Assembly (NCBI GenBank): GCA_014729135.1
Contig: WJKK01000001.1
Coordinates: forward strand, 128,593-192,592
Direction: 5' to 3'
Origin: a candidate division WWE3 bacterium
GTDB lineage: Bacteria > Patescibacteriota > WWE3 > UBA101185 > UBA10185
Length of the DNA stretch: 64,000 bases
Part shown: positions 1-64,000 of the stretch, piece after piece
Layout of the letters: each line of letters starts with the position of its first letter
Numbering within the stretch: the stretch's first letter is position 1
Program-made: the position numbers and the translations under genes
Notes under the pieces: generated by a model
Databases searched by the model: none
What the model saw: only the letters and a program-made list of their open reading frames with translations
What the model was told of the DNA's origin: nothing

Positions 1-63
1 GATCAAAGAGTGTTAGCATGCACAAAATATACTAACACGTCGCTACGCTTAGAAAAGATAAGC

Positions 64-684
64 CTAGTAATAGTAGCAGCCTTCTCTTAAATCCTCGGGA
101 AAGCCGGCGTCCTCTAAAACAGCACAGTCAGGGCTTCCGTTGCCATCAGCTGCAATAACCCATTCATCATCTTCCTTGTAGACCCAAAACATACCCCCTC
201 CACCGGGACCTTCGCTTAATTTAACGCCTCCTGTAGCGTACAAAACTTCTGTTTCCAAATCATCAAAAACTTCTGAAATCTCTATAGTAATTTCCTCTAC
301 ATCCTTTTCGTATTTGTTGGCAAAGGCTTCTTTGATAGATTGTATGTCGTTGGAAGTTAGCTCTAAAGTCTCTTCGTCTTCACCTTCAGAAGAATCAGCA
401 TCGGCTTCCTCATCGCCCTCTGCACTCTCAGACTCAACTGCATCTTCTCCGGAGTCGCTTTCAGCTTCCTCCCCGGAATCCTCGGCAGCCTCGTCAACAG
501 GTTCCTCCTCAACAACTTCCGTAGACTCCTCCACTACAACCGCTTCCGGCGCGTCAACACCCATCCCAAGTAAATCCCCGCGAGTGTCGTACCAAAGCTT
601 AGCTGCAAAAATACCCGCCAAAAAAGCCAAAGCTAAAAATATAAACTGATTTGAATTTGTGGTTTCGTGTGAATTTTCTGTCAT
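64..684 (-). CDS. hypothetical membrane-anchored protein with a long acidic (D/E/S-rich) low-complexity linker
   Basis: 206-aa ORF. N-terminal hydrophobic segment (FIFLALAFLAGIFAA), then a very acidic repeat region and a globular C-terminal part. No recognisable family. Confidence 0.45.
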   Translation of the reverse strand: MTENSHETTNSNQFIFLALAFLAGIFAAKLWYDTRGDLLGMGVDAPEAVVVEESTEVVEEEPVDEAAEDSGEEAESDSGEDAVESESAEGDEEADADSSEGEDEETLELTSNDIQSIKEAFANKYEKDVEEITIEISEVFDDLETEVLYATGGVKLSEGPGGGGMFWVYKEDDEWVIAADGNGSPDCAVLEDAGFPEDLREGCYYY

Positions 685-739
685 GGCCTAATTATATGCC
701 TATTTTTGCTATAAATAAACCTTCTGATATTCTAAGAGC

Positions 740-1171
740 ATGCCAACTAATCTAAATAAAACATTAGCAGCAAGAATTGTTCTAGGATTTCTCGGAGGTC
801 TACTTATTGGTCTGGTAGTTTTTGGAGTATCCCGCCGGATTAATCCTTCAAGTACCGTGCAAATTAAAATTAACGAAAAATCTTACACATTGGAAATTGC
901 AAAAACTCCCGCGCAAAGGGCTAAAGGGCTTATGCTTCGAGAAAATTTAGATGAAAATAAGGGCATGCTTTTTGTGTTTCCTAGAGAAGGACGGCATGGA
1001 TTTTGGATGTATAAAACGAGAATTCCTTTGAAGATGATTTGGCTTGATAAAAACTGGAAGGTAGTGCATATGGAGGCGCAGGTACCTCCTTGTGAAAGTG
1101 AGGATCCTTTGAAGTGTCCCTCTTATTATCCTTCTAAACCGGCAATGTATGTGATTGAGATTAACCCTTAA
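740..1171 (+). CDS. DUF192 family protein
   Basis: 143 aa with an N-terminal TM segment. Motif pattern AQRAKGLMLRENL...GMLFVFP...GFWMYKTRIPLKMIWLD is typical of DUF192 proteins. Confidence 0.6.
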   Translation: MPTNLNKTLAARIVLGFLGGLLIGLVVFGVSRRINPSSTVQIKINEKSYTLEIAKTPAQRAKGLMLRENLDENKGMLFVFPREGRHGFWMYKTRIPLKMIWLDKNWKVVHMEAQVPPCESEDPLKCPSYYPSKPAMYVIEINP

Positions 1172-1269
1172 ACACAAAAACGGATTCTCAAGTTTACGGA
1201 GCCTTCAATCCCTTGACGAGACTTATTTTCTCAGGCACTATTCTTCTATAGGCTGTTTGAAATAAATTT

Positions 1270-1620
1270 GGTGACTGGCGGGAAAGGAGAGGACGGTGGC
1301 AAGTAAAACTGCTGTTAAAAAGGCGGTGGTGAGGATCATCGCCGCAGAGAGAGGAAAACGAGGGAGGAGCCGCCCCTCGGCGGAAAAGCTGGAGGAAGTC
1401 TTGCGAAATGCCGTAAGACCCTTTGGGTACACCGTAGCGCGTACTACACAGAGAAATCTCTGCCCCGAACAGGCAAGAGAACGAAACTGGGTCCCCTTAC
1501 GGGACGGGAGAAGTTGCCTCGCCATCTACGTAGATGGCGTGGTGTACACGCGCCTGATTTAAAAACAAACTCCTTCGGGGAACATAGGCGGACGACATGC
1601 CCAAATCCCCGAAGGAGAAA
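1270..1620 (+). promoter_or_regulatory. GC-rich structured leader / candidate ncRNA upstream of metG (unassigned; T-box-like leader is one hypothesis)
   Basis: GC content is far above the surroundings and only implausible overlapping ORFs occur on both strands. There is a 20-bp perfect palindrome CGCCATCTACGTAGATGGCG (1520-1539). A 12-bp-stem hairpin lies at 1570-1617 (CTCCTTCGGGGA / TCCCCGAAGGAG); its 3' arm contains AAGGAG. A further hairpin at 1396-1417 has loop AAAUGC. Long-range complementary segments include GCGCGTAC (1436-1443) and GTACACGCGC (1543-1552). Confidence 0.3.
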
Positions 1621-1666
1621 CACTTCCTGCTGGAACACAAACAACGTATGCTAAAATAACCCCATC

Positions 1667-3160
1667 ATGAAAGAAAAAAAAGACCGACAGGCTAACCACT
1701 CCAAAAACCACAGCACAAAAAAAACCTACATAACAACAGCAATACCCTACGTCAACGCAGCCCCTCACATAGGCTTTGCTCTAGAAATAATTCAAGCCGA
1801 CGTACTTAACCGCTACTACAAAAGCAAAGACCAAGACACTTACTTTGTAACCGGAACCGATGAAAACTCGCTAAAAAACGTCTTGAAAGCTGAAGAAGAA
1901 GGCATCTCCACAAAAGAACTTGTAAATAAATACTCTAAAAACTTCCTGGAGCTAAAGGAAATTCTTAACATTGACTATGACGATTTTATTAGAACCACAG
2001 AGCCCAGACACATCAAAAACGTTGAAAAGTTTTGGAAGGCCTGTGAAAAAGATATCTACAAAAAAAGCTACAAAGGCCTTTACTGCGTGGGTTGCGAGGA
2101 ATTTAAACTTGAAAAAGACCTGGAGGAAGGAAAGTGCCCGGAACATTTAAACAAGGCTTTGGAAGTGGTGGAAGAGGAAAACTACTTTTTTAAACTCTCT
2201 AAATATCAAAAGCAATTAAAAGAACTTATCGAAACAGAAACCCTTAAAATCGTACCTAAAGGAAGAAAAAACGATGTTTTGGGATTTATTGATCAAGGCT
2301 TAGAGGACTTCTCTATTTCGCGATCGGTGGAAAGAGCTAAAGGATGGGGAATTCCTGTTCCGGGAGACCCCTCTCAAATCATTTACGTGTGGTTTGATGC
2401 CCTGGTTAATTACATTAGCGCTTTGGGATATGCCGAGGAAAGCGCTTTGTATAAGGATTTCTGGGCAGATAGCGACAAGATTCTCCATTGTATAGGCAAA
2501 GGAATTACACGCTTTCATGCAATTTACTGGCCGGCTATGCTTTTATCCGCGGGAGTAAGGCTGCCGACGCATGAGCTGGTTCATGGCTACATTACGGCGG
2601 ATGGGCAAAAGATGAGCAAAAGTTTGGGGAATGTTGTGGAGCCTAAGGCTGTGGTGGAAAAGTATGGAACAGATGCAGTGAGATACTTTTTGTTAAAGGC
2701 AATTCCGCCTACTAAGGATGGTGACTTTAATAAGGGGTATTTTGAGGAGGTTTATAATGCGGATTTGGCTAATGGCCTTGGTAATGCGGTTGCGCGTGTG
2801 GCTAAGATGGCGGAGAATTCGGGTTTTGAGTTTGAGGTTGATACTAAGGGGTTTGAGAAGGTTTGGGAGGCAGATTGGACGCAGGATTTGCAAAGTCACA
2901 TGGAGTCTTTTCGGCTGGATTTAGCTATACAGGAGGTGTGGAAAATGCTTTCACAATTGGATAAACATATTAATGAACATGAGCCTTGGGCTGTTAAGGA
3001 TGAGGAAAAGTTGCGTGAAATTTTGGATTTTGAGGTAAATCTTATCAGAAGGGCGGCTGTAGTGCTAAAGCCTTTCATTCCTGATACTAGTAGGAAGATA
3101 CAAGCTCAATTCTTTAAAAAAGATATTAAGGCGCAAAAACCCCTCTTCCCACGCATTTAA
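1667..3160 (+). CDS. metG: methionyl-tRNA synthetase (short form)
   Basis: Class I HIGH-like motif ([11 protein letters not shown]), KMSKS motif ([10 protein letters not shown]), zinc knuckle CVGCEEF...CPEH and overall MetRS sequence pattern. 497 aa, without the C-terminal dimerisation domain. Confidence 0.9.
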
Positions 3161-3161
3161 C

Positions 3162-3302
3162 AAGGATGATCCTTTGTAGAGACGGACCTTTCCCCTATAT
3201 AAGAGCGGAAACCTGTAAGAAGGTAAAGGATTATCCTTTAAAAAAGATCCAGAATAACTGGGGGTAAAGGAAAAAATACCCATTTGATGAAGGATTATCC
3301 TC
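3162..3302. promoter_or_regulatory. three copies of a 13-bp palindrome AAGGATNATCCTT at 64-bp phasing, upstream of smpB
   Basis: aaggatgatcctt (3162-3174), aaggattatcctt (3226-3238) and aaggattatcctc (3290-3302). Centre-to-centre spacing is 64 and 64 bp. The sites lie in the metG-smpB intergenic region. Confidence 0.4.
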
Positions 3303-3333
3303 TAAGTTAAATACTTAATGTTAAAATGGGCAC

Positions 3334-3801
3334 ATGCTGCTAGCAAAGAACAGAAAAGCGCTTTATAACCATGAAATAATTGAAAAGTACCTCGCTGGAG
3401 TGGTCCTAAAAGGGTATGAAGTAAAGGCAATTCGCGAAGGAAAAATAAGTTTTGAAGGATCCTATATAAAAGTGCAAAATGGAGAGGCTTTTGCCATAAA
3501 TATCCATATTGGAAAATACTCCAAACAATCGCAAGAACTGTCGCAGAGGCAGGAAAAACATCCTTTAAAACTACTCCTCAACCAACGAGAAATTGAAGAA
3601 ATCGCGCGGGAAACGCATCAAAAAGGGAAAACAGCAGTACCTATAGCTTTCGTTTTACGTAATAATATGATAAAATTGGAGTTAGCTGTAGTGAAGGGAA
3701 GAAAAGAGTATGAGAAGAAACAGCTTGCTAAGAAACGCCAAGTAGAAAAGGATCTGCAAAGGCAAAGAAAGAATTTAAAATTCGGGGATGACCGGATTTG
3801 A
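3334..3801 (+). CDS. smpB: SsrA-binding protein SmpB
   Basis: 155 aa. The SmpB pattern (GVVLKGYEVKAIREGKISFEGSYIKVQNGEAF...PLKLLLNQREIEEI...KGKTAVPIAFVL...KLELAVVKGRKEYEKK) is present and the gene lies immediately upstream of tmRNA, which is the classic arrangement. Confidence 0.85.
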   Translation: MLLAKNRKALYNHEIIEKYLAGVVLKGYEVKAIREGKISFEGSYIKVQNGEAFAINIHIGKYSKQSQELSQRQEKHPLKLLLNQREIEEIARETHQKGKTAVPIAFVLRNNMIKLELAVVKGRKEYEKKQLAKKRQVEKDLQRQRKNLKFGDDRI

Positions 3802-4175
3802 TTGATTGCACTTTTAAAATATGGGCGCAAGCCAAGCTGCTGATGCTTGTTAAACACAGCAAAAAACACTTGCCGATACAATGGTAAGAGAGCCTGCACT
3901 AGCGGGCGCAATGGCCTAAAATTAGTTTAATTACTATTTAGGTCAGGTTCCTAAAAGCCTATCCGGGGGGTTTTAGAGAATCTTATAAAACCGGAGTGAG
4001 GGGTTTGGAGCCGGTAATTCCAAAATCCAAGGGCTAAAAAACCCAAACACTTTACCTAGGGAGGACCTAGAAAGCGCGTTAAAGGCTTTCCCTTCTGAAA
4101 ATAACTTTAACTAAGCTTGTAGATACTCATATTTGGTCTTTCAAGACGGGGGTTCGATTCCCCCCATCTCCACCA
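3784..4175 (+). ncRNA. ssrA: tmRNA (ssrA), one-piece
   Basis: 5' end GGGGAUGACCGGAUUUGA resembles the tmRNA 5' tRNA-like domain. The 3' end is GGGGGUUCGAUUCCCCC-CAUCUCC-ACCA: T-arm plus acceptor strand plus ACCA. The acceptor stem pairs GGGGAUG with CAUCUCC, including a G3-U70 alanine identity pair. Length is about 392 nt. The candidate tag ORF ends at UAA 3917-3919 (...ALAGAMA*), but the tag frame is uncertain. Confidence 0.75.
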
Positions 4176-4268
4176 GAAAGCATTCGCTACGCGAATGTTT
4201 CTGGCCCAAGCAAATACGAGCGAATGCGAGTATTTGTTTGCTGCCTCACAAATCCAAAAGACTTGTGA
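4175..4268 (+). terminator. terminator hairpin plus two further conserved hairpin modules immediately 3' of tmRNA
   Basis: AGAAAGCATTCGC-TAC-GCGAATGTTTCT (4175-4202). Then CAAATAC-GAGCGAATGCGAG-GTATTTG (4211-4236) and CACAA...TTGTG (4246-4268). The same modules follow tRNA-Arg at 7582-7675. Confidence 0.5.
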
Positions 4269-4334
4269 ATACTTCCAGACTTTGCACACCACCCGCACTC
4301 CCCGATTTGTTAAACAATCCGCTATAATAAGCAC

Positions 4335-4937
4335 ATGTATCTAAACAAACTGGCAGAAACCATCCTTAAATACAACCACCCAAAGAAAATAAGCAAGGTA
4401 AACTTCGCCAAAACCATATACCTAGTTCATAAATACCTCTGTCAAAATAAAAAATCCAAAAACACAGCAATAAAGTACATTAGAATGCCTCTGGGGCCGG
4501 TTCCAAAGGGATTCATGGATCTACACAACCACAATAAAAACATCAAAGTTTCCATAAGAAACACAGAAAACGATCTGTTGTATAACACGGAGAATTACTC
4601 TATTGAAAACAGGGAAATAGAACATTTCGCTAAAGATACGGAACTGGAAATAAAAAAACTCGCAAAAGCGCTGCAAAGATTCCCAACTAGCAAATTAGTA
4701 GATTACACGCATAAAGAACCTTCCTGGAAAAAAAGAAAAAACGGGGAAGAATATTTTATACAAAAAGAGGACCTGAAAAGAAAACTCCCTAACGTACGGG
4801 GAAGAAAAAGACAAAAAACAAAAGAAAATTCAAGAATACAAGCTCAACTTTTAGAGGGACTACTAGAAGACATTGTCACAGAGAGTACAAAGCTGGAATA
4901 TCCAGATTTAAACCAAGATGGAAAAAAGTCTCAGTAA
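4335..4937 (+). CDS. Panacea-domain (SocA/DUF4065-like) putative antitoxin
   Basis: The N-terminal region (KVNFAKTIYLVHKYLCQ...AIKYIRMPLGPVPKGF) resembles the Panacea/DUF4065 domain. It overlaps and precedes a Fic/Doc gene, an arrangement like SocAB. Confidence 0.45.
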   Translation: MYLNKLAETILKYNHPKKISKVNFAKTIYLVHKYLCQNKKSKNTAIKYIRMPLGPVPKGFMDLHNHNKNIKVSIRNTENDLLYNTENYSIENREIEHFAKDTELEIKKLAKALQRFPTSKLVDYTHKEPSWKKRKNGEEYFIQKEDLKRKLPNVRGRKRQKTKENSRIQAQLLEGLLEDIVTESTKLEYPDLNQDGKKSQ

Positions 4938-5622
4938 GAATGATGTAACAAGAAACCTGTGGAATTCCTATAAGAAGAGCGAGGAATATGCGAAAGGAAT
5001 GCATAAAGCAATTCCGGAAAATCACCCCTTAATACAAGAGCGGGAGAAAGAGGGCTTACAACATATCTACTCCCAGGTTAAAAACAAGACCGCCCAAGGA
5101 GAGCTTGCGTTTAAAAAGCTCAAAAAACGAACAGTAGGTAGTTGGGTTAATGAGTGGAAAAAAATGCATTCCACACTTTTTGGAACAGTGCTTAAAGAGC
5201 ATGGGCATTTAAGAAAGAACGATGTCAGGTTTGGAGGTATTGACAGTGTAGAAAAACACAAAATACCCACCTATAAAGAGGTACCTCGAGAGATAAACAA
5301 GCTAGCCTACAAAATACCCCAATTTATGCAAGAAACAAAGGAACAAAGTGAAATCTGCAAAATTCTAGCAAAAATACACTATCAATTTATTCGAATACAC
5401 CCTTTTTACGACGGAAACGGAAGAATAGCACGCGTCTTAACGGATCAAATTTCAGTGGCATATGGATTGCCCCCAGCCATAGCGGGATATCCCCGGCATG
5501 ATAAAAAAAGAAGAGAAGCCTATCACAAAGCAATCGATTCCTGCGCAGAGGATTCAACGTGCGAAAGTCTGGCCCTCTGGATTGAGGGTTATATAAGCAA
5601 ACAGAAAGAACAACTTGCTTAA
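4918..5622 (+). CDS. Fic/Doc family protein (putative AMPylating toxin)
   Basis: Canonical Fic motif HPFYDGNGRIAR (HxFx[D/E]GNGRxxR). Confidence 0.8.
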   Translation: MEKSLSKNDVTRNLWNSYKKSEEYAKGMHKAIPENHPLIQEREKEGLQHIYSQVKNKTAQGELAFKKLKKRTVGSWVNEWKKMHSTLFGTVLKEHGHLRKNDVRFGGIDSVEKHKIPTYKEVPREINKLAYKIPQFMQETKEQSEICKILAKIHYQFIRIHPFYDGNGRIARVLTDQISVAYGLPPAIAGYPRHDKKRREAYHKAIDSCAEDSTCESLALWIEGYISKQKEQLA

Positions 5623-5743
5623 AATTTCTGTAGCTTTATGGAAATCTTTATAAAACTGCAAATCCTTTTATTTTTTAGTGCTGTTGTTATCTTTTTTGGA
5701 ATTGGCTACATGATGGAAATCTAACCGTTCAAGACCTTACTTC

Positions 5744-5772
5744 TTGACACAAGGTTACACAATGTGTAATAT
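5744..5772 (+). promoter_or_regulatory. sigma70-like promoter with overlapping palindromic operator for the vapBC-like operon
   Basis: TTGACA (5744-5749), a 17-nt spacer, then TAATAT (5767-5772) with an upstream TGTG. The palindrome TTACACAATGTGTAA (5755-5769) overlaps the -10 element. The start codon is at 5782. Confidence 0.45.
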
Positions 5773-5781
5773 GTAATCATT

Positions 5782-6027
5782 ATGAACAGAGTACAAGTAT
5801 TACTAAAACCTGAAACCATAACTAAAGTAAAAAAAGCCGCCAAAAAGAACAAAACCTCTGCCTCCGGCTTTATTAGAGAGGTGGTAGAGAAGGAGCTGGA
5901 AAAGGAAAAATCTAAAAAGGACCCCATAAAAATCCTATTAAATGCAGCTAAAAACGCGTCCAAAGGAGGTCCCAGAGACCTCAGCACCAATGATGACTAT
6001 CTTTATGGCAAGGACAGCGTACTATGA
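5782..6027 (+). CDS. ribbon-helix-helix antitoxin (VapB/CopG-like)
   Basis: 81 aa with an RHH-like segment (SASGFIREVVEKELEK). It overlaps the downstream PIN gene by 4 nt (ATGA). Confidence 0.5.
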   Translation: MNRVQVLLKPETITKVKKAAKKNKTSASGFIREVVEKELEKEKSKKDPIKILLNAAKNASKGGPRDLSTNDDYLYGKDSVL

Positions 6028-6428
6028 GAATTCTAATAGATGCTGATACCTATATAGCCCTCTACAACAAAGACGACGCCCTACACAACAAAGCAAATAA
6101 AATCCTAAATTCTCTCAAAAACAAAGATGTAGAAACCTTTACTACTTATGATGTTGTGGATGAAGTGGCGACTAAATTGTCTTATTTCTTAAAAAAATCG
6201 GATTCTCTGAGGTTTTTAAAGCAGTTAATGGAGTCCGAAACAGAAATAATCTATCCCACCGAAAACAGCCTCCTTGAAACAATAGAAAAAGTGAAATCAA
6301 TAAGGTCTAAAAGAGTTTCTTTCACGGATTGCGCAAATATGATTGCTTACAAGCATTACGACATAGATGCGATTTTTTCTTTTGACAAGATTTACGAGAA
6401 GCAAGGGATAAAAACGTTGAAACCATGA
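6024..6428 (+). CDS. vapC: PIN-domain toxin (VapC-like)
   Basis: 134 aa with N-terminal ILIDADTYIAL (acidic D residues) and C-terminal FTDCANMIAYKHYDIDAIFSFDK, the typical PIN signature. Confidence 0.75.
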   Translation: MRILIDADTYIALYNKDDALHNKANKILNSLKNKDVETFTTYDVVDEVATKLSYFLKKSDSLRFLKQLMESETEIIYPTENSLLETIEKVKSIRSKRVSFTDCANMIAYKHYDIDAIFSFDKIYEKQGIKTLKP

Positions 6429-6455
6429 TAAAATAGGCACTGCTAGGCCAAACAT

Positions 6456-6544
6456 GGAGGGTTGGCAGAGTGGTAATGCAGCGGCTTGCTAAGCCGTCAC
6501 CGTGTAATAGCGGTGCGTGGGTTCGAATCCCGCACCCTCCGCCA
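6456..6544 (+). tRNA. tRNA-Ser (anticodon GCU), class II with long variable arm
   Basis: Acceptor GGAGGGT/ACCCTCC. Anticodon loop TTGCTAA. The long variable arm is CACCGTGTAATAGCGGTG. T-loop TTCGAAT. CCA is encoded. Confidence 0.85.
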
Positions 6545-6757
6545 AAAAGATTCCGCTACGCGGAACTTTTTGGGCCAGGTAAATTCGACTGAATAGGAGA
6601 ATTTAGCTGCAACGTAAAAGTTCCAGGAACTTTTACGGATCTTCCAAAATTGCAAATTTTGGAAGCACCTTCAAGTGTAGCGAAGCTACCTTGAATAGCT
6701 TTTGCGCAGCAAAAGGTGAGCTCTTCTAAAGATCCTGACTTTCGTCAGGATGACGCT
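6545..6757 (+). repeat. array of six consecutive near-perfect hairpins (modular repeat) 3' of tRNA-Ser
   Basis: First hairpin is a terminator-like AAAAGATTCCGC-TAC-GCGGAACTTTTT. Then a 12-bp stem CGTAAAAGTTCC/GGAACTTTTACG (6613-6637). An 11-bp stem CTTCCAAAATT-GCA-AATTTTGGAAG (6641-6665). TTCAAGTGTAGC-GAA-GCTACCTTGAA (6669-6694). GCTTTTGC-GCA-GCAAAAG (6698-6716). ATCCTGAC-TTTC-GTCAGGAT (6732-6751). A near-identical copy of 6597-6727 occurs at 14088-14218. Confidence 0.6.
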
Positions 6758-6822
6758 ACCCTCCAGCGGCATAACTCCCACAAATTGCAAACAACAAAAA
6801 ACCCCGCTAAAATAAACCCAAC

Positions 6823-7404
6823 ATGCAACTAAACCAAATCACAGACTTCCTAGGACTCACCGACACAAAATCAAAAGAACCCGAGCCCGCCGACAATCCC
6901 GTATTCAACGTAGAGCAGGCAGGAGAAAAAAAGACCCTTGTAGAATGGGAAGCTCCCTTAAGAACCCCGCTAAAAGCAATGGGAGGTAAACTAAAAAAGA
7001 ACCTCCTAATAGTTGCCATAGTAATGGGGCTTTTCCTCCTTCTAATAGGTGAATACTTCATAATCCTTGTGGTTGCAAGCGTCGTCTTCATTGGATACAT
7101 CCTGTCGGCAACCCCCGCAGAAACCGTCCACTACGAAATCACCACTCACGGCATAAAATACGTGAATCAATTTTACTACTGGAACGAGTTTGGACCTTTC
7201 TTCATTACGGAAGACAATGGAGTGGCCGTGCTAAACGTTGATATGAAAGAGCAAATTCCGGCAAGGCTCTTTATTACTATAAAGGAAGGGCAAAAGGAGA
7301 AGGTTAAGGAGGCATGTGCTAAATATTTGCCTTATTTAGAGGAAAAGCCCGAAACATTCTTGGACAAAGCTTACGAAAAGATTACAAGCAAGCTGGATTT
7401 TTAG
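6823..7404 (+). CDS. hypothetical membrane protein (two central TM helices)
   Basis: 193 aa with hydrophobic segments LLIVAIVMGLFLLLIGEYFIILVVASVVFIGYIL. No recognisable family. Confidence 0.5.
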   Translation: MQLNQITDFLGLTDTKSKEPEPADNPVFNVEQAGEKKTLVEWEAPLRTPLKAMGGKLKKNLLIVAIVMGLFLLLIGEYFIILVVASVVFIGYILSATPAETVHYEITTHGIKYVNQFYYWNEFGPFFITEDNGVAVLNVDMKEQIPARLFITIKEGQKEKVKEACAKYLPYLEEKPETFLDKAYEKITSKLDF

Positions 7405-7505
7405 CTTTCCGATTTAATTTCCCTGTTTTAAAAGTATAGGTTTTAAGAGATAACAAAGGTTTTTCTGTATTTTGCGGTATAATACGCGATGTGGGAGCAG
7501 TGTTT

Positions 7506-7581
7506 GCGCCCGTAGCTCAGTGGATAGAGCACAGCATTGCGGATGCTGGGGTCGGGGGTTCGAGTCCCTCCGGGCGCGCCA
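7506..7581 (+). tRNA. tRNA-Arg (anticodon GCG as encoded)
   Basis: Acceptor GCGCCCG/CGGGCGC. Anticodon loop TTGCGGA (34-36 = GCG). T-arm GGGGG-TTCGAGT-CCCTC. CCA is encoded. Confidence 0.75.
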
Positions 7582-7720
7582 AAAAGATTCCGCTACGCGG
7601 AACTTTTTGGCCCAAGCAAATGTGAGCGAATGCGAACATTTGTTTGCTGCCTCACAAGTTGTACTCAACTTGTGAAGAGGAGAATTTAGCTGCACCCGAG
7701 GCATTTGCCAAAGGCAAATG
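7582..7720 (+). repeat. hairpin-module array 3' of tRNA-Arg, sharing modules with the tmRNA 3' region and the tRNA-Ser 3' region
   Basis: AAAAGATTCCGC-TAC-GCGGAACTTTTT. Then CAAATGT-GAGCGAATGCGA-ACATTTG (7617-7642). The stem covaries against 4211-4236 (TAC/GTA changes to TGT/ACA) while the loop is conserved. Then TCACAAGTTG-TACT-CAACTTGTGA (7652-7675), whose reverse complement is at 12671-12694. Then GCATTTGCC-AAA-GGCAAATGC (7700-7722). Confidence 0.55.
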
Positions 7721-7794
7721 GCGAACTATTTTAACGCGGGTATTTGTTTGAAAATAACAAGTCGCATTAGATAATTATTCTTGTCATCCAAGCC

Positions 7795-9139
7795 CTCTTG
7801 TTAGATAAAAATTCAATGTCATCCAAATTAAACAAATAAATATTAGAATGCTACCTAAAGTATCTGTTTCCTGCCCTCTTTAGGAAGGATCTCTATGAAT
7901 GATTTTGATATGAATTTAACTCAAAAAATGGCTAAAAATTACAAAAAAGCTGCCAAAAAGGACAAGTCCAAAATCTTGGATGATTACTGCAAATTAACTC
8001 AGGTTAAGCGTAATACTGCCGTAAAACGCTTTAGAAGAAAAATACGTAAACCTTATCCTAAGGCTTTACCTATAAAACCAAAGAAAAGGGGTAGAAAGAA
8101 AAAGTACTCTCAAATCCACAAATTACTTATTCAAAATATTTGGGATCTGGCAGATCAAATCTGTGCAGAACGTCTCTACCCTTGCCTGCCTCTATATGTA
8201 GAACAACTACATAAATCAGAAAAACTTAATGGATTCCCTCAAGAAGTTATTGATTGTGTCTTAAATATCCCCCTAGGTACACTTAAATACTTCATCGCAG
8301 ATTTCCCTAAACCTACTTACAAAAAGAAACGTAAGGGCAATAAAGATCTGTATAAACAAATCCCTATAAAAGCTAACTTCGGAAAACACTCTAATAAACC
8401 CGGTTTTGTGGAAGTTGATTATGTAGAGCATAATCAAGGAAGTAACGGTACCTGGGCTATCTCAGGCTGTTACAACGATATCTTCTCAGGATGGATTACA
8501 AGAGCTGCCGGTATGGGTAAATCTTATGAATCCGTTAAAGCCATCCATAAAAAGTGTATGAATGGCTTTTTTCATAAAATAATAGAACTTCATCCCGATA
8601 ATATGCTTTCCACCCTTAAACTACTACTTGAAGACATGATTACAAAAGAAAACCCAACAGGCCTCTTTTATGTCTCAAGATCAAGACCGTATGAAAGTAA
8701 TGATAATGCCCATGTTGAACAAAAAAACGGTGACAAAATAAGACGTCTTGTTGGTTACCATCGCTACGGCACCAAAGAACAACTAAACCTCCTAAATAAA
8801 CTCTATTCAGTTAGTGACCTCTATGATAACTTCTTTATTCCCTCTGCAAAACTAAAAGAAAAAATTATGGATACTAATGGTCGCGTTATTAAAAGAAAAC
8901 ATGATAAACCTAAAACACCTTTCCAACGCCTCCTGGAAAGTGAAGATATTTCCCCAATAGTGAAAAATAACCTTAAAACTGCCTGTGCTAAACTAAACAT
9001 GGTTGATCTAAAAGCTCAAAGAGATAAACTTGTGCAAAAACTAACGAAGACTGTATTAAATTAGATGACAAAATTTTTATCTAACAAGGGGTAAAAAAAG
9101 GGCATTTGGATGACATCGAATTTTTATCTAATACGAGTC
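7795..9139 (+). mobile_element. insertion sequence (about 1.35 kb) with about 30-bp terminal inverted repeats, inserted between tRNA-Arg and tRNA-Ala
   Basis: Left end is CTTGTTAGATAAAAATTCAATGTCATCCAA (7797-7826). Right end is TTGGATGACATCGAATTTTTATCTAATACGAG (9106-9137), the reverse complement with 3 mismatches. A second subterminal copy GATGACAAAATTTTTATCTAACAAG lies at 9065-9090. The element encloses a single transposase ORF. Confidence 0.6.
7895..9064 (+). CDS. DDE transposase (rve/integrase-type catalytic core; IS30/IS481-like)
   Basis: 389 aa. The basic N-terminus is a putative HTH. Candidate catalytic residues are FVEVDYVEH (D1), HPDNMLS (D2) and SRPYESNDNAHVEQKNGDKIRRL (E region, resembling the integrase-core motif RPY..P..NG.vER). 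Confidence 0.65.
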   Translation: MNDFDMNLTQKMAKNYKKAAKKDKSKILDDYCKLTQVKRNTAVKRFRRKIRKPYPKALPIKPKKRGRKKKYSQIHKLLIQNIWDLADQICAERLYPCLPLYVEQLHKSEKLNGFPQEVIDCVLNIPLGTLKYFIADFPKPTYKKKRKGNKDLYKQIPIKANFGKHSNKPGFVEVDYVEHNQGSNGTWAISGCYNDIFSGWITRAAGMGKSYESVKAIHKKCMNGFFHKIIELHPDNMLSTLKLLLEDMITKENPTGLFYVSRSRPYESNDNAHVEQKNGDKIRRLVGYHRYGTKEQLNLLNKLYSVSDLYDNFFIPSAKLKEKIMDTNGRVIKRKHDKPKTPFQRLLESEDISPIVKNNLKTACAKLNMVDLKAQRDKLVQKLTKTVLN

Positions 9140-9228
9140 GCTTCCTGCGACTTGTTAGGTATAACAAAAAGCTCACTCATGCTCGCTTTTTGTTAAACCT
9201 TAAAGGTTTTCTTACGAAAACACTTTAA

Positions 9229-9305
9229 GGGCCGTTAGCTCAGATGGCTAGAGCACTACATTCGCATTGTAGAGGTCGTGGGTTCGAATCCCGCACGGTC
9301 CACCA
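9229..9305 (+). tRNA. tRNA-Ala (anticodon CGC)
   Basis: Acceptor GGGCCGT/ACGGTCC with a G3-U70 pair. Anticodon loop TTCGCAT. T-loop TTCGAAT. CCA is encoded. Confidence 0.85.
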
Positions 9306-9320
9306 TGCTAAAATTAAGAC

Positions 9321-10352
9321 ATGCCTAAAATGAAACCAGCAGCACACCAGGAACGACCAAAACCAATAGAAACACAAAGAGATGACCCCTTAGCAAGGAT
9401 TCGAGAAGAAATCCCACCTTACCGCGAAACTTCAGGCTTAGAAAAAGAACCTTATGGATTACATCCGGATGACGCTCACTTAGGGCGCTATCTAGCTTTA
9501 AAAACACACGTAGCTACTAAAGAGCGAAGCCCTGAAGGCTGGGATGTGTACATAAACAACAATGCAAATTTTAGACTACCTGAAGAGTGGTTCCAAAGCA
9601 ACGCGGAAAGAGAAGAAACAGAACTGGAAACTCTCTCTAAAAGAACCACACATTTTCTAGCAAAACTAGGAAAAAACCGAGGAGGCTCTCTAACAGAATT
9701 TACCCAAGCCTGTCTCAAAGACGCTCAAAGACAAGAAGCCCTGGCCAGACTGTTACAGGCCTTCCCTAAGATAAGCCTAAACATCGCAACAGAGTACATT
9801 CCATTTGCACTTGACCGCCTTTCAGCAGCTCTTGACGAAGATGCAGAATTAGCAATTTTAATAGCTGAGGGAGAAATTGAGGCCTTAGGTAAAAACATGG
9901 GGGTACTTACACCGGGAATAGTCCTGAAACCAGAGGGAGGAAGAAAAGAGGCGGCTCTTTTAGCGCATAAAATGGAAGCGCTATTTCAAGATTGTGCAGA
10001 AGAGATAAGAGGAGGATCTCTTCCAAGGGAAACCGGGAATTTAGTACTTGTAGAAACAGGTAGAAAATCTCTCGAAAAAACCTTACTAGCAAATGCCCCC
10101 GGCGTTGTAGAAAAGGCTGCGGCAGAACCGCCCCCGCATCTTTCGGAAGCATGGACACGTGCCCCCGAGCAAGTTGAAGAATATCCCCTTGAACAGTTGG
10201 AAAAGGACATACAGCTCCTGGAAAAATTCGAAGAGAATTACGACCCAAAGGAGATACGGAATCAGTGGAGGGAAGCCCTGGAAGAAAAACCATATCCGGA
10301 ACAAAGGCGAGAGGCCGTTGAAAAACTCCTGTATGGAGAAGAAAAAAGCTAA
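9321..10352 (+). CDS. hypothetical charged (E/K/R-rich) protein; possible cargo of an integrative element
   Basis: 343-aa ORF starting 16 nt after tRNA-Ala. Local GC is higher than in neighbouring genes, which is why many spurious antisense ORFs are called here. No family recognised. Confidence 0.45.
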   Translation: MPKMKPAAHQERPKPIETQRDDPLARIREEIPPYRETSGLEKEPYGLHPDDAHLGRYLALKTHVATKERSPEGWDVYINNNANFRLPEEWFQSNAEREETELETLSKRTTHFLAKLGKNRGGSLTEFTQACLKDAQRQEALARLLQAFPKISLNIATEYIPFALDRLSAALDEDAELAILIAEGEIEALGKNMGVLTPGIVLKPEGGRKEAALLAHKMEALFQDCAEEIRGGSLPRETGNLVLVETGRKSLEKTLLANAPGVVEKAAAEPPPHLSEAWTRAPEQVEEYPLEQLEKDIQLLEKFEENYDPKEIRNQWREALEEKPYPEQRREAVEKLLYGEEKS

Positions 10353-10394
10353 AGCGCTTTCAAATCCCCAAACAACCCCCTATACTATAAATAC

Positions 10395-10991
10395 ATGGGA
10401 ATATATAGCTTAAAAACAACTCTGGAACGAGAAGAAATAGGTCTCGGCTCCTTCCTAAACCCAAAGCACACAAGAGGCATAGGACGTCCAACAGAAAAAA
10501 GGGCAAGTGCAGAGGACGTGGAAAAAAAACAAGTGCAACTCTCCCCAGAGGCCAAGACACGCTTCAAAACAACAGCCACAGGAACCCTCCTGGAAATACA
10601 CCAACAACATGGCGGAAAACCCCAAGAACAAAGAAGACAAGCGCTAGAAATAAGAAAACAACTTGGAGAATACCTAGGTCCTGAAGAACTCAAAGAAGTT
10701 GCGGCAGGAGCAGCCCTCCTTTTAGCAATACAACAAACAGAAGATTATTCGGGCTATCTTGAAGAGAAAGCAGGAATAGTACTAACAGGAAAATTTGCCT
10801 ATAAAGCTGAACTAAAAACAGAGGAAGGGTCGCAAATGCAAGTACAAAACCTCTCCACGGAAGAAGAACCAACTCTCCAAATAACCCTTGGAGATGAACT
10901 TTTTAACGCAACTACAGGAGAACCCAATGCAAATCTTGGAGAAAAAATAGAAAGAGCCTTGAGGGAGGCGGAAATTACACCAAGAACTTAA
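10395..10991 (+). CDS. hypothetical protein
   Basis: 198-aa ORF. No family recognised. It lies between tRNA-Ala and a tyrosine recombinase. Confidence 0.4.
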   Translation: MGIYSLKTTLEREEIGLGSFLNPKHTRGIGRPTEKRASAEDVEKKQVQLSPEAKTRFKTTATGTLLEIHQQHGGKPQEQRRQALEIRKQLGEYLGPEELKEVAAGAALLLAIQQTEDYSGYLEEKAGIVLTGKFAYKAELKTEEGSQMQVQNLSTEEEPTLQITLGDELFNATTGEPNANLGEKIERALREAEITPRT

Positions 10992-11881
10992 AGCGTAACC
11001 AACTCCACCTTCTGACCACTCTCCTCAACACCGGCATACTCCAAATAACGCTCCGTAGTAGAAACCCTCTTATGCCCCACAACCTTAGAAACATAAGCCA
11101 AACTCACATCATTCTTCAGCTGCTGTGCAATAAACGTATGGCGCAAATCATTCACCGTAGCATCATCAATATCGGCCTTCTCAAAGTAACGATTAATAGT
11201 AGAACGAATATTTCGCACCAACATAGGATTTCCCGTACGCGTAATAAACAAAAATTCACTCTCCTGGTCCTCACGACCCTCATCAATATAACGCTTTATA
11301 GCAGCCTGGGCGATCTCATTCAAAGGAACCGTACGTTCATTTTTAGAACCTCTAGCAGGAATATATAAGTAAGGATCCTTACCTTCCGTGGAAGCAGTTT
11401 TTTCAGTATCCATGTGGAGGTGTGCCAGCTTTATACCGGCAATTTCAGAAATAGAAATTCCTGTTTGCAAAAAGACCTCTATTAAAGCATAAGTGCGCAA
11501 ATCGCCACGAGCCACATCCCTTAAAGCGCGATACTCCAGTGCGGACAAAATTCTAGGAGGGGACACCTTAACCTCAGGATGCTCCAGCCGAGAGGCAGGA
11601 TCATCACTCACATATCTTTTAGTATCAAGGAAGGAAAAGAAAGTCTTTGTAGAGTTAGTCTTTCGAGAAATAGTCTTATTGGTATAGCCCTTCTCCGCAA
11701 AGTGCTCCATGAAATCCTCCAAATCCTCCAGAGAGACATCATTAGGATCAGTAATCCCATTTTTCTCCATAAAATTAGCCAATTGCTCAATATCCTTGCT
11801 GTAAGCAATTAGAGTAGAGTTTGCTCTTCCAAGCTCCTCCAAATATTTAACAAATTGTTTTCTAGCTTCTTTTAGATTCAT
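10988..11881 (-). CDS. tyrosine recombinase / integrase (XerC/XerD-like)
   Basis: 297 aa. N-terminal SAM-like core-binding domain. C-terminal catalytic motifs ARGSKNER...LRHTFIAQQL...VGHKRVSTTERYL (R..H-x-x-R..H..Y). Confidence 0.8.
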   Translation of the reverse strand: MNLKEARKQFVKYLEELGRANSTLIAYSKDIEQLANFMEKNGITDPNDVSLEDLEDFMEHFAEKGYTNKTISRKTNSTKTFFSFLDTKRYVSDDPASRLEHPEVKVSPPRILSALEYRALRDVARGDLRTYALIEVFLQTGISISEIAGIKLAHLHMDTEKTASTEGKDPYLYIPARGSKNERTVPLNEIAQAAIKRYIDEGREDQESEFLFITRTGNPMLVRNIRSTINRYFEKADIDDATVNDLRHTFIAQQLKNDVSLAYVSKVVGHKRVSTTERYLEYAGVEESGQKVELVTL

Positions 11882-11946
11882 TATTTTTATCGTATTCTAA
11901 GGCAGAAATTAGTAACATAAACTTATCCTATAGACTACCATAACAC

Positions 11947-12351
11947 TTGTATTCCGTCAACTCTTTACTTACAATGACACTGATGCACATTACTGCCCGA
12001 CTAAAGTATATCCTTTTAACTATCCTGTTTATTGCGGGTTCGGTTAACATGATTTCCACTACAAAAAAGGTGATAAAGAGTAGTAAACGCCTTAATGAGG
12101 CGGAGGAGAATGTTTTGTCTTTAAAGGAGGAGCAGCGGGGGCTTTTGGAGGAGATTAAGTATAAGGAGACAACGGAGTATGTGGGGGAGGTGGCGCGAGA
12201 TCAGTTGGGTTTGATTAAGCCGGGTGAGGAGGTTTATATTTATCCTGATACTGAAGGGGATTTTGAGGGGGCGGTCTCTATGGAGGGGTCTTGGCGGCGT
12301 TCTGAGGAGTTGGCTCCTTGGCGGCAGTGGGTGAAGTTGGTTTTTTGGTAA
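11947..12351 (+). CDS. septum formation initiator family protein (FtsB/DivIC-like)
   Basis: N-terminal TM segment followed by a coiled coil. The motif VARDQLGLIKPGEEVYIY matches the FtsB/DivIC C-terminal signature. Confidence 0.55.
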   Translation: MYSVNSLLTMTLMHITARLKYILLTILFIAGSVNMISTTKKVIKSSKRLNEAEENVLSLKEEQRGLLEEIKYKETTEYVGEVARDQLGLIKPGEEVYIYPDTEGDFEGAVSMEGSWRRSEELAPWRQWVKLVFW

Positions 12352-12395
12352 GGCTAGTGGTTGCTGGCTCTGTTTTTGGTGGTAGTAAAAGGGAG

Positions 12396-12472
12396 TGGTG
12401 CCAACGCCTGGGATCGAACCAGGGACCTGGCGCTTATGAAACGCCCGCTCTTACCGACTGAGCTACGTTGGC
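12396..12472 (-). tRNA. tRNA-Met, elongator (anticodon CAU); tRNA-Ile2 via lysidine cannot be excluded
   Basis: Reverse complement is GCCAACG-TA-GCTC-AGTCGGTAA-GAGC-G-GGCGT-TTCATAA-GCGCC-AGGTC-CCTGG-TTCGATC-CCAGG-CGTTGGC-A-CCA. The 1-72 pair is G-C. Confidence 0.8.
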
Positions 12473-12819
12473 TTACCTGCAGTGCATGAGGGATTATACC
12501 AAGTTTTTGTGGGGATGGTGTGGGTGAGGTGTTGTCATTCCGTGATTGATACGGAATCCGGAAGGACCTTGTGGGTTGCGGAATTGTCATTCCGTGCTTG
12601 ACACGGAATCTGTGTTTCATACGGTGAACACCCCTTAGTTTGCAAAGTTCGCCTTTGGCGAGACTTTGGTTCACAAGTTGAGTACAACTTGTGAGGTAAC
12701 AAATAAAACCTACCTTGTTACCGCAGCTCATCTTTTGCTACGCAAAAGATTCGGGCGCAGCTAAATTCTCCTGTTCAGTCGAATTTACCTGATCCATTCG
12801 GGTCGCTACGCGACACGAA
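12473..12819 (-). repeat. hairpin-module array between the two CAU tRNAs (3' of initiator tRNA), containing reverse-complement copies of modules seen on the + strand elsewhere
   Basis: ATTCCGT-GATTGAT-ACGGAAT. ATTCCGTG-CTTGA-CACGGAAT. GCAAAGTTCGCC-TTTG-GCGAGACTTTG (reverse complement of 14053-14080). TCACAAGTTG-AGTA-CAACTTGTGA (reverse complement of 7652-7675). GGTAACAA...TTGTTACC. ATCTTTTGC-TAC-GCAAAAGAT. GCAGCTAAATTCTCCTGTTCAGTCGAATTTACC (reverse complement of 6578-6611). Confidence 0.5.
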
Positions 12820-12893
12820 TGGTTGCGGGGCCCGGATTCGAACCGGGGTCTTCAGATTATGAGCCTGACGAGGTACCGCTCCTCCACCCCGCG
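12820..12893 (-). tRNA. initiator tRNA-fMet (anticodon CAU)
   Basis: Reverse complement is CGCGGGGTGGAGGAGCGGTACCTCGTCAGGCTCATAATCTGAAGACCCCGGTTCGAATCCGGGCCCCGCAACCA. The acceptor stem is identical to E. coli tRNA-fMet, including the C1-A72 mismatch. The anticodon stem has only two of the three canonical G-C pairs (A29-U41, G30-C40, G31-U39). Confidence 0.85.
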
Positions 12894-12994
12894 CTAAACA
12901 TTGAAAATCGTAACAAAAAAGCTAGACCCTGTCAAAAAAGCAAATTCTTAGAAAAAGGGCGCAGACTTAGACCCATGCTAAAATAAATCCCACT

Positions 12995-13834
12995 ATGCAA
13001 AAAGCCCTACAAAAACTCAAAACCCAAGTTTGTGATTTAAAAAATCCCCAAAAACTACCCGGAAAAAAATTTAAAAGCTTTATAGAGAACACCCAAGTAG
13101 CCTTAATGGCGGGTGGCCAAGGAACACGTTTCCGAGAGGTTTTAGAATCCAAGGAAGTCAATAAAAACGCGCATAAACTACCTAATGGCGAAACCATGAT
13201 TGAACGCACTATTAAAATGTACGCCAAAGCGGGAATTAAAAACTTCATTGCCCTTGTTTACCACAGTTCCAATTCTATAATAGAAAAGTTGGGAAACGGT
13301 GAAAAGTTAGGTGTTGAAATCACTTATAGTCACGACCCGGATCGTCCCGTCGGTAAGGGAGGAGCTGTTCTAAACGCTTTGCAAAACGGCAGTATTGATC
13401 CAACTAAAAACTTAATAGTACACAATCCGGACGATGTGATTGTCAATTTCGAGCAGGATTTCGTAAAACATATAATTTCAGGGCACATACAAAACGTACA
13501 GCAAGGGGCTGAGGCTAGTATTGTAGTGGTAGAAGAAACTCCTTACCCTTTTACCGGAATGAAAATCAAAGAAAACAAAGTGGAGGAAGTGGAAATGTAT
13601 CCCCTGATTCCAATACCTACACACATTGGTGTCACTATCTTTTCACCAGAAGTTTTCAAGTATTTTCCGAAATTATTTGATTTGACAAAAAAGTCCGATT
13701 TTGAAAAAGTACTCTTCCCGATTCTATCAAAAGAAAAAAAGCTCTATGCTGTAAGCATTCCCGGTGACTCCTGGATTGCAGTAAATAACCTTAAAACATA
13801 CAAAAAATTTGTCGAATACCTTCAAAAAAGCTAA
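12995..13834 (+). CDS. sugar-phosphate nucleotidyltransferase (NTP_transferase family)
   Basis: Motif ALMAGGQGTRFRE (LxxGGxGTRL). Overall fold resembles G1P thymidylyl/uridylyl/guanylyltransferases. Confidence 0.7.
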   Translation: MQKALQKLKTQVCDLKNPQKLPGKKFKSFIENTQVALMAGGQGTRFREVLESKEVNKNAHKLPNGETMIERTIKMYAKAGIKNFIALVYHSSNSIIEKLGNGEKLGVEITYSHDPDRPVGKGGAVLNALQNGSIDPTKNLIVHNPDDVIVNFEQDFVKHIISGHIQNVQQGAEASIVVVEETPYPFTGMKIKENKVEEVEMYPLIPIPTHIGVTIFSPEVFKYFPKLFDLTKKSDFEKVLFPILSKEKKLYAVSIPGDSWIAVNNLKTYKKFVEYLQKS

Positions 13835-13890
13835 ATCAATGTTAAAATCATAACTGCTTTTGAATATTTAGAGAGAAAACAAGCAACTTA

Positions 13891-13981
13891 GGAGGGATGC
13901 GAGAGCGGTCAAATCGGCTCGCCTGGAAAGCGACGCGCTGCATAAAGCGGCACGGGGGTTCGAATCCCCCTCCCTCCGCCA
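13891..13981 (+). tRNA. tRNA-Ser (anticodon GGA), class II
   Basis: Acceptor GGAGGGA/TCCCTCC. 3-bp D stem CGA/TCG. Anticodon arm CTCGC-CTGGAAA-GCGAC. Long variable arm. T-arm GGGGG-TTCGAAT-CCCCC. CCA is encoded. Confidence 0.75.
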
Positions 13982-14218
13982 TTAAAGTGCCTAAGGCACT
14001 TTAATGCGCTTGTCAAAATGAAAAAAGGAATAATTTCATTTTGACATGCCTGCAAAGTCTCGCCAAAGACGAACTTTGCATACTAGAAAATTTAGCTGCA
14101 ACGTAAAAGTTCCTGGAACTTTCCGGATCTTCCAAAATTGTAAATTTTGGAAGCACCTTCAAGTGTAGCGAAGCTACCTTGAATAGCTTTTGCGCAACAA
14201 AAGGTGAGCTCCCTAAAC
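13982..14218 (+). repeat. hairpin-module array 3' of tRNA-Ser(GGA), including a near-identical copy of 6597-6727
   Basis: TTAAAGTGCC-TAA-GGCACTTTAA. TGTCAAAATGAAA-N10-TTTCATTTTGACA. GCAAAGTCTCGCC-AAA-GACGAACTTTGC. Then about 130 bp matching 6597-6727 with a few substitutions. The terminal ATCCTGAC-TTTC-GTCAGGAT module is displaced to 14597-14616, beyond ORF 14229-14552. Confidence 0.5.
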
Positions 14219-14228
14219 GAATAAAAAC

Positions 14229-14552
14229 TTATTCAATCCACACAGAATCAATGACATATGTCTTAACGGCTACTCTTAAAGAAGCATCTACTAGAGCCTT
14301 GACTTCTCTTAATAAAACTTCAGCCCAGCCTCGGATCTTATCTCGCCTGGGAGGAGAAGTTTCTCCTCTCAATAAAAGATCTGGAGCATTCTTGGGTACA
14401 GGAGACAACCAAGGCTCGTAACCCACAATAATACTTTCAGGCTGCTTATCTAGCGAAGTCGAAGTAACCTCGATAATTTTATCTGTAAGTTCGTTTTCTA
14501 AATTTCCGGTGAAATCTTCGGAAGCTTTGTACTTTACTATAATTGTAGACAT
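14229..14552 (-). CDS. hypothetical protein embedded within the hairpin repeat element
   Basis: 107-aa ORF with no family recognised. It is flanked at 14088-14218 and 14597-14616 by modules that are contiguous in the other copy (6597-6751). Confidence 0.4.
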   Translation of the reverse strand: MSTIIVKYKASEDFTGNLENELTDKIIEVTSTSLDKQPESIIVGYEPWLSPVPKNAPDLLLRGETSPPRRDKIRGWAEVLLREVKALVDASLRVAVKTYVIDSVWIE

Positions 14553-14670
14553 GTTAACCTCATTATACCTTTATCAAGAGCTTACGCCAACAGCAGGATC
14601 CTGACTTTCGTCAGGATGACAGAAAAATCCCCAAGCAAAAAACCTAATTAGAAATTTCCGACATCAACAG

Positions 14671-15828
14671 CTACTCCCCAAACAAAAACCTCTGCACATA
14701 AGCACGCACCTGAGAATAATCCCCACTCTTAGGCAACAAAACATACTTTCCGCCATATAAACTTGCATCCACCGGAGAATACAAAAGACCCCCCTCCTCC
14801 GCTAAACTACGATCATCCAAAACAATTGTCCTAACCCCTTCAAAATTAATCTCCTGAGACAAAACATAAAAATCCTGCAACGTAGCAAAATCCATATTTG
14901 TAGAAACACTATCCTTGTAAATCCCGTACAACTCCGCTAGCTTTTTAGGATTAATTAATGTCTCCAAAGAAGTAGCCTTATCCTTTAAAGACATGATCAC
15001 CTTTTGCTGGCGAGCAGAACGAGCAAAATCCGTATTTTCCCCATTAGTCCCTTTACGAGAGCGCACAAACTCTAAAGCCGTTTTTCCATCCATTGTTTGG
15101 TTACCTGACTCAAACGAAACATGCTTATAACGACAAGGGAAAATTTGCGCTGTCCCATATTCCGCTTCCACCATCTCCGCAATCTCTTCAGAAGTACGCC
15201 CGCATAAATCCGCCTCCTTACCCTCCACAGGATAATTGTAATCATCAAAAGCAGTTTCCACATTGACCTCTACACCCTCTAAAGCATCAATAACCTCTAC
15301 AAACAAATCGAAATTAACAACGCCATAATAGTGAATTGGAATCCCCAAAACATCCTCCACACTTTCCTGCAAAACTTCTACAGGCTCTTCGTCGGTGTAA
15401 TAGGCGTAGGCATAAACCTCGTTTATCTTGCATTTACCACAAACCTCACTAGAAACCCAAAGATCGCGAGGCAAGGAAATTAAAACAATGTTGTTATCTA
15501 AGCGCCCAATGGAAGCCACCAGAATAGTATCTGCTCTTTCAGGAGAATCTTGATCGTCAGCAGCGCGCCTGTCAGAACCAAGCAACAAAAGATTAGTTCG
15601 CCCGTCGGTTTCCTTTAACTCAACGCCATTAACTGTAGCTACAACTGAAACGGGGTCAAAAAGAGCTTTTACCTGATCACTAAAAAGAAAAATCGATCCT
15701 CCCGCTACTACAAAAAAAACCAGCAAAACCACCAAATATTTCCACACCTTTGTACCCTTTTTTGAAGGATTCTTGCCGGTTTTAGAGGCATGTTTATTCT
15801 TATTTTTCTTTAAATCAGGATAACGCAT
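14671..15828 (-). CDS. LytR-CpsA-Psr (LCP) family cell-envelope phosphotransferase
   Basis: N-terminal TM anchor. LCP core motifs TNLLLLGSDRR...ADTILVASI...LISLPRDLWV. Confidence 0.8.
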   Translation of the reverse strand: MRYPDLKKNKNKHASKTGKNPSKKGTKVWKYLVVLLVFFVVAGGSIFLFSDQVKALFDPVSVVATVNGVELKETDGRTNLLLLGSDRRAADDQDSPERADTILVASIGRLDNNIVLISLPRDLWVSSEVCGKCKINEVYAYAYYTDEEPVEVLQESVEDVLGIPIHYYGVVNFDLFVEVIDALEGVEVNVETAFDDYNYPVEGKEADLCGRTSEEIAEMVEAEYGTAQIFPCRYKHVSFESGNQTMDGKTALEFVRSRKGTNGENTDFARSARQQKVIMSLKDKATSLETLINPKKLAELYGIYKDSVSTNMDFATLQDFYVLSQEINFEGVRTIVLDDRSLAEEGGLLYSPVDASLYGGKYVLLPKSGDYSQVRAYVQRFLFGE

Positions 15829-15843
15829 TTGCTTTAAGTAAAA

Positions 15844-16533
15844 TTAATTCCAGCTCTTGACCAACTCTAAAAAATGATAAGGATCTAAGCTTGCCTGCCC
15901 CACTAAAACTCCGTCAAGGGCTTCTATAGCAGCCAAATCACTTACGTTGTCTTTATTTACCGAACCACCATACAACACTATAGCCCCTTTTGGCAAGGAA
16001 TTCTTCATGTTTGTTACGGTTTCTTTAATTTTGGCTATAGGAGCTTTCTTATATTCTCCCCCTGCGGAAATGTTTTGAGGATCCTCCCAAGCTAAGATGA
16101 CGCCCTCCTTGTAGAAAAATTCAGCTTGTTCAGGTGAGGTGAAGCAGATAATGGGAGTTATGCCATGTTCTAAAGCTTTATCTCTTTTTGCTGCAACTAA
16201 AGCGGGAGCTTCTGCGCGTTCACTGTGACCTACAATGGAGTATTTGCAGTAGTCTTTTACTTGAAAGGCACCTATTTCGCCTGTGTGAGAACCTTTTGAG
16301 TCTGCGGACACGTTTTGAGTTGCTAAGTTTACTTTGGTGGAGGCATTTTTGGAAAGGTCTTTTAAGGAGTTTTGCAAGTCCGAAAGGTGAAGTGCTGTAG
16401 GCGCAAGGATTGTTTGAACGCCACTGACATCTTTTTCTGATAGCGCGGAAAATTCAGTTTTAAACTTAGCAGCCCAATCCAAAACATCATCCCGCGACAT
16501 TTTCATCTTCCAATTAGCAATTACATACTTCAT
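15844..16533 (-). CDS. tpiA: triosephosphate isomerase
   Basis: MKYVIANWKM (ANWKMN signature) and IVGHSERA. The six-frame ORF extends to 16674, but the upstream 47 aa are not TIM-like. The start is placed at the ATG encoded by 16531-16533. Confidence 0.75.
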   Translation of the reverse strand: MKYVIANWKMKMSRDDVLDWAAKFKTEFSALSEKDVSGVQTILAPTALHLSDLQNSLKDLSKNASTKVNLATQNVSADSKGSHTGEIGAFQVKDYCKYSIVGHSERAEAPALVAAKRDKALEHGITPIICFTSPEQAEFFYKEGVILAWEDPQNISAGGEYKKAPIAKIKETVTNMKNSLPKGAIVLYGGSVNKDNVSDLAAIEALDGVLVGQASLDPYHFLELVKSWN

Positions 16534-17420
16534 AAATTTTCCAAATCCTCCATTAAACTTTTTACCAAATTGGGAATATTTTCCAATTCCTCGTGTGTAT
16601 AGACATATCCTAAAGCATTTAAACAGGAGAACACAACTCCCGGGTCGGAATAAATTTCCTCCGCATACGTACAAGCAACTAAACTATGAACTAAAACGTT
16701 TCCGGAAGTTTCCCCTACCTGAGACTTATCACATCCCATAGGACATCCAACACAGGAGGGATTATCCGCCGGAGAAATTTTAAGCTTTTGGGCTTCATTA
16801 AAGAGCTTAAGATACAATTTCCCGTAACGGGAAATGCCTTCAATATCAAAAGAAGAGTCGGCGTTTATTAGCAACCCTCCTAAGTTACGCTTTGCAAATA
16901 AAAAGGAGAGCAAATGATCTTTGGTATGAAAATAATCATCTAAAAGTAAGTGCTCCTTAAAACTTAACAAAGAGCTTCTTCCCGGAAGAGACTTTCCTGA
17001 AAACTCCTCAAAAGAGTCATAAAAGTTAACAGCACCTGAAGTTATTTCTGTAAAAACAGGAGTCTTAGACTTCCCCAAAATAACAACAGCATCCAAACCA
17101 ATAAAGCGAAGACGTGAAGACAAACTGCCTCCTAAATAAAGTTCCGTAAGACCTTTCCTGCCGGGATTAATTATAGAATTGGACTCTGTAGCAAGATCTA
17201 AATTGGATCCCGTTAAAACACAAGTCTTAGAAACATACGGAAAAAGGCCGTTTAAAGGACCAATAGAAAAAATCAAAGGATCCTCATCGGCATGCATTTG
17301 CAAAAGCTTTAATCCCAAAGCCAATCCACCCAGATAAGCGTGCAAATCGGGATACGTCTTAACGTTAAAGGTCTTATCGGAAAGATTGATATAAAGAACT
17401 TTTCTATTCGAGAAGTTCAT
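16530..17420 (-). CDS. miniaturised aldehyde:ferredoxin oxidoreductase (AOR)-family protein (AOR N-domain plus Fe-S loop only)
   Basis: 296 aa. The N-terminus matches the AOR_N domain: KVLYINLSDKTFNVKTYPDLHAYLGGLALGLKLL, GSLSSRLRFIGLDAVVILGKSKTPVF. The motif NPSCVGCPMGCDKSQVGETSG matches the AOR [4Fe-4S]-binding loop (C.xCP.GCgR...vGETeG). The roughly 300-aa pterin-binding domains of full-length AOR (about 600 aa) are absent. Confidence 0.5.
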   Translation of the reverse strand: MNFSNRKVLYINLSDKTFNVKTYPDLHAYLGGLALGLKLLQMHADEDPLIFSIGPLNGLFPYVSKTCVLTGSNLDLATESNSIINPGRKGLTELYLGGSLSSRLRFIGLDAVVILGKSKTPVFTEITSGAVNFYDSFEEFSGKSLPGRSSLLSFKEHLLLDDYFHTKDHLLSFLFAKRNLGGLLINADSSFDIEGISRYGKLYLKLFNEAQKLKISPADNPSCVGCPMGCDKSQVGETSGNVLVHSLVACTYAEEIYSDPGVVFSCLNALGYVYTHEELENIPNLVKSLMEDLENL

Positions 17421-17655
17421 AATCGTCTACTTCCCGAACCTCGTAAACTCCTTGTGGGCATATGTCTCGAATTTTTTCCACATCTAAAGTGTTAACTTGA
17501 GGGTCTAAAACTATGGAAAACTTGGTTCCTTCTCTGAAAACACGAATGAAGGCGCCTTCAAGGCCTACTTTTCCTAGTTGACGCTGCGAGTCCATGACGC
17601 ACATTTCGCAGCCTATGCATTTTTCCGGAAAGACCGGTTTTAAGATTTTAGTCAT
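17404..17655 (-). CDS. small 4Fe-4S ferredoxin-like protein
   Basis: 83 aa. Cys pattern CIGCEMCV (CxxCxxC) plus a distal CPQG, consistent with a single-cluster ferredoxin. Confidence 0.5.
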   Translation of the reverse strand: MTKILKPVFPEKCIGCEMCVMDSQRQLGKVGLEGAFIRVFREGTKFSIVLDPQVNTLDVEKIRDICPQGVYEVREVDDYELLE

Positions 17656-17703
17656 AAAGTTTTGTAACGTTTACTTTCCTACTACAGATTCCTTTTGAAA
17701 AAC

Positions 17704-18720
17704 TTAATCATAATAGCCTAAAGCAGCTAAGGCAGGCAATTTCTTACCGCTTAAAAAGTCTAACATAGCCCCTCCTCCTGTGGATACAAAATCAAAGGAG
17801 TCTAATAAGCCCAATTTATCTAGGCAGCTGACGGTATCACCTCCACCTACTACAGAACGTGCAGGAGATGCCAAGACAGCTTCTGCAATTTTTTGGCTGC
17901 CTTCTGCGTATCCTTGGTCATAGGCTCCCATAGGCCCTGCCCAAATAATAGTAGCCGCTTTTTTAATGACTTCTGAGTAGTGTTTAATGGTTAAGGGACC
18001 TATATCTAATCCGTTATGGGAGTAGTCTTGTGGATATAAAACTTTGGAATTGGCCGGGTCGCTGGAGTCTTTTTTTAACGCTCCACCAACTAGAACGTAA
18101 TCAAAGTGTTTGGCCAAAGCATAAATTGCCTCTTTTTTTGAGTTTTTTACGCCTCCTACAAGGGCAAACAGTGGTCGCGCGGAGGTATCTATTTTTAGAA
18201 GTTTTTCCATTTCTGTAATTTCTTTTTCTAAACGTAATCCTGCAAAACCGGGAAGGATCTTTGGAACCAAGGCCATAGATGTGTCGGCTCTATGACTATT
18301 ACCAAAGCTTTCATTTACATAAAAGTCTGCTTTTTTAGCTAGTTCCTTTGCAAAAGCTAGGTCCTTCCCTTTTTCTCGCGAGTCAAAACGAAGATTCTCA
18401 AGAAGTGTATAATTTTTGCTACCCAAATGCTGATTAAAAAAGGGCTCCAAATTTTTTGTGCTTAACTTGGGAGTTGTTTTTTTAGGGCGTCCCATGTGAC
18501 CCGCTATTACAGGATGAATCTCATTTTCTATAAGGAGTTTTAACGTGGGAAGAAGCACTTCTAAACGATAATCCTCCAGTATTTCTCCATTGTCGCTTAA
18601 AGGAATGTCCAGATCAGCGCGTACAAAAGCTTTGCTTCCTGGTGCTAATGTTTCTGAGGAAGTGTTTGGTGTTTTTGGAGTTGCTGAAGTGTTTTTAAAG
18701 GCCTGAGATAGGTATTTCAC
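17704..18720 (-). CDS. pgk: phosphoglycerate kinase
   Basis: N-terminal RADLDIPL...VLLPTLKLLIENEIHPVIAGHMGRPKK matches the PGK signature (RvDfNVP...SHLGRP). The C-terminal PGK pattern is also present. Confidence 0.85.
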   Translation of the reverse strand: MKYLSQAFKNTSATPKTPNTSSETLAPGSKAFVRADLDIPLSDNGEILEDYRLEVLLPTLKLLIENEIHPVIAGHMGRPKKTTPKLSTKNLEPFFNQHLGSKNYTLLENLRFDSREKGKDLAFAKELAKKADFYVNESFGNSHRADTSMALVPKILPGFAGLRLEKEITEMEKLLKIDTSARPLFALVGGVKNSKKEAIYALAKHFDYVLVGGALKKDSSDPANSKVLYPQDYSHNGLDIGPLTIKHYSEVIKKAATIIWAGPMGAYDQGYAEGSQKIAEAVLASPARSVVGGGDTVSCLDKLGLLDSFDFVSTGGGAMLDFLSGKKLPALAALGYYD

Positions 18721-18795
18721 TCTTTGATTTTAGCACAAAGGGAAAGTTCTCTTTTTTGAAACAGATTGAAATAAACGTAAAGAGAACAGGATAAA

Positions 18796-20262
18796 TTAGC
18801 GCTTCTTGGGATCACCCTTAATCCAAGCACTCACCTTCTTAGGCATCTTAACTGATGTAATACAAGTAAAAATCATGATAATCGGCGTAAACACAGCAGT
18901 AAGGCCACTCTGCAACAATAAGTCGGTCATACCTCCCTGAGCCTGGGAAAGAAAGGCAATAAAAGGAAAAGCAAACGTAAGCGCCAAAACTAAAACCATA
19001 GCAAAAATGGACAAAACACCTGCGGCAATTTCCTTAAACCAATTTAGTATCATATCCTCCTTACCGGGAATAACACCCAAAGCAAAGTAAATAGGTGAAA
19101 TCACAATGTAACTTAGAAGCTTAATGTATGTAACTAAAACCTTTATAAAGGCTATCAAGGCTACCACCAGTAAAACTATGAGGAAAACTAACATGCTAAA
19201 TAGCAAGGTAAGCCCCATACCGGCATTCCAAAGCAAGCCATTAACCGAAGCTAATACACCCCAACCAATATAGGAAAAGGCACCGGAACTACTTAGATCG
19301 TTCAAAATTTCGGTACTTGCCCATGTATCAACGGCAGTATCTGCTACCAATTCCACAGGTAATACTACAGCCAACCCCATCAAGGGGCCTGTTAGGCGAA
19401 CAAGAAGCGTCCCTATGGGATAACTAAAAAAGATGAGGGCAATAGATAGAGCGATACGGGGAAGAGAATTCTGAACAGTTACTACCGCTTGGGGATTTAT
19501 CTTTTTGCGTGTCATTATCATAACCCCTACCACTAACAAAAAGATGGACATTAGACCCAAGGCTATATTGCGAGTAAGTTTCCACATAGCAAAAACCAAC
19601 TTAGCTCCTAAATAATTGTCGGGAGTACTTTGTGCGTACGCTGTATTCCTGACAACAGGAATACGCTGTGCATAATCCTTGAAAAAGTAGGCCATATTTA
19701 CAGGAATCTCTTCCCTATGCACAGTGTGTTCAAGATTAAGAACCATACCCAATAAACTACCACTTCCACTTATATCGGCGGAAGTGCCTATAGAGAAAGC
19801 CGTCTCGTTAAGAGCGCAGGCCTTGGGATCATAAGTCTTAACCATCTCGGCAGCATCTATAGCTACCTGAGTATCTTCTTCGGGAGTAGAACTATTAAGC
19901 TGAATAGACTCACACGTGTTGGGAATAAGGTCACACCCGGTACCTGCCCCTAACAAATTACCACTTTTGTCCAAATCCTTTGCTACCATAGCACAGTTGG
20001 TCAAGGTATCAGGGTTCTTTCCTGTGGTACCTAAACTGGTCATGTCTATAAGCAATCCGGAACCTGCTCCAATGGCCGTCTTTAAAATATTATTCTCACG
20101 GTATTCTCTATCAACAGCCATATGCCATAAGTGATTGGCCCCACGAAAAACGTCACCCACAGCTGCTTCTGCAGAAGGGGTAAAAAAACTTATTGAGGAA
20201 AGTGAAACCACAAAAGCAACCATCAAAGCGGGCAAATATCTTTTAATTCCCCTATTGTTCAT
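18796..20262 (-). CDS. secreted N-domain plus polytopic membrane protein with VirB6/TrbL-like topology
   Basis: Signal peptide ending AEA-AVGD. A Cys-containing extracytoplasmic domain of about 230 aa follows. Then at least 6 TM helices in the C-terminal half. No enzymatic motif. Confidence 0.45.
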   Translation of the reverse strand: MNNRGIKRYLPALMVAFVVSLSSISFFTPSAEAAVGDVFRGANHLWHMAVDREYRENNILKTAIGAGSGLLIDMTSLGTTGKNPDTLTNCAMVAKDLDKSGNLLGAGTGCDLIPNTCESIQLNSSTPEEDTQVAIDAAEMVKTYDPKACALNETAFSIGTSADISGSGSLLGMVLNLEHTVHREEIPVNMAYFFKDYAQRIPVVRNTAYAQSTPDNYLGAKLVFAMWKLTRNIALGLMSIFLLVVGVMIMTRKKINPQAVVTVQNSLPRIALSIALIFFSYPIGTLLVRLTGPLMGLAVVLPVELVADTAVDTWASTEILNDLSSSGAFSYIGWGVLASVNGLLWNAGMGLTLLFSMLVFLIVLLVVALIAFIKVLVTYIKLLSYIVISPIYFALGVIPGKEDMILNWFKEIAAGVLSIFAMVLVLALTFAFPFIAFLSQAQGGMTDLLLQSGLTAVFTPIIMIFTCITSVKMPKKVSAWIKGDPKKR

Positions 20263-20383
20263 AGCAAGTCAAATTTTATACTCACAACAAGAGTCCTGTC
20301 AAGAAAAACAAAAACGTAAAAAATCTGCAAATTAAAATAAAAAACTTTAAAAAGCCACCTTTTAAAGATAGAATAGTCTTGTT

Positions 20384-23300
20384 ATGCCAAAACCAGTAGG
20401 ATACAGCGGATATTATCCCGGCGATGAAATGATTCGCCAGCCCGGTGGAGGGCGTCCCAAACCTCCCAATGTTTACGATCTAAATGTTATTGCAGATGAA
20501 ATAGACCAATTCGGTTTTGCCCTCGAAGGGGTTCCTGAGTGGATTAAAGAGAAAATGACGGTGGGAGTACAGCAAAGTTTAAGAGCCAATGTTTTCTCCA
20601 AACCCATAAGCCCAGGAGACATGCAGGCATTTGAAGATGAAGAGCTGGAAGAAGAACTTACAGACATAACCGGACAAGCGGGACTTTCCATAAACTTAAA
20701 CCCCGTAGATATAGCTAAGGATCCTCAAAAATGGGCAAAGAAACTTGCAAAAGGGACATGGGCAGAGTTAAACCCACTGGGAGGAGACCTTGAAGCACGT
20801 AAACGTCAAGCTCTTTGGGCGGGCGCAATGGGCATAGGTAAAAATGGAGAATGGGCAACGGATGCAATTAAGCGCCAGGCCATTCGTCGAAGTGGAGAAG
20901 GCAGCTTCTTAGGTGCAGACATTAGCGACAATCCCCTTAACTTAACAACAGCTCTAGGAGAGTACGGAAAACTGGGAGAAAATGTTGCAACAAAAGCAGC
21001 CGATTTTGAAGCAAATATTAAAACGGCGCTATTTAGAGATGCAAAATTCGATGATGTTATGCGAGCCTCTCTTTCTGGCGCCAAAGCAGTAATAGCGGAC
21101 AACATAGAAACTCTTGCAGATAATGTGCATGCTGATGATGCTGTGGCTGCCATAGCATTTAGTGCAAAAGTAGATCTGGCTAAACATATGGAAGACACTG
21201 CGGAAGCTGTAGATGATGCTGTTGAAGCTATTAAACGCTTAGCGCAAGAAGACGGAGCTCTTGATAAACATGGAAAACCCATTGAACTTGATAAAGAAAT
21301 AGCCAAATTAAATCAACAGTTAGCAAAAACTGAAGCTCACATCCAATTAATGGAACAAGGAAGAGATGCTTTGAGCAGACACCAATTAGAACTTTTGGGA
21401 ATTGCTAAAGGGGGTAATTTAGTAGCGGGAAACATATATGCAAGTGATCTTTTGGATGGAGTAGGTCCTCTCTTAACTGCAGATGGCCTTAGAAGAATTC
21501 ATCCTCAAATTAACGGCTGTAGAGGAATACTAAAAAACATAAACCAGGTTGCCACCGGACACAAAGATAGAGGCAGCTCTTTTGGGCTAAGGCAACTTGC
21601 GGAGAAGCTTTCCACAACAACAGTTAATCTTACAGGAAATGGGGCAAGCCTCACATCCCTTGATTTTAACAGTCTTGAAAGATCCCTTCTTAGACAACTT
21701 TCTGATGAATTCACAAGAGGACTTATCACAGGACGGGAAGCAGCAACCCGCTTAGAAGACATCTATAGAGGCTTAAGCCCCGACGGCAAAGAATATATGC
21801 GACGCATCCGCAGATTACTTCCTACTTTAGAAAAGGATCGCCAGTTCTTTGCAGTTGATGACTTTATGGATGCAATGTATTCTGATGACCTGTTCACCAA
21901 ATTTTTATGGGCAGCTCGACTAAATCCGCGATTAAAAGCGCTAACCCCCGGATACTGGACGGGCGAATTCATGGAAAAGATGCACTACTTTGGATTGTTA
22001 GTGGATGAAGGTTCTTTATTGGATGCAAATGGAAACCCTATAAATCCTAAATTCTTCCTTTACAAATGGATGAACAAGTTTGTTATGAGCAGAGATGGCC
22101 TGGCAAACAAGTTCTCTATAGATATAGAAGGCTTTGGCTCCCATGTTGTTAGAGGGGGACATCACTTTGGTGCAGTTAAAGAATTACACACCCTGCTAAA
22201 GGGAGATAAGATAAGTCCGCAACAACTTTCCCTACTGATGAAAGCCGGCAGCGAAAGTGACATTAGAGCACTCCTTGCAGGCTTTGTGGGACCGGATGAA
22301 AAAAAATTCTTTACAGATCCGGAAAAACTGGACAGATTAGCAAAACAAGTGAAAAAGTTACGCGATTGGGTACAAAAAAATGCCCAAAGACTGGGGATAG
22401 ACATCAATAAGGGAGAAGATCTTGCAAAACTTCTTGCAGGGCTCATGAAATATGATGCTAACAAAGTTAAAAACATAGGTATTGGGATCACAAAAGCTTT
22501 TAGGGGCAAACTTCAACACTTAGTCCAAAAATTAAGCTGGCTACAAGATAAGATTTTTAAGAGTTTTGCCGGAAAAGTGGTGGGAAAGTTTTTATCATGG
22601 AAAACGGCCATTTCTACAGCGATTTCTGAAATACTCATGGATGCCGTGGTAGCTATAACGGGAGGAGTGGGCGTGTTATTTAAGCCCTTAGAAGTCCTGC
22701 TTCAGGCGGCTATTAGAATTATTCTGGACATTGGAGAGAAAGTAATCCTAAGTATACTTAAGGCAGATTTCGGCGAACTAGGAAAGTTTTTAGATAAATC
22801 ACTGATAAATGTTGCCAAATTCTTTGCACAAGTAACTGCGGTAATAGTTTTTGCTGTAGCAATACCTGCCATGATAGTGGTTACTCTGTTAAGCGGAATT
22901 CCTCCCGTAAACCATGCAAATGTAGGTGCTTTAGGAGGCGCAGGAGCAGGCGGAACCGGAGACGGTGGTGGACCCACCCCTCGAGTACTCCCCCCTATAG
23001 AAGCGGGAACCTGTTTCTTCGAAAACAATCAAGGCTTTTTAACATACCCATCCTTTGGATATAATTCCAGTACAGGAGAATATAACAACTCTTGTTCAGG
23101 ATACTATTCACCTTACTACGGCCACGGAACCTATGCCTACTCATATTGCTATAACATCCCCAATCTTTGGTTCATTAGCCAAACATCCAAAATGCTAACA
23201 GGCTGTGAAAGAGTATCGCGCTGCTCTTCCAGTGCTGCAGAAGCCACAGATTATTTTGGAATGGCTGCAGACTTTGCAAGGGATTATAATGCTCCCTCCG

Positions 23301-23620
23301 AGCTCTCCGAAGTATACCTTCCTGAATTAGGCAATCCAAATGAGGACGGGGACATTATATGGAACGTCGTGGATACCTCTTTTCATAATGGATTTGGAGC
23401 CCATGTGAACTTACGTAGAAGCGATGGAGAAAATGATTACTACATGCAAATCCTACACATAGTAGGAAACAATAATTTAACAAACGGAGCAGAACTCGAA
23501 GCCGGAACACACATAGGCAGACTTTACGATCTAAGTGGAACCAGAAATCACGTTCATATAGAATTAGAGGTGGATGGAGAAATTAGAAGACCTGATTATG
23601 TTTTTTGCACAGGAGAGTAA
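20384..23620 (+). CDS. 1078-aa multidomain protein: long Ala/Lys-rich helical region, TM segment, Gly/Cys-rich linker, C-terminal M23 (LytM-type) metallopeptidase domain
   Basis: C-terminus ...NGFGAHVNLRRSDGENDYYMQILHIVGN...GTRNHVHIELEVDGEIRRPD carries the M23 HxH motif. TM segment VTAVIVFAVAIPAMIVVTLLSGI near residue 800. Gly tract GGAGAGGTGDGGGPTP. Confidence 0.65.
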   Translation: MPKPVGYSGYYPGDEMIRQPGGGRPKPPNVYDLNVIADEIDQFGFALEGVPEWIKEKMTVGVQQSLRANVFSKPISPGDMQAFEDEELEEELTDITGQAGLSINLNPVDIAKDPQKWAKKLAKGTWAELNPLGGDLEARKRQALWAGAMGIGKNGEWATDAIKRQAIRRSGEGSFLGADISDNPLNLTTALGEYGKLGENVATKAADFEANIKTALFRDAKFDDVMRASLSGAKAVIADNIETLADNVHADDAVAAIAFSAKVDLAKHMEDTAEAVDDAVEAIKRLAQEDGALDKHGKPIELDKEIAKLNQQLAKTEAHIQLMEQGRDALSRHQLELLGIAKGGNLVAGNIYASDLLDGVGPLLTADGLRRIHPQINGCRGILKNINQVATGHKDRGSSFGLRQLAEKLSTTTVNLTGNGASLTSLDFNSLERSLLRQLSDEFTRGLITGREAATRLEDIYRGLSPDGKEYMRRIRRLLPTLEKDRQFFAVDDFMDAMYSDDLFTKFLWAARLNPRLKALTPGYWTGEFMEKMHYFGLLVDEGSLLDANGNPINPKFFLYKWMNKFVMSRDGLANKFSIDIEGFGSHVVRGGHHFGAVKELHTLLKGDKISPQQLSLLMKAGSESDIRALLAGFVGPDEKKFFTDPEKLDRLAKQVKKLRDWVQKNAQRLGIDINKGEDLAKLLAGLMKYDANKVKNIGIGITKAFRGKLQHLVQKLSWLQDKIFKSFAGKVVGKFLSWKTAISTAISEILMDAVVAITGGVGVLFKPLEVLLQAAIRIILDIGEKVILSILKADFGELGKFLDKSLINVAKFFAQVTAVIVFAVAIPAMIVVTLLSGIPPVNHANVGALGGAGAGGTGDGGGPTPRVLPPIEAGTCFFENNQGFLTYPSFGYNSSTGEYNNSCSGYYSPYYGHGTYAYSYCYNIPNLWFISQTSKMLTGCERVSRCSSSAAEATDYFGMAADFARDYNAPSELSEVYLPELGNPNEDGDIIWNVVDTSFHNGFGAHVNLRRSDGENDYYMQILHIVGNNNLTNGAELEAGTHIGRLYDLSGTRNHVHIELEVDGEIRRPDYVFCTGE

Positions 23621-23636
23621 TTTAAAAAATTCTTAG

Positions 23637-24197
23637 ATGAGAAATATTAGGGAGTTACTTAAAAAATACAAAACCCCTCTTCTTATTTTGGGTGTACTTT
23701 TATTGGGGGCTCTTTTCCTCGTTATAATGGAGCTATCCGGAAAAGTTGAAGATACTCCGGTAGCCCCGGTTGTTATTCAGGAAAGGGAAAAACCAACGTA
23801 TGAGGCAAAAGTCCAAAAAACAACACCTTATGATGGAAGTACAGAGGCAAAACAAGGAGATAAAATCAAAATCCATCTGGAAGAGCCTGTGAAAGTGGAA
23901 ACAGTGGAGTATCGAGTCACTCCGGAAATCTCGCTAGCTTTTAGGACTTACGATGAAAGAAACAGAATCGTAACGATATTCCCCGATGAGGAAATCTGGA
24001 AAGAAAACGTGCCATATACAATTACAATAACTCAGCTGGAAAATGCCGAGGGGGAGGACCTTGGAAAGCCAATTGAGTACACATACATTTTTAAGCGACC
24101 CGAAAAATTTGAGGGAGGGGAAAGTTGGTTAAATGAGGAAGGTGCTGAAGAAAATAAAGATTATCAGGAAGATTTTCTGAATTCTGTTAGAAATTAA
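23637..24197 (+). CDS. hypothetical N-terminally anchored extracytoplasmic protein
   Basis: 186 aa. TM anchor LLILGVLLLGALFLVIM followed by a hydrophilic domain. The start is 17 nt after the M23 protein's stop, so it is probably co-transcribed. Confidence 0.5.
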   Translation: MRNIRELLKKYKTPLLILGVLLLGALFLVIMELSGKVEDTPVAPVVIQEREKPTYEAKVQKTTPYDGSTEAKQGDKIKIHLEEPVKVETVEYRVTPEISLAFRTYDERNRIVTIFPDEEIWKENVPYTITITQLENAEGEDLGKPIEYTYIFKRPEKFEGGESWLNEEGAEENKDYQEDFLNSVRN

Positions 24198-24339
24198 AAA
24201 GACCTAAAATGCGGGGTCCCCGGGAGGAGGTACTGGAAGAGGATCTCCAGGTATGGGGTCAACGGGCTCCAAAGGACCTATAGGACCAGGAGGCGGGACC
24301 GGATCGGAAACTACAGGGGGAACTCCCGGAGTAGGACCA

Positions 24340-24744
24340 TCACTCGGAAGGGGTATTGCCTGTCCACTCTACAAGCTCCGAAATCCCCTGGCGTAAGCTG
24401 CCAAAGACACCTCCTGCATCCCCCGCATTAGTACCCAAAATACCATTCACAATAACATTAATCACAAAGACACCTATAACTATTAAAAGACCAATTACCG
24501 AAAAGGTTAAAGATTGCTTAGCTCCAGCGGTTCCTTTGGGATCCCCCTGAGCTGTTGCAAATTTGTAGGCTGAAAAGATCACCATTACTATGAAAACAGC
24601 TCCGGCAGAAAAAACCAAAACATTAAAAGCGCGTGCCAATACATCCACTATTTCCACAACAGTACCGACACTGTTTAAATCTGCCGGATTTTGGGCGTAC
24701 ACAACTGAAGCAGGTAAAAGTTTTAAAAGTGACAAATAAAGCAT
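24340..24744 (-). CDS. small two-TM protein, paralog 1 of 4 (VirB2/TrbC-pilin-like topology)
   Basis: 134 aa. Signal-like N-terminus ending VYA-QNP. Two hydrophobic helices separated by the loop ATAQGDPKGTAGAKQSL. Paralogous to the three upstream genes. Confidence 0.5.
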   Translation of the reverse strand: MLYLSLLKLLPASVVYAQNPADLNSVGTVVEIVDVLARAFNVLVFSAGAVFIVMVIFSAYKFATAQGDPKGTAGAKQSLTFSVIGLLIVIGVFVINVIVNGILGTNAGDAGGVFGSLRQGISELVEWTGNTPSE

Positions 24745-24747
24745 GAT

Positions 24748-25065
24748 TTAAAAAGTGGGCACCGCTCCCTCCAAGTCTCCCCCGGAAACACCTAAAATAC
24801 TATTTACAATTATATATTTTAAAGCAATAGCTCCAACGGAAAGAACTAAAGCAACTATAGCATATGTAAGTGAATGCCTAGCACGCTCCATGTTGTCGGG
24901 ATTACCTCCGGCAGTTACAAAGCGAATGCCTGCTAAGCCAATGAAAATAATAGATAAAGATATACCCACACCCATGAAAAGATTAATGGCAACTCCAAAG
25001 AATTCGCCAACTGAATTGTATCCGGGATCGGGAATCCCGTTCCCGCTTACTACATACTCAAACAT
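24748..25065 (-). CDS. small two-TM protein, paralog 2 of 4
   Basis: 105 aa. Shared NSVGE motif, TM1, loop TAGGNPDNMERARHSL, TM2. Confidence 0.5.
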   Translation of the reverse strand: MFEYVVSGNGIPDPGYNSVGEFFGVAINLFMGVGISLSIIFIGLAGIRFVTAGGNPDNMERARHSLTYAIVALVLSVGAIALKYIIVNSILGVSGGDLEGAVPTF

Positions 25066-25187
25066 TTGTTTTTCTTAAATCTAAAAACTTAATTCAAAAA
25101 ATTGGAAGACCAAGACCTCCAACTTAAAGTAGAACAGAACACGCAAACGAACCGGGAGAATTAAATCTCCCGGAACGTTACTTGAAT

Positions 25188-25544
25188 TTACTCGGTACTA
25201 CCCGCACCTGCACCATCGATCACAAGGTTGGCATCCACACTGGAAATATCAGCATCCAAAATAGAATCTAATACTATTGTCTTAACAGCCAAGGCTCCCA
25301 ATGTAATGATTAAACCAATAACTGCATTTGTTAACCAAGTTCTAGCCTCCTCTGCTGCTTTAGCATCACCTTTTGCAGTGATGTATTTAATACCTCCCAA
25401 TCCTAAAAAGATAACCGAAAGGGATACAGCCACACCCATGATCACGTTCATAGCGACTCCAAAAACAGCAGCCAAACTATCAAAACGCTCCAAAGGATTA
25501 CTTACATTAGTACCTACACCCTGAGCATATACTCTTGTTAGCAT
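25188..25544 (-). CDS. small two-TM protein, paralog 3 of 4
   Basis: 118 aa. N-terminus MLTRVYAQG matches the signal-peptidase region of paralog 1. Loop TAKGDAKAAEEARTWL. Confidence 0.5.
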   Translation of the reverse strand: MLTRVYAQGVGTNVSNPLERFDSLAAVFGVAMNVIMGVAVSLSVIFLGLGGIKYITAKGDAKAAEEARTWLTNAVIGLIITLGALAVKTIVLDSILDADISSVDANLVIDGAGAGSTE

Positions 25545-25594
25545 TCAAATACACCTCCTTTAAAAAACTGATAAACGCTAAAGCCAGCTTAAAG

Positions 25595-25972
25595 CTAAAA
25601 CGAAGTATCAAATAAACCTGTTACTACTACTCTATAAATTGCAACTGCAGAAAGCACAAAAGCTAAGCCAATTATAGCAGACGTAAGATTTTCCCGAGCA
25701 GACTGCACTTTTCGGGGGTCACCCTCACTTGTCAACATTCCATAACCGTTCACTACTATCAAAACGAGCCCTATAATTATTGCTCCCGGCAAAAGTATTC
25801 TGTAAATGGCTGCAAATAAATTCTCTATAAGGTCGGTATCCCACCACTCGTCATCGGCTAACACAACTCCTCCGGTGAAAAAAGCAACGTATAAAAAAAC
25901 AAAGGCCTTCTTAAACAGAGTCACACCGCGAGTCAAACTGGGTAAAAATTTCCTTTGATATAATTTAAACAT
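25595..25972 (-). CDS. small two-TM protein, paralog 4 of 4
   Basis: 125 aa. Loop TSEGDPRKVQSARENL. Its start codon overlaps head-to-head with the start of the divergent gene at 25971. Confidence 0.45.
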   Translation of the reverse strand: MFKLYQRKFLPSLTRGVTLFKKAFVFLYVAFFTGGVVLADDEWWDTDLIENLFAAIYRILLPGAIIIGLVLIVVNGYGMLTSEGDPRKVQSARENLTSAIIGLAFVLSAVAIYRVVVTGLFDTSF

Positions 25973-27908
25973 GTCTGCCTTAGATTATCCTTATAAGAGA
26001 ACGTTACGTCAAGAAACTAAAAAGGGAATTAAAAAAAGTGAAAAGTCCCTAGGGACAAATCCTTTGATAACAAGGTTCAATGTGAAAAAAGTGACAGCAA
26101 AAACAGCACTTACAATAACTTTAACGCTTCTATTAGGCCTCAGTTTAGTCTTCACTTTAAACATTCCCACCTTTGCAAAAGACTGCGATGATATTTCAGA
26201 TCTCGATGATCGCGCAGCCTGCTACGAAGAAAAAAAGGAAGAAAAGGAAGAAGAAGCATCTTCAATTAAAGATAGCCTTGAAAACCTCCGAGAAAAAATA
26301 GGGGAACTTTCGGGAAAAATCACAAATTTGGCATCTCAAATTAACATCACTCAAGGCGAAATAAATTCCCTACAAGCAACCATTAACGAATTGGAAAAAG
26401 AAATTGAGGAGATTAACAAAAATCTTAAAGATCGCCGAACAACTATGGCAGAAAAGGAAAAGCTTCGAAACACCACATTACGCAACCTTTCCAAGAAAAA
26501 CGTGCTTACTAAATGGGAAAAGTTTATAGGGGGTTCTGATGATTTAGCCAGCTTAAACGGCTTTGAGTACGCTACTTTTAACTATATTTTTGATCGTGCC
26601 TTAAGTAAAAATGCTTTAAATTGGATTAAGGTTTTAAATGAAGAGATTCAAAGTTTTGAGGCAGATAAAGCGGAAGCGTTGGAATTGAAAAATGAAATTG
26701 CTCAGGAGCAGACCAACTTAATTGCTGTCAAAACTCAAATGGATAGGCAAAAGGCGGAAGCAGAAAATGTTAAAGGGGCGTTAGATGAGGAGAAGGAGGA
26801 AAAGACAGAAAAATTGCTGTCACTGGAAGAAGAAATTGCCAAGCTTTCTGAAAAACAGCAAGCCATTTTGTCACAAAAGTACGGAAGTGGCTATGTAAGT
26901 GGTTATGAATCTGCAGAATATAAATTACCTGACTGCCCTTTTGATAAAGGGTTTGCCGTCATGAGCTATGGTGCTTTCACACACTACAAGGGAATGAGCC
27001 AATATGGTGCTAAAGGCCGCGCTAAAGATGGCCAAGAGTATAAAGAAATTATTAAGTTTTATTACGGCGAAGATGTAAAAGAAAAAGATGATTTTCCTGA
27101 TGAAGTTTGCGTTCAAAATTACGGAGACATGGACTTCCAGGAGTATTTGTACGGCCTGGCAGAAATGCATGACTCCTGGCCGGAGGATGCCTTAAAAGCC
27201 CAAGCTATTGCAGCACGCTCTTATGCTTACCGATATGTTAAGGCCGGGAAATGTATCTGCACAAGCCAAAGCTGCCAAGTCTTTTTAAAAAGCAAAAGCG
27301 ACAACCCCCCAGGCGACTGGAAAGATGCCGTTGATGACACCAAAGATAAAATTATAGGCGGAAGCACGGATGCCTCCGGATACGGATGGTACTCCTCTAC
27401 AGCGGGAGGATACATTGAAAACCGTGGATGGGACTCTGATGGAAATTGGCCCGGAAACGCCTACGAAAAAAAAGCTGAATCCCCATGGTTTTACAAAGCC
27501 TGGCACACCCAAAGTTATCACAGCAACTCCAGTACGTGCGGGCGATCAACTCCTTGGTTAGATGAAGAAGAATTGGTTGACATACTTAATGCCTGGGTGG
27601 TGTGGCGCAAAGGAGACGATGGGGATAAAGACAACATCTCCCCCGTAACTACAAGCTGTTGGGGAGGCGATCCTTACTCTATGGATAAAATGCGAGAAAA
27701 AGCAGGCGATTACGGAGAAAAATACACGAGCATATCCAAAGTGCATACACCTTCTTTTGCGTCCGGCAGAACAACAGAAATCTGCTTTGAAACAAATCGG
27801 GGTAAAAAATGCCTCGATGGAGAGGAGTTTAAAACTGTCTTTAACTTGAGGGCTCCGGGATATGTAGCCATTCGTTCACGCTTGTTTGATATTGAGATGG
27901 ATGACTAA
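25971..27908 (+). CDS. coiled-coil protein with C-terminal SpoIID/LytB domain (cell-wall glycan-processing)
   Basis: N-terminal TM anchor and a long coiled coil. SpoIID signature GMSQYGAKGRAKDGQEYKEIIKFYYG and ALKAQAIAARSYAYRY. Confidence 0.7.
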   Translation: MSALDYPYKRTLRQETKKGIKKSEKSLGTNPLITRFNVKKVTAKTALTITLTLLLGLSLVFTLNIPTFAKDCDDISDLDDRAACYEEKKEEKEEEASSIKDSLENLREKIGELSGKITNLASQINITQGEINSLQATINELEKEIEEINKNLKDRRTTMAEKEKLRNTTLRNLSKKNVLTKWEKFIGGSDDLASLNGFEYATFNYIFDRALSKNALNWIKVLNEEIQSFEADKAEALELKNEIAQEQTNLIAVKTQMDRQKAEAENVKGALDEEKEEKTEKLLSLEEEIAKLSEKQQAILSQKYGSGYVSGYESAEYKLPDCPFDKGFAVMSYGAFTHYKGMSQYGAKGRAKDGQEYKEIIKFYYGEDVKEKDDFPDEVCVQNYGDMDFQEYLYGLAEMHDSWPEDALKAQAIAARSYAYRYVKAGKCICTSQSCQVFLKSKSDNPPGDWKDAVDDTKDKIIGGSTDASGYGWYSSTAGGYIENRGWDSDGNWPGNAYEKKAESPWFYKAWHTQSYHSNSSTCGRSTPWLDEEELVDILNAWVVWRKGDDGDKDNISPVTTSCWGGDPYSMDKMREKAGDYGEKYTSISKVHTPSFASGRTTEICFETNRGKKCLDGEEFKTVFNLRAPGYVAIRSRLFDIEMDD

Positions 27909-27985
27909 TTAAAACGGTCTAGAAACTCCACAAAAACCAACGCCTTCCTACAAAATCAAAATTCAATGTGGCAAAATAAAATAAC

Positions 27986-29464
27986 ATGTGGCCGAAAAAA
28001 CCAAAAGAAATAAGTAAAATTCATGTAATTCTATTCCTGCTGGGAATCTTCATCTTGTATACTCCCCCAATAGATCCGGATTTCGGGTGGCACTTCAAAT
28101 ACGGGGAATTTATTGTCCAAAACAAAGCTATCCCTAAACAAAACCTATTTTCCTACACTATGCCAAATTACAGGTGGGCAAATTCTTATTGGATATCAGA
28201 AGTTATTTTATATTTAACATACTCAACTTTAGGAACGCTAGGTGCAGGATTACTGTTAGCAGGCCTTGTAACTTTCATCACAATTAAGATACTTGAAAAT
28301 TACTTCAAGGATCAAAAAAACAGCACTATAAATCGATTCTCTAAAAACTTAATACTAAGCATAAGCAGTCTAATAATTTTCGTTTACTATGGATATGCTG
28401 CTGTACCCTGCAGACCTTTGCTGGCAAGTACTATCTTTCTTCTTGTCCTCACTTACACCCTTCTAGAAAAAAAGGAAAACATCAAATGGCTTCCATTTCT
28501 ATTCTTGACATGGGCTAATATGCATGCCGATTTTACTTTAGGTCTGGCAATCCTGGGAATATATAACTTGCAAATCCTTATTCAAGGGGGAATTAAAAAA
28601 GATAATATGAAAGTGCACTTAATTTCGCTGCTTTGTGTAATTATCACCGTAATTAATCCTTATGGAGTTAGGTTGCATGAAACTCTCCTTAAAGAAACCC
28701 ATCCCCTGCAGTTTAAACACATAGTTGAGTGGCTCCCCCTGGTTAAAAAAGACTTCATGACCTTTTATTTTGTAACAATGGGTCTGTTTTGGGCAGCTAT
28801 CTTACAGATTAAAAACATGAAAAAACATATTTGGTATCTAATTGTAGTAACAGCATTTTTCATAGCGTCTATAAGATCCACCTATTTCATTCGGATTTTT
28901 GTGATATTGGCAATATTTCCTTTTGTGGATTTTTGCAAAGAATGGCTGAGTGAAATAAAAAGCTTATTTAGAAAAAATGAAAGAATGCGCATAAAAAAGG
29001 CTTATAACTACACAAGCTTTGCAATTTTTCTAATTTTTGGAGGAAGTTTTGCGATAAATGTTTATGAAGGCAGGCATCCTGAAATATGGCAGAAAAAAGC
29101 AGGATATCCTTATGACGATGTTCAATATATAAAAGAAAATCCTGAAAAATTTAAAGGGAGGATGTTTAACGAATACTCTTGGGGAGGCTATCTTATTTGG
29201 CAACTCCCTGAACATAAAACTTTTATAGATGGGCGTATGCCCTCCTGGAGGGACGATGAAAATAACTCGGTTTTTGAAGAATACATTAAAATAACCAAAA
29301 AACTAGAAAACCGAGAGGCTCTACTAGAAAAACATGAAATCAAATGGATCCTAATGGAAAAAGATTCCAAATTACCAAAACTACTTGAAGAAACAAATGG
29401 CGATAATTGGTACCTCTTAAAACAAAGTCAATCTACATACTTACTTAAAAAAAGAGAGCAATAG
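27986..29464 (+). CDS. polytopic membrane protein (GT-C-like glycosyltransferase or membrane polymerase-like)
   Basis: 492 aa with at least 10 predicted TM helices and a C-terminal soluble domain. No clear motif. Confidence 0.5.
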   Translation: MWPKKPKEISKIHVILFLLGIFILYTPPIDPDFGWHFKYGEFIVQNKAIPKQNLFSYTMPNYRWANSYWISEVILYLTYSTLGTLGAGLLLAGLVTFITIKILENYFKDQKNSTINRFSKNLILSISSLIIFVYYGYAAVPCRPLLASTIFLLVLTYTLLEKKENIKWLPFLFLTWANMHADFTLGLAILGIYNLQILIQGGIKKDNMKVHLISLLCVIITVINPYGVRLHETLLKETHPLQFKHIVEWLPLVKKDFMTFYFVTMGLFWAAILQIKNMKKHIWYLIVVTAFFIASIRSTYFIRIFVILAIFPFVDFCKEWLSEIKSLFRKNERMRIKKAYNYTSFAIFLIFGGSFAINVYEGRHPEIWQKKAGYPYDDVQYIKENPEKFKGRMFNEYSWGGYLIWQLPEHKTFIDGRMPSWRDDENNSVFEEYIKITKKLENREALLEKHEIKWILMEKDSKLPKLLEETNGDNWYLLKQSQSTYLLKKREQ

Positions 29465-31209
29465 TGAACATTTTAACCTATATTCTTAGCCTATTTGTAA
29501 TTATCTATTACCTATTTAGACCCCTTGAGGGATTATTGTTTCTAATCTTCCTCATACCTATAAGATTTTTAAGAGTAAAAATAAAACTTACAGAAAAAAG
29601 CAAGAAAGCCCTGGTGATTGGGGGCATACTCGCCTATCTAACATACAGTTACTATAACACTCGGATACATTCCCATGATGGTTTAAACACACACTTAAAA
29701 TATATATTGCAAATAGCTGAAAAGGGTTTCGTAAATAGTACGGAATACCCTATAAAACCTTACTTTGGCGAAATTATTTTAGGCCATGTGTATAAAAACC
29801 TCGGATTAAGAGCCCTGAATTTAACTTTGGGAATTTTAACACTCCTAAATACCTATTTAGTGTATCAACTGCTAAAAACACTAGAAACAAAGAATGAAAA
29901 AGTAAAAAAATTGGCGTTTCTAATTTTTTTACTATCCCCAACTTTCCTTGGATTTGCATTTAAAGAATTAAAAATTGATTTGATATCTTCGGCAATACTC
30001 TTACTGGCTCTTATTAATTTCAGAAAACTTAGCTATAAAGCTTCTCACAAAAGGTACCTAGTCATCTGCCTCTTAACGGGAATTGTTATTATTACCAAAA
30101 CCTCCGCTATACCTATTGCAATAACAATCCTTATCGCGGCAACAATTAAACACTTACTTAAAAATAAAAACTCTAAAACAATAATAACGACACTCATAGG
30201 CATATCAGTGGCTATCTTACCCAGCATATTATGGGCGCTAAATTTTGGGGGAACAATACCCCAATTAGAAAACCTTGTTGATATAACTCCTCAAAGAAAT
30301 TTATTTGTTAATAGAGTATCTCTAGAAAGAGACCCCCATATTCTTGCAAAATGTAATCAAGATAAATTAAAAAAGGATTATTCTTCTTTTATATTTGGTT
30401 CCAGAACACCCCTTGTACTCTTACAACCAATCTTTTACTTAACAAGATATAAAGCATATCCTTTTAGTGTTCAGAGCATGGCTAATCCCGGGATCTTATT
30501 GTACTTTGGCTTGATAATACTGTTTCCTTACATTCTCTTTAAAAAGAAAAGTTTCTTTGGGAATTCAAAAAAAGAGATGTACTGGCTTATACTCACTCAA
30601 ACAGTTATTTTTTACATACTAGTGGGATCTGTTTTTTGGTACCTGTTACCTCTATACCCCTTTTATGCTCTTTTAACGGCAAGTTTCTTGGATCACATAA
30701 AAAATGCTAGAGTCAAAAAACTTTTCCTGGACATAACCAAAGCATCCTTAATAACAAATCTAATATATGCCCTAATACTCTCTTATATGTATATGGAACC
30801 CTTAAAAACACTTGACGAAAAAAACATAAAACAAAGTGACCTAGTAAAAATATATGAGCAAAATAAAGTAATCTCCAAATTTCGGAAAAACTTTCTGATT
30901 TTAGATGCCTCCGAACACGGACATGCCATACTTACTCCATTTGTTCCTGGAGGGGATGAATTTATAGTCAAATCCAATTATTATTTCGCGAGCTCCCCCA
31001 AAAATCCGAAAGAAATGAAAGAAGAACTAATAGAAAATGGTATAAAGTTTATTATGGCAGAAAAGGATAAGTTAGAAGATTCTTGGTATACAGATTGCCC
31101 AAAAGAAAACAATAAAAAACTTAAAAATTTTCTGGACAAACACACAGTACCCGTCTTCCCTAGAAATACTCAATATAATAATTTATTTTTCGAAATAGTA
31201 GACAAATAA
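29464..31209 (+). CDS. polytopic membrane protein with large C-terminal extracytoplasmic domain (GT-C fold glycosyltransferase-like)
   Basis: 581 aa with many TM helices. Its start overlaps the stop of the upstream gene (ATAGTG). Confidence 0.5.
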   Translation: MNILTYILSLFVIIYYLFRPLEGLLFLIFLIPIRFLRVKIKLTEKSKKALVIGGILAYLTYSYYNTRIHSHDGLNTHLKYILQIAEKGFVNSTEYPIKPYFGEIILGHVYKNLGLRALNLTLGILTLLNTYLVYQLLKTLETKNEKVKKLAFLIFLLSPTFLGFAFKELKIDLISSAILLLALINFRKLSYKASHKRYLVICLLTGIVIITKTSAIPIAITILIAATIKHLLKNKNSKTIITTLIGISVAILPSILWALNFGGTIPQLENLVDITPQRNLFVNRVSLERDPHILAKCNQDKLKKDYSSFIFGSRTPLVLLQPIFYLTRYKAYPFSVQSMANPGILLYFGLIILFPYILFKKKSFFGNSKKEMYWLILTQTVIFYILVGSVFWYLLPLYPFYALLTASFLDHIKNARVKKLFLDITKASLITNLIYALILSYMYMEPLKTLDEKNIKQSDLVKIYEQNKVISKFRKNFLILDASEHGHAILTPFVPGGDEFIVKSNYYFASSPKNPKEMKEELIENGIKFIMAEKDKLEDSWYTDCPKENNKKLKNFLDKHTVPVFPRNTQYNNLFFEIVDK

Positions 31210-31299
31210 AAACTCAAAAAATTTCTTCAAAATAATCAGCCACATCTCCGGAAACTCTCAAACCCGTCACCCAAAACAAAATGCTATAATGCCCTCACA

Positions 31300-31860
31300 A
31301 TGAGCATAATATTCTCCTCATTTATAAAAGAACCAAAAAGAACAAGCTTTGATGGCGAAGACCACGACGAAAGAATCATCTACATTCTAAGACGCAGCTT
31401 CATCACCAACTTAGACTGGATAGCAGCAGCAACAATAATGCTTCTCATCCCTTTCGCCTTAGACCTTCTTTACGCAAATGCAAGCCTCCAAAACCTACCT
31501 TCCATATCCGGCCGACTAGCCTTCATTTTAAACATCTTCTGGTACTTAATCACTTTCGGATTCATCTTTCAAAGCTTTCTAAACTGGTTTTTTAACGTCT
31601 ACATCATCACCAACAAAAAAATCGTAGACGTCGACTTTCATGGAATCCTTTACAAAAATATCTCAGAAGCAAGCCTTAAAAGGGTAGAAGACGTAACCTC
31701 CAACATAACGGGAGCCTTAAGAGTAATTTTCAACTACGGCCACGTTTACATTCAAACCTCCGCAGAAAAAAGGGAATTTGACTTTGAAGACGTCGCCAAC
31801 CCTGCCAAAATCAGAGATTTGATAGCAGATTTGTCCATGGAGGTGAAAAATGGAGCCTAA
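31300..31860 (+). CDS. membrane protein, bacterial PH-domain (DUF304/YdbT)-like
   Basis: 186 aa. Two TM helices after ERIIYILRRSF, which is the typical DUF304 topology. Confidence 0.4.
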   Translation: MSIIFSSFIKEPKRTSFDGEDHDERIIYILRRSFITNLDWIAAATIMLLIPFALDLLYANASLQNLPSISGRLAFILNIFWYLITFGFIFQSFLNWFFNVYIITNKKIVDVDFHGILYKNISEASLKRVEDVTSNITGALRVIFNYGHVYIQTSAEKREFDFEDVANPAKIRDLIADLSMEVKNGA

Positions 31861-32077
31861 CGCGTTGTTTTTTACAGGATTTGAGACGATTTTTAGCTAT
31901 GCGCTTCTTTTTGGAGAGGCTGTGTATGTTTTGTTTGCTTTTATTACGGTCAGGCAAGTGCGCTTAATGAATGCAAGTTTTGAGACCATTATGAAGCCAG
32001 TGTTTTTGACAGTTGCACGCCTCCACTTTGTGTTTTCCCTAGGGCTTTTTCTTCTTTCATTGTTGCTGTTGCTTTAG
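31850..32077 (+). CDS. small hydrophobic protein (uncertain)
   Basis: 75-aa ORF with two hydrophobic segments, overlapping the upstream stop. No homology recognised. Confidence 0.25.
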   Translation: MEPNALFFTGFETIFSYALLFGEAVYVLFAFITVRQVRLMNASFETIMKPVFLTVARLHFVFSLGLFLLSLLLLL

Positions 32078-32196
32078 TCTTTGGAAAACTTTTCAATGGA
32101 GTGGCCGGTGCGCCTTGAGAGCTTCCGGGAAAGGCGGGAAAAGAGGGAGTTACAAAGCTTTTAAAAATGGTGCCAAAAAGAGAAAACTAACAACCT

Positions 32197-34275
32197 ATGC
32201 CAAAACAATTATCCGCAAAAACCCAGGAAATAAAATCACCGCTTCCGCCTACTTCAAAGGAATTTGCAGATACTATTTCGTTTAAACCTGAAAAAGACTC
32301 TCCGCAAAGGCATAAAGGCAGTTTGTACGGAATCTACAGTATTAAAGACCAAACGGCATATGAGACGGATCTTTTAACAAAGCTGATTACGGATATTTTA
32401 AAGGAGTCTTATTATCAGTCGGAGAATGCTTCACCAATTCAAGCTTTGGAAAACGCTATTACGGAGGTGAGAGGTAAGGTTTTGAAGTTGAAGGAGACGG
32501 AGGGTGAGGAGATGTCGGGGGATCCGGTGACTAAGGAGAAAGCTATGCTGGAAACTCCGGAATCCAAAAAAGAGGATCTGAAACCTATCTTTAACATAAC
32601 TGTAGCGGCCTTGTGGGGTGATGTTTTGTATCTGGTGGAAAACGGCAAAACAGGCGGTAACACTTACATTGTAAGGGAGGGCAATTTTAAGCAGATAGAG
32701 ACGGTGAAAGAAGGCAAGTTTGCGGTGGCTACGGGAATGGTTAATCCGGGAGATGTTGTTGTTATGTCTACAAAAGAGTTTGAACTTAAGTTTCCTCCTA
32801 AAAAGCTTCTAAAGTTGAATCCAACTAAACTAAAGGAGTTGGAGTTTAACGAAGCTTGTGTAATGGTTAAGTTTGATCTGGAAGAGGGGACTAAAAAAGT
32901 GAAGGAGAGTAAGGGGCTTTTAAATTTGGGATTTGGCTCACCGGAGGGTCCGAAGGGACTGAGAGGAAAGCGGGAGAAAGGGGCTTTGCAAAAACCTGCG
33001 GGAGCTGCAGAAGCCGGGGGAAGAGTTCAAAACTTTAGGGAGTTTAAAAAAAGCTTGGGATTTGGTTTAGACCTTGGCTTGGATCTAGGAGCAAAAACCG
33101 GATTGAGAAAAATCTTTACACAGGCCAAAAAAGAGTTAAATACACCTACAAACCCCGATGAGGCAAAGCGGTTATCCGGTGAAAAGGAACGCTCCAAAGT
33201 TGAAAGCTTTCCCAAAGCAAAAAGAAGTGCAGCTACTCCAAGGAGAAAACAATTCCCTAAAAGATTGGAAGCAAGCAAAGTAGAAGCTATCAAAAAGCGA
33301 CGGAAACAAATAGTTATAGGAATCTTAGCGGCAGCTTTTGTAATAGCAATTGTTCAAACAGTGCGTGCAAAAAGACAAGAACAGGTAGAGGAAACGGAAA
33401 ATCCGGGAGGTGTGGTGGAAGGAATTGCAGAAACGAATCCTGAGGGAACTGACACAGATGAGGAGAGCCAAGAGACAGACGCCTCTCAAAATCCCCAAAA
33501 CAGTGAGATATTCTATGACATCAAAATTGTAAATGCAGATGCCAACCCTAAATACTTGGAAATTACTAAAGACAAAGTTATTGTTGCGGATGAAAACGGC
33601 ACTTTATATGCCTCTGCTGTTGATACGCCTAAATTTGAGGAAATAGCTCAATTTGAAAAAATAACCGACATGGAAATTTCAGATGAGTTGGTTTTTGTTG
33701 CAACGGAGGAAAAAGTTTATGTTTACAACACTGCTACAGAAAACACTTCAGAAATAAGTGTGAGTACTTCTAAAGCCATTTTCCCCTATCTACAAGCGCT
33801 ATATCAAGTAGAAGAAAACGAAATTTTGAAATATAATCTGAATCTGCCTGAGAATACCGAAACGGAAATCACGGAGACAGTTGAGATTTTGGACAGTTCT
33901 ACATGGGCTCAAAGTGAGAAATTTAGGGATGCTAAGGACATGGCAATTTCTATCAGCATTTTTGTGCTTACTAAAGATGACGAAATTGTAAAGTATACAA
34001 GTGGTACAAGGGGAAGTGTTGAAACTGAAAGTTCCTTAGAGGGGGCCACCGGATTAAAAACGCAGTGGGATTGGGAAAATATGTACGTTGTAAAAGGGAG
34101 TGCTTTTGTAGGGGGCAATGGTTCTAATGAGCTTTTGGTCTTAGATAAAAGCGGCAATTTTGCTAAGGTGATAGCAAGTCCTGTTTGGCAGGATTTAAGG
34201 GATGTGGCAATTTCTGCAGATGAGTCTGAAGCGTTTGTGCTGAATGGTTCGCGGGTTTATCGTGTGGAGTTGTAA
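32197..34275 (+). CDS. large hypothetical protein with a central TM helix and C-terminal repeat (beta-propeller-like) domain
   Basis: 692 aa. TM segment IVIGILAAAFVIAIVQTV near residue 370. Repetitive beta-strand-rich C-terminal half. Confidence 0.5.
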   Translation: MPKQLSAKTQEIKSPLPPTSKEFADTISFKPEKDSPQRHKGSLYGIYSIKDQTAYETDLLTKLITDILKESYYQSENASPIQALENAITEVRGKVLKLKETEGEEMSGDPVTKEKAMLETPESKKEDLKPIFNITVAALWGDVLYLVENGKTGGNTYIVREGNFKQIETVKEGKFAVATGMVNPGDVVVMSTKEFELKFPPKKLLKLNPTKLKELEFNEACVMVKFDLEEGTKKVKESKGLLNLGFGSPEGPKGLRGKREKGALQKPAGAAEAGGRVQNFREFKKSLGFGLDLGLDLGAKTGLRKIFTQAKKELNTPTNPDEAKRLSGEKERSKVESFPKAKRSAATPRRKQFPKRLEASKVEAIKKRRKQIVIGILAAAFVIAIVQTVRAKRQEQVEETENPGGVVEGIAETNPEGTDTDEESQETDASQNPQNSEIFYDIKIVNADANPKYLEITKDKVIVADENGTLYASAVDTPKFEEIAQFEKITDMEISDELVFVATEEKVYVYNTATENTSEISVSTSKAIFPYLQALYQVEENEILKYNLNLPENTETEITETVEILDSSTWAQSEKFRDAKDMAISISIFVLTKDDEIVKYTSGTRGSVETESSLEGATGLKTQWDWENMYVVKGSAFVGGNGSNELLVLDKSGNFAKVIASPVWQDLRDVAISADESEAFVLNGSRVYRVEL

Positions 34276-34307
34276 TTCGCTAACATAGAAAGTGTAGAAA
34301 CTGAAAT

Positions 34308-35069
34308 CTAACCGGCCACCTCCGTTACCGTCTTCCTTTTCAGGCGCTTACTAAGCGTAAAAGCTGAAACCTCCCAAGCACCTGCGGCATACAAAGTTTG
34401 AGCAGCTTCCGTTAACGTAGCTCCTGTAGTGCAAATGTCATCTACTAAAAGAAAACGCATTTTATTCTTCTTTAGACCGGCCATTCCCGGAACTACTTTA
34501 AAAGCTCCTTTCATGTTTTTTAAACGCTCCCTTTTGTTTAAACGATGTTGCGCTGTAGTAGTTTTTTGTCTAGTTAAAATAGAATATTGGTATGGAATCT
34601 TGTAAGCCCTCCCTAAAATTTCTGCTATTACTTTGGCTTGATTAAATCCCCTGGAATGTTTCTTACGGGTGCTTAAAGGGATGGGAATTATGTAATCAGC
34701 CTGAAACTTTATATTTCGAGCAAGCATGTCTGAAACTGCGTGTTTTGTTACCTCCCTGAGAGCTGCAAATTGCTTTTTAGAGTATTTTGCTTTGCGAATG
34801 CAGTCTCTTATCCTCTTTTCGTATACAAAGTAAGAGAAGAGGTTTAAAGAAGTCGGCAATTCTGTGGATTGCCTCCTTTGATTTAGGGCGTGTGAGGTCT
34901 TTTCGGAGTCGAAGACAAAATCTCCCTTAGCATTTTCGAATTCCAGGGGGAGTTGATAATGCCTCCGAAGCTTTCGCGACTCCCTAATACAAGCAGTGCA
35001 AAAAAGGGATCCGTAATTACCGCAGACAATACATTTTGGAGGAAAAATTAGTTTTAGTAAGTTATCCAT
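34308..35069 (-). CDS. comFC: ComF family protein (phosphoribosyltransferase domain)
   Basis: N-terminal zinc finger CIVCGN...CTAC. PRTase motif FLLVDDICTTGATLTEA. Confidence 0.8.
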   Translation of the reverse strand: MDNLLKLIFPPKCIVCGNYGSLFCTACIRESRKLRRHYQLPLEFENAKGDFVFDSEKTSHALNQRRQSTELPTSLNLFSYFVYEKRIRDCIRKAKYSKKQFAALREVTKHAVSDMLARNIKFQADYIIPIPLSTRKKHSRGFNQAKVIAEILGRAYKIPYQYSILTRQKTTTAQHRLNKRERLKNMKGAFKVVPGMAGLKKNKMRFLLVDDICTTGATLTEAAQTLYAAGAWEVSAFTLSKRLKRKTVTEVAG

Positions 35070-35241
35070 AAGTTATCCACATATTTTAATTTGCTGTTAC
35101 AAAGGGGTTAATAGAATCCATTTCCTATAGTATATATTTCCCTCTCCTATAGTTTTATAAACTAACCATAAAATTATTTCAAGGGGGTATATTCTAGTTA
35201 AACTAGAGTCTCAAAAACTTTGAAAATTTATCAGGCTAAAT

Positions 35242-36246
35242 TTAATCCGTTATAGAAAGGGAAGGGTTGGGAGAAATTCGCTTAAAATCCTCCAAAGAAA
35301 GGGGAGTGAAATTGTAGAAAGCAGCAGAAGCAACTGTAGAAGCATTATCACCACATAAACGAAGCTCCGGCAAAAACAGAGGAATCTCCAATTCCTTAGC
35401 ACGAAGCTGCAAACGAGAGCGCAGCTGTGTGTTAGCGGAAACGCCTCCCCCTAACAGAATGCTTTGGACTGAAAAATCAGAAGCTGCTTTAATAGTCTTT
35501 TCCACCAAAACATCAACAACTGCCGTCTCAAATTCACAAGCCACTTCTTCAACCGGAAAATCATTTTGCGCCCACAAGCGCTTAACCGCAGTTTTTAAAC
35601 CTGAAAAAGAAAAATCGTAATTGTCCTTGTTAAGCAGAGGGCGCGGGAGACTTCCTGCAACAGAGTTTTGCTTACAGGTAGCCGCTAACTTAGAGAGCTG
35701 AGGGCCTCCCAAGTAACTTGCAATATCTAAAATTCTAGCTGTTTTATCAAAGGCTTCGCCGGCGGCGTCATCTAAAGTACCTCCTAAATATTGCAAATCG
35801 CCATGATCGTGCATTAAAACCAGATCTGTGTGACCTCCACTAACTACTAAAACCAAAGCCGGAAATTTGATGTCAGCAGGATTGTGGCTTATGAAGTTGG
35901 CGTAAAAGTGGGCAATAAGATGGTTGATAGGTACAAGCGGTTTATCTAGAGCAAGAGCTAAAGCTTTGGCAGCTTCGATACCAACAATGAGAGAACCTAT
36001 TAAACCGGGGCCTTGAGTTACGGCGATTGCATCAATTTCTTCTTTTGGAACTTCTTTGAAAACTTGATCTAAAACGGGAATCATGAAGTCGACTTGCTTT
36101 CTGGCTGCTATTTCGGGAACAACTCCTCCTGTTTTTTCATGGAAGTCTTTAGAGGAAGCTACAACAAAGGCTAGTTCAGTGGTTCCGTTTTCTACAACGG
36201 AAGCAGCCGTTTCATCACAAGATGTTTCGATACCTAAGATTTTCAT
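35242..36246 (-). CDS. tsaD: tRNA N6-adenosine threonylcarbamoyltransferase
   Basis: MKILGIETSCDETAASVV N-terminus and Kae1/TsaD family pattern throughout. Confidence 0.9.
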   Translation of the reverse strand: MKILGIETSCDETAASVVENGTTELAFVVASSKDFHEKTGGVVPEIAARKQVDFMIPVLDQVFKEVPKEEIDAIAVTQGPGLIGSLIVGIEAAKALALALDKPLVPINHLIAHFYANFISHNPADIKFPALVLVVSGGHTDLVLMHDHGDLQYLGGTLDDAAGEAFDKTARILDIASYLGGPQLSKLAATCKQNSVAGSLPRPLLNKDNYDFSFSGLKTAVKRLWAQNDFPVEEVACEFETAVVDVLVEKTIKAASDFSVQSILLGGGVSANTQLRSRLQLRAKELEIPLFLPELRLCGDNASTVASAAFYNFTPLSLEDFKRISPNPSLSITD

Positions 36247-36292
36247 GGAGGTATTATACTGGATGACAACTAACGAAAAAGAAAGAAAATAT

Positions 36293-36432
36293 GAGGATGA
36301 TCCTCGGTGAGAGGGGTGATGGTACCTATCCCAAAAGCGGAAAGCTCTTTTCGGAGAAGGATCATCCTTACAGAAATCTTAAAAAAGATTGAGTTGGGAG
36401 GGACTTTGAGAGTTTGCAGAAGGATTATCCTT
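36293..36432. promoter_or_regulatory. second triplet of the 13-bp palindrome AAGGATNATCCTT at 63-64 bp phasing, upstream of tsaD
   Basis: gaggatgatcctc (36293-36305), aaggatcatcctt (36357-36369) and aaggattatcctt (36420-36432). The third copy lies in the 3' end of the exonuclease ORF. Confidence 0.4.
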
Positions 36433-37389
36433 GGAAGCATCGCTAATATAACCATTACTTGCCAAGCGTTTAACCAAAGAATAAAACGAAAAGTGCTCCA
36501 AAACCCCTCTAACCGAACCCTTATCTAAGCCCGAAAAAGCACAATCCTCCAAAGCCACCTCCAGATCCAGATCTGTAACAATTGTAGCCAAATCATAACT
36601 TAAAAAAGCCTCCTCCCGCTGCTGTGAAAGCTTCTTACCAACACTCCCCGAAATTTCATCCAAATTTGCATAAATCTCCTCCAAATGGCCATACGCCTTA
36701 ATCAACTTAGTAGCCGTAACTTTTCCAATGCCCTTAACCCCCGGAATGTTATCGCTGGAATCGCCGGTTAGAGCCTTGTAATCAACAACATACTCAGGAC
36801 CAAAGCCAAAATGAGCCTTAACCGCACGCGTATCAATCCAATCGGCATCCCTCCCACCCTTCTTGGGAGACATGACCAAAATACCATCATCCACCAGCTG
36901 CCATAAATCGCGATCATTAGAGCAAATCACCAACTGACCAATCTCTCCAAACTGAGCAGTTAGCGTTCCAATAACGTCGTCAGCCTCATATCCCGAAGCC
37001 ATCACTTGCTTTATTCCAAAGCCCTCCAAAAGCTCAAACAACAAAGGAATTTGCGCCTTTAACTCCTCATCCATGGGCTTGCGATGCGCTTTATAATCTT
37101 CAAATTGCTTTTTGCGCTCCACTTTTTCTTTGCTTTCCAGGGCAGCTACCGCATAATCCGGCGAAATCAAATCAAAGATGCTTAATAACATGGAGGCTGT
37201 ACCGTAAATGGCGTTAACCTGGCGATCCTTGGAGTCGGTTAAGGTGGGGGGTAAGGCGTAGTAGGCTCTATGGAAGAAGTTGAATGTGTCTATGATGAGA
37301 AATTTTTTCATGATTTTTTGTGGAGTTAGTATAGCAGGAGGAATTTTTAAAAAAGACACTACCACAGCTCCCTTTAGATACAGCAACAT
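36379..37389 (-). CDS. 5'-3' exonuclease (flap endonuclease, Pol I N-terminal-domain-like)
   Basis: FLIIDTFNFFHRAYYALPP (5'-3' exo N-domain), an acidic metal-binding cluster, and a C-terminal H3TH-like region. Confidence 0.85.
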   Translation of the reverse strand: MLLYLKGAVVVSFLKIPPAILTPQKIMKKFLIIDTFNFFHRAYYALPPTLTDSKDRQVNAIYGTASMLLSIFDLISPDYAVAALESKEKVERKKQFEDYKAHRKPMDEELKAQIPLLFELLEGFGIKQVMASGYEADDVIGTLTAQFGEIGQLVICSNDRDLWQLVDDGILVMSPKKGGRDADWIDTRAVKAHFGFGPEYVVDYKALTGDSSDNIPGVKGIGKVTATKLIKAYGHLEEIYANLDEISGSVGKKLSQQREEAFLSYDLATIVTDLDLEVALEDCAFSGLDKGSVRGVLEHFSFYSLVKRLASNGYISDASKDNPSANSQSPSQLNLF

Positions 37390-37413
37390 TTATTTAAAAT
37401 CTGCCTGCAAAAA

Positions 37414-37569
37414 TTAGCGTGTGCGGGAAGTGGTTACGCCCAAAGCATCCGGGGCAGCAACATCCAGTAAAGAACCTCTACTCTGCTTAGAAACCGCAAC
37501 TAACAAAAAAGCGGAAAATCCCATTAAACAAAGTAAACCTACTATAACTATGCGATCAAGTTGTTTCAT
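37414..37569 (-). CDS. possible small membrane peptide (51 aa), not in supplied ORF track
   Basis: Hand-translated MKQLDRIVIVGLLCLMGFSAFLLVAVSKQSRGSLLDVAAPDALGVTTSRTR. One TM helix. It occupies the otherwise empty 240-bp gap between two minus-strand genes. Confidence 0.2.
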   Translation of the reverse strand: MKQLDRIVIVGLLCLMGFSAFLLVAVSKQSRGSLLDVAAPDALGVTTSRTR

Positions 37570-37628
37570 TTTTATAAAACCTTTCTTAATTTAGTAATTT
37601 TTTACGGCCTAAAAGACTAAAGAAAAAC

Positions 37629-38966
37629 CTACTGCGCAATACTAGCTTTAGCAGAAGTCAAAGCAGTTTCCACATCAGTTCCTTCCAAAACAGCATTCAC
37701 CGCCGTCTGCAAAGCATCCACCTGGCGACGATTCCCGGAACGAGCTGCAATCTCAGCCTCTGTAGCATGCGGAGCATCCAGTGTATACGGACGCAAATAA
37801 TCATTTAACGCTAGCTCATCCGCAAGATCGGTACGCGCATAAGCAGACCCAAAAGGACGATAATTTGACGACTGACTGTAATAAGAAAGCTGCTGATCCC
37901 GCTGCGCCAAAAAGTTCAAAAACTCCCAGGCCGCTTTTGGATTAGCGCTATCCGCCGAAACACCCTCCATCCAAAAACTACCCCAGGTAACGGGATTCTC
38001 AGAATCAACTTGCGGAACAGGAGCCACTCCAATGTTCATGCCCGGCGACATCTCCAAAATATCCAGAATTCGCCATGAAGGAACAAAAATCATGGAAACC
38101 TCTCCATTAGCAAAAGCTGTAGTAGCCTCCGGGAAAGAAGCATTCCAAACGCGGTCCTCCTTTACAAAGTTAGTGTAAAAAGTCAGAGCATCCTGAGCAC
38201 GCGCGCTGTCGATTTCAGCCGGAATACCAACCTCTGCCTGCGACCACATCAGCCCCAAAATATCCGCAAAGTGCTCAATGTTATCCGCTGTTCCCATAGC
38301 AGCTCCGGCACGAATCAGCTCATCCTCAGAATAAAGCGACAACTCTAAAGCCAGCCGACGAAACTCTTCCCAGGCAGTAGGAGGCGCTTGCTGACCTACC
38401 TCTGCAAAGTGATTTCGATTGTAAACCAAAGCCAAGCCATCGTAATACAGAGGCAAGGCGTAAATCTTTCCATCATGAACTGCACTTTCTGCAGCCACAG
38501 GATAAAAAGTGGCATTATAAGTTTCAGTATCCATTAAAGACCCCGGCATAGGCGCCAAAACCGAAGTCAAACGATAAACCCAACTATTATGAACCCGCAC
38601 AATATCCGGCCCGCCTCCCTCAGACAACCGATTAAAAACCCGCTCCTTATAGTTAACCAAAGGCTTCACAACAGAGCGATCCTCATAATTAATAGTTACA
38701 TTTGGGTGCGCCTCCTGATACTGAGCTATCAAATCGCGCATCACCTCCGGATTTTCCCAAAGCCCCCACATAGTCAAGGTTACAGGCTCATTTGACGTTC
38801 CTCCTCCACCAATTAGCGGAAGATTTCCAAGCGCCTCGCCAATTACGGGAAGGTCTTGAACAGTACAGGCCGTTAGTAGGAGGGATAAGGACGAAAGCAA
38901 TACTAGTGTGAAAATTTTTGAAATAGGCAGTTTAGACTTCATCAAGGAAATTGTACTGTAAAGCAA
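37629..38966 (-). CDS. ABC-transporter-type extracellular solute-binding lipoprotein (family 1, sugar-binding-like)
   Basis: Lipobox LLLTAC. Mature protein pattern typical of SBP_bac_1. No permease or ATPase genes are adjacent. Confidence 0.7.
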   Translation of the reverse strand: MLYSTISLMKSKLPISKIFTLVLLSSLSLLLTACTVQDLPVIGEALGNLPLIGGGGTSNEPVTLTMWGLWENPEVMRDLIAQYQEAHPNVTINYEDRSVVKPLVNYKERVFNRLSEGGGPDIVRVHNSWVYRLTSVLAPMPGSLMDTETYNATFYPVAAESAVHDGKIYALPLYYDGLALVYNRNHFAEVGQQAPPTAWEEFRRLALELSLYSEDELIRAGAAMGTADNIEHFADILGLMWSQAEVGIPAEIDSARAQDALTFYTNFVKEDRVWNASFPEATTAFANGEVSMIFVPSWRILDILEMSPGMNIGVAPVPQVDSENPVTWGSFWMEGVSADSANPKAAWEFLNFLAQRDQQLSYYSQSSNYRPFGSAYARTDLADELALNDYLRPYTLDAPHATEAEIAARSGNRRQVDALQTAVNAVLEGTDVETALTSAKASIAQ

Positions 38967-40338
38967 TTCCTATCGTCAACCAGAAGAGAAGTTGCATTTG
39001 ATGGGCGGTTAGCAGGTAGTGGTCAAAGCCTCCTAGGAGGAGCAGGTGGAGGATTAGTGTAATTAGAAGTGGCTTGCTTTGGCGGTTGTTTTGGCGAATT
39101 TGGAAGGATTTTTTAGGAAAATTGTTTAGGAGATTTTTTATAAGGCTAGCTAAAAAGAGGATGAAAAAGGTTAGGGAAAAGATTCCGCTTTCAACAAGAA
39201 GTAGCATGTAAATGTTATGGATGGGTTGTGTAAATTTGGCAAATCCATTGTAAATGCTTAGCTGATCCACAAAATAAGTGAAGTTGTTATAGCCAATTCC
39301 AAATAGGGGGCGCTGCTTAATTAGTTGAAAACCTATTGTTAAAAGATTGCTACGACGCTGGAGTGAGGAGGTGTTTAACAGCGGAAGGTGTGTGCTAAAT
39401 GGGAGTATAAACGTTAAGAGCAGGAGTAGTGCAAGGACCAAATAAATCAGCCGATTGCCAAGGGAGGGGGTTTTTTGCAAGAGAGTTAAAACAACTAGAG
39501 ACAGAAGGAACGCTGCCATTACAAACCACGAAAAAGTTAAAAAGAGTGTAATTGTTCCCAAGAGAAAAGTTAAAGCGTAAAGGGGACCTGCCTTTCTTTG
39601 TAAAAAGCTATTGAAAACAATTAAAAGACCAAAACTTAAAAACCCTGCAAAAACGTTGGGATGCCTAAATGTGCCATAAGGTGGGATTTTTGTAACCCCA
39701 AAGAAGTTTTCTTTAACTATGCCCGGTGTGGAAAATGTATAAGGCTGCTCCCCCAGGATAAGATAGTTGTCAAAAATACTCCCTTGATGCAGCCATTGCA
39801 AAATCCCTAAAACACTTAGTGCAAGAATTAAAAAAGCAAACCAAGTATGATACTGGCTTAAAAATCCGGAAACCTTGGAGATAAGGGATTTGGGGAGTTT
39901 TTGTGAAGTATGATACTTGAAATTTCTAAAAGGAATATATAGGACAAATCCTGCATATAAAAACAATCGTAGATATGCATAAAAAGAGGGAGCAAACTCA
40001 AAGGAGCTAACAACTGAAAGAAAAACGCTCCAGAGAAAAAGAGTTAGAAAAATTAAGGACCAAGACCTCTTTCCTTTCATCAGCAAAAAACCTTTCCAAA
40101 AAACAACAAGTTTTGGAAGTGCAACTAAGAGCAGCAAAAAAACTAAAATGTCATGAACATAAAGCGTGGGAATTAAGTAGTCAATTAATTTGCCATTAAC
40201 ATAAGCAAAGGGGAAAATGAAATGCTTCCCTAAATTTAAAGGCAAACTCAATAAAACAAGTGCAAATAAAAATCTCTCAAGTGAAAAACCGCGAAGGACT
40301 CTTAAAAAATAGTCAAAAAAACGTCTTAAAAACCTCAT
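38932..40338 (-). CDS. O-antigen ligase (Wzy_C) family polytopic membrane protein
   Basis: 468 aa with at least 10 TM helices. A periplasmic loop contains the GIGYNNF motif. Confidence 0.55.
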   Translation of the reverse strand: MRFLRRFFDYFLRVLRGFSLERFLFALVLLSLPLNLGKHFIFPFAYVNGKLIDYLIPTLYVHDILVFLLLLVALPKLVVFWKGFLLMKGKRSWSLIFLTLFLWSVFLSVVSSFEFAPSFYAYLRLFLYAGFVLYIPFRNFKYHTSQKLPKSLISKVSGFLSQYHTWFAFLILALSVLGILQWLHQGSIFDNYLILGEQPYTFSTPGIVKENFFGVTKIPPYGTFRHPNVFAGFLSFGLLIVFNSFLQRKAGPLYALTFLLGTITLFLTFSWFVMAAFLLSLVVLTLLQKTPSLGNRLIYLVLALLLLLTFILPFSTHLPLLNTSSLQRRSNLLTIGFQLIKQRPLFGIGYNNFTYFVDQLSIYNGFAKFTQPIHNIYMLLLVESGIFSLTFFILFLASLIKNLLNNFPKKSFQIRQNNRQSKPLLITLILHLLLLGGFDHYLLTAHQMQLLFWLTIGIALQYNFLDEV

Positions 40339-41159
40339 CTGGCCAGCTCTTTCGATCGAGCATGGGCAGAAACAATTACAGAATCATCCAACTTTGCAAG
40401 CTCCTCTATTCCCAAAGCTTTTGCAATTAAAAAATCAGCTAAATGCGGGTTTCGAGCTAAAACAGGACCATGAAAGTAAGTCCCTAAAGTGTTTTTATAC
40501 AAAACACCCTCAGTTGTGTCCCGCGAGTTATTTCCAAAAGCCTTCGTTGTTGTTGCCAAAGGAGTAAGATCCCCCGAAAGATAAGTTCTACCTCCATGGT
40601 TTTCAAAGCCTACAATTTCATCTCCAATAGTATTGTTTTTTTGAAAGTAAATATCCGATAAAATGTCCTCATGCAAAGTAGCTACAGCATTTCCTATACT
40701 GCGAGGACCTTCCCGGGCTTCCGTGTAAAAATCCAGAAAACCAAGCCCTTCCAAAATAGAACCATCAGCTGATTTATAATAATTGCCTAAAAGTTGGTAA
40801 GAACCACAAATAAAAAGACCAACTCCGTTAGCTTCCAGAAAATCGACTAAAAAACTGCCTTTCTTGTCTAAAAAATCCTTGTAAATTTTTTGCTGAGATA
40901 AATCGGGGCCACCTCCCATAAAGACGAGATTCAATTTGTTCATGAGGGAAGCGTCTAAAGTGGTTTCAAGAGAGATTTCAAAAACTTCAACTTCAATATC
41001 ACAGCGCAGGGCACGCTCTTTTAAAATTTCAACATTGCCTCGATCGCCGTATAAATTTAAAAAGTGCGGATAAAACCAACCAATGTTTAACTTTTTTGAG
41101 GATTTTTGAGAACCCTTTGTAGGAACTGCCACTTTTTCAGATTTATTAAGATTGGTCAT
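40335..41159 (-). CDS. gatD: lipid II isoglutaminyl synthase glutaminase subunit (GatD, CobB/CobQ-like GATase)
   Basis: GATase type-1 pattern with catalytic Cys region GVGLFICGSYQLLG and His region YFHGPVLARNPH. It is translationally coupled to the MurT-like gene. Confidence 0.7.
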   Translation of the reverse strand: MTNLNKSEKVAVPTKGSQKSSKKLNIGWFYPHFLNLYGDRGNVEILKERALRCDIEVEVFEISLETTLDASLMNKLNLVFMGGGPDLSQQKIYKDFLDKKGSFLVDFLEANGVGLFICGSYQLLGNYYKSADGSILEGLGFLDFYTEAREGPRSIGNAVATLHEDILSDIYFQKNNTIGDEIVGFENHGGRTYLSGDLTPLATTTKAFGNNSRDTTEGVLYKNTLGTYFHGPVLARNPHLADFLIAKALGIEELAKLDDSVIVSAHARSKELAR

Positions 41160-42454
41160 AAAATATTTTGCCCTGTAACTAACTGTCTAAACTCTAACAT
41201 TGCTGAATAATTAGGTAAGACAACAATCTTTTTACCCTCTAAACCGGCGACATCAGCAGAGGAAAGACCAAGTTCTGAGGCATCTCCAATAAATACACCT
41301 GCAAAATCAGAAACTCCGGCATAATCCAGGCGAATCTGCATATCTAAAGCACGAGAACCTCCTACGTAAACCAAAGCCTCTTTACAAACTTTTGCCAAAG
41401 GGGTGGGATCAATGTCATAAATCCAGGAAACATCGCGCCCATCAGGAATACGATCATTTAACAAAAATAAAATGGTATCAAAATCAATTTCACCCGATAG
41501 CAGCATTTCTAAGTTATTGTTAAAACTGGCAGGATTTTTTGCTAAAAACACATAAAATTCTTTTTCTAAATAGGCAATTTTTTCACCACGGCCAAAAGCT
41601 GCTTGAAAAGTTTTAAGAGCTTTTTCAATAACAACATCCTTCAAACCTAAAGCTTTCGCTACAGTAACCGCAGCATTTACATTGCGAGTATTAAAGCCTC
41701 CAACCAAAGGCGTAAGCTTTGCAAAAGAATCATCCAAGTCAAAATCTAAAACTTGCCCTCCCTGGGCAATCCAAAAAGAGCGCAATCTATCAAAAGGGGA
41801 GTAATCCTTGGGCAAAACCATGGCAGGAACTTGAGCTTTTTTCATAGAACCACTCGACCTACAAGAAACAGCAACATTCTTTAAAGCCCCCTCCCAACGA
41901 GACAAAATTGTATCCACTTCGCCATAACGATCCAGCTGATCGCGCGACAAATTAGTCAGCACCACAAAATCCGTATGCAAACGCTGCAAAACCAAGGGCA
42001 AATTAAACTCATCAACTTCCAGTACAAAAAAATCCGAAGTAAAACGACCCAAAAAATCAGTGTCCGTTAAAAGGCTAGTTAAAATTCCATTTAGCAAATT
42101 GGCACCGGAAGCATTATGCGTAACTTTAAAACCGGCCTCCCGAAGTAGATGGGTGAGGAGGGTGGCGGTAGTAGTTTTGCCATTAGTGCCACTTACTAAA
42201 ATAACTTTGCCTAAATTTTGGGAAATCTCTGAACCCTTTAAATCTTGAGAATCTTTCGAATTCTTTAAAACATGCTCCCTCCCCGAAACCTCCAAAATCC
42301 TCTCATCCACCAAATCCCAAATCCTAGGAAAAAATTTCTGAACCAAATGCCCCGGATAAACATATCCATTACCTGCATTTAAAAGAGGAATAATTTTTGA
42401 AACTATTTTTGTAAACCAACTTGCCATCAAAATCATGTCCACATTATATGTCAT
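41156..42454 (-). CDS. murT: lipid II isoglutaminyl synthase ligase subunit MurT (Mur ligase family)
   Basis: P-loop VILVSGTNGKTTTATLL, Mur ligase central domain and C-terminal DUF1727-like region. Confidence 0.8.
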   Translation of the reverse strand: MTYNVDMILMASWFTKIVSKIIPLLNAGNGYVYPGHLVQKFFPRIWDLVDERILEVSGREHVLKNSKDSQDLKGSEISQNLGKVILVSGTNGKTTTATLLTHLLREAGFKVTHNASGANLLNGILTSLLTDTDFLGRFTSDFFVLEVDEFNLPLVLQRLHTDFVVLTNLSRDQLDRYGEVDTILSRWEGALKNVAVSCRSSGSMKKAQVPAMVLPKDYSPFDRLRSFWIAQGGQVLDFDLDDSFAKLTPLVGGFNTRNVNAAVTVAKALGLKDVVIEKALKTFQAAFGRGEKIAYLEKEFYVFLAKNPASFNNNLEMLLSGEIDFDTILFLLNDRIPDGRDVSWIYDIDPTPLAKVCKEALVYVGGSRALDMQIRLDYAGVSDFAGVFIGDASELGLSSADVAGLEGKKIVVLPNYSAMLEFRQLVTGQNIL

Positions 42455-42788
42455 TCTTATTTATATATATAAAACGTAGTAGTAGTAATAGTATTGTGGA
42501 TATGTTGATGGGCTTTTTTATGGCTTTTGTGGTGGTGTTTTTGGAGGGGTGTCTGTGTGGATAAGCTGTTTTTGGCTTTACTGTAGTGTTTGAAGGCTTT
42601 TTTGTTTGTATTTTTGCTTTTGTTTGGCGTTTTTTAAGTGTTGAAAAGTTGCAAAAATTTGTGGGTTTTGTTGTGGATAATTTTGCAGACTTATCCACAG
42701 AACTTTTAGGGTAGTGTTTTTTATCCACGCTTATCCACAAGTTTTCCACAACCTATCCCCAAAGTTTCAGCGCGCCCCCTTCCCTTAA
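42455..42788. promoter_or_regulatory. oriC-type DnaA-box cluster downstream of dnaA
   Basis: TTATCCACA-type 9-mers at 42556-42564 (reverse-complement orientation), 42672-42680 (reverse-complement orientation), 42691-42699, 42721-42729 (TTATCCACG) and 42731-42739. AT-rich stretch 42600-42670. Confidence 0.6.
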
Positions 42789-44378
42789 CTACATAGTAAA
42801 AATCAAATTTCGAATATTCTCCACATCCTGACGCGTACGCGGCTCCTTCTGAATCATCCCCGCAATCTTATCCGTACCATGCATAACCGTAGTATGATCC
42901 CGCCCCCCAAGAAGTTCTCCAATAACCTCCAAAGGACTCTCCGTCATATTCCTAAGCAAATACATCGCAATTTGACGCGGAACCACGATCTGCTTAGTTC
43001 GTCGCCTCCCCTTAATATCAGATTTATTCACCTGAAAATACTTACAAACTGCATTCATAATCGTATTTGGATTAGCTGTAGTCCTCCTGGAAGGTACCAC
43101 CTGCCCCAACTCCTCCGCCGCCATCTCTATTGTTGCCGGAACCTTCTGCACCTTCACTTTAGCTACAATTTGAATGTAGGCCCCTTTAAGCTCGCGAATG
43201 TTTGTGTCCACTTTTTCGGCAATAAAGTCGATAACGTCGTTACCTAAGGGATCCTTTCGCTGATCCCGCAAAGTTCGCAAAATGGCCATTCGCAACTCTA
43301 CATCTGCATGGGCAATGTCCGCCGTAATTCCACTTCCAAACCGTGACGTCAGCCTTTCCTCTAAACTTACAAAATCCTTAGGAGGTCGATCCGAAGTTAA
43401 CACAATCTGTTTTTTCTTGTCATAAAGCGTGTTAAACGTATGGAAAAATTCCCTCTGAGTTGCATCCTTGCCAATAATAAACTGAATGTCGTCAATTATT
43501 AGAAGGTCGGTTTTTCGGTACTTTTTTCTAAAAGCTTCTGTTCTGGCTCTCTTGCTAGCTTTTCCTTTTTGAATGACTTCTATTAATTCGTTCCCAAATT
43601 CTTCGCCGGTGGTGTAAATAACTTCCATGTCGGGTTTGGTTCTTAAGATGTAGTTGCCAATTGCTTGTACCAAGTGGGTTTTGCCTAATCCTACTCCGGA
43701 GTATAAAAATAAAGGGTTGTAATCTTTTCCGGGTTCTTTGGCTACGGTTAAGGCAATTGAGTAGGCTAAGTCGTTGCTGTCGCCTCTTATGTAGTTTTCA
43801 AATGTGTATTCCGGCACAAGCCCTGCCTTTCTTTGTGCGCTTTCTATTTTTTCTGCTACTTCAAATAGAGGGGCTTCTGAAGGTTTGTTTTTTGCACCTG
43901 CTTTTTTAGCGTTTGTAGCTTTTTTACCGGAGGCTGTTTCTGTGCTTGTTCCGGCAGGTACAACGTCCTGAATCTTTTTTTGCTCCAGTTTTGGATCTAT
44001 TATGAAGCTTAGTTTGGATTTTTTTTCGGTAATTTCTTCCAGGCTTTCTTTTATTAGGGTTTCAAATTTTTTTAAAGTTGCTTGTGCGGCTGCATTGGGA
44101 GTTGCTATGGTTATGGTGTCTTTTTTAATTTCGGCAATTTCGCATTTTACAAACCACATTTTGTAGGTGTATTCGGAGAGGTTTAATTGAAGTTTTCCCA
44201 GGACTCCTCTCCAAATGGAGTCTTTGTCGGTTTTTGCGTATGTTTTTTTGTCTTTTTCGGGGTTTTTGGAGGCGCTTTTTTCACTTTTTGGAGTTGTTGA
44301 GTTAGCCTTTTGCACCACTTCCTTTGGAGTAGTTTTTGCGGCTTTTTTTGTTACTGTTATTTCCTGTTGTACGGGCAT
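42789..44378 (-). CDS. dnaA: chromosomal replication initiator protein DnaA
   Basis: AAA+ motifs LFLYSGVGLGKTHLVQAIGN, LLIIDDIQFI, and a C-terminal DnaA box-binding domain. Confidence 0.9.
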   Translation of the reverse strand: MPVQQEITVTKKAAKTTPKEVVQKANSTTPKSEKSASKNPEKDKKTYAKTDKDSIWRGVLGKLQLNLSEYTYKMWFVKCEIAEIKKDTITIATPNAAAQATLKKFETLIKESLEEITEKKSKLSFIIDPKLEQKKIQDVVPAGTSTETASGKKATNAKKAGAKNKPSEAPLFEVAEKIESAQRKAGLVPEYTFENYIRGDSNDLAYSIALTVAKEPGKDYNPLFLYSGVGLGKTHLVQAIGNYILRTKPDMEVIYTTGEEFGNELIEVIQKGKASKRARTEAFRKKYRKTDLLIIDDIQFIIGKDATQREFFHTFNTLYDKKKQIVLTSDRPPKDFVSLEERLTSRFGSGITADIAHADVELRMAILRTLRDQRKDPLGNDVIDFIAEKVDTNIRELKGAYIQIVAKVKVQKVPATIEMAAEELGQVVPSRRTTANPNTIMNAVCKYFQVNKSDIKGRRRTKQIVVPRQIAMYLLRNMTESPLEVIGELLGGRDHTTVMHGTDKIAGMIQKEPRTRQDVENIRNLIFTM

Positions 44379-44660
44379 TTTATGTGTTTTTAGTTGGAGG
44401 GGCAGTGTAAAACTTGGCTTGTTGTGTGTATAACTTTAGAGAACTTATCCACATTTATAAAGCAATTCTAATTGATTCTTCTCTTGAAGGTGTGATGAGG
44501 TTCTTTAGAAGATGTGAATTTGAGTTAATTTAGTGATGTGCCTTAATGTCTTTGAAACGAAGTCCTCCTGAATTCAAATCTGTCATCCTGATGAAAATCA
44601 GGATCCTGTTGGTATGATCAGTTCCTTTGTTGACTTACTAACTCACATCCGTTATCATTT
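44379..44660. promoter_or_regulatory. dnaA/rpmH divergent intergenic region with DnaA box and ATCCTGA-family hairpin
   Basis: TTATCCACA at 44445-44453. Hairpin ATCCTGA-TGAAAA-TCAGGAT at 44584-44603. Confidence 0.4.
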
Positions 44661-44667
44661 CAACGCT

Positions 44668-44841
44668 ATGCCAAAGAGAACATATCAACCAAAAAAGAAA
44701 AAAGGACTTCGCAAATCCGGGTGGAGAAAGCTTATGCTAACAAAAAACGGAAGAAAGCGAATTGCCCGTCGTCGCAGGAAAGGTCGTAAAAGACTGGCAG
44801 GTAGGCTGTACAAAGGAAAGCAGAAGCGCAACATCAAATAA
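44668..44841 (+). CDS. rpmH: 50S ribosomal protein L34
   Basis: [43 protein letters not shown]. The start is at an internal Met of track ORF 44614..44841. Confidence 0.8.
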
Positions 44842-44896
44842 CACCTCCGCAGAGATTGCGTTGTTTTTATAAAGAAGCTTCAAAATAAAGCACCAA

Positions 44897-45265
44897 ATGC
44901 TAAAAAAACAAAACAGACTTCTGACCAACTTCGAATTTCGCATCACCCACCGTTATGGCAAGAAAACCTCCGGGAAATACTTCTACCTTTACTACTTAGA
45001 CCGCTCCAAACGCAACCTTTCCGAAGCAAAAAAACCAACAAGAATTGGCTTTCTAACCTCCAAAAAACTGGCAAAAAACGCCGTTACCAGAAACCGCATA
45101 AAAAGAGTCTTTAGAGAAGTGGTTCGCTTAAATCTTGATAAAATTAAACCCGGATTTTGGATAGCCCTGCACCCTAAAAAACAAAGTTTAACCGCCTCCT
45201 ATGAAGAAATTAACACTGACTTTATTAAAACTCTACAGAAAGTTTCTTTCGCCAAAGAACTTTAA
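44897..45265 (+). CDS. rnpA: ribonuclease P protein component
   Basis: 122 aa, basic. RnpA pattern ([11 protein letters not shown]...[20 protein letters not shown]) and the conserved position after rpmH. Confidence 0.8.
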
Positions 45266-45416
45266 CCTTTCTACCTGCAGATTTACGCCCAGTTGCTCCA
45301 AATATACAAGGCAAGCAGTGCAAAAGTACGGTGTTGTTAAAGGTTTAGCTTTAGGTTTGTGGAGGGTTTTGCGATGTAATCCCCTTTCAAAAGGGGGGTA
45401 TGATCCTGTAGAATAG
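45201..45416 (+). CDS. yidD: membrane protein insertion efficiency factor YidD
   Basis: [14 protein letters not shown]...[14 protein letters not shown] signature. Overlaps the rnpA 3' end in another frame. Confidence 0.75.
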
Positions 45417-45493
45417 TCAAGCAAATAAAAGCCGAAACTTTTTAGGCTTCCGTGAAGTAAACCTGAAGATAATCGGTTTAATAAAGTAAAAAT

Positions 45494-46306
45494 ATGTTAG
45501 GAACAATTTGGAACACAATTTTAGTAACGCCTCTTTTAAACTTGTTAGTGTCGTTGTATCAGGCAGTTGGAAATTTAGGTATTGCCATAATTTTAATGAC
45601 GCTTTTAATTAGAGCTGCTCTTCTTCCTGTAATGCTGCCTTCCTTAAAAAGCATGAAAAAACAGCGTGCTTTAAAACCCGAACTTGATAAAATTCGCGAA
45701 AAATTCAAATACGATAAGCAAAAGCAAGCCGAAAAACAAATGGAACTTTTTAAGCAACATGGTATAAATCCTGCTTCAGGGTGCTTAACTCAAATCGTAA
45801 CCATCTTAATTTTGTTTTCCCTTTATGGCGTTATTCGCAAATTCACAACCGCTGAAGATATTGCCAATATCAACAGCCTTTTGTACTTTCCCTTCTTAAA
45901 GCTTCAGGAAGGTGCCGGAATTAACACTTCCTTTTTATATTTGGATCTTGCTAAACCGGATCCTTACTTTATTTTTGCGGTACTTTCAGGAGGATTGCAG
46001 TTCCTCTCAACCCGCATGACCATGGGCTTTACTCAAATGGGAGAGAAAGCTGCAAAAGAGACTCCTGAGAAAACTGATGACATGGCTTACAACATGCAAA
46101 AACAAATGCTCTACACAATGCCCATAATGAATGTTATAGTAGGAGTCACTCTGCCCTCCGGAATCGTTTTGTACATGATAACGGCTGCGGTCTTTTCTAT
46201 GTTGCAAAATATAATTCTAAATGGTCCGGAAAGTATGGGTCTTTCATTTGATAAGATGAAGGCAACAGTTAATAAGTTAACGGATAAGTTGAGAAAACAA
46301 TCCTAG
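45494..46306 (+). CDS. yidC: membrane protein insertase YidC (short Gram-positive type)
   Basis: 270 aa, 5 TM helices, YidC/Oxa1 conserved region and conserved position. Confidence 0.85.
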   Translation: MLGTIWNTILVTPLLNLLVSLYQAVGNLGIAIILMTLLIRAALLPVMLPSLKSMKKQRALKPELDKIREKFKYDKQKQAEKQMELFKQHGINPASGCLTQIVTILILFSLYGVIRKFTTAEDIANINSLLYFPFLKLQEGAGINTSFLYLDLAKPDPYFIFAVLSGGLQFLSTRMTMGFTQMGEKAAKETPEKTDDMAYNMQKQMLYTMPIMNVIVGVTLPSGIVLYMITAAVFSMLQNIILNGPESMGLSFDKMKATVNKLTDKLRKQS

Positions 46307-46321
46307 AAAGCAGTTTGAACT

Positions 46322-46810
46322 ATGACTACAGAAAAAAAGATTGAAAGTTTGAAAGAAATTTTAGAGGAGATTTTTGGTTATTTGGGAATTGATCCTAAGT
46401 TTACAATTGATGATGTTGAAGAGGATCATCTTTTTGTGAAGATTTGGGACGGTGATTTAAGCTTTTTAATTGGTTATCGCGGGAATTGTTTGAAGGCTTT
46501 GAAGTATTTTTTGGGGCTGGCTTTAAATCGAGGGATTGATGAGGAAGAGTGGACACGCGTTAGTGTTGATATTGAAGGTTATTTGGAGCGTCGTAAGGAG
46601 AAGATTGAGGAGATTGCTCGTAATCATATTGATAGGGTTAGGTTTTTTGGTCATGAGGTTTCTTTGCCGAACATGGATGCTTCGGAGCGTTTCATTGTGC
46701 ATGAGTATGTTGGGGAATATGCTGATATTGAGTCGGAGAGCGAAGGCTCCGGTTATAGTCGCCATGTTGTGCTGAAGCCTGTGGGAGATTCTGAGTCAAG
46801 CTCAGAATGA
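46322..46810 (+). CDS. jag: Jag/KhpB-like RNA-binding protein (KH plus R3H)
   Basis: DHLFVKIWDGDLSFLIGYRGNCLKALKYFL (KH-like) and R3H-like C-terminus. Conserved position after yidC. Confidence 0.7.
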   Translation: MTTEKKIESLKEILEEIFGYLGIDPKFTIDDVEEDHLFVKIWDGDLSFLIGYRGNCLKALKYFLGLALNRGIDEEEWTRVSVDIEGYLERRKEKIEEIARNHIDRVRFFGHEVSLPNMDASERFIVHEYVGEYADIESESEGSGYSRHVVLKPVGDSESSSE

Positions 46811-46828
46811 CGCAAGTCATCCTTGCTT

Positions 46829-46856
46829 ATGTCATCCCGGACTTGATCCGGGATCC
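46829..46856 (+). terminator. ATCCYGR-family hairpin 3' of jag
   Basis: GTC-ATCCCGG-ACTTGAT-CCGGGAT-CC. Same architecture as 57605-57630 with compensatory stem changes. Confidence 0.4.
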
Positions 46857-46905
46857 AAAGGCTAAAAACGCTTTTGAAAAGGTCTAGCAAATACAAACAA
46901 AAACA

Positions 46906-48018
46906 ATGAAATTTACCTGCCGCCAAGAAAACTTAGAAACAGGACTATCCCAGGTATATAAGGCTGTCCCTAACAAAGCCAACCTACCCATTCTTTCAAA
47001 TGTCCACCTTTTAGCAAAGGACGGCCGCTTAAGACTTTCAGCAACCAATTTGGACACCTCCATTACAACTTATGTTGGCGTTGACATAGCAAAAGAGGGC
47101 GCCATTACAGTTCCTGCTAAAATCTTTCGGGATTTAGTTTCCAACTTACCCGAAGGCGTTATAACAGTTACTTTAGACGATCACTTGCTTCATGTTGAAG
47201 TGGAAAAAAACACCGCCAAGCTTAACACTGTAGCTGCAGAGGAATATCCTGAAATTCCCGTTATGGGAGATGATGTAGAAGTGCTTGAAATGGACACGGA
47301 AGTTTTTGCCGATGCCGTTAAGACCGTTGTTTTTGCAGCAGCTAGCGATGAAACTCGGCCTATCTTTTCCGGAGTTTACATTTCCTTTATTGACGGAGTT
47401 TTAAACGTGGTTGCCTCGGATGGTTTTAGACTTTCCGAAAAAACCTTAACCTTGGATACTCCTTTTACAAAAACTTTCTCCGTTGTTATTCCGGCCAAAA
47501 CCTTAATGGAAGTTTCCCGCTTAATTGACACCGATGCTCCCACAAAAATTGCCTTAGATGACCGTGCTAACTTAGTTTTATTTGCAAACAAAGATACTGT
47601 TGTAGCCACAAGAATCTTAGACGGCAACTTTCCCGATTACAAACGCATAATTCCCACAGAGCACACCCTAGAAGCAGAAGTAGCTTATGAAGATTTGTTG
47701 GAAGCTGTAAGATTAGCCGACGTTTTTGCACAGCAAGTAGACAGCTCTATTAAAGTAAAATTTGACTCTGAGGAAGGCTTAATTTCCGTTTCCTCTTCCT
47801 CTCCCGAATCCGGTGAGCAAACCTCCTCCTTTCAAGCAGCCGTTGACGGCGACCCTCTAGAAATAGTCTTAAACTCCAAATATATTCTTGATTTCTTAAG
47901 TAACGCCGGCACTGATAAAATTCGCTTTCGTACCCAAACAGATCTTTCACCTTGTGTGTTCAATCCTTTAGGTAAGGAGGGTTTTCTGCACATAATCATG
48001 CCTCGTCAAAAGGATTAA
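46906..48018 (+). CDS. dnaN: DNA polymerase III beta subunit (sliding clamp)
   Basis: 370 aa. DnaN N-terminal pattern MKFTCRQENL...ILSNVHLLAKDGRLRLSATNLDTSI and three-domain length. Confidence 0.9.
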   Translation: MKFTCRQENLETGLSQVYKAVPNKANLPILSNVHLLAKDGRLRLSATNLDTSITTYVGVDIAKEGAITVPAKIFRDLVSNLPEGVITVTLDDHLLHVEVEKNTAKLNTVAAEEYPEIPVMGDDVEVLEMDTEVFADAVKTVVFAAASDETRPIFSGVYISFIDGVLNVVASDGFRLSEKTLTLDTPFTKTFSVVIPAKTLMEVSRLIDTDAPTKIALDDRANLVLFANKDTVVATRILDGNFPDYKRIIPTEHTLEAEVAYEDLLEAVRLADVFAQQVDSSIKVKFDSEEGLISVSSSSPESGEQTSSFQAAVDGDPLEIVLNSKYILDFLSNAGTDKIRFRTQTDLSPCVFNPLGKEGFLHIIMPRQKD

Positions 48019-48057
48019 GTAATCGAATAAATCGGTTACAATTAAGCCAATTAACCT

Positions 48058-49833
48058 ATGGATTCAGTACAAAAAGTAAAAACCAGATTAGGGATAGTTG
48101 AAGTTGTAAGTTCTTACCTTGATTTGCAACGTTCCGGAAAAAACTACAAAGCAGTTTGCCCCTTTCACTCCGAAGATACTCCTTCTTTTATGGTGTCGCC
48201 TAAATTGGGAATCTATAAGTGTTTTGGTTGTGGTGCTTCCGGGGATATTTTCACGTTTGTACAGGAAATGGATGGATTGGACTTTTACGAGGCCTTAAAA
48301 AAACTGGCAGATCAGGCAGGAGTTGAGCTGGAAAAGGCTCCAAAAAATGAGGCTTACAGGCTAAAAAAGAAGCTTTACAAAATTAACGAAAAAGCTGTGG
48401 AATTTTACGAGCACCTGCTGTTAAAGCATAAAGCAGGAAAGCAGGGATTGGAGTATTTAACAAAAAAGCGTGGCTTAAGTAAAGAAGTTATAAATGAATA
48501 TCGCCTGGGTTATGCTCCAAAAACCTGGGATCTGCTATATAAATTTCTGGTTAAGCAGGGGTATAAAGATGCTGAAATGGAAAAGGCCGGCGTTGTTATT
48601 CCTCGGAAAAAAGGCGACGGCTATATTGATAAATTTCGCGGGCGTGTAATGTTTCCTTTAATAGACACAACGGGGAAAGTTCAAGGTTTCATGGCTCGTA
48701 CAATTTTTGACGATATTCCCAAGTACCTAAACACCTCAGATACTCCCGTTTTTAACAAGTCGCGCTTTGTTTTTGGGCTTGATAAGGCTAGGATTTCGAT
48801 AAAAAAGAAGGGTACAGTTTTTGTGGAAGGCCCTATGGATGTGATTAGTGCTTATCAGGCAGGGATTAAAAATGTAGTGGCTCCTTTGGGGACTTCGCTT
48901 ACTTCGGCGCATCTAAAAATTATTGCTCGCTATACGGAAGATGTAACTTTTTGTTTTGACTCCGATACGGCGGGTCTGGAGGCAATTAAGCGCGCTATCT
49001 TGTTGGCAGAAAAGCAGAATTTAAATATTAAGGTGGCTATGATTCCTGAAAAGTATCGCGATTTAGATGAGGTCTTAAAGGATGATGCTGATCTAGCAGG
49101 AGATGTTTTGGCTTCGGCGGTTTCGGCTTACGACTTTTTTATTGCCTATGCCTTAAAAAAGCACAACAAAAAATCTGCTTTAGGTAAGAAGAAAATTGTC
49201 ACTGAACTTGCTCCGATTTTTTCTAAGATTTCCAGTGAGGTGGCCTTGGATCACTACGTTAAAGAGCTTGCCGAAGAGCTGGAAACTTCAGAGGAGGTTA
49301 TTTATTCGGCGTTGTCATCCGAGGAGGGTAAGGTTGATTTGGATGCTGCTTTTGGGGTGTCCTCAACGGAGGCTCCTGTGGAGGTGCACAGCCCTATTCA
49401 GGATCAGGAGGCGTACTTTTTATTTTTGCTTTTGAAGTTGGAGGATAGGCTAAAAATGCAGCCGTTTTTGGAAAAGCATAAGGAGGCGCACTTTTTTGGT
49501 ACTCAGGCAAAGCAGACTTTTACTCGGTTGGGTGATTACGTGGCTTCTTCTAAGGGAAATAAACTTGATATAAAAGCCTTTATTGATATAATGGATGAGT
49601 CTTTGGCCGGTTTTGTGCAGAATCTTTATTTGTGGCAAGATTGGTCTGAACTGGATGACTCCGGAATTTTAGGAGAGTTGGAGGATGTTAGTGAGCGTCT
49701 GGAGAAGCGGTTTGCAAAGAAGGCTATTGAGCGTTTGCAAAAGGAGTTGTCGTTGGCGGAAAAGCAGGGGGATACGGCTAAAGTTAAGAGTTTGACGGAG
49801 CGAATTAGGGATTTTTCACGTAAGATAGTTTAA
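48058..49833 (+). CDS. dnaG: DNA primase
   Basis: CHC2 zinc finger CPFHSEDTPSFMVSPKLGIYKCFGCGASGD, Toprim domain and C-terminal helicase-binding region. Confidence 0.9.
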   Translation: MDSVQKVKTRLGIVEVVSSYLDLQRSGKNYKAVCPFHSEDTPSFMVSPKLGIYKCFGCGASGDIFTFVQEMDGLDFYEALKKLADQAGVELEKAPKNEAYRLKKKLYKINEKAVEFYEHLLLKHKAGKQGLEYLTKKRGLSKEVINEYRLGYAPKTWDLLYKFLVKQGYKDAEMEKAGVVIPRKKGDGYIDKFRGRVMFPLIDTTGKVQGFMARTIFDDIPKYLNTSDTPVFNKSRFVFGLDKARISIKKKGTVFVEGPMDVISAYQAGIKNVVAPLGTSLTSAHLKIIARYTEDVTFCFDSDTAGLEAIKRAILLAEKQNLNIKVAMIPEKYRDLDEVLKDDADLAGDVLASAVSAYDFFIAYALKKHNKKSALGKKKIVTELAPIFSKISSEVALDHYVKELAEELETSEEVIYSALSSEEGKVDLDAAFGVSSTEAPVEVHSPIQDQEAYFLFLLLKLEDRLKMQPFLEKHKEAHFFGTQAKQTFTRLGDYVASSKGNKLDIKAFIDIMDESLAGFVQNLYLWQDWSELDDSGILGELEDVSERLEKRFAKKAIERLQKELSLAEKQGDTAKVKSLTERIRDFSRKIV

Positions 49834-49891
49834 AATTAAGGCGCTATTTGCTGTTCTTTGAGAGAGGAAAGAGGCAGCTTTTTAAAAACAC

Positions 49892-51004
49892 ATGGCAAAA
49901 AAGAAAGAACCCAAAAACAAAAAAGAAAATATAGTAGATCCCAAGGAGCGCACAATTCAAAAGTTGGTGCTGCAAGGGAAAAAGCAAGGATATTTGACTG
50001 TTTCGGAAGTACTTTCTGTTTTTCCTGAAGCTGAAGAGAACATTGAGGAACTGGATAAGCTGTATCAAAAGCTTGGCGGTGAAGGTGTTAATGTTTTTGA
50101 TGTTCAGGCAGAGCGCGATGAGGAAGAATTGGATGCCTTTTCTGAAGGTATTTTAGAGAAGCTGCAAAAAGGAGGTTCTCGTTCGACGGATCCTGTTCGC
50201 ATGTATCTGCGTGAAATTGGAAAGGTTCCTTTGTTAAAGGCTGAAGAAGAAGTTCAGTTAGCCAAGCGAATTGAGGCTGATGATGAGGCTGCTTTTGAGC
50301 ATTTAACACGTGCAAATCTCCGCTTAGTTGTTTCCATAGCCAAAAAATATATGGGGCGAGGTTTAGCCTTTCTTGACTTGATTCAGGAAGGTAACACCGG
50401 TTTAATGCGTGCTGTTGAAAAATTTGATTGGCGTCGTGGATTTAAGTTTTCAACATATGCTACTTGGTGGATTCGTCAGGCCATTACACGCGCTTTAGCG
50501 GATCAGGCTAGGACTATTCGAATTCCTGTGCACATGGTGGAGACGATTAACAAGTATAAAAAGATTGAGCGTCAGCTGGAGCAGGAGAAGGAGCGTGCCA
50601 TTAAGCCTGCAGAAGTTGCAAAAGAGATGGACATTGATATTGAGAAGGCTCGCCACATTGTTAAGATTTCGCAAAAGACGGCCTCTATAGAGACCCCTGT
50701 GGGTAAGGAAGAGGACACTCGTTTGAAGGCTTTTATTGAGGATAAGAAGGCGTTGTCCCCTTTTGAGTCGGCTAGTCAGGAGCTTTTGAAGGGGCATATT
50801 ATGGATGTTTTGCACACGCTAAGTGATCGGGAGAAGCGTGTTTTGGAGTTGCGTTTTGGATTGTTGGATGGGCGGACGCGAACTTTGGAGGAGGTTGGCA
50901 AGGAGTTTGGAGTGACTCGTGAGCGTATTCGGCAGATTGAGGCTAAGGCTTTGCGAAAGTTGCGTCATCCTTCAAGAAGCCGTAAGCTACGGGATTATTT
51001 GTAG
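49892..51004 (+). CDS. rpoD: RNA polymerase primary sigma factor (sigma-70 family)
   Basis: Regions 1.2, 2 ([18 protein letters not shown]), 3 and 4 ([28 protein letters not shown]). Follows dnaG as in the MMS operon. Confidence 0.9.
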
Positions 51005-51014
51005 CTTTTTATTT

Positions 51015-52688
51015 CTAGAGTTTTGGGCAATAATTTTTCTTCGTTGTTAAGCACTTGTTTTCATAAATATGCACGTCTGAAAGATTCACTAAATTTGGTT
51101 TTGGGAGCGTAAACTCTTTTATTAGTTGAAATTTTTCCGGATTTTTTACTGTAGTTTCAAACTCTTCCCATCTTTCTGAATAAAAAGGATACTTTTCCTG
51201 CACCTCTTCCCTTTTATAGTTGTTCATGGGTTTTGAGGATAAAATTACATAATCATAGCCTATTGGATCCGGTGGAAAGTCAAATTGGGCATTTTCCGTT
51301 GTATAAACAATTGGTCTTATTACTCTTATCCCCTGCAACTTATTAAGGGGATCTAAACCCTCTTCCGTAATTGCAAGTTTATTAGCACTTTCCGGTAGAT
51401 TATCCCTTGCCCACTCGTAGCTTTCTGATTTTGGTGTGTGCCGATTGAATTGCTTTAGTAGCAGTAGAGGGTTTTTTAGATAGAGGGTTCCCCCCGCAAG
51501 TATTGTTATTGTACTTAGAAGTGGGAAAAGGTTCTTTTGAACGCACTTTTGCAGCCCGCTCCTAGCGGGCGAAACGTGAGGAAAAAGATGCCTTTTCCCA
51601 ACTTCTACTATGCCTTTTGCTGCATAAACCAGCACCAAAGGAAGTATTGGAAGTAGCCATCTACCAACTTCACGGGCATTTAGTGAGAAAAACAGCAAAT
51701 AAGTTAGGATGTTTCCTGTTAAAAAGATATGCAAAGCAATGTCCTTTTTTTCCTTCCTTTTACTACGAACAAAAGTAACCAAATTCCCGTAAAGGGAAAT
51801 GAGAAAAACAAGTGGAGTTGAAATAAAAATTAGACTTTTCAAATACTTCAGGGTATCTAAATTTACCGAATCAAAAACCATTCCGGCTTCTTTAGCTTGC
51901 ATCTCAAAAATTCTATAAGCAAAATCATGTGCAAAAATAAGCGAAAAGGGATTAGATATAGCAAATCCTATGTAGCTTAGAAACAGAAAAGCAAATAAAC
52001 TACGCCAATCCTTTTGCTTTGCGTAAATATAAATCAGCCAAGGCAAAGATAAAACGGCAGTAATCTTTGTTCCTACCGCAAATCCAAATAAGATTCCCGA
52101 CAAAATCACCCACAAACTTTTCTTTGGATCTCTAAAATATAGGATGTAGGTTAAAAACACCCCATTAATTAACAGAGTTAGGAAAATATCCATATTCACG
52201 TAATGAGAATGCACTATTAGTTTCCAGTTAAGGCTTGTTAGAAAAATTAATCCTAGTGCTTCTAGCTTTGAAACTTTTTTATTAAACAAATTTTTATAAA
52301 TTAACAATGCTATGGGAATGATGCTTAAAGAAGTTAAAGCAGTAAGACTTCTTAAAAAAACATAAATTGCTTGCTTTTCAAAGGCGAAGTTTAAAAGATT
52401 GGCTCCTTTACTAAAGGACATAGTGGCAAGAGTTAAAATATAAGTGGGAAACATTCCATACACAAAAGAAATTGGGATGAGTCTGTAAAATTCTTTTTTA
52501 CTCATTATGTTGCGGATTTGATAGGTGTATTTAACTGCCAATTCCACAATTTCAGGCTCGTCAGCATGAAAACTATGAGGGAGTCCGAAATTTATGGCAT
52601 GAAGGCGTAGATATGTTCCTGATAGAACTATTATTGCTGCCGTCAGCCAAAAAAGAAGTTGTTTGTTTTTAAATTTAGAGATTTTCAT
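51015..52688 (-). CDS. polytopic membrane glycosyltransferase-like protein (GT-C / ArnT-PMT-like)
   Basis: 557 aa. N-terminal half has at least 10 TM helices. C-terminal soluble domain. Confidence 0.5.
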   Translation of the reverse strand: MKISKFKNKQLLFWLTAAIIVLSGTYLRLHAINFGLPHSFHADEPEIVELAVKYTYQIRNIMSKKEFYRLIPISFVYGMFPTYILTLATMSFSKGANLLNFAFEKQAIYVFLRSLTALTSLSIIPIALLIYKNLFNKKVSKLEALGLIFLTSLNWKLIVHSHYVNMDIFLTLLINGVFLTYILYFRDPKKSLWVILSGILFGFAVGTKITAVLSLPWLIYIYAKQKDWRSLFAFLFLSYIGFAISNPFSLIFAHDFAYRIFEMQAKEAGMVFDSVNLDTLKYLKSLIFISTPLVFLISLYGNLVTFVRSKRKEKKDIALHIFLTGNILTYLLFFSLNAREVGRWLLPILPLVLVYAAKGIVEVGKRHLFPHVSPARSGLQKCVQKNLFPLLSTITILAGGTLYLKNPLLLLKQFNRHTPKSESYEWARDNLPESANKLAITEEGLDPLNKLQGIRVIRPIVYTTENAQFDFPPDPIGYDYVILSSKPMNNYKREEVQEKYPFYSERWEEFETTVKNPEKFQLIKEFTLPKPNLVNLSDVHIYENKCLTTKKNYCPKL

Positions 52689-53793
52689 TAGCCAAAAGTT
52701 CTCGTGTTTTAGATTTGTAAGCTTCTACATCCGGTTGTCCAAAAGGATTAACCTCTAAAAGCTTAGCTAAAAGAAGCACTTCCATCATTTTAGTTTGCAT
52801 AAACTTACCTAGCTCCTCCTCATTTGTTTCTTCCAGTATGTGGGTTCTAAAAGGAATTTGCTTTTCTTTGTAGGTTTCTTGAACGGCTTTCATAATGGTT
52901 TGTTGGTATTTGTTTTCATCTTTAGAGATTAGGAATTCATGCTGTGTGTTTTGAGTTCCTCCTGCAAAGTATTGTTGCAGTGAGTGGAGGTCTTTGGATC
53001 CTTCTGAAACTGCTGGAAAAAATCCTTTGTTTTCTTTTCCTAAGCTTTCTCCAAGGAGCTGTTGATACCAAAAAGCTAGTGTTTTTAGCTTTGGCGAGAA
53101 AACAAAGATGTTGTAGATTTTTTTACCATTTTTATAGTTTTCAAAGACTTCCGTTACGTTTTTGATAGTTTTTTCCGGATTTTCAGAGATTTCTTTGGTT
53201 GCTTGCATTGCTCCTTTTAGTAACTGGACTACATCTATTTTTGTTAGAGCTAATGGAACCAGTCCTACAGGAGAAAAAACGGAAAATCTTCCACCTACCT
53301 CTTGAGGAATTGTTAGGGTTGTGGCTTTTTCCCTATTGATAGGAAATTCGGAGTCTTTTCCCGTTATGAGAATTTCATGAAAGCCGGCTTTCCATGGGAG
53401 ATGTTCTTTTAACAGTTCATAGTTCTTTCTTGTTTCTAAAGTTTTTCCTGATTTGCTAATTGTTATGAAGGCTGTTTTTTTAGGATCTTTTTTTTCCAAA
53501 TCTTTTACTAAGTATTGAATTTTTTCTACGTTTATTTGATCTAAAAAATGGAGTTTAGTACTAGGGTTAGTGTAGGAAAACAGCGCTTCATAAATAGCTT
53601 TTGTCCCTAAAGAAGAACCTCCAATTCCTATAACAAAAACATCTGTGACATTTAGGTTTTTTGTCGCCTCCATAACTTCTCTAAGGTTATCCTCATCAAA
53701 GGGAAGTTTAAGAAAACTTTCTTCCGTTGAGTATCCTTCTTTTTTTAATGTTTGGGAAAGACTATCCAGATATGTTGCAAGTTCCAATGCCAT
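52675..53793 (-). CDS. pgi: glucose-6-phosphate isomerase (SIS-domain PGI)
   Basis: VFVIGIGGSSLGTKAIYEAL and PGI family pattern. 372 aa. Confidence 0.75.
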   Translation of the reverse strand: MALELATYLDSLSQTLKKEGYSTEESFLKLPFDEDNLREVMEATKNLNVTDVFVIGIGGSSLGTKAIYEALFSYTNPSTKLHFLDQINVEKIQYLVKDLEKKDPKKTAFITISKSGKTLETRKNYELLKEHLPWKAGFHEILITGKDSEFPINREKATTLTIPQEVGGRFSVFSPVGLVPLALTKIDVVQLLKGAMQATKEISENPEKTIKNVTEVFENYKNGKKIYNIFVFSPKLKTLAFWYQQLLGESLGKENKGFFPAVSEGSKDLHSLQQYFAGGTQNTQHEFLISKDENKYQQTIMKAVQETYKEKQIPFRTHILEETNEEELGKFMQTKMMEVLLLAKLLEVNPFGQPDVEAYKSKTRELLANENL

Positions 53794-53820
53794 GTTTAAA
53801 GTATATCAGTTTCGTTATTT

Positions 53821-56415
53821 TTGCATTTTGTTAAAATAGGCTTTGCAATGGTCTCTAGAAAATCCGGTAAAAAAGCCTCCAAAAAAGGAAAGGAAAAGTC
53901 TCCCTCCAAAGATGTTTCTGAAAAAGGCGTAGAAGAAAATTGCTCCAAATCCTCTTTAGAACGGGAATTCCAAACACCAATGATGCAGCAGTACATTGAG
54001 ATTAAAAGAGCTCACAAAGACTGCATAATCTTTTTTCGACTAGGCGACTTTTATGAAATGTTTTTGGAAGACGCTCAAATAGGGGCAAAAGTTTTAGACA
54101 TAACTTTAACCGGTCGTGACAGAGGAAAAGACGGGCGTGTTCCCATGGCGGGAGTTCCCTATCATGCTGTTGATTCGTATCTCCCTCGTTTAGTAAAGGC
54201 AGGTCACAAAGTAGCTATTTGTGAACAAGTTGGCGATCCCGAATCCGGAGGACTAATGAAGCGGGAAGTCGTTCGCATTGTCACTCCGGGTACTTTGTTA
54301 AACGAAAGTAGTCTTGAGAAAAAAGAAAACAACTACATTTTTTCATTTCTCGTTACGGGAAAACACATAGGAGTTGCTTTAGCAGACTTATCCACCGGGG
54401 ATTTCAAGTCGGCAGAGTTTAAAGATACCTCTTTAGAACAAATTTTAACAGATGAAATTTTTAGATTTATGCCTTCCGAATGCATTGTTACTTTGGACGA
54501 CTACAACAATCCCAAAATTTTAAAAGTCCTAAAAAAGAACCCAAACCTTAACATATATTTCTATGAAGACGCCTCTTTTTACATTGATAATGCTGAAAAC
54601 ACTTTATTGGAGCATTTTGAGGTTAAAGATCTTTCAGGCTTTGGTTTAAAAGAAAAAACGGCGGCTCAAAAAGCTTCCGCCTTATTGTTGGGCTATCTCT
54701 ACTCCACACAAAAAGGCAAAGTAAGCCACATTTCTAAAATTTCTTTATTGCAAAGAAAAGATCATGTAAGTCTGGATCAATCTACTGTAATTAACTTGGA
54801 AATTTTTAAAACTCTTCGTGACGGCTCTAAAAAAGGCTCTTTAGTTGGCTTTTTAGACCAAATGCAAACTTCTATGGGAGGGCGTTTGCTGCGTTCTTGG
54901 TTACGATCCCCTTTAATGGAAACCAAAACCTTAGAAGAGCGCTATGATCTAATTGATTATTACCTTCAAAACCTTGATTCCTATGAAAAGTTGCGCGAAA
55001 TGCTTTGTGAAATAGCTGATATAGAAAGAATTCTTTCGCGAGTTTCTGTAGGTATAGGAAATCCAATTGATCTTGTCTCGCTAAAATCTTCTGTGAATAT
55101 GGCCCTGAATGTTCGGGAAGTAGTTGAATCAGCCCTGCCGCCCCTTACTAAAGCTCACAAAAAGCTGGTTGCAGATATTTCCCCTAAGTTACAGGACTTA
55201 GTGGATTACATTGAAAAGCGTCTAATAGCGGAACCTCCCCTAGATCCCAAGAACGGCGGTTTTATAAAGGAAGGTGTGGACTCCCGTTTAGATGACCTTC
55301 GCAAAAAGATTTTAGGCAGTCGGGATTTTGTGGAAAATCTGGAAGAACAGCAACGTGAGGAAACGGGCATCGCCTCCCTTAAGGTAAAATCAAACAAGGT
55401 TTATGGTTATTACATCGAAGTTACCAAGACGAATCTGGATCAAGTGCCTGATCATTATGTGCGCAAGCAAACTCTGGTAAATTCGGAGCGCTTTATTACG
55501 CCGGAGTTGAAACGGCATGAAGCTCTGATTTTGAAAGCAGAGGAGAAAATAAAAGATCTTGAATATGAGTTGTTTTTAGAAATTGTTGAGGAGGTTTTGT
55601 CCTATAATGCCTTTTTACAGCAAGCTTCCCAAGCTATTGCAACTTTAGATTGCCTATTAAATTTTACGAAATTTGCTCTAGAAAAGGACTTTCATCGTCC
55701 AAATCTGACAAGTTCAGGGGAAATTAAGATTAATCAAGGGAGGCATCCTGTTGTAGAGGACTTGTTGCCTCTAGGTGAGTTTAATCCCAATGACACCGTG
55801 TTAAACCAAAAGGATCATCAGCTTCTGATTTTAACCGGGCCAAACATGTCGGGAAAGTCGGTTTATATTCGTCAGGTGGCTGTCATTATGCTGCTGGCTC
55901 AAATAGGATGTTTTGTTCCTGCTGCCTCCGCCGAGATAACTCCCGTGGATAGAATCTTTGTTCGCAGCGGGGCTTCTGACATGATTTCGTCAGGCATTTC
56001 AACTTTCATGCTGGAAATGATTGAAGCTGCCTACATTTTAAACAACGCCACCTCCAACAGTTTAATTATTATGGATGAAATTGGCCGTGGTACCAGTACT
56101 TATGACGGTATCAGTTTGGCCTGGTCTATTGCTTCTTACTTGGTGACTCAAAAGGATTTAAAGCCCAAGACGCTTTTTGCCACGCATTATCACGAGCTTT
56201 GTGATCTGGAGAAAAAGTTTCCCGACTCCATTAAGAATTTTCAGGTGCTGGTTCAAGAGGATGCTGAAGGGGAGCCTATCTTTTTGCATAAGGTAACGGA
56301 GGGGCCTGCAGGGCATAGCTGTGGGATTGCAGTGGCGCGTTTGGCGGGTGTTCCTGAGGAGGTTACAAAAAAAGCAGAGGAGGTTTTGAAGCGTCTGGAG
56401 GGCCGTGGTGTTTAG
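53821..56415 (+). CDS. mutS: DNA mismatch repair protein MutS
   Basis: N-terminal mismatch-binding domain TPMMQQYIEIKRAHKDCIIFFRLGDFYEMF. Walker A GPNMSGKS. Complete domain series. Confidence 0.9.
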   Translation: MHFVKIGFAMVSRKSGKKASKKGKEKSPSKDVSEKGVEENCSKSSLEREFQTPMMQQYIEIKRAHKDCIIFFRLGDFYEMFLEDAQIGAKVLDITLTGRDRGKDGRVPMAGVPYHAVDSYLPRLVKAGHKVAICEQVGDPESGGLMKREVVRIVTPGTLLNESSLEKKENNYIFSFLVTGKHIGVALADLSTGDFKSAEFKDTSLEQILTDEIFRFMPSECIVTLDDYNNPKILKVLKKNPNLNIYFYEDASFYIDNAENTLLEHFEVKDLSGFGLKEKTAAQKASALLLGYLYSTQKGKVSHISKISLLQRKDHVSLDQSTVINLEIFKTLRDGSKKGSLVGFLDQMQTSMGGRLLRSWLRSPLMETKTLEERYDLIDYYLQNLDSYEKLREMLCEIADIERILSRVSVGIGNPIDLVSLKSSVNMALNVREVVESALPPLTKAHKKLVADISPKLQDLVDYIEKRLIAEPPLDPKNGGFIKEGVDSRLDDLRKKILGSRDFVENLEEQQREETGIASLKVKSNKVYGYYIEVTKTNLDQVPDHYVRKQTLVNSERFITPELKRHEALILKAEEKIKDLEYELFLEIVEEVLSYNAFLQQASQAIATLDCLLNFTKFALEKDFHRPNLTSSGEIKINQGRHPVVEDLLPLGEFNPNDTVLNQKDHQLLILTGPNMSGKSVYIRQVAVIMLLAQIGCFVPAASAEITPVDRIFVRSGASDMISSGISTFMLEMIEAAYILNNATSNSLIIMDEIGRGTSTYDGISLAWSIASYLVTQKDLKPKTLFATHYHELCDLEKKFPDSIKNFQVLVQEDAEGEPIFLHKVTEGPAGHSCGIAVARLAGVPEEVTKKAEEVLKRLEGRGV

Positions 56416-56504
56416 TGTAAAAATTGCAAGCATCAAGGCAGCGCTTTTTAGGCCTTGACTAGGCCTCCCGTTATAGAGTAGAATGCTACTCGCTTACAAC
56501 TTGT

Positions 56505-56873
56505 ATGAGTAATCGACAAAGTTTAGAAAATGTTTCTTGCTACAATTGCGGAGCCACTTTAAAAAAGGGGCAGCTGGTAATTGTATCTGAAACTCCACTT
56601 GCCCTTGTTGCTCATGCCGTCTGCTACCAATGCGGTGCTCAAAGCATGTTAACAATGACACCTTCCGGTGTGGGTAGCGTGCCAATGGTTTCAGATTTGG
56701 AAGCAAGTGAAATAAAAAGATTTTTAGAAATGGATCTAATTTCTTATGATGAGATTTTAGACCTCCATAAGGAACTGAAAGGAACAAATATATGCAGCTT
56801 ATTGCAGAAAAACGAGAACAATTTGGAAAAAAAGCAAAAAGGATTAGGCAAGATAGAAAAGTCCCGGCAGTAA
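56505..56873 (+). CDS. hypothetical zinc-ribbon protein (uncertain)
   Basis: 122 aa with two Cys pairs, CYNCG...CYQCG. Overlaps the annotated start of the L25 gene. Confidence 0.3.
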   Translation: MSNRQSLENVSCYNCGATLKKGQLVIVSETPLALVAHAVCYQCGAQSMLTMTPSGVGSVPMVSDLEASEIKRFLEMDLISYDEILDLHKELKGTNICSLLQKNENNLEKKQKGLGKIEKSRQ

Positions 56874-57517
56874 TTTTTGGGCCGGATATAGATTCAATCC
56901 CTATTACAATAGACAATAATGAGTTTGTGCGAATTTATCGTGAGGCCGGTGAAACTACTTTGGTTGATATTGCGGTTGAAGGTGTTAAAGAGCCCTACAA
57001 GGTTTTGATAAAGGAGCTTCAGTTGAATCCGGTTAATTACAGTGTTTTGCATGCAAGTTTTTACAAGGTGAATCTAAAGGAGAAAACTACCGCCGACATT
57101 CCTGTTGTTATTGAGGGTGATCAGGAGATTGATTTGGTAAAGAAGGGAGAAGCTTTGGTTTTGACGCAGCTTAATGAGATTACGGTTTCTGCTTTACCTA
57201 TGAATTTGCCTCGTGAGTTTGTTTTGGATGTTTCGGGCTTTGAGGAGATTGGCGATAGCTTGACGGTTGCTGATTTGGAGTTTGACGAGGATAAAGTGGA
57301 GGTTGTGGAGCACGGTACTGAAGATATTGTTGCTGTTTTGGATTATGCAACTATTGAGGAGGAGGAAGAGGAGGAGGCATTGACCGAGGAGGAGCTTATT
57401 GAGGGTCTTGAGGCTACTGAGGAGCGTGAGGAGGGCGAGGAAGGCGCTGTTGAGGGAGGAGAAGGAGCTGCTGCAAGCGAGGATGCTCCCGCCGATTCTG
57501 AGTCAAGCGCCGAGTAA
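56792..57517 (+). CDS. rplY: 50S ribosomal protein L25 / general stress protein Ctc with acidic C-terminal tail
   Basis: L25/Ctc N-terminal beta-barrel pattern (AEKREQFGKKAKRIRQDRKVPAVIFG...) and a poly-Glu C-terminal extension. Confidence 0.8.
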   Translation: MQLIAEKREQFGKKAKRIRQDRKVPAVIFGPDIDSIPITIDNNEFVRIYREAGETTLVDIAVEGVKEPYKVLIKELQLNPVNYSVLHASFYKVNLKEKTTADIPVVIEGDQEIDLVKKGEALVLTQLNEITVSALPMNLPREFVLDVSGFEEIGDSLTVADLEFDEDKVEVVEHGTEDIVAVLDYATIEEEEEEEALTEEELIEGLEATEEREEGEEGAVEGGEGAAASEDAPADSESSAE

Positions 57518-57604
57518 TATAGCTTTCAGGCTGTTGCATTCTGCATTTCAAAAAAATTGCAACTTTTTTGTTATTCTGACTGTGTCTTTTGGTATCTCGA
57601 TTTC

Positions 57605-57630
57605 GTCATCCTGAACTTGATTCAGGATCT
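57605..57630. terminator. ATCCTGA-family hairpin between convergent rplY and valS
   Basis: GTC-ATCCTGAA-CTTGA-TTCAGGAT-CT. Lies between two convergent genes, so it is a candidate bidirectional terminator. Confidence 0.4.
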
Positions 57631-57638
57631 TACCCACT

Positions 57639-59909
57639 TTATACCTTTGGCCATTGAGAAATCATCAAAGGCACTTCATCTTCTGTTATCTCCTGCCAAA
57701 TCTTCTCTGTTGCAAAAGGCATAAAAGGATGGAGCAACTTCAAACAAGTTTTGTAAGCGTGGTCCAAAACACTTAAAGCAACCTTCTTATCCTTGCGATC
57801 CTTAACTGTTTCAATGTACTCGTCTGCCAAAGTGTGCCACATAAAGTGATAAACTTCATTTCCCGCATCTGCAAACCGGTACTTTTCAAGCTCTTCATTT
57901 ACTTTTGTTACAGTTTTTTCGAGCTCCTTCAGCAGGTCTTTATCCTCTTTTTGCAAGGCTAACTTGTAATTTTCCGGATTATACAAAGGAACTTTCTCCC
58001 CAAAATCCTCCTTCATCAGCTCCATAAATCGCGCCATATTCCAGATTTTATTAGCAAAGTTTCTATAACCTCTAACCTTATCTTCGCTTAGCGCTGTTTG
58101 CTTTGCTGCTGTATTTCCTCCTACAACCAAGCCCATCCTTAAAGCATCTGCTCCATATTCTTCAATAAATTCCATAGGATTAATTACGTTGCCCTTGCTC
58201 TTACTCATCTTTTTGCCCTTCTCATCAGTAATTGCCCCATGAATATATACATTTTTAAAAGGGATTTGATCTGTAAGATATAAGCTAAACATGATCATTC
58301 GGGCAATCCAGAAGAAAAGAATGTCCCACATGCTATCCATAAAATCCGTTGGGAAGAACTCCTTAAAGTCCTTGTTGTTTGGATATTTTAGAGTAGTTAA
58401 AGGCCATTGTCCCGAGCTAAACCAAGTGTCAAAAGTATCCGTTTCTTGTATGTACTTTTCTCCGGGGGGGTTTCTGGAAACTTCATATTCTGCGCCTATC
58501 GGGGCTATAAGCTTTTGAAGGCCCTCCTTAATATCTGCTAAATCGTGGTTTTTCAGCAGATTTTCAATTTTCCCGTCATGAGAAACTCCTTTTTGATCAA
58601 TAAAAGTGACGTGTAGATCGGGATTTTTTTCTATGTCATACCAAACCGGAATTTTAATTCCAAAAACAATCTGTCTGCTTATAGGCCAGTCGTAGATTTC
58701 ATTTAGCCATCGCAAAATTTCTTTTTTCCATAAAGGACGGTTAAACTTTACTTCTTCCTTCTTAATGACTTTTTTAGCTTCCTCTGCTAATCCTTCCATT
58801 TTAATAAACCAATTTGGCAATGGAAGAGGTTCAATTTCACGTTTATCCTTATAGTCAGCGAGTAGACTGTGTTTATATTTCTCGTCCACCTTTACTAAGG
58901 CCCCCTTGTCTTCTAGAATTTCCGCTACCTTTTTACGTGCCGGTTTAGGATACATTCCCGAAACATCCACGGCATCCTTAGTCATCTTGCCTTCCAAATC
59001 AATCACAGTAATTATTGGTAAGTTATGCTTTTGCCCTATTTCATAGTCATTAAAATCATGTCCCGGAGTTATTTTTAACGCTCCCGTTCCAAATTCCGGA
59101 TCTACATATGAATCTTCAATTATCTCCAGCTCTTTTCCATTTAGGGGGTTAATGGCAACCTTTCCAACCATTTTCCCGTAACGGGAATCGTCGGGATTAA
59201 CTGCAATAGCAACATCTGCATAAATAGTTTCCGGGCGTACTGTAGCTACAGTTATAATTTCCTCCGAATCTTTTAGAGCATACTTTACGTAATACAAAGG
59301 GGAAACACTTTCCTTGTGCGTCGTTTCCAGGTTACTAAAAGTAGTGCCATGAAAAGTGGAGTAATTAACCATGTAAGTATCTCTGTAAACAAGGCCGTCC
59401 TCATGCATTTTTTCAAAAGTGTTGTAAACCGTGTCAATAACGTGATCATCGAGCATAAAAGTTAAGCGCTCCCAGTCAGCACTCATTCCTAGCTTTTTTA
59501 GTTGGTCTGTAGCCATTTGGGAATTTTCTTTTACAAAATTTAAAACCTTCTCATAAAGAGTATCGCGGTCAAAATCGAAACGTGATTTTCCTTGCTCTTT
59601 AAGTTTTCGCTCATACACTACCTGAGTTTCAAAACCTGCATGATCTGTTCCCGGAAGATACAAAGTTTTAAATCCTTGCATTCTTTTTATTCGCGCCATT
59701 ATGTCCTGAATTGCATATGTAGCATGCCCGCAATGGAGGGGAGCGTTTGCATTGGGAGGAGGCATTAGGACGCTAAAGGTATCGTTTTTGTTTTCCAATT
59801 CGGCTTTTTCTCTAGCTTTATAACTTTTTTCAGGGGAGAATAAATCTAAACTTTCCCAATAGGCATAGATTTCATTTTCTGAATTTTTATGGTTGTAGGT
59901 TTTATCCAT
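57639..59909 (-). CDS. valS: valyl-tRNA synthetase (compact form)
   Basis: PPPNANAPLHCGHA (ValRS-type HIGH region), GTDHAGFETQ, KMSKSKGNVI, and an editing-domain insertion. 756 aa. Confidence 0.8.
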   Translation of the reverse strand: MDKTYNHKNSENEIYAYWESLDLFSPEKSYKAREKAELENKNDTFSVLMPPPNANAPLHCGHATYAIQDIMARIKRMQGFKTLYLPGTDHAGFETQVVYERKLKEQGKSRFDFDRDTLYEKVLNFVKENSQMATDQLKKLGMSADWERLTFMLDDHVIDTVYNTFEKMHEDGLVYRDTYMVNYSTFHGTTFSNLETTHKESVSPLYYVKYALKDSEEIITVATVRPETIYADVAIAVNPDDSRYGKMVGKVAINPLNGKELEIIEDSYVDPEFGTGALKITPGHDFNDYEIGQKHNLPIITVIDLEGKMTKDAVDVSGMYPKPARKKVAEILEDKGALVKVDEKYKHSLLADYKDKREIEPLPLPNWFIKMEGLAEEAKKVIKKEEVKFNRPLWKKEILRWLNEIYDWPISRQIVFGIKIPVWYDIEKNPDLHVTFIDQKGVSHDGKIENLLKNHDLADIKEGLQKLIAPIGAEYEVSRNPPGEKYIQETDTFDTWFSSGQWPLTTLKYPNNKDFKEFFPTDFMDSMWDILFFWIARMIMFSLYLTDQIPFKNVYIHGAITDEKGKKMSKSKGNVINPMEFIEEYGADALRMGLVVGGNTAAKQTALSEDKVRGYRNFANKIWNMARFMELMKEDFGEKVPLYNPENYKLALQKEDKDLLKELEKTVTKVNEELEKYRFADAGNEVYHFMWHTLADEYIETVKDRKDKKVALSVLDHAYKTCLKLLHPFMPFATEKIWQEITEDEVPLMISQWPKV

Positions 59910-60185
59910 TTTTTGCTTTCTTTAACTTTCTTTTTAAGGGGATTTATGTCTGTAATGCAAATAAAAATACCCCTCAATTTTTTACTTGAGAGGTTCCTGT
60001 TTTAGGAAGGTACCAACCTTCTCCATACTTAATTTAGTGCTGTAACGGGCTTTCCCGGCAGGTTCTAGTTTCGCTTTTGTTCTAGTGCGTTCAGCAACTA
60101 GAAAAGCGATTTCTTCCTGCAACTTGTTTGGTGACATTACCTCCAAACTTTTCGTTGTTGTGAGGATTATAGCACAAACCTGGTT

Positions 60186-61013
60186 TTATTCCCCTTCCAA
60201 ACGCTTAACCGCTCCTACCACCAAAAAACTAGGAAACTCCTTCTTAAACTCCAGATACTCCTTATCATCCAACTCATCCGCACGAACATGCTCCCTACTA
60301 ATCTCGCGAAAATCCGTAATCTCAAACTTATGCTCCGTTAACCTCTCCACATAAAACTGCAAAGGCCTATGATAAGACATAATCCCCTCCTCACCATACA
60401 ATTTATTTGGAATTTCCATCACCTTTCTGTAATTTTCAAGGCGCAAATAATAGTTGTCCTTTTCCTTAACGGTTTTTGCCATGTGGGTCCACGGATGGGG
60501 AATGGAGAAAACAAGTTTGCCTCCAATTTGGATGACTCGGGCAATTTCCGCCATTACTTCGGAGAGCTCTTTGATGTCGTGGAAGGCCATGTTAACAACG
60601 ACTGCATCGAACTGGTTGGATTTTACGTTTGTAAGATCTGCCGCATTTCGGGCAATAAACTTGATTTTGTTTTGCTCTACTTTTTCGGCGAAGTTTTCCT
60701 TGGCCATTTCTATAAGCTTTTCGGAGATGTCTACTCCCAGGACGTGCGCGCCTTTGTCTGCGAGGATTTTAGAAAAGTAGCCTTGCCCGCAAGCTAGATC
60801 CATTATGTTTTTGTTTTGGAGGTTTCCAAGGATTTCCAGGATTACGGGGTTGATATAGGTTTTGTGGTTGAAGTCCCCTGTTTCGCCTATGAGGTTGTTG
60901 TAGTCGTCAGCAACGCGATCCCAGTTTGTGGTTTTGTCTGAGTTGGAGTTTTGGGGAGTGCTTTTGGTTTTATCTTTGCGTTTAGGCAGGTTAAACATGG
61001 TTCTATTATACAT
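60186..61013 (-). CDS. class I SAM-dependent methyltransferase
   Basis: Motif I IMDLACGQGYFS. Post-I acidic residue in HVLGVDISE. Motif in DAVVVNMAFHD. Confidence 0.8.
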   Translation of the reverse strand: MYNRTMFNLPKRKDKTKSTPQNSNSDKTTNWDRVADDYNNLIGETGDFNHKTYINPVILEILGNLQNKNIMDLACGQGYFSKILADKGAHVLGVDISEKLIEMAKENFAEKVEQNKIKFIARNAADLTNVKSNQFDAVVVNMAFHDIKELSEVMAEIARVIQIGGKLVFSIPHPWTHMAKTVKEKDNYYLRLENYRKVMEIPNKLYGEEGIMSYHRPLQFYVERLTEHKFEITDFREISREHVRADELDDKEYLEFKKEFPSFLVVGAVKRLEGE

Positions 61014-61209
61014 ATTTTTAAAAAAGGGACAGCTAGAAAAGAGATACTCCTCTTAAAGGAATGTCAAGCGTAGCGAAGCTACCTTGACTTCTTAGGTAAA
61101 TGAGAGCGAAGCGATCATTTAGCTATGCTGTCCCTTATAAGTTGGGAACTTGACAAAAAAGTTAAAGAGTATATAATGAATACGTATTCGGAATAAGAAA
61201 TGTATTATT

Positions 61210-61527
61210 TTGTTGAACTTCTCAAAGGAGGTGTATAAAATGCCTTATTTTGATGGAACCGGTCCTTTAGGACAAGGCCCTTTAACCGGTAGAGGTATGG
61301 GTCCTTGCGGTGGTGGTTTTGGCTTCGGAAGAGGTCGAGGTTACGGCTATGGCAGAGGCTGCGGCCGAGGAAGAGGTTTAGGTCGTTTTTTCGGAAATGG
61401 CTTTGGTTTCTTTGGCAACGCCCGTCCCTTAACTCGCTCCGAGGAAAAAGAAGCCTTAGAGGACTACAAAAAAGATCTTCAAGATGAAATTTCCGCTGTA
61501 GAAGAGGAAATAAACAATCTTGAATAA
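61210..61527 (+). CDS. Gly/Arg-rich small protein, DUF5320-like
   Basis: MPYFDGTGPLGQGPLTGRGMGPCGGG... followed by a coiled C-terminus. Confidence 0.45.
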   Translation: MLNFSKEVYKMPYFDGTGPLGQGPLTGRGMGPCGGGFGFGRGRGYGYGRGCGRGRGLGRFFGNGFGFFGNARPLTRSEEKEALEDYKKDLQDEISAVEEEINNLE

Positions 61528-61693
61528 AACTACTTAAGGACAGTTTTTGCTTGTGTCTAGTTTTGCTCCCGGGTGCCTGTTGTTTGCTAAAAATTAGAGA
61601 GCTGTCCTTTTGGTAGTCGTGCTTACAGAGTGTTTTATTTAAAACTCCTCTTTAAGATTGCCGTAGAAATCAAAATAATTAAAGTGTTATCAT

Positions 61694-61981
61694 TTGCTTA
61701 TGCCAAGACCTAGAAGACCAAGACATATAAAATTTAATCCCAATATAACTTATTTTAAGCCTAGGGGAGTCCCCATGCGTGCCTTAAATGAGGTGGTTTT
61801 GCGTGCTGATGAAGTAGAGGCTTTACGCTTGTATGAACTTAAAGAGCTGTCTCAAACGGAGGCAGCTAAACAAATGAAAATTTCTCAGCCTACTTTTGCG
61901 CGGATTTTAGGAAAAGCTAATAAGAAGGTGGCGCGTGCTTTAATAAAGGGGTATGCCATTCGCCTGGAATCTCAGCAGTAG
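61694..61981 (+). CDS. DUF134 (UPF0251) family predicted DNA-binding protein
   Basis: MPRPRRPR...ITYFKPRGVPMRALNEVVLRADEVEALRLYELKELSQTEAAKQMKISQPTFARIL matches the DUF134 pattern, including the sigma-70 region-4-like HTH. Confidence 0.6.
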   Translation: MLMPRPRRPRHIKFNPNITYFKPRGVPMRALNEVVLRADEVEALRLYELKELSQTEAAKQMKISQPTFARILGKANKKVARALIKGYAIRLESQQ

Positions 61982-62042
61982 GAATTATTAAAGCCTTTAA
62001 ACAAGGGTTTTTAGAATTTCCCGTAACGGGAATAGCTTTGGT

Positions 62043-63947
62043 TTATTCTTTAATAACAGCTTCAAACTCATCGCCTGTAAGCGTCTCTTTTTCCAGTAAC
62101 TTTTCTGCCAACTTTTTCATCGATTCTTTTTTAGACTTCAAAATTTCCTTAGCCGCGTTATAAGCGCCCTCCACAATTGCCTTAATTTCAGCGTCAATCT
62201 TAGAAGCCGTTTGCTCACTTTGCTTATGATATTCACCCATTTGACGTGCTAACCACATCTTTTCCTCATCGTGTCCATTAAACGCAATAGGCCCCAAAGA
62301 GCTCATCCCATATTCTGTCACCATTTTTCGGGCAATTTTAGTAGCCCTTTCAATATCATCAGCAGCGCCACTTGTAAATTCGTCAAAAAACACTTCCTCT
62401 GCTGCGCGACCTCCTAGCATAGTTGCCAGCATAGATTCCAACCGGGTTTTAGTCTCCTTATAGCGATCCCTCTCAGGTGGAAAACTAGTATGCCCCAAAG
62501 AACTTCCCCGAGCAGTAATTGAAATCCTTTGAACCTTATCCATTTCGGGTAAATTTGCTGCCACTACGGCATGTCCTGCTTCATGATAAGCTGTAATTTC
62601 CCGCTCCTTTTTTGATTGCAAAGTCTTTTTCTCCGGTCCCAAAGTAACCTTCAAAGCTGCCTCTTCCAAATCCTTCTCGTCAATCTTCTTTTTATCCTCA
62701 CGTGCCGCCAAAATAGCCGACTCATTAAGCATATTCTCAATGTCCGCTCCACTAAAGCCCACAGTCTTTTTTGCCAGACCCTCCAGATTTACATCCTTTG
62801 CCAAAGGCTTTTCCTTAACATGAATCTGAATAATCTTTTTTCTATCCTCTAAATCGGGGAGTGAAATGGAGATTCTACGGTCAAATCGTCCCGCCCTTAC
62901 CAAAGCAGGATCCAGCATGTCCGGCCGATTAGTAGCTGCAATAACAATCACGTTAGTTCTGGGATCAAAGCCATCCATCTCAGTTAAAATCTGGTTTAAA
63001 GTCTGCTCTCTTTCGTCGTGGCCACCCCCAATTCCCATCCCTCTCTGACGGCCAATAGCATCAATTTCATCTATAAAAATCAAACTAGGTTGACTTGCTT
63101 TAGCCATTTTAAACAAGTCACGAACACGTGCGGATCCCACACCTACAAGCATCTCCATGAACTCACTACCTGCCACGCTATAAAAAGGAACTTCGGCCTC
63201 ACCTGCAATAGCTTTTGCCATCAAGGTTTTACCTACACCTGCAGGGCCAACAAGCAAAATCCCTTTAGGAATTCTTGCCCCCAACTTTCGATATTTCTCA
63301 GGATGCTGCAAAAAGTCCACTATTTCCTTAACCTCTTTTTTTGCCTCTTCGTTTCCTGCCACATCATCAAAAGTGGTCTCCTCTTTGCCTTTCTTAAAAA
63401 GCTTAGCCTTAGATTTTCCAAAAGACAGCATATCCCCGCCGGCGTTTTTCATCTTGTTTATAAAAAATAGTAAAAAGGCAATGGGTAACAGCACCGAAAG
63501 AGCTGTAGGTAAGATATTTTCCCATAAAACCGGATGTTCTACTTCATATTCCCCCGGAATTTTAGATAGAGAAACTTCGTTGTCCTTTAAGATTTCCTGA
63601 AAGCTTACATCAGATTCTTTTTCCGTAATTATTTGAGTCCCATTTTTTAGCTGCACTTCAATGGAGTTGCCCGTTACCGTTACGTTTTGAACTTTTTCCT
63701 CTTGTACTAAGCGGATTACTTCGTTTAAGGGTTTTTCCTCTTTGGTCATGGTTTCCAAGTTGTCGGTTCCAAAGATTAGCCAAGCTATAACCAAAAGGCC
63801 TAAATAAAAGAAGATGTTTTTGTAAAAGGGTACTTTTTTCTCGGGAGGAGTTTGCAGTTTTTCTTTAATCCCTTTTATATCGAGGTTTCTGGTCTCTTTT
63901 TTATTTTGCGTTGTTTCTTTTGTTTTTTTCTTGTTTTTTTTTGTCAT
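62043..63947 (-). CDS. ftsH: ATP-dependent zinc metalloprotease FtsH
   Basis: N-terminal TM pair. Walker A GPAGVGKT. Second region of homology. HEAGHAVV zinc-binding motif. Confidence 0.9.
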
Positions 63948-63965
63948 AAATTTAGATGTAGTTTC

Positions 63966-63978
63966 AAGGATTATCCTT
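63966..63978. promoter_or_regulatory. single copy of the AAGGATNATCCTT palindrome 19 bp upstream of the ftsH start
   Basis: aaggattatcctt at 63966-63978. Further copies may lie beyond the window end. Confidence 0.35.
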
Positions 63979-64000
63979 GGGCATTTTTCCCTCCGCGCTA

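Follow-up and report, generated by a model that had tools for sequence, protein, structure and literature searches.

A dispersed intergenic repeat of phased 13-bp palindromes in a candidate division WWE3 bacterium and a related genome

Results

Palindromes in the window

The window, meaning the whole 64-kb stretch of DNA analysed, contains five exact copies of a 13-bp palindrome, AAGGATNATCCTT, starting at positions 3162, 3226, 36357, 36420 and 63966. None is expected by chance, and all 100 of 100 dinucleotide-preserving shuffles were without an exact match. Two near-copies complete two triplets. The near-copy at 3290, AAGGATTATCCTC, differs from AAGGATNATCCTT at one position, and that at 36293, GAGGATGATCCTC, has two mismatches yet is a perfect 6-1-6 palindrome. 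Other matches with one or two mismatches to AAGGATNATCCTT are scattered over the window and their number is near chance expectation. All counts for the source genome refer to this 64-kb window. The first triplet, array A, and its surroundings are as follows.

metG, positions 1667-3160, plus strand, assigned by NCBIfam
array A, positions 3162-3302, no strand, three palindromes and two 51-bp spacers
first palindrome of array A, positions 3162-3174, AAGGATGATCCTT
second palindrome of array A, positions 3226-3238, AAGGATTATCCTT
third palindrome of array A, positions 3290-3302, AAGGATTATCCTC
spacers of array A, 51 bp each, positions 3175-3225 and 3239-3289
smpB promoter, extended -10 element TGTTAAAAT, positions 3319-3327, plus strand, read from the sequence
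smpB, positions 3334-3801, plus strand, assigned by NCBIfam
tmRNA gene, positions 3784-4175

Array A lies between metG and smpB. Its first base is 1 nt past the metG stop codon and its end is 16 nt upstream of the extended -10 of smpB, which stands 6 nt before the ATG at 3334 in an arrangement of the leaderless type. The second triplet, array B, and the copy at the edge of the window have the following features.

tsaD, positions 35242-36246, minus strand, assigned by NCBIfam
probable tsaD -10 box TATAAT, positions 36253-36258, minus strand, read from the sequence
array B, positions 36293-36432, no strand, three palindromes
first palindrome of array B, positions 36293-36305, GAGGATGATCCTC
second palindrome of array B, positions 36357-36369, AAGGATCATCCTT
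third palindrome of array B, positions 36420-36432, AAGGATTATCCTT
spacers of array B, positions 36306-36356 and 36370-36419
stand-alone 5'-3' exonuclease gene, positions 36379-37389, minus strand, assigned by NCBIfam
ftsH, positions 62043-63947, minus strand, ATG at 63947
edge palindrome AAGGATTATCCTT, positions 63966-63978, no strand

Array B is found upstream of tsaD, whose probable -10 box is 6 nt before the ATG at 36246 and 34 nt from the nearest palindrome. It had been described as intergenic, which holds for its tsaD side but not for its other end, where positions 36379-36432 (the third palindrome and most of the second spacer) overlap the 3' end of the exonuclease gene. The overlapped tail of the exonuclease ends in SKDNPSANSQSPSQLNLF followed by the stop, and its terminal QLNLF aligns with the C-terminal QLGLF of an orthologue, a sequence which resembles a beta-clamp-binding motif.

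The phased 13-bp palindromes of the window are thereby confirmed as genuine: the triplets in two intergenic regions and the copy before ftsH were found as originally predicted, in five exact and two near-copies, and the gene context of smpB, tsaD and ftsH is as claimed, the NCBIfam assignments agreeing with the gene calls. The spacing had been given as exactly 64 bp. This is true of array A (64/64 bp), but array B is spaced 64/63 bp, so the phasing is not strictly an exact 64. The palindrome at 63966, reported as a single copy before ftsH, is indeed present 18 nt upstream of the ftsH ATG, but the window ends 22 nt further on and the copy therefore cannot be called solitary. It probably belongs to the same family as the two triplets. 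The upstream region of ftsH in the one available relative has no palindrome.

The window also holds the origin region, with dnaA, rpmH, rnpA, yidC, jag, dnaN, dnaG and rpoD and a GC-skew minimum at about 42-46 kb, and a palindrome with T as its centre base contains TTATCCTT. The arrays might on that ground be taken for clusters of DnaA boxes, acting as reservoirs or titration sites for DnaA near the origin. This reading is scarcely credible, because the origin region in the window carries a canonical TTATCCACA, at 44445-44453 and adjoining dnaA. The palindrome matches such a box at six of nine positions, sharing TTATCC only and lacking the CACA part, and even this partial match is abolished when the centre base is G, C or A. 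The arrays of a related MAG, moreover, are spread over at least ten contigs.

A repeat family in related genomes

A search of a genome collection for pairs of palindromes lying 61-67 bp apart gave 22-bp tandem repeats of other phyla, unrelated to the family, and dense matches in one CPR MAG, CAZHSR01, where they occur on at least ten contigs. This MAG is labelled Saccharibacteria and keeps local synteny with the window, with proteins that are 51-73% identical. It has about 20 triplets in roughly 100 kb with palindromes 63-65 bp apart, and the recurring form is three AAGGAT(A/T)ATCCTT sites spaced 65/65 or 63/63 bp. Phased pairs and triplets are present at many loci of this MAG. Outside it the family is rare: a scan of metagenomes gave five matches, two of them related, and a scan of viral contigs gave no copies. 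No description of the motif or of CPR intergenic palindromes was found in the literature.

Three sites are the usual number. Among 168 kb of array-bearing loci, 20 arrays have three sites, four have two and three have four, besides seven single sites, and neighbouring palindromes are 63-65 bp apart in 40 of 51 pairs. The family consensus is AAGGAY-N-RTCCTT three times with spacers of 51-52 bp, about 141-143 bp in total. The half-sites vary between AAGGAY and AGGGAT, and hybrid sites which join C to A, such as AAGGACAATCCTT, are present. This variation fits tolerant recognition by a protein better than base pairing.

The region upstream of smpB was compared in ten genomes. An array is found there in three (the window, CAZLHD01 and Ga0366832) and is missing from seven, the array-rich CAZHSR01 among them; CAZWYL01 and PXDX01 are array-free relatives; the orthologues of array A are at loci L044 and L041. 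In CAZLHD01 the array reads AGGGATTATCCTT / AAGGATTATCCTT / AGGGATTATCCTT with a spacing of 65/65, while Ga0366832 has the variant AAGGAC-N-GTCCTK spaced 42/59/42 bp, so the 64-bp phasing is not universal. When the three species are aligned, the conserved islands are the palindromes and the extended -10, and the spacers have diverged. In all three species the -35 region of smpB is overlapped by the palindrome nearest the promoter, whose centre is about 31-38 nt before the ATG. The sequence TGnTAnAAT followed by 6 nt and ATG stands upstream of smpB in 10 of 10 genomes, whether or not an array is present, and since the same -10 is found in all array-free genomes, smpB is not dependent on the array.

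At the other triplet the position of the arrays differs. Locus L024 of CAZHSR01 is syntenic with 34-42 kb of the window. In this one syntenic relative the gap between the exonuclease gene and tsaD is 20 bp without an array, and arrays are placed instead on the opposite flank of the exonuclease gene and in the interval separating the orthologues of murT and gatD. The family is dispersed, modular and intergenic, and its arrays are gained and lost between relatives.

The spacers of different units are about 52% identical in either orientation (median 52%, 95th percentile 63%). One unit pair is near-identical (88%); its flanks are unrelated, and the two units enclose 1.36 kb of DNA containing two orphan ORFs.

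These observations bear on the possibility that the arrays are substrates of recombination or mobility, in which the palindromes would be recognition and crossover sites of a site-specific recombinase or transposase that builds and shuffles the arrays, and the spacers passengers, either after the model of Neisseria dRS3/NIME or as a non-autonomous element resembling a MITE or REPIN. Such a role would be in keeping with the differing array positions in the region syntenic between the window and CAZHSR01, with the presence and absence of arrays at the smpB locus, with the 88%-identical pair around 1.36 kb, with the several arrays that abut or overlap stop codons or enter gene 3' ends, and with a tyrosine integrase gene 157 bp from one array. 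There is also a precedent in the NIME of Neisseria, variable intergenic arrays in which 20-bp dRS3 inverted repeats (ATTCCC-N8-GGGAAT) flank RS units of 50-150 bp and the dRS3 repeats are proposed as recombinase-binding sites (PMC1797815). The reading is nevertheless unlikely. Neither target-site duplications nor shared flanks were seen, nearly all copies are old with saturated spacers, no transposase was found beside arrays among 44 ORFs of the window and 19 ORFs of related loci, and the viral contigs are free of copies. Mobility leaves the preference for three sites and the fixed spacing of 63-65 bp unaccounted for, and the vertically inherited array in three species has kept its palindromes while its spacers diverged.

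Symmetry and folding of the spacers

A spacer consensus was derived from 24 units of exactly 65 bp. The unit consensus, AAGGATAATCCTT-G-nnn-AAA-n-T-n-G-n-ACTTT-TGACT-n-T-n-A-nn-AAAG-nnn-AAA-nn-CC-nnn-TTT-n-GCC, is weak in the spacer and has two-fold symmetry. Complementarity about the centre of the unit is 37%, compared with 25% +/- 1.7% in shuffles, and it drops in shifted registers. The column-preserving control, in which the left half of one unit is set against the right half of another, gives 41%. As this is no lower than 37%, the symmetry comes from a consensus of the DNA and not from pairing within the unit. The two spacers of an array show no covariation either (0.366 against 0.369 in the control), and a hairpin of RNA or cruciform type is therefore not supported.

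The spacers of the window were scored on half-unit matrices built from CAZHSR01 only. Five of eight half-spacers reached p<0.05, a weak but significant match to the matrices of the other genome. The best match (p<1e-4) is to the 26 nt before 3290 in array A. The first spacer of array B gave p=0.002 and 0.03, and its second, coding spacer has no resemblance to the consensus.

The centre bases of the palindromes are polarised along the array. A purine in the first palindrome and a pyrimidine in the last were found in 15 arrays and the reverse in one (p=5e-4), and in most arrays the centre bases at the two ends are complementary to each other, A..T or G..T. This polarity makes the outer sites mirror images and the array a two-fold-symmetric object. 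The W-content of the units has a component of about 10-10.4 bp that is in register across units, and none of 1000 register-scrambled controls reached its strength. A component of 7.2 bp is equally strong, however, and the 10-bp one is not dominant, so the periodicity of about 10 bp is a mixed signal and serves as supporting evidence only.

Action at the level of RNA has to be weighed against these results. The palindromes would here pair in transcripts as 13-bp duplexes closing 51-nt loops and act as a site for RNase III, as a stabiliser of 3' ends or as a switch. When every unit and array was folded on both strands, pairing was confined to palindromes with one another. Minimum-free-energy folds do pair whole palindromes (z -2.3 to -2.95), first and last centre bases are usually complementary, and independence of orientation would be automatic because a palindrome reads the same on both strands. 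Against this, the spacers lack covariation both within and between units, hybrid half-sites would make C-A mismatches, and pairing does not predict the bias of 15 to 1 for A..T over T..A. The tight spacing of 63-65 bp and the symmetric spacer consensus are not accounted for. Single units fold no better than shuffles, with mean z-scores of -0.35 and -0.68 for the two strands. Rfam gave nothing at gathering thresholds, and at permissive E-values only matches at the level of chance, the best at E=0.88. Array A is not followed by a terminator-like U-tract, and near array B the sole terminator-like match, a stem of 5 pairs made of the 36293 palindrome itself, is weak. Taken with its mismatches and absent covariation, RNA-level action appears highly improbable.

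Genes around the arrays

Arrays nearly always fill intergenic gaps and many begin 0-2 nt from a stop codon; some abut or overlap stop codons or enter gene 3' ends. The flanking gene pairs are tandem, divergent and convergent. In the related genome the neighbours include dihydrouridine synthase (Dus), GH57, lactate permease, AbiEii and reverse transcriptase as well as YibE/F, a GT4 glycosyltransferase, an integrase and orphan ORFs, and the array-adjacent genes of that genome have no functional coherence. Where an array lies between convergent genes there is no promoter for it to control. Where a -10 box and a start codon after it can be made out, the outer palindrome is between 1 and 34 nt away from the nearest such box, so that operator and promoter have no fixed geometry, and in many arrays neither flank shows a recognisable promoter. 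Scans for promoters and terminators near arrays A and B gave nothing above shuffle expectation.

The original prediction had interpreted the palindromes as cooperative operators of one transcription factor, which would control a stress or translation-quality regulon with smpB-ssrA, tsaD and ftsH. A 6-1-6 palindrome does suit a dimer, a spacing of six turns does place all sites on one face of the helix, and the promoter-proximal palindrome overlaps the smpB -35 in three species. Several findings speak against the regulon itself: the neighbours in the related genome are functionally unrelated, arrays stand between convergent genes, the distance to the -10 varies from 1 to 34 nt without a promoter register, and arrays are missing upstream of smpB in seven of ten genomes and also, in the single relative compared for each, upstream of tsaD and ftsH. 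In addition, the extended -10 of smpB is conserved with or without an array. The regulon reading is largely refuted already and must be regarded as distinctly improbable.

Other parts of that interpretation fared better. The 13-mers behave as sites of a symmetric dimer in that they stay perfect and keep their spacing of 63-65 bp while the spacers drift to about 52% identity. Binding by a dimer and the placing of the sites on one face of the helix are plausible ideas with support from the comparison of genomes, although the 42/59/42 spacing of one relative does not conform. Searches with Pfam, NCBIfam and PHROG gave no convincing candidate for a binding protein among 44 ORFs of the window and 19 ORFs of related loci. 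A DUF134 helix-turn-helix protein is the only candidate in the annotated part of the window, and it has no link to the motif.

Discussion

Comparison with known repeats

The arrays are a dispersed intergenic mosaic repeat in a small set of ultra-small bacteria of the CPR, a lineage without an earlier description of such elements. In architecture their closest described counterpart is the NIME of Neisseria, with clusters of BIME/REP as a further analogue. As in NIME, a short inverted repeat alternates with spacers of some tens of bases in intergenic DNA; the short element is conserved, the spacers are diverse and the arrays vary between relatives; and the base composition follows a regular wave that suggests a structural function (PMC1797815). 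The element itself is different, a 13-bp AAGGAY-N-RTCCTT of 6-1-6 form here but 20 bp in dRS3. The RS units of NIME fall into more than 100 families with lengths of 19 to 214 bp; the spacer here has a fixed length of 51-52 bp and a single weak consensus, which is symmetric. Arrays of NIME may be long, but here three sites are strongly preferred. The host also differs, a CPR bacterium unrelated to Neisseria, and no phage or recombinase link was shown for the present arrays.

Similarities to the REP and BIME of enterobacteria and pseudomonads, a class that includes REPINs with their RAYT transposases, are that the palindromes are extragenic, dispersed in many copies, gathered in modular clusters with linkers and often placed just past stop codons. 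BIMEs bind host proteins such as gyrase, IHF and Pol I. REP sequences, however, are imperfect palindromes of 20-40 nt which form stable stem-loops, whereas the centre here is 1 nt, and unlike REP and BIME the spacing is fixed at six helical turns. Identity with REP was rejected as there is no stable stem-loop, with unit folds at z -0.35/-0.68 and no covariation. No RAYT (Y1) transposase was found among the 44 window ORFs and 19 related-locus ORFs scanned.

Three further classes were considered and rejected. The outer palindromes could serve as the terminal repeats of a MITE, but there is no target-site duplication at the flanks, and near-identical recent copies are almost absent, the one pair at 88% being the exception. 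CRISPR arrays also combine a fixed period with short, perfectly conserved palindromic repeats, and the sequences between these are dissimilar. The present family differs from CRISPR in its repeat of only 13 bp, in having dozens of loci in each genome and in its usual two spacers (three in the largest arrays), which have a consensus common to loci and genomes; no cas genes were seen among the annotated ORFs, and no leader was seen. A structured RNA was rejected since compensatory changes are lacking (37% against 41%; 0.366 against 0.369) and no Rfam family matches.

Some protein-binding sites have a comparable design. The OB sites of KorB and the matS sites of MatP share the 13-bp 6-1-6 form, and sopC of the F plasmid consists of regularly spaced units with one palindrome each, twelve units of 43 bp at a single locus. 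Targets of the ParB/KorB/MatP type are present at multiple sites per replicon and serve the organisation of chromosome or plasmid rather than the regulation of single genes. The sequences found here are unrelated to these targets, and matS and OB sites are solitary and not phased triplets. The motif was linked to no homologue of ParB, KorB or MatP. The res site of Tn3/gamma-delta has three dimer-binding inverted repeats in about 120-140 bp that form one wrapped synaptic complex. In contrast to the arrays, its three subsites differ in sequence and are unevenly spaced, and there is one res per transposon but dozens of arrays per chromosome. A serine recombinase was not found near arrays.

The arrays as probable protein-binding elements

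Taken together, the arrays are probably a lineage-restricted modular intergenic repeat whose palindromes are bound by a dimeric protein, a reading to which a probability of roughly 0.55 may be given. The 13-mers are kept, and so is the distance between them, while the sequence of the spacers changes; there is no fixed promoter register, and there is no covariation of the kind expected of an RNA or a cruciform. To judge from the sequences, the palindromes have most likely been selected as binding sites for a dimeric protein.

A possible course of events can be outlined. Each palindrome would be bound by a dimer of one sequence-specific DNA-binding protein. The spacing of six turns and the symmetric A/T-rich positions of the spacer would place three dimers on one face of the helix, so that 141-143 bp could be bent or wrapped into a single nucleoprotein complex. 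This complex might act locally at gene boundaries, by occluding a promoter -35 (as at smpB), as a roadblock to read-through, or in the organisation of domains, in an architectural or insulator role; alternatively, site-specific recombination might use it as a scaffold. In neither case would it serve as operator for a dedicated regulon.

Some further counterpoints to the protein-binding model should be mentioned. The arrays are dispensable, as seven of ten relatives are without an array upstream of smpB. Ongoing site-specific recombination could also yield perfect palindromes together with diverse spacers, without any host function.

A more specific proposal is that, in CPR bacteria, a defined wrapped nucleoprotein particle of two-fold symmetry takes its position from the triplet. 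The particle would consist of a lineage-specific protein, as three dimers or as one hexamer, with about 14 helical turns of DNA, and selection on the spacers would act on bendability rather than on sequence. This is a speculative and rather improbable idea. If true, it would mean a sequence-positioned, chromatin-like unit which marks gene boundaries in a very small genome.

Conclusions

CPR bacteria (Patescibacteria) have very small genomes with few regulators, in which repetitive DNA is thought to be scarce. The arrays carry a warning that phased palindromes beside a few housekeeping genes should not be read as a regulon. Perfect palindromes at a spacing of six turns amid drifting sequence point to a sequence-specific DNA-binding protein with many chromosomal targets. 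The repeat thereby opens a concrete and testable way into nucleoid organisation, the boundaries of transcription units or recombination, in organisms which are difficult to grow in culture.

Upstream region of smpB and genes 3' of ssrA

In each of the ten genomes compared, comprising the window (3319-3333) and nine related loci (L038 and L041-L048), an extended -10 element (TGnTAnAAT) lies exactly 6 nt 5' of the ATG of smpB, and this placement suggests a conserved transcript of leaderless type. The tmRNA gene (3784-4175) begins 18 nt ahead of the stop codon of smpB (3801), and the two genes overlap at 3784-3801 in the window. Directly 3' of ssrA (4335-6428) there is a gene for a Panacea-domain (SocA-like) antitoxin together with a Fic/DOC gene. 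Further along, Pfam gave weak matches below threshold to DUF6364 and PIN (E about 7-9e-4). Together these look like toxin-antitoxin modules.

Variation of the arrays in related genomes

A variant palindrome, AAGGAC-N-GTCCTK, is present in L034, in L036 and in the array upstream of smpB in the Ga0366832 locus (L041 4680-4835), and it sometimes shares a contig with palindromes of the AAGGAT type. The spacings in the L041 array are 42 and 59 bp, and the sequences between its sites resemble shortened units.

At 413-1928 of the related locus L001, a 1.36-kb segment holding two ORFs is flanked by two palindrome-spacer-palindrome modules that share 88% identity and are arranged in direct orientation. 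Neither ORF had a match in Pfam or PHROG; the segment may be a cassette that was duplicated or inserted. In another related locus (L029 6276-7998) one array is preceded at 362 nt by an AbiEii toxin gene and followed after 6 nt by the start of a reverse-transcriptase gene.

The stand-alone 5'-3' exonuclease next to array B ends in QLNLF (window 36379-36432, minus strand). The third palindrome and the second spacer of the array code for this tail, with the QLNLF codons within the spacer, and the orthologue carries QLGLF at its C-terminal end. We take QLNLF to be a putative clamp-binding motif.

Other features of the window

The window includes the chromosomal origin region (42789-51004), and the cumulative GC skew reaches its minimum at about 42-46 kb. 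The region includes the following features in addition to rnpA, yidC, a jag/KhpB-like gene, dnaN, dnaG and rpoD:

42789-44378, minus strand, dnaA
44445-44453, canonical DnaA box TTATCCACA
about 44668-44841, rpmH

Four small genes in tandem on the minus strand (24340-25972) match the T4SS_pilin family.

A second exact palindrome, TTTCCCGTAACGGGAA, occurs in three copies, two of which are internal to ORFs:

16818-16834, TTTCCCGTAACGGGAA
59172-59188, TTTCCCGTAACGGGAA
62017-62033, TTTCCCGTAACGGGAA

The third copy has the DUF134 gene on one side and the stop codon of ftsH on the other, and could be a bidirectional terminator hairpin there. The DUF134 gene is the second of a pair:

61210-61981, DUF5320 gene, then DUF134 gene

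The DUF134 product is a small predicted helix-turn-helix protein, and no other uncharacterised protein seen in the window is an obvious candidate for DNA binding. No link was seen between it and the 13-bp palindromes of the arrays.

Follow-up and report, generated by a model that had tools for sequence, protein, structure and literature searches.

Hairpin arrays behind RNA genes

The window, the whole 64,000-nucleotide stretch of DNA analysed here, derives from a tiny-genome WWE3 bacterium of the candidate phyla radiation. Arrays of hairpins follow five of the seven RNA genes in the window, namely those for tmRNA (array A), tRNA-Ser GCU (B), tRNA-Arg GCG (C), a tRNA-Met (D) and tRNA-Ser GGA (E) (Table 1). 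An earlier sequence-only reading had placed such arrays behind every tmRNA or tRNA locus. The arrays are real, and the modules that it quoted lie where it placed them or a few bases away; "every", like some other details, required correction, with no array being present behind tRNA-Ala (9229-9305) or the second tRNA-Met (12396-12472).

A core that is common to eight related WWE3 genomes consists, in order, of the tRNA CCA end, the terminator hairpin T, GCC, H2 and H3' or H3. The CCA pairs with TGG in T. H2 is a conserved stem with a bulge and an apex that is the most variable part across the family (3-17 nt), frequently formed by tandem G.A pairs, a short helix and a tetraloop. H3' has the form CCCGAA-variable stem-TGAG and H3 the form TCACA...TGTGA, and GNA-type triloops are common in the modules. 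T matches the terminator consensus on both strands and is the only module that fits an intrinsic terminator, as had been noted before of the first module. The arrays stop ahead of the next promoter-like site. No match to the modules was found in Rfam or among REP tags, and none of the viral contigs searched carries them.

Table 1. Positions and properties of the hairpin modules in the window
Feature	Position	Strand	Description
Array A (behind tmRNA 3784-4175), T	4173..4204	+	Starts in CCA end, CCA pairs TGG; one bulged G, TAC loop
A, H2	4204..4245	+	Stem AAGCAAATAC / GTATTTGTTTG; apex GAGC-GAAT-GCGA (tandem G.A pairs, 2 bp, tetraloop); model R1 match 27.9 bits, E 3e-5; 28 nt after tmRNA
A, H3	4246..4268	+	TCACA...TGTGA type, degenerate, one A x C mismatch
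Array B (behind tRNA-Ser GCU), T	6542..6573	+	Terminator-like on both strands
B, H2	6574..6610	+	AGGTAAATTC / GAATTTAGCTG subfamily; G x G mismatch
B, H5	6612..6637	+	Perfect 11-bp palindrome; the window's version of the H3' unit (compare L047 CCCGAAAAGTTCC-AAA-GGAACTTTGAG)
B, H6	6641..6665	+	11 bp perfect, GCA triloop
B, H7	6669..6695	+	GCGAAGC apex, one bulged T
B, H8	6697..6717	+	GCGCAGC apex
B, H9	6731..6754	+	GATCCTGA-CTTTCG-TCAGGATGAC; dispersed family
Array C (behind tRNA-Arg GCG), T	7579..7610	+	
C, H2	7610..7651	+	R1 match 28.4 bits; 28 nt after tRNA
C, H3	7652..7675	+	TCACAAGTTG-TACT-CAACTTGTGA
C, orphan B-type H2 3' half, then H3'-like hairpin	7677..7726	+	GAGGAGAATTTAGCTGCA; CCCGAGGCATTTGCC-AAA-GGCAAATGGCGAAC
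C, 5' arm of hairpin split by IS insertion	7756..7765	+	Hairpin AACAAGTCGC-TTCCT-GCGACTTGTT
C, remainder of split hairpin and right target-duplication copy	9133..9156	+	
C, inverted H2	9157..9200	-	TTAACAAAAAGC-GAGCATGAGTGA-GCTTTTTGTTA on minus strand; R1 match 35 bits on minus versus 16 bits on plus strand; 29 nt upstream of tRNA-Ala
C, final hairpin before tRNA-Ala	9203..9225	+	GTTTTC-TTAC-GAAAAC
Array D (behind minus-strand tRNA-Met 12820-12893), T	12794..12822	-	Starts in CCA end
D, H2	12757..12793	-	B-type
D, H3' unit	12726..12755	-	CCCGAA-TCTTTTGC-GTA-GCAAAAGA-TGAGC
D, H10	12695..12722	-	GGTAACAAG...TTGTTACC
D, H3	12671..12694	-	Sequence and orientation relative to tRNA match array C copy
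D, H4	12642..12668	-	Bulged C; 94% identical to array E copy
D, two H9-family hairpins	12534..12610	-	GATTCCGTG-TCAAG-CACGGAATGAC at 12586-12610; GATTCCGTA-TCAAT-CACGGAATGAC at 12534-12558
Array E (behind tRNA-Ser GGA), T	13979..14006	+	12 bp perfect, TAA loop
E, H2	14008..14049	+	TTGTCAAAATGA subfamily; R1 match 15.5 bits; 25 nt after tRNA
E, H4	14052..14079	+	
E, orphan H2 3' half, then H5, H6, H7, H8	14086..14205	+	120-nt block, 95-97% identical to 6597-6717
Solitary H9	14597..14620	+	Between two minus-strand protein genes; identical to 6731-6754
Solitary H9	44582..44605	-	dnaA upstream / oriC region
Solitary H9	57605..57629	-	Between convergent protein genes
Composite, divergent intergenic region	61026..61134	+	8-bp inverted repeat GGGACAGC / GCTGTCCC around H7 copy (61064-61087, 96%) and H2 copy (61092-61125)

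Module copies are 86-100% identical and recur between arrays. The T hairpins of arrays B (6542-6573) and C (7579-7610) are 100% identical, with a variant in array A (4173-4204), and three compensated base-pair changes (tac/gta versus tgt/aca) separate the H2 copy at 4204-4245 from that at 7610-7651. The conserved loop that had been claimed along with this stem compensation holds solely for these two recent copies. Reverse-complement copies in array D correspond to H3 of array C (12671-12694 for 7652-7675), to H4 of array E (12642-12668 for 14052-14079, 94% identity) and to the B-type H2 of array B (6571-6610, 93% identity), the last at 12757-12793 rather than at 12742 as previously given. A block of approximately 127 nt in array B (6597-6723) recurs in array E (14086-14211) with 95-97% identity, and array D is a mosaic whose segments match parts of arrays B, C and E at 86-94% identity. 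Orphan 3' halves of H2 are found at 7677-7694 and 14086-14100, and several modules, such as H5, look like truncated or inverted T hairpins. An IS lies within array C, flanked by a 9-bp target duplication (left copy 7757-7765, right copy 9133-9141).

Placement relative to RNA genes

The modules are locked in position and orientation to RNA genes. A census of H2 in seven loci of the subclade, 116 kb in total, gave 25 copies. For 22 of them a tRNA or tmRNA gene on the same strand ends no more than 182 nt upstream (background expectation 3.8%); one further copy, the 23rd, lies behind the remnant of a tRNA 3' end at the start of a contig. In 14 cases H2 is placed 24-30 nt after the gene, and L053 has the same layout as the subclade loci (L numbers denote the loci compared). 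The same modules are found behind seven different RNA genes. The association with RNA-gene 3' ends, with its fixed offset and strand in eight genomes, is much tighter than the sequence-only reading could detect; exclusive attachment does not hold, with copies also at 14597-14620, 44582-44605, 57605-57629 and 61064-61125. That reading had also reported modules in both orientations, but its reverse-complement copies lie behind the minus-strand tRNA-Met and therefore point the same way relative to the RNA gene. Nearly all modules share this one orientation, the H9 copies and one inverted H2 (9157-9200) being the true exceptions.

Folding and covariation

The arrays are strongly structured, with folding z values of -8.0, -7.4 and -8.6 relative to shuffled sequences, none of 200 shuffles being equally stable. 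Of the 36 strict hairpins counted over all 50 intergenic regions, 19 lie in the five regions 3' of RNA genes, where on average 37% of bases are in hairpins, compared with roughly 8% in other intergenic regions.

Covariation among aligned copies is real and strong in both H2 and H3'. Pairing holds in 92.6% of cells of the H2 alignment, and both sides are changed in 43 cells, compared with 9.9 in shuffles (none of 500 reaches the observed value); a shift of the 3' partner by 1-3 columns reduces pairing to 35-44%. The 13 copies of H3' have 13 different arms, which pair over 6.3 bp on average with their own partners and over 2.0 bp with arms from different copies. Changes on both sides far exceed one-sided intermediates in the H2 stems; several of the 43 are transversions, and G.T pairs occupy only 5 of 256 cells. 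Because G.U pairs are nearly absent, the covariation argues for palindrome maintenance at the DNA level and is not proof of RNA function. The summed H2 folding energy is somewhat better for the sense strand (-393 kcal/mol) than for the antisense strand (-332 kcal/mol).

Comparison among WWE3 genomes

A survey of 3'-flank structure, in which the window, L001 and L002 were included as subclade loci, found most WWE3 tRNA genes to have unstructured 3' flanks (z near 0). Strongly structured flanks occur in the window, L001, L002 and L005 and at a small number of tRNA genes in L004 and L023, and in L003, L014, L010, L013 and L040 the tRNA-Arg/tRNA-Ala and tRNA-Met/tRNA-Met pairs are spaced by 9-85 nt without hairpins. 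The arrays are derived insertions that are absent from more distant WWE3 genomes.

Units also turn over between orthologous tRNA genes. The first tRNA-Met is followed by a nine-hairpin array in the window (347-nt spacer), whereas the 69-nt spacer in L001 holds none; an array lies behind tRNA-Arg in the window, L001, L038, L046, L047 and L053 but not in L039, where a T hairpin lies behind tRNA-Ala and not behind tRNA-Arg; and tRNA-Ala has an array in L001, L038 and L046 but not in the window. In L046 (Ser-CGA) and L047 (Arg) units stand in tandem. Copy similarity ignores orthology: mean identity between genomes is 0.627 for copies behind the same tRNA and 0.620 for copies behind different tRNAs, and the best-matching pairs are paralogues within a genome (0.97, 0.89 and 0.83) and, across genomes, a copy behind tmRNA with one behind tRNA-Ser (0.94). 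H2 subfamilies are common to several genomes, at different loci. A syntenic 193-residue protein of these relatives is just 58-77% identical to the copy in the window. Strains of the L001 species (99.8-100% identical) showed no insertion polymorphism, and movement was not caught in the act.

Interpretation

The best reading of these results is that the arrays behave as a repeat family that moves or recombines between sites and not as a fixed part of the RNA genes. That a lineage-specific modular palindromic DNA repeat family colonised the DNA directly 3' of tRNA and tmRNA genes in one WWE3 subclade can be held with about even confidence. Among the options raised earlier (RNA 3'-processing or stability elements, protein-binding sites or MITE-like mobile repeats), the comparative evidence favours the MITE-like one in modified form: derived insertions, variable presence, tandem units and non-orthologous similarity support it, whereas the terminal inverted repeats and target duplications that are typical of MITEs were not found for the hairpin modules themselves, nor was a transposase. 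The family may be likened to BIME, REPIN and BOX elements, here homing to tRNA 3' flanks.

The core unit is approximately 100 nt long and comprises three parts, with further modules (H4 to H10) after it. T, which starts in the CCA of the gene and ends in TGG with an A-tract and a T-tract at its base, is most likely a two-way intrinsic terminator of the RNA gene, a role predicted from its sequence. H2 contributes a sequence-conserved stem broken by a bulge or mismatch with an apex free to vary, and H3' or H3 contributes conserved flanks around a freely covarying stem. Units are gained, lost, tandem-duplicated and exchanged among tRNA 3' flanks, presumably via recombination or transposition, a turnover that would produce mosaic arrays spanning the distance from the RNA-gene end to the next promoter. 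Palindromy would be kept at the DNA level by arm-to-arm copying or by selection for perfect Watson-Crick hairpins. The downstream modules would be mostly untranscribed passengers, although they could also contribute to termination, to insulation or to the blocking of exonucleases.

A host RNA function would also fit the fixed offset and the strictly sense orientation. It is possible, if rather doubtful, that the arrays are host-selected RNA elements transcribed as tRNA or tmRNA 3' trailers, with their structure kept by RNA selection and with roles as serial terminators or insulators, as blocks to 3'-to-5' exonucleases or as recognition sites for processing nucleases. In favour of such elements are the 24-30 nt offset in eight genomes, a terminator-like first hairpin that sequesters the CCA end, arrays that finish before the next promoter-like site, covarying stems, the H2 apices with tandem G.A pairs, the GNA-type triloops, better folding of the sense strand and the presence of units behind tRNA genes that end their transcription unit, such as tRNA-Ala of L039. 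The processing or stability option is weakened, however, because most WWE3 tRNA genes, and two in the window, do without such hairpins. Variable presence at orthologous tRNA genes, similarity that ignores orthology, copies that are inverted or that lie in the oriC region or between divergent promoters, and the lack of an Rfam match also speak against it; the modules may be little transcribed because they lie downstream of a good terminator, and so few G.U pairs are unusual for stems under RNA selection.

tRNA and tmRNA 3' ends are classic integration sites, and the arrays could in principle be scars of repeated site-specific integration there, with decayed att-proximal remnants accreted in tandem. 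Small inserts flanked by exact 13-22 nt duplicates of tRNA 3' ends in L038, L046, L004, L008, L014, L015/16 and L023, a variable islet of toxin-antitoxin genes at the tmRNA flank of the window, a tmRNA-to-tRNA-Ser distance that varies between 86 nt and 3 kb in relatives and faint resemblances to tRNA ends within arrays B and D (ACCCTCC near 6758; CCGCAACCCA near 12575-12584) are in keeping with this history. It is nevertheless improbable, given that the window contains no duplicate of at least 9 nt of any RNA-gene 3' end within 700 nt downstream, that the 70-nt element bearing the duplications in relatives is absent from it, that its sole integrase-family gene (10988-11881) is Xer-like and syntenic in all relatives, that the modules occur on none of the viral contigs searched and that a sequence-specific att system does not explain the same modules behind seven RNA genes. 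An origin purely as a mutational by-product, in which intrastrand template switching during replication creates and perfects palindromes beside strong terminators and the apparent compensatory changes imply neither function nor mobility, would account for the almost wholly perfect Watson-Crick pairing, the vast excess of both-sided changes over one-sided intermediates and the resemblance of modules such as H5 to a truncated or inverted T. This origin is very improbable, since it leaves unexplained the conserved motifs GCCAAC, AAAT/ATTT, CCCGAA and TGAG across genomes as divergent as the 193-residue protein indicates, the fixed order T-H2-H3' and the near-identical copies at distant loci.

RNA genes and hairpin arrays of the window

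ARAGORN and Rfam identify seven RNA genes in the window, all within 3.7-14 kb (see table). Hairpin arrays follow five of them, namely the tmRNA gene (array A) and the genes for tRNA-Ser GCU (B), tRNA-Arg (C), the tRNA-Met here called Met1 (D) and tRNA-Ser GGA (E). The sequence-only reading had assigned an array to every RNA locus, which does not extend to tRNA-Ala (no array; z = +1.3) or to the second tRNA-Met (z = 0.0); the modules that it had quoted from the arrays were recovered where it had placed them or a few bases away. The arrays are much more stably folded than dinucleotide shuffles, as the z-scores of arrays B, D and E in the table show. All 50 intergenic regions were surveyed for strict hairpins: of 36 in total, 19 fall in the five regions 3' of RNA genes, which contain 3-5 each and have about 37% of their bases in hairpins, whereas the remaining regions contain 0-2. 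A chance origin of the arrays is excluded.

Coordinates of RNA genes, folded arrays and tRNA-end elements
Feature	Sequence	Position	Strand	Source or score
tmRNA	window	3784-4175	+	ARAGORN/Rfam
tRNA-Ser GCU	window	6456-6544	+	ARAGORN/Rfam
tRNA-Arg GCG	window	7506-7581	+	ARAGORN/Rfam
tRNA-Ala CGC	window	9229-9305	+	ARAGORN/Rfam
tRNA-Met (second)	window	12396-12472	-	ARAGORN/Rfam
tRNA-Met (Met1)	window	12820-12893	-	ARAGORN/Rfam
tRNA-Ser GGA	window	13891-13981	+	ARAGORN/Rfam
Array B, folding	window	6542-6756	+	z = -8.0
Array D, folding	window	12530-12822	-	z = -7.4
Array E, folding	window	13979-14215	+	z = -8.6
About 70-nt element	L038	1943-2025		
About 70-nt element	L046	1488-1570, 1781-1841		
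About 70-nt element	L039	1-69		
About 70-nt element	L015	16476-16541		
About 70-nt element	L016	11404-11470		
T-loop-split copies, tRNA-Ser (gct, cga, gga) and tRNA-Arg	L004			
T-loop-split copy	L008	12603-12850		
T-loop-split copy	L014	6940-7150		
T-loop-split copies	L023	15603-15830, 18568-18790, 19627-19800		

The modules (T, the first, and H2, H3', H3 and H4-H10) are near-perfect palindromes of 21-45 nt, each present in 2-7 copies in the window. Within arrays they are arranged in direct rather than alternating orientation with linkers of 1-4 nt, and H9 is the sole dispersed family. Array D is a mosaic of pieces that are 86-94% identical to parts of arrays B, C and E, and orphan half-modules are present in the arrays. 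The earlier suggestion that modules occur in both orientations is not upheld: the reverse-complement copies all lie in array D, behind a minus-strand gene, and the modules thus share one orientation relative to the RNA gene. The proposed association with RNA genes holds for most H2 copies, which lie behind tRNA or tmRNA genes, but not for every module, since H9 at 14597, 44582 and 57605 and H7 with H2 at 61064-61125 lie apart from RNA genes. The composite at 61026-61134 has an 8-bp inverted repeat.

The T hairpin directly follows the RNA gene; its apex is GC-rich, and its T-tract is matched by an A-tract upstream. In a scan of both strands only the T hairpins of arrays A, B and C fit the terminator consensus, in agreement with the earlier view that the first module alone is terminator-like. 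The other modules have no free T-tract, and several of the downstream ones have A-tract/T-tract arms.

A hairpin of the tRNA-Arg array contains an IS-like element of 1367 bp (7766-9132), flanked by a 9-bp target duplication, AC(A/G)AGTCGC, at 7757-7765 and 9133-9141. When the element is taken out, a perfect 10-bp hairpin is restored, together with a continuous stretch of 274 nt from the tRNA-Arg CCA to the start of tRNA-Ala that comprises about eight hairpins and holds one inverted H2 copy (9157-9200). The ends of the element read ATTAGATAA..., and an end motif of roughly 28 nt (with TGTCATCCAA) is found twice at each end. Its sole ORF (7895-9064, 389 aa) has no Pfam or NCBIfam match and may therefore encode an undescribed transposase family. 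Given this lack of a match and ends that are unrelated to any module, the element was rejected as the mobilizer of the modules.

Layout and distribution in related genomes

Comparison loci from related WWE3 genomes carry L numbers, the closest relatives being L001, L002, L038, L039, L046, L047 and L053; L001 and L048 are the same contig, and L049 is another assembly of the L001 species. All of the closest relatives share one layout behind tRNA and tmRNA genes. The T hairpin begins in the CCA of the gene and ends in TGG, followed by GCC, which doubles as the foot of H2, the H2 stem AACG(n)AAATnn ... nnATTTCGTTG, a (T)GC and finally either H3' (CCCGAA, a variable stem-loop and TGAG) or H3 (TCACA...TGTGA). 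H2 is 37-48 nt long and has a conserved bulge or mismatch five pairs above the base of its stem. Its apex ranges from a GNA triloop up to 17 nt, the longer apexes consisting of tandem G.A/A.G pairs, 2-4 more base pairs and a tetraloop; the inner apex pairs covary in the alignment (GAGC...GCGA versus GACT...AGGA).

A covariance model of H2 (R1), built on seven copies, finds 25 copies in 116 kb of the subclade. On the same strand as a tRNA or tmRNA gene and no more than 182 nt downstream of it lie 22 of these, where 3.8% of strand positions would qualify by chance; 14 copies are 24-30 nt after the gene, and one further copy follows a tRNA-end remnant at a contig start. In the loci examined the unit is carried by tmRNA and by at least eight tRNA genes of four amino-acid types, and the 36-nt 3' ends (T-arm plus CCA) of the array-bearing RNA genes are 61-86% identical. 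R1 detected no convincing H2 in 19 more distant WWE3 loci, in the species of L040-L045 or in 1.0 Mb of viral loci, and module patterns gave no matches or only chance matches in viral contigs. A metagenome scan with a neighbouring protein returned two loci. Rfam 15, searched with the window region and its relatives at the gathering threshold and at E up to 5, matched only the tRNAs and tmRNA, and a full-text literature search found no description of tRNA-linked hairpin arrays in these bacteria. The arrays are a clear phenomenon, unusual in so small a genome and apparently without earlier description.

Covariation of the stems

Covariation support for the stems, as claimed from the sequence, is borne out for both H2 and H3'. 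In H2, 92.6% of cells are paired, compared with 75.6% in shuffles and 35-44% when the 3' partner is slid by 1-3 columns. Both-sided changes affect seven of 11 pairs, with 43 cells changed on both sides against 9.9 expected (none of 500 shuffles was as high). The 13 copies of H3' have 13 different arms, and an arm pairs over a mean of 6.3 bp with its own partner but over only 2.0 bp with arms of different copies. These results indicate that the hairpins are maintained. Only five of 256 H2 cells are G.T pairs, and one-sided intermediates are rare; this is the pattern of DNA palindromes, produced by arm-to-arm copying or by selection for perfect duplexes, and is less typical of RNA-selected stems. 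As to the strands, the five G.T cells compare with two A.C cells, and the sense strand of H2 is modestly more stable in folding than the antisense strand.

Derived origin and turnover

The flank survey covered 120 nt behind 70 RNA genes of WWE3 loci, a further 17 being left out because their flanks were too short or contained gaps. Most genes have z near 0, and strongly structured flanks occur in the window, L001, L002, L005 and a few tRNA genes of L004 and L023. For most tRNA and tmRNA genes of L003-L025 and L040 no hairpin is detectable in the 120 nt downstream, and thus no obvious intrinsic terminator is present there. In L003, L010, L013, L014 and L040 the tRNA-Arg/tRNA-Ala and tRNA-Met/tRNA-Met genes are 9-85 nt apart, without hairpins. 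Presence also varies between close relatives: tRNA-Met1 is followed by nine hairpins in a 347-nt spacer in the window and by none in a 69-nt spacer in L001, with the extended -10 promoter of the next tRNA kept in both. The tRNA-Arg of L039 and the tRNA-Ala of the window have no array. In L046 and L047 the T-H2-H3' unit occurs twice, in tandem. No indel in the arrays distinguishes five contigs of the L001 species, which are 99.8-100% identical.

H2 similarity is independent of orthology. Mean H2 identity across genomes is 0.627 behind the same tRNA and 0.620 behind different tRNAs; the closest pairs are within-genome paralogues (0.97, 0.89 and 0.83), and another close pair (0.94) joins a copy behind tmRNA to one behind the tRNA-Ser of another genome. 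Four H2 stem subfamilies are common to genomes at different loci. Derived origin, turnover, non-orthologous similarity and mosaicism together point to a repeat family that is exchanged or spreading among a specific class of sites, rather than to an ancestral component fixed in the RNA genes.

Duplicated tRNA 3' ends in relatives

In the window, the 700 nt downstream of each RNA gene contain no repeat of an RNA-gene 3' end of at least 9 nt. Repeats of this kind are present in L004, L008, L010, L014-L017, L023 and L038. In several relatives an element of about 70 nt (aCGAGTAC...GGGACTAGG...TTGAGC) directly follows the CCA of tRNA-Ala or tRNA-Ser; next comes the tRNA 3' end once more, exactly duplicated over 9-15 nt, and only after this the T-H2 hairpins. 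The element, which the window lacks, resembles a site-specific miniature insertion. More distant WWE3 loci have a complete tRNA gene and, 60-100 nt further on, a second T-arm and acceptor 3' end; this second copy is broken within its T-loop by an insert of about 66-70 nt that is GC-rich and structured and for which no Rfam match was found in L004, L008, L014 or L023. An apparent tRNA-Ala duplication at 12858-12957 of L001 (CAZWYL010000006.1) is an assembly-gap artefact, in which 100 N are followed by a repeated tRNA 3' half; the independent assembly L049 has a single gene.

Comparison with known systems

The closest analogies are BIME and BOX elements for the mosaic hairpins, tRNA-targeted integrative elements for the site, and the hairpin repeats of organelles. 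REP and BIME elements of Enterobacteria and the REPINs of Pseudomonas resemble the arrays in being short (20-45 nt), imperfect, extragenic palindromes at gene 3' ends, in forming mosaic arrays of several module types with subfamilies and compensatory pairing changes, and in their possible terminator or RNA-stabilizing side effects. REPINs of Pseudomonas are mobilized by RAYT transposases; no such Y1 transposase occurs among the 20 window proteins scanned. REPs lie behind protein genes and often alternate, whereas the copies described here are low in number and nearly confined to tRNA and tmRNA 3' flanks, in sense orientation and at a fixed offset. The defining feature of REPs is an unpaired GTAG or CGTC tag at one end of the palindrome (PMC3733652). 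No such tag is found at the foot of the modules, GTAG occurring only inside the paired H7 stem and CGTC only at the edge of the H9 loop. Insertion of an IS into a hairpin is common to both systems, the IS-like element of array C having counterparts in IS1397 and ISPpu9, which insert into REPs (PMC8450116).

BOX elements are unrelated in sequence. In Streptococcus pneumoniae they are modular, with a preferred order and a variable number of boxes, and form stable stem-loops in intergenic regions with no coding capacity. The arrays share the modularity with preferred order, the stem-loops and the intergenic, non-coding character, but BOX elements are not known to be tied to RNA genes or to a fixed offset from a gene end. 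T has the GC-rich apex, T-tract and upstream A-tract of the intrinsic or tandem terminators of stable-RNA operons; in contrast to these, the arrays comprise three to nine hairpins instead of one or two, mostly lack a free T-tract, belong to sequence families common to unrelated genes and are missing altogether from most related genomes.

Integron attC sites have a conserved basal stem (RYYYAAC...GTTRRRY), extrahelical bases, a variable apex and one orientation per array; they measure 57 nt or more (57-141 nt), are separated by cassettes and lie near an integron integrase. H2 is similar in its conserved basal stem GCCAAC...GTTG(N)GC, bulged bases, variable apex and single orientation. An attC identity was nevertheless rejected, the motif being partial (GGCCAAC/GTTGYGCC), H2 too short at its 37-48 nt, and cassettes and integron integrase absent. 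The only tyrosine recombinase gene in the window encodes a 297-aa Xer-like protein next to divIC and is syntenic in relatives. Integrative elements or miniatures targeted to tRNA genes share the 3'-end site at tRNA and tmRNA genes and the tandem accretion, but the window arrays have neither duplicated tRNA ends nor an integrase of their own, and the same modules serve many RNA genes. A CRISPR array was rejected because the modules differ from each other and abut with linkers of 1-4 nt, and a K-turn reading on grounds of anatomy.

Hairpin repeats have invaded the intergenic DNA of compact organelle genomes such as sponge mitochondria, where they are lineage-specific and disperse within a genome (PMC2800124). 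The lineage-specific invasion of a compact genome, the dispersal within it and the large differences between related taxa are features in common; the organelle repeats belong to another genetic system, and no constant link to RNA-gene 3' ends has been reported for them.

Interpretation

With confidence about evenly balanced, the arrays are read here as lineage-specific modular palindromic repeats of a BIME/REPIN/BOX-like kind that home to the 3' flanks of tRNA and tmRNA genes. T would also serve as an intrinsic two-way terminator of the RNA gene, and the modules after it would be mainly DNA-level passengers that might add termination, insulation or exonuclease blocking. Spread could proceed by recombination seeded by the shared, conserved T-arm and CCA end, or through a structure-specific recombinase or transposase. 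The MITE-like mobile repeat offered among the sequence-only options survives in part: spreading among RNA-gene sites agrees with it, but the modules lack its hallmarks of terminal inverted repeats and target duplications and the IS ends are unrelated to them, so a MITE proper was rejected. A bolder and tentative proposal is that T-H2-H3' belongs to an undescribed class of miniature mobile elements of candidate phyla radiation bacteria, which would recognize the CCA 3' end of any tRNA-like gene through shared structure (T-arm, acceptor end or terminator hairpin) and not sequence, and would accrete in tandem. Were this so, an undescribed recombinase or transposase specific for hairpins or tRNA ends would be implied, and the elements behind the duplicated tRNA 3' ends of relatives would be akin to T-H2-H3'.

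A host RNA function of the arrays would agree with their orientation lock and fixed offset, with the structured apexes and with the slightly stabler sense strand. We regard this possibility as doubtful, given that arrays are missing from most relatives and variable where present, that their similarity is non-orthologous, that copies also lie in a divergent promoter region and in the candidate oriC, and that G.U pairs are scarce. Integration scars at tRNA 3' ends are unlikely; the exact duplications of tRNA 3' ends, 13-22 nt long, around small inserts in relatives speak for them, but the window has no such duplication, lacks the 70-nt element concerned, and its sole recombinase gene is a syntenic Xer homologue. 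Less probable still is that template-switch mutation alone produced the arrays, since it accounts for perfect palindromes yet leaves unexplained the conserved primary motifs, the fixed module order and the near-identical distant copies.

Genomes of the candidate phyla radiation measure less than 1 Mb and are densely packed, which makes repeat families that enlarge intergenic regions unexpected in them. The family joins two traits that are usually separate: a mosaic of hairpins, as in REP, BIME and BOX elements, and a specificity for tRNA 3' ends, as in integrative elements. If mobile, the repeats point to a novel mechanism of targeting stable-RNA gene ends; if they are functional RNA, one lineage would have gained terminators and 3' trailers that its relatives manage without. 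The T-H2-H3' unit offers a convenient marker of this WWE3 subclade, and is a cause of assembly breaks and spurious ORF calls near tRNA genes.

Genomic setting and other features

Proteins encoded around the RNA genes include MetRS, SmpB, a SocA/Fic pair, an RHH/PIN pair and the Xer-like recombinase, with DivIC, a nucleotidyl transferase, LytR, TIM and DnaA as further neighbours. The SmpB homologues all come from candidate division WWE3 or Patescibacteria MAGs (top identity 73%), and a 193-aa protein (6823-7404) is 100% identical to GF360_00570, which a WWE3 MAG encodes on a contig of 864 kb. The order smpB, ssrA, tRNA-Ser, tRNA-Arg, tRNA-Ala, ..., tRNA-Met, tRNA-Met, tRNA-Ser is kept across WWE3. 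Between tmRNA and tRNA-Ser lies an islet (4335-6428) with SocA/Panacea antitoxin-like and Fic genes and RHH-like and PIN genes; it has no integrase gene. In relatives this interval measures between 86 nt and about 3 kb, a variation expected of an insertion hot spot at the tmRNA flank. Compared with L001, L003, L014 and L040, where both tRNA-Met genes follow divIC on the same strand, the window has an inversion at about 12352-12995 that takes in the two genes, their promoters and array D.

A likely replication origin is found at 42789-44613, with dnaA at 42789-44378 (minus strand), TTATCCACA boxes at 42691-42699 and 44445-44453, and a cumulative GC skew minimum and AT skew sign change near 44 kb; the region also includes an H9 hairpin (44582-44605). 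If the candidate origin is real, replication forks meet head-on the transcription of the tRNA and tmRNA genes on the plus strand at 3.7-14 kb. Extended -10 boxes (TGnTAwAAT) occur just 4-14 nt upstream of an ATG at 1649, 3319, 9306, 12976, 25956, 31282 and 53829 (plus strand) and 21671 (minus strand), the first six each ending at the start codon of a long ORF. Such proximity suggests leaderless or near-leaderless mRNAs. The second tRNA-Met is preceded by the same motif (12501, minus strand). A separate small hairpin family, ATTTCCCG-TAAC-GGGAA(A)T, is present at 16813-16840 and 62012-62039 and in weaker form at 51778, 58564 and 59167; the one at 62012 is located between convergent protein genes and has the look of an ordinary terminator.

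Follow-up and report, generated by a model that had tools for sequence, protein, structure and literature searches.

A shortened, ferredoxin-linked relative of the AOR large subunit in the triose-phosphate operon of WWE3 bacteria

The large subunit of the AOR family, known from the structures of AOR (1aor), FOR (1b25), WOR5 (6x1o), AorB (8c0z) and BamB (4z3w), is a protein of 600–650 aa. It combines an AFOR_N domain with a CxxCxxxC motif and a distal cysteine as the four cluster ligands, carries two DxxGL(C/D) pterin motifs and is partnered by an Fe-S subunit. Among these partners are the poly-ferredoxins AorA (8c0z_C), WOR5-S (6x6u_B) and 9mqx_E, which contain 150–190 residues and four clusters. 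Archaeal GAPOR (NF040818) is another ferredoxin-linked member of the superfamily, tied to glycolysis by its function.

Here we describe a WWE3 protein of ∼280–296 aa, termed mini-AOR, and the 83-aa ferredoxin-like protein encoded with it. Mini-AOR shares with the large subunits the AFOR_N domain, the fold (Foldseek E 6e-14), the four cysteine ligands and an Fe-S subunit partner, and has a lysine (K65) for Arg76. However, one of the two pterin motifs is missing and the other is altered (D489 to His). The 83-aa protein aligns with the poly-ferredoxins over their first CxxCxxC motif and the 'SRI(K/R)VF' strand, and its gene also lies immediately upstream of an AOR-type gene, but it contains a single cluster motif with four cysteines. 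The link of mini-AOR to glycolysis, in contrast to that of GAPOR, is one of gene context; the protein lacks the catalytic core, and GAPDH and PGK, instead of being bypassed, occur alongside the family. The closest full-length relatives are proteins of 538–554 aa from sister CPR lineages (P0159, P0164, P0163, P0165, P0169 and P0170; profile E 1e-37 to 1e-22), which occupy the same genomic slot and share a C-terminal 'IYxD…LG…HE' module. Unlike mini-AOR, they keep divergent domains 2 and 3, and no tpiA separates their genes from lytR.

We found no description of the mini-AOR family in the literature. The WWE3 genome paper mentions just 'a ferredoxin oxidoreductase-like protein' and reports ferredoxin-linked metabolism, namely PFOR and a type 3b hydrogenase, for the complete genome (Kantor 2013; PMC3812714).

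Gene order at the glycolytic locus

The host is a WWE3 (Katanobacteria) bacterium of the CPR with a tiny genome (864 kb), and the window analyzed is a 64-kb stretch of its DNA. The sequence-only reading of this window had described a minus-strand order of pgk, ferredoxin, AOR-like gene and tpiA with overlapping or adjacent ends. All of these ORFs, and the overlaps between them, were confirmed at the following positions:

17704..18720, minus strand: pgk, 338 aa (Pfam PGK E 3.2e-74), the upstream neighbor in the operon
17404..17655, minus strand: ferredoxin-like partner, 83 aa, with C13, C16, C19 and C66-P67 (Pfam Fer4 21.8 bits)
16530..17420, minus strand: mini-AOR, 296 aa, NCBI GF360_00645 'hypothetical protein', a 100% match to P0001
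15844..16533, minus strand: tpiA, 229 aa from the ATG at 16533 (Pfam TIM E 1.4e-40; start at 16533 also by tblastn)
14671..15828, minus strand: LytR_cpsA_psr gene (lytR; Pfam E 7.9e-33), a conserved syntenic anchor downstream

The pgk stop and the ferredoxin start are separated by 48 nt, the ferredoxin stop and the mini-AOR start overlap by 17 nt, and the mini-AOR stop and the tpiA start overlap in ATGA. The same compact arrangement is found elsewhere, with ferredoxin/mini-AOR overlaps of 4–23 nt at most loci and a mini-AOR/tpiA overlap that is most often 4 nt. Our sample comprises 80 species-level loci, all from WWE3/Patescibacteria. A ferredoxin ORF precedes mini-AOR at every one of them, pgk lies upstream of the pair at 70, and tpiA follows at 78, the other two contigs ending within ∼200 bp of mini-AOR. 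Further out, lytR follows tpiA at 75 loci and a thioredoxin gene heads the operon in 51 species. The mini-AOR/ferredoxin pair is translationally coupled with pgk and tpiA. A scan for promoters and terminators returned site counts equal to the shuffled expectation and is uninformative on internal promoters.

Anatomy of mini-AOR and its ferredoxin

Residues 7–143 of mini-AOR match Pfam AFOR_N (PF02730; E 4.3e-19; score 69.5 bits, cutoff 29.8), while AFOR_C does not match the 296-aa protein even at E≤1. A profile of the family finds 1aor with an E-value of 4.4e-12. An AlphaFold (AF2) model was obtained with a pLDDT of 87.4 and a pTM of 0.89, and a Foldseek search of the PDB with this model returned solely AOR-family structures (1aor_A, E 6.4e-14; next non-AOR structure, E>4e-3). 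Mini-AOR is best regarded, with confidence somewhat above even, as a functional, lineage-specific derivative of the AOR large subunit. Its segments are as follows:

16836..17420, minus strand: aa 1–195, AOR domain 1 in trimmed form, corresponding to AOR 1 to ∼210
17151..17207, minus strand: aa 72–90, insertion unique to the copy of the present genome, predicted to be disordered
16701..16754, minus strand: aa 223–240, CxxCxxxC…GETSG loop with three [4Fe-4S] ligand positions
16698..16703, minus strand: deletion junction between aa 240 and 241, AOR ∼310–484 excised
16533..16700, minus strand: aa 241–296, kept C-terminal module, equivalent to AOR ∼485–540

The limits of the first segment are taken from a MAFFT E-INS-i alignment and from a profile search of the PDB, in which the alignment with FOR reaches chain residue 218. 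In the MAFFT alignment, with verified 1aor numbering, K65 corresponds to R76 of AOR, which adjoins the [4Fe-4S] cluster, and Y95 to N93. The Gly-rich loop 'GRGGVGAVMGSK' of AOR domain 1 is replaced in mini-AOR. The insertion at residues 72–90 is missing in 34 aligned homologs, and residues 77–87 have a pLDDT below 50. The loop CVGCPMGCDKSQVGETSG at residues 223–240 matches C288-x2-C291-x3-C295…GETEG of AOR, and C223, C226 and C230 are equivalent to Cys288, Cys291 and Cys295 in both phmmer and blastp alignments to 1aor 284–309. The N-terminal AOR domain and the [4Fe-4S] loop recognized from the sequence alone are thereby borne out.

Beyond the loop the alignment jumps. The block missing at the junction contains E313, the D338xxGLD343 motif, H448 and K450; in AOR, E313 and H448 are active-site residues near W, and K450 contacts the pterin phosphate. 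In two-piece tblastn and blastp searches, residues 7–276 and 435–482 of the long relative P0159 match adjacent segments of the window that are 15 nt apart. The sequence that follows, 'HSLVAC250', corresponds to 'DSAGLC494' of AOR, so that C250 stands at the fourth cluster ligand position and H245 where AOR has the pterin-binding D489. An HMM of the C-terminal module, which also bears an invariant C266 and the 'LGYxYTHEELE' motif, matches P0159 at 445–484, P0167 at 487–535 and P0173 at 487–533. The 'sLhaC' of P0167 in turn aligns to C494 of 1aor, mapping C250 onto Cys494, and the spacing from this cysteine to 'LGY/LGW' is 21 residues in both mini-AOR and AOR. The last ∼65 aa of AOR have no counterpart. 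These alignments show that mini-AOR corresponds to an in-frame internal deletion of the AOR large subunit. The earlier statement that the roughly 300-aa tungstopterin domains are lacking holds in that AFOR_C is not detected, but it needs amending in that an internal block was excised and the Cys494 segment kept. A plain C-terminal truncation was ruled out, as the C-terminal 56 residues map to AOR ∼485–540 and not to the region right after the Cys motif.

With one pterin motif deleted, D489 changed to histidine, and E313, H448, K450 and the Gly-rich loop gone, no plausible tungstopterin site is left, and with it no AOR-type catalysis. Mini-AOR presumably contains no bound pterin, whereas the four-cysteine site of AOR is retained and would be expected to bind a [4Fe-4S] cluster. 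Judged by these residues, the mini-AOR/ferredoxin pair should be unable to oxidize aldehydes in the manner of AOR or GAPOR and would be no substitute for GAPDH. Mo/W cofactor genes were not found within the 64-kb window.

The latter point touches on a link to GAP oxidation raised by the sequence-only reading, in which a minimal GAPOR-like enzyme would oxidize GAP with ferredoxin and replace a missing GAPDH. The AOR ancestry, the dedicated ferredoxin and the position between pgk and tpiA would agree with such a role, and the ancestral full-length enzyme could conceivably, on context only, have used a glycolytic aldehyde. The absence of a gap gene from the 64-kb window, also claimed before, was upheld by a tblastn search with WWE3 GAPDH (no match at E≤1) and by a search for the SCTTN motif, which was not found. 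However, the residues required, E313, the D338 motif, H448, K450 and D489, are deleted or replaced. GAPOR_Arch (NCBIfam NF040818, cutoff 1300 bits) does not match mini-AOR at E≤1; it scores 28–34 bits with the long relatives, in the N-terminal domain only, and the long relatives resemble AOR sensu stricto more closely (1aor, E 8e-36). Furthermore, 56 of the 80 relatives encode GAPDH within this operon, and 70 encode PGK there, an enzyme that GAPOR would bypass. In at least one species in which gap is not adjacent (L057), GAPDH is apparently encoded elsewhere on the same 468,751-bp contig, as indicated by one of the 120 matches listed of 8,000 in a WWE3 GAPDH profile search; the 120 include none on the 864,248-bp contig of the present genome, too short a listing to bear on its own gap content. 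GAPDH is also reported to be near-universal in CPR (PMC7304191). A GAPOR-like activity is therefore highly improbable.

A second possibility from the same reading is that mini-AOR is one part of a split AOR, with domains 2 and 3 supplied by a separate gene and reassembled into a working tungstoenzyme. The Fe-S site and the ferredoxin that have been kept are what such an enzyme would need, and our search covered the window and 80 loci of a lineage whose genome here measures 864 kb. Within that scope, tblastn with the middle domains of AOR and of the long forms detected none, either in the window (best E 0.16) or in the 80 loci, each taken together with as much as 6 kb of flanking sequence. The chain is not interrupted between domains; it lacks an internal block, and the sequences on either side, the Cys494 segment among them, are joined in a single polypeptide. 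The Gly-rich loop of domain 1 has disappeared as well. The rejoined chain is also predicted to form a compact stand-alone fold with confidence (pTM 0.89), and, as mentioned, Mo/W cofactor genes were not found in the window. We give the split enzyme only a very slight chance.

The 83-aa ORF contains one cluster motif, C13-x2-C16-x2-C19…C66-P67, and its match to Pfam Fer4 is barely over the threshold (21.8 against 21.1 bits). In a PDB profile search, four of its seven best matches are Fe-S subunits of AOR complexes (8c0z_C, the best at E 1.6e-3; 6x6u_B; 6x1o_B; 9mqx_E), with marginal E-values between 1.6e-3 and 0.06. A classical four-cluster poly-ferredoxin precedes a canonical 590-aa relative. 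The 83-aa protein has probably been reduced to one cluster from the poly-ferredoxin small subunit of AOR.

Conservation of the family and its longer relatives

Every one of the 80 species-level genomes that were scanned carries a member of the mini-AOR family (∼280 aa), in each case with the small ferredoxin gene ahead of it. A search at E≤1e-3 gave 251 homologs; the 120 listed are all of 270–301 aa with AFOR_N only, and at E<1e-30 the family forms 47 clusters at 50% identity. In 79 of the 80 species the ORF is intact, with 276–310 aa; the remaining one (L086) is incomplete because its 2.1-kb contig ends within the gene. There are about 35 invariant columns, among them C223, C226, C230, C250, C266, E237 and H276 (80/80 each). 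In the ferredoxin, C13, C16 and C19 are conserved in 81 of 81 sequences and C66 in 80. The dN/dS ratios of mini-AOR (0.069) and ferredoxin (0.060) are similar to those of pgk (0.064) and tpiA (0.097); purifying selection on the pair is strong, as it is on glycolytic enzymes.

These data bear on the suggestion that the gene is decaying. It is far shorter than other AOR-family genes and has lost the catalytic core, as a functionless remnant might. Yet intact ORFs in 79 of 80 species, a dN/dS of 0.069, the five cysteines and other invariant columns, and translation coupled to that of essential genes leave this reading next to no probability, and a pseudogene or frameshifted remnant was ruled out. 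The alternative offered alongside it, a novel minimal redox protein, is the one favored by a conserved family, an intact gene and invariant Fe-S ligands.

Comparison with relatives, as the sequence-only reading had proposed, revealed AOR-like genes of 538–554 aa at the same position in sister lineages, in the order ferredoxin, AOR-like, lytR, holA and sortase, with pgk or gap upstream. In L004, L005, L092 and L093, lytR follows the long gene directly. The long proteins score 48–92 bits with AFOR_C, compared to 179 in a canonical relative. The presence of long AOR-like genes in the same slot shows that mini-AOR shrank in place, by reduction from ancestors that would have resembled the 538–554-aa proteins. 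The gene is thus misdescribed as inserted between pgk and tpiA.

Other variants at this locus have been altered further. The cluster cysteines are lost in P0172 (260 aa) and in P0163, P0165 and P0169 (∼550 aa), all with intact ORFs. Two of the cluster-less lineages, L005 and L093, retain an intact ferredoxin; the persistence of cluster-less proteins suggests that the function may be, at least in part, independent of the large-subunit cluster. On the other hand, loss or degradation of the ferredoxin ORF is confined to lineages whose AOR-like protein lacks cluster cysteines, where it affects two of four, compared to none of ∼88 others (Fisher p = 0.0014, without correction for phylogeny). This restriction speaks for the importance of electron exchange between the two proteins. 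In variants of 215–217 aa, the cluster cysteines are kept and C266 is replaced by alanine. The motifs common to all variants are an N-terminal 'GGxGL…GPLxG' and a C-terminal 'IYxD…LGYxYTHEELE'; the cysteines are not among them.

Candidate roles of the pair

We favor, as the probable though far from certain explanation, that mini-AOR and its ferredoxin constitute a redox or electron-transfer module that has two clusters and no pterin and is co-expressed with triose-phosphate glycolysis. The internal deletion took away almost all of the core that binds tungstopterin and carries out catalysis, and the last ∼65 residues were lost too, leaving the domain-1 scaffold and the four [4Fe-4S] cysteines. 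The small subunit, once a poly-ferredoxin with multiple clusters, would have been cut down to one [4Fe-4S] site. The two proteins could then form a heterodimer that contains two [4Fe-4S] clusters but neither pterin nor a metal cofactor. Such a dimer may serve to pass on or to sense electrons of the ferredoxin pool, and its synthesis would be kept in a constant ratio to that of the glycolytic enzymes encoded by gap, pgk and tpiA.

Some features fit less well with a relay. C266, H245, E237 and H276/E277/E280 would have no role in pure electron transfer; they could instead belong to a newly formed active site. The glycolytic linkage may be partly a matter not of function but of synteny frozen in a lineage that rearranges slowly, and the likeness of the ferredoxin to AorA and WOR5-S is marginal (best E 1.6e-3).

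The first of these features leads to an alternative in which the remodeled pterin site has acquired a new catalytic function, with the cluster, C266, H245, E237 and K65 forming an Fe-S active site. It could act as an FTR-like thiol/disulfide reductase, passing electrons from ferredoxin to the thioredoxin of the operon or to the active-site cysteine of GAPDH, or as an Fe-S enzyme on a triose phosphate. A fifth cysteine, C266, that is invariant in 80 of 80 species beyond the four ligands would be accounted for, as would the invariant H245 in place of D489 and the invariant E237 and H276. Also consistent are the thioredoxin gene at the head of the operon in 51 of 80 species and selection equal to that on glycolytic enzymes. 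However, FTR requires a redox-active cysteine pair adjoining the cluster, and mini-AOR offers only one extra invariant cysteine, which is alanine in the 215–217-aa variants that keep the cluster cysteines. The CPC/CHC motifs of FTR were not found, Pfam (including FeThRed_B) yields AFOR_N alone at E≤1, and neither trx nor gap was found within the 64-kb window. Such catalysis is thus unlikely. The broader proposition, that the pair represents a new class of pterin-free Fe-S enzyme on an AOR scaffold in which C266, H245, E237 and the cluster link the ferredoxin pool to the triose-phosphate module, likewise has a chance that is small, if appreciable. If true, it could mean, for example, that ferredoxin controls the thiol redox state of GAPDH or thioredoxin; it would be a WWE3-specific form of redox homeostasis in an ultra-reduced genome, and a case in which the electron-transfer stub of a metalloenzyme was re-employed after loss of its cofactor.

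The cluster-less variants suggest another alternative, a non-redox structural or regulatory protein in which the AOR domain-1 scaffold and the C-terminal helices would serve the GAPDH-PGK-TPI module, or else some other partner, in an adaptor or regulatory capacity, the cluster being merely structural or an O2/redox sensor. The persistence of P0172, P0163, P0165 and P0169 at the locus with intact ORFs, the N- and C-terminal location of the motifs common to all variants, and the tight, conserved placement among gap, pgk and tpiA point in this direction. It is difficult to reconcile with cluster and ferredoxin cysteines that are invariant across the 80 species of the 280-aa family and with a ferredoxin that was lost only in cluster-less lineages. 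We regard this explanation as rather doubtful.

The locus records a stepwise reductive evolution of a complex metalloenzyme, from ∼600 to 550, 280 and ∼200 aa, in parallel with a probable reduction of the small subunit from a four-cluster ferredoxin to one cluster. The electron-transfer stub would have outlasted the catalytic cofactor under housekeeping-level selection. It would also represent a natural minimal AOR [4Fe-4S] domain, useful to the Fe-S and tungstoenzyme field for studies of ferredoxin docking. The gene pair is phylum-wide and lies within the near-universal gap-pgk-tpiA core of CPR; metabolic reconstructions should not list it as an aldehyde oxidoreductase. Many of the homologs are named 'aldehyde:ferredoxin oxidoreductase' by JGI, a functional over-annotation.

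The pgk-tpiA cluster and its AOR-like gene

The cluster is encoded on the minus strand of the window, in the following order:

17704-18720, minus: pgk, 338 aa (Pfam PGK, E 3e-74)
17404-17655, minus: ferredoxin-like ORF, 83 aa (Fer4 score just above threshold)
16530-17420, minus: mini-AOR, 296 aa (Pfam AFOR_N)
15844-16533, minus: tpiA, 229 aa (Pfam TIM, E 1e-40)
14671-15828, minus: LytR_cpsA_psr gene, 385 aa

The ferredoxin-like and mini-AOR ORFs overlap by 17 nt, the mini-AOR stop overlaps the tpiA start in ATGA, and no gap gene is found in the 64-kb window. The sequence-only reading had thus described the locus accurately, as judged by ORF coordinates, Pfam assignments, overlaps and the lack of gap. 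PGK is short (321-344 aa in relatives) and matches its Pfam model in three stretches. TPI scores far under all NCBIfam equivalog cutoffs; some Katanobacteria TIM sequences group with archaeal ones (Jaffe et al., PMC7304191).

A scan of GTDB species representatives yielded 80 loci, all from WWE3/Patescibacteria MAGs and the complete RAAC2_WWE3_1 chromosome. Ferredoxin accompanies the mini-AOR in 80/80, tpiA lies downstream in 78 (the other two contigs stop within ~200 bp) and lytR follows tpiA in 75, while pgk, gap and trx are located upstream in 70, 56 and 51, respectively. Successive genes typically overlap by 4-23 nt. Nine loci have trx-gap immediately upstream with pgk elsewhere, and 11 have no gap in over 4.7 kb upstream. 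The window shares this gap-free arrangement with its closest relative, L006, and both carry the same 488-aa membrane protein upstream. In the window (region 18796-23620), this multi-pass ORF without a Pfam match occupies the trx-gap position of most relatives, and it adjoins a divergently transcribed 1078-aa ORF, also without a Pfam match.

Anatomy of the mini-AOR

Pfam detects AFOR_N alone in the mini-AOR (residues 7-143, E 4e-19), with no match to AFOR_C even at E<=1. Residues 7-564 of the P. furiosus AOR structure (1aor) were rebuilt from an HMMER alignment; the residues described in the AOR literature (Chan et al. 1995), R76, N93, C288, C291, C295, E313, D338, D343, H448, K450, D489 and C494, all land on the expected letters. 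Aligning the mini, intermediate and canonical forms with 1aor (MAFFT E-INS-i) indicates that the mini-AOR consists of AOR ~1-309, with a shortened 220-280 linker, joined directly to AOR ~485-540. The junction directly follows 'GETSG240', and the first residues past it, 'NVLVHSLVAC250', align with AOR 'TALIDSAGLC494'. By this alignment, C223, C226, C230 and C250 take the positions of the four [4Fe-4S] ligands of AOR. E313, the D338xxGLD343 motif, H448, K450, everything else in domains 2 and 3 and the last ~65 residues are missing, the Gly-rich 'GRGGVGAVMGSK' loop of domain 1 is replaced, and R76, N93 and D489 correspond to K65, Y95 and H245.

Four other approaches agree independently with this anatomy. 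Two pieces of a long relative, P0159 (aa 7-276 and 435-482), match the window gene 15 nt apart in BLAST. An HMM of the C-terminal module alone matches P0159 (445-484), P0167 (487-535) and P0173 (487-533), its cysteine coinciding with that aligned to 1aor C494. AlphaFold gives a compact model of high confidence (pLDDT 87.4, pTM 0.89), with disorder limited to aa 72-90, and with this model Foldseek matched only AOR-family structures. The disordered segment is a 19-residue insertion, GSNLDLATESNSIINPGRK (window 17151-17207), unique to this genome's copy, in the loop equivalent to AOR residues ~80-88.

The gene had been proposed to encode one subunit of a split enzyme, the remaining AOR domains being encoded separately. 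The excision-and-rejoin topology, the compactness of the predicted model and the lack of AFOR_C-like sequence in the window or the flanks of the 80 loci argue against this. The 64-kb window also has no genes for the Mo/W cofactor, for PFOR or for a hydrogenase. A suggested GAPOR-like role in GAP oxidation is not borne out: the catalytic core is gone, the protein has no GAPOR_Arch match, and GAPDH and PGK coexist with it in most species. On GAPOR_Arch (cutoff 1300 bits), the long relatives reach about 30 bits, and they are nearer to 1aor. In L057, where gap is not adjacent, the gene is very probably elsewhere in the genome, since the 468,751-bp contig that carries a GAPDH (P0382) matches in length and sources that of L057 and its mini-AOR, P0071. 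The 120 GAPDH matches listed include none on the window's own contig. According to Jaffe et al. (PMC7304191), GAPDH, PGK and TIM are essentially universal in CPR.

Conservation and origin of the family

The window protein has an identical entry in NCBI, GF360_00645, annotated as a 'hypothetical protein' from a candidate division WWE3 bacterium (864-kb contig). There are 251 homologs at E<=1e-3, and those listed (120) are all between 270 and 301 aa long, contain AFOR_N only and are 42-61% identical; when 1.8 billion representatives were searched exhaustively with a profile, the short family made up 47 clusters (E<1e-30). The ORF is intact (276-310 aa) in 79/80 species, the exception (L086) being a 2.1-kb contig that ends within it. 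C223, C226, C230, C250, C266, E237 and H276 are each present in 80/80, and the ferredoxin cysteines in 80-81/81. Pairwise dN/dS (NG86, pairs at 70-97% identity) is 0.069 for mini-AOR and 0.060 for ferredoxin, compared to 0.064 for pgk and 0.097 for tpiA, values that are approximate because dS is about 1.5. Intact ORFs, invariant residues and low dN/dS refute the idea of a decaying gene or pseudogene, and the mini-AOR is evidently functional.

The best matches beyond the short family are AOR-like proteins of 538-554 aa with weakened AFOR_C scores (48-92 bits vs 179 in a canonical relative). A comparison of relatives, as had been proposed, places their genes in the same genomic slot:

L004: pgk, ferredoxin (79 aa), AOR538, lytR
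L005, L093: gap … ferredoxin (78 aa), AOR550, lytR, holA, sortase
L092: ferredoxin, AOR554, lytR

Smaller variants also occur there, with 198-217-aa forms adjoining pgk, ferredoxin or tpiA (L007, L094) and a 260-aa form adjoining lytR and gap (L009). Long and smaller genes in one slot indicate that the mini-AOR gene shrank in place, and was not inserted between pgk and tpiA as had been supposed. The 198-217-aa forms (L007 6001-6648, L094 149-745) have lost most of domain 1; the 260-aa form (L009 6001-6783) lacks cluster cysteines and a ferredoxin partner. P0163, P0165 and P0169 (549-550 aa; L005 6001-7653, L093 5001-6653, L095 4102-5751) have lost all four [4Fe-4S] cysteines but are still intact in the slot; a Cys-complete small ferredoxin lies upstream in two of the three, and in L095 it is reduced to a C-terminal remnant.

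The 83-aa ORF has the pattern C13xxC16xxC19…C66P. With a profile from 42 orthologs, four of the seven best PDB matches were Fe-S subunits of AOR complexes: AorA 8c0z_C (E 1.6e-3), WOR5-S 6x6u_B and 6x1o_B, and 9mqx_E. The alignments continue beyond the Cys motif into an 'SRIxVF' strand. Although the statistics are marginal, the ranking of the matches and the position of the gene point to an AOR small subunit reduced to one cluster. A canonical 590-aa relative (L090) instead has a classical four-cluster poly-ferredoxin upstream.

Putative function of the pair

The comparisons show a conserved mini-AOR and ferredoxin pair, predicted to be translationally coupled to pgk and tpiA, with a complete putative four-Cys [4Fe-4S] site in each member and no pterin pocket. 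The database name 'aldehyde:ferredoxin oxidoreductase', used for the family where it is not called hypothetical, is wrong. No description of the family was found in the literature searched; Kantor et al. refer just to 'a ferredoxin oxidoreductase-like protein' (PMC3812714). On sequence grounds, the pair is newly recognized as an AOR-derived, cofactor-less Fe-S protein pair, with a clear, somewhat surprising anatomy and evolutionary series.

The two proteins probably form a heterodimeric two-cluster module for electron transfer or redox sensing, which would be tied to the ferredoxin pool. A complete WWE3 genome is reported to encode both PFOR and a type 3b hydrogenase (PMC3812714). Functional coupling of the clusters is supported by the ferredoxin ORF, which is absent in L009 and degraded in L095 but in no lineage whose AOR-like protein keeps its cysteines (2/4 cysteine-less lineages vs 0/~88 others; Fisher p = 0.0014, not corrected for phylogeny). 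Persistence of cluster-less forms, and invariant residues to which a relay would assign no role (C266, E237, H276 and the likewise invariant H245, E277 and E280), count against a pure relay. A remodeled active site, e.g. for ferredoxin-dependent thiol chemistry in view of the operon's thioredoxin, is a live alternative, as is a non-redox scaffold role.

Elsewhere in the window, a short phosphoglucose-isomerase-like gene (52675-53793, 372 aa; partial Pfam PGI match) is found 35 kb away from the pgk-tpiA cluster. Region 3334-11881 has the appearance of a mobile island inserted next to ssrA: smpB and tmRNA (3784-4175) are directly followed by a SocA/Panacea antitoxin and Fic pair (4335-5622), then by ORFs without Pfam matches, between which lie tRNA-Ser, tRNA-Arg and tRNA-Ala, and by a tyrosine integrase (10988-11881, minus). 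Region 42789-51004 is the replication-origin neighborhood, with dnaA (minus), an ORF-poor gap at ~44.4-45.5 kb followed by yidC, jag (KH/R3H), dnaN, dnaG and rpoD, and a cumulative GC skew minimum near 42-44 kb.
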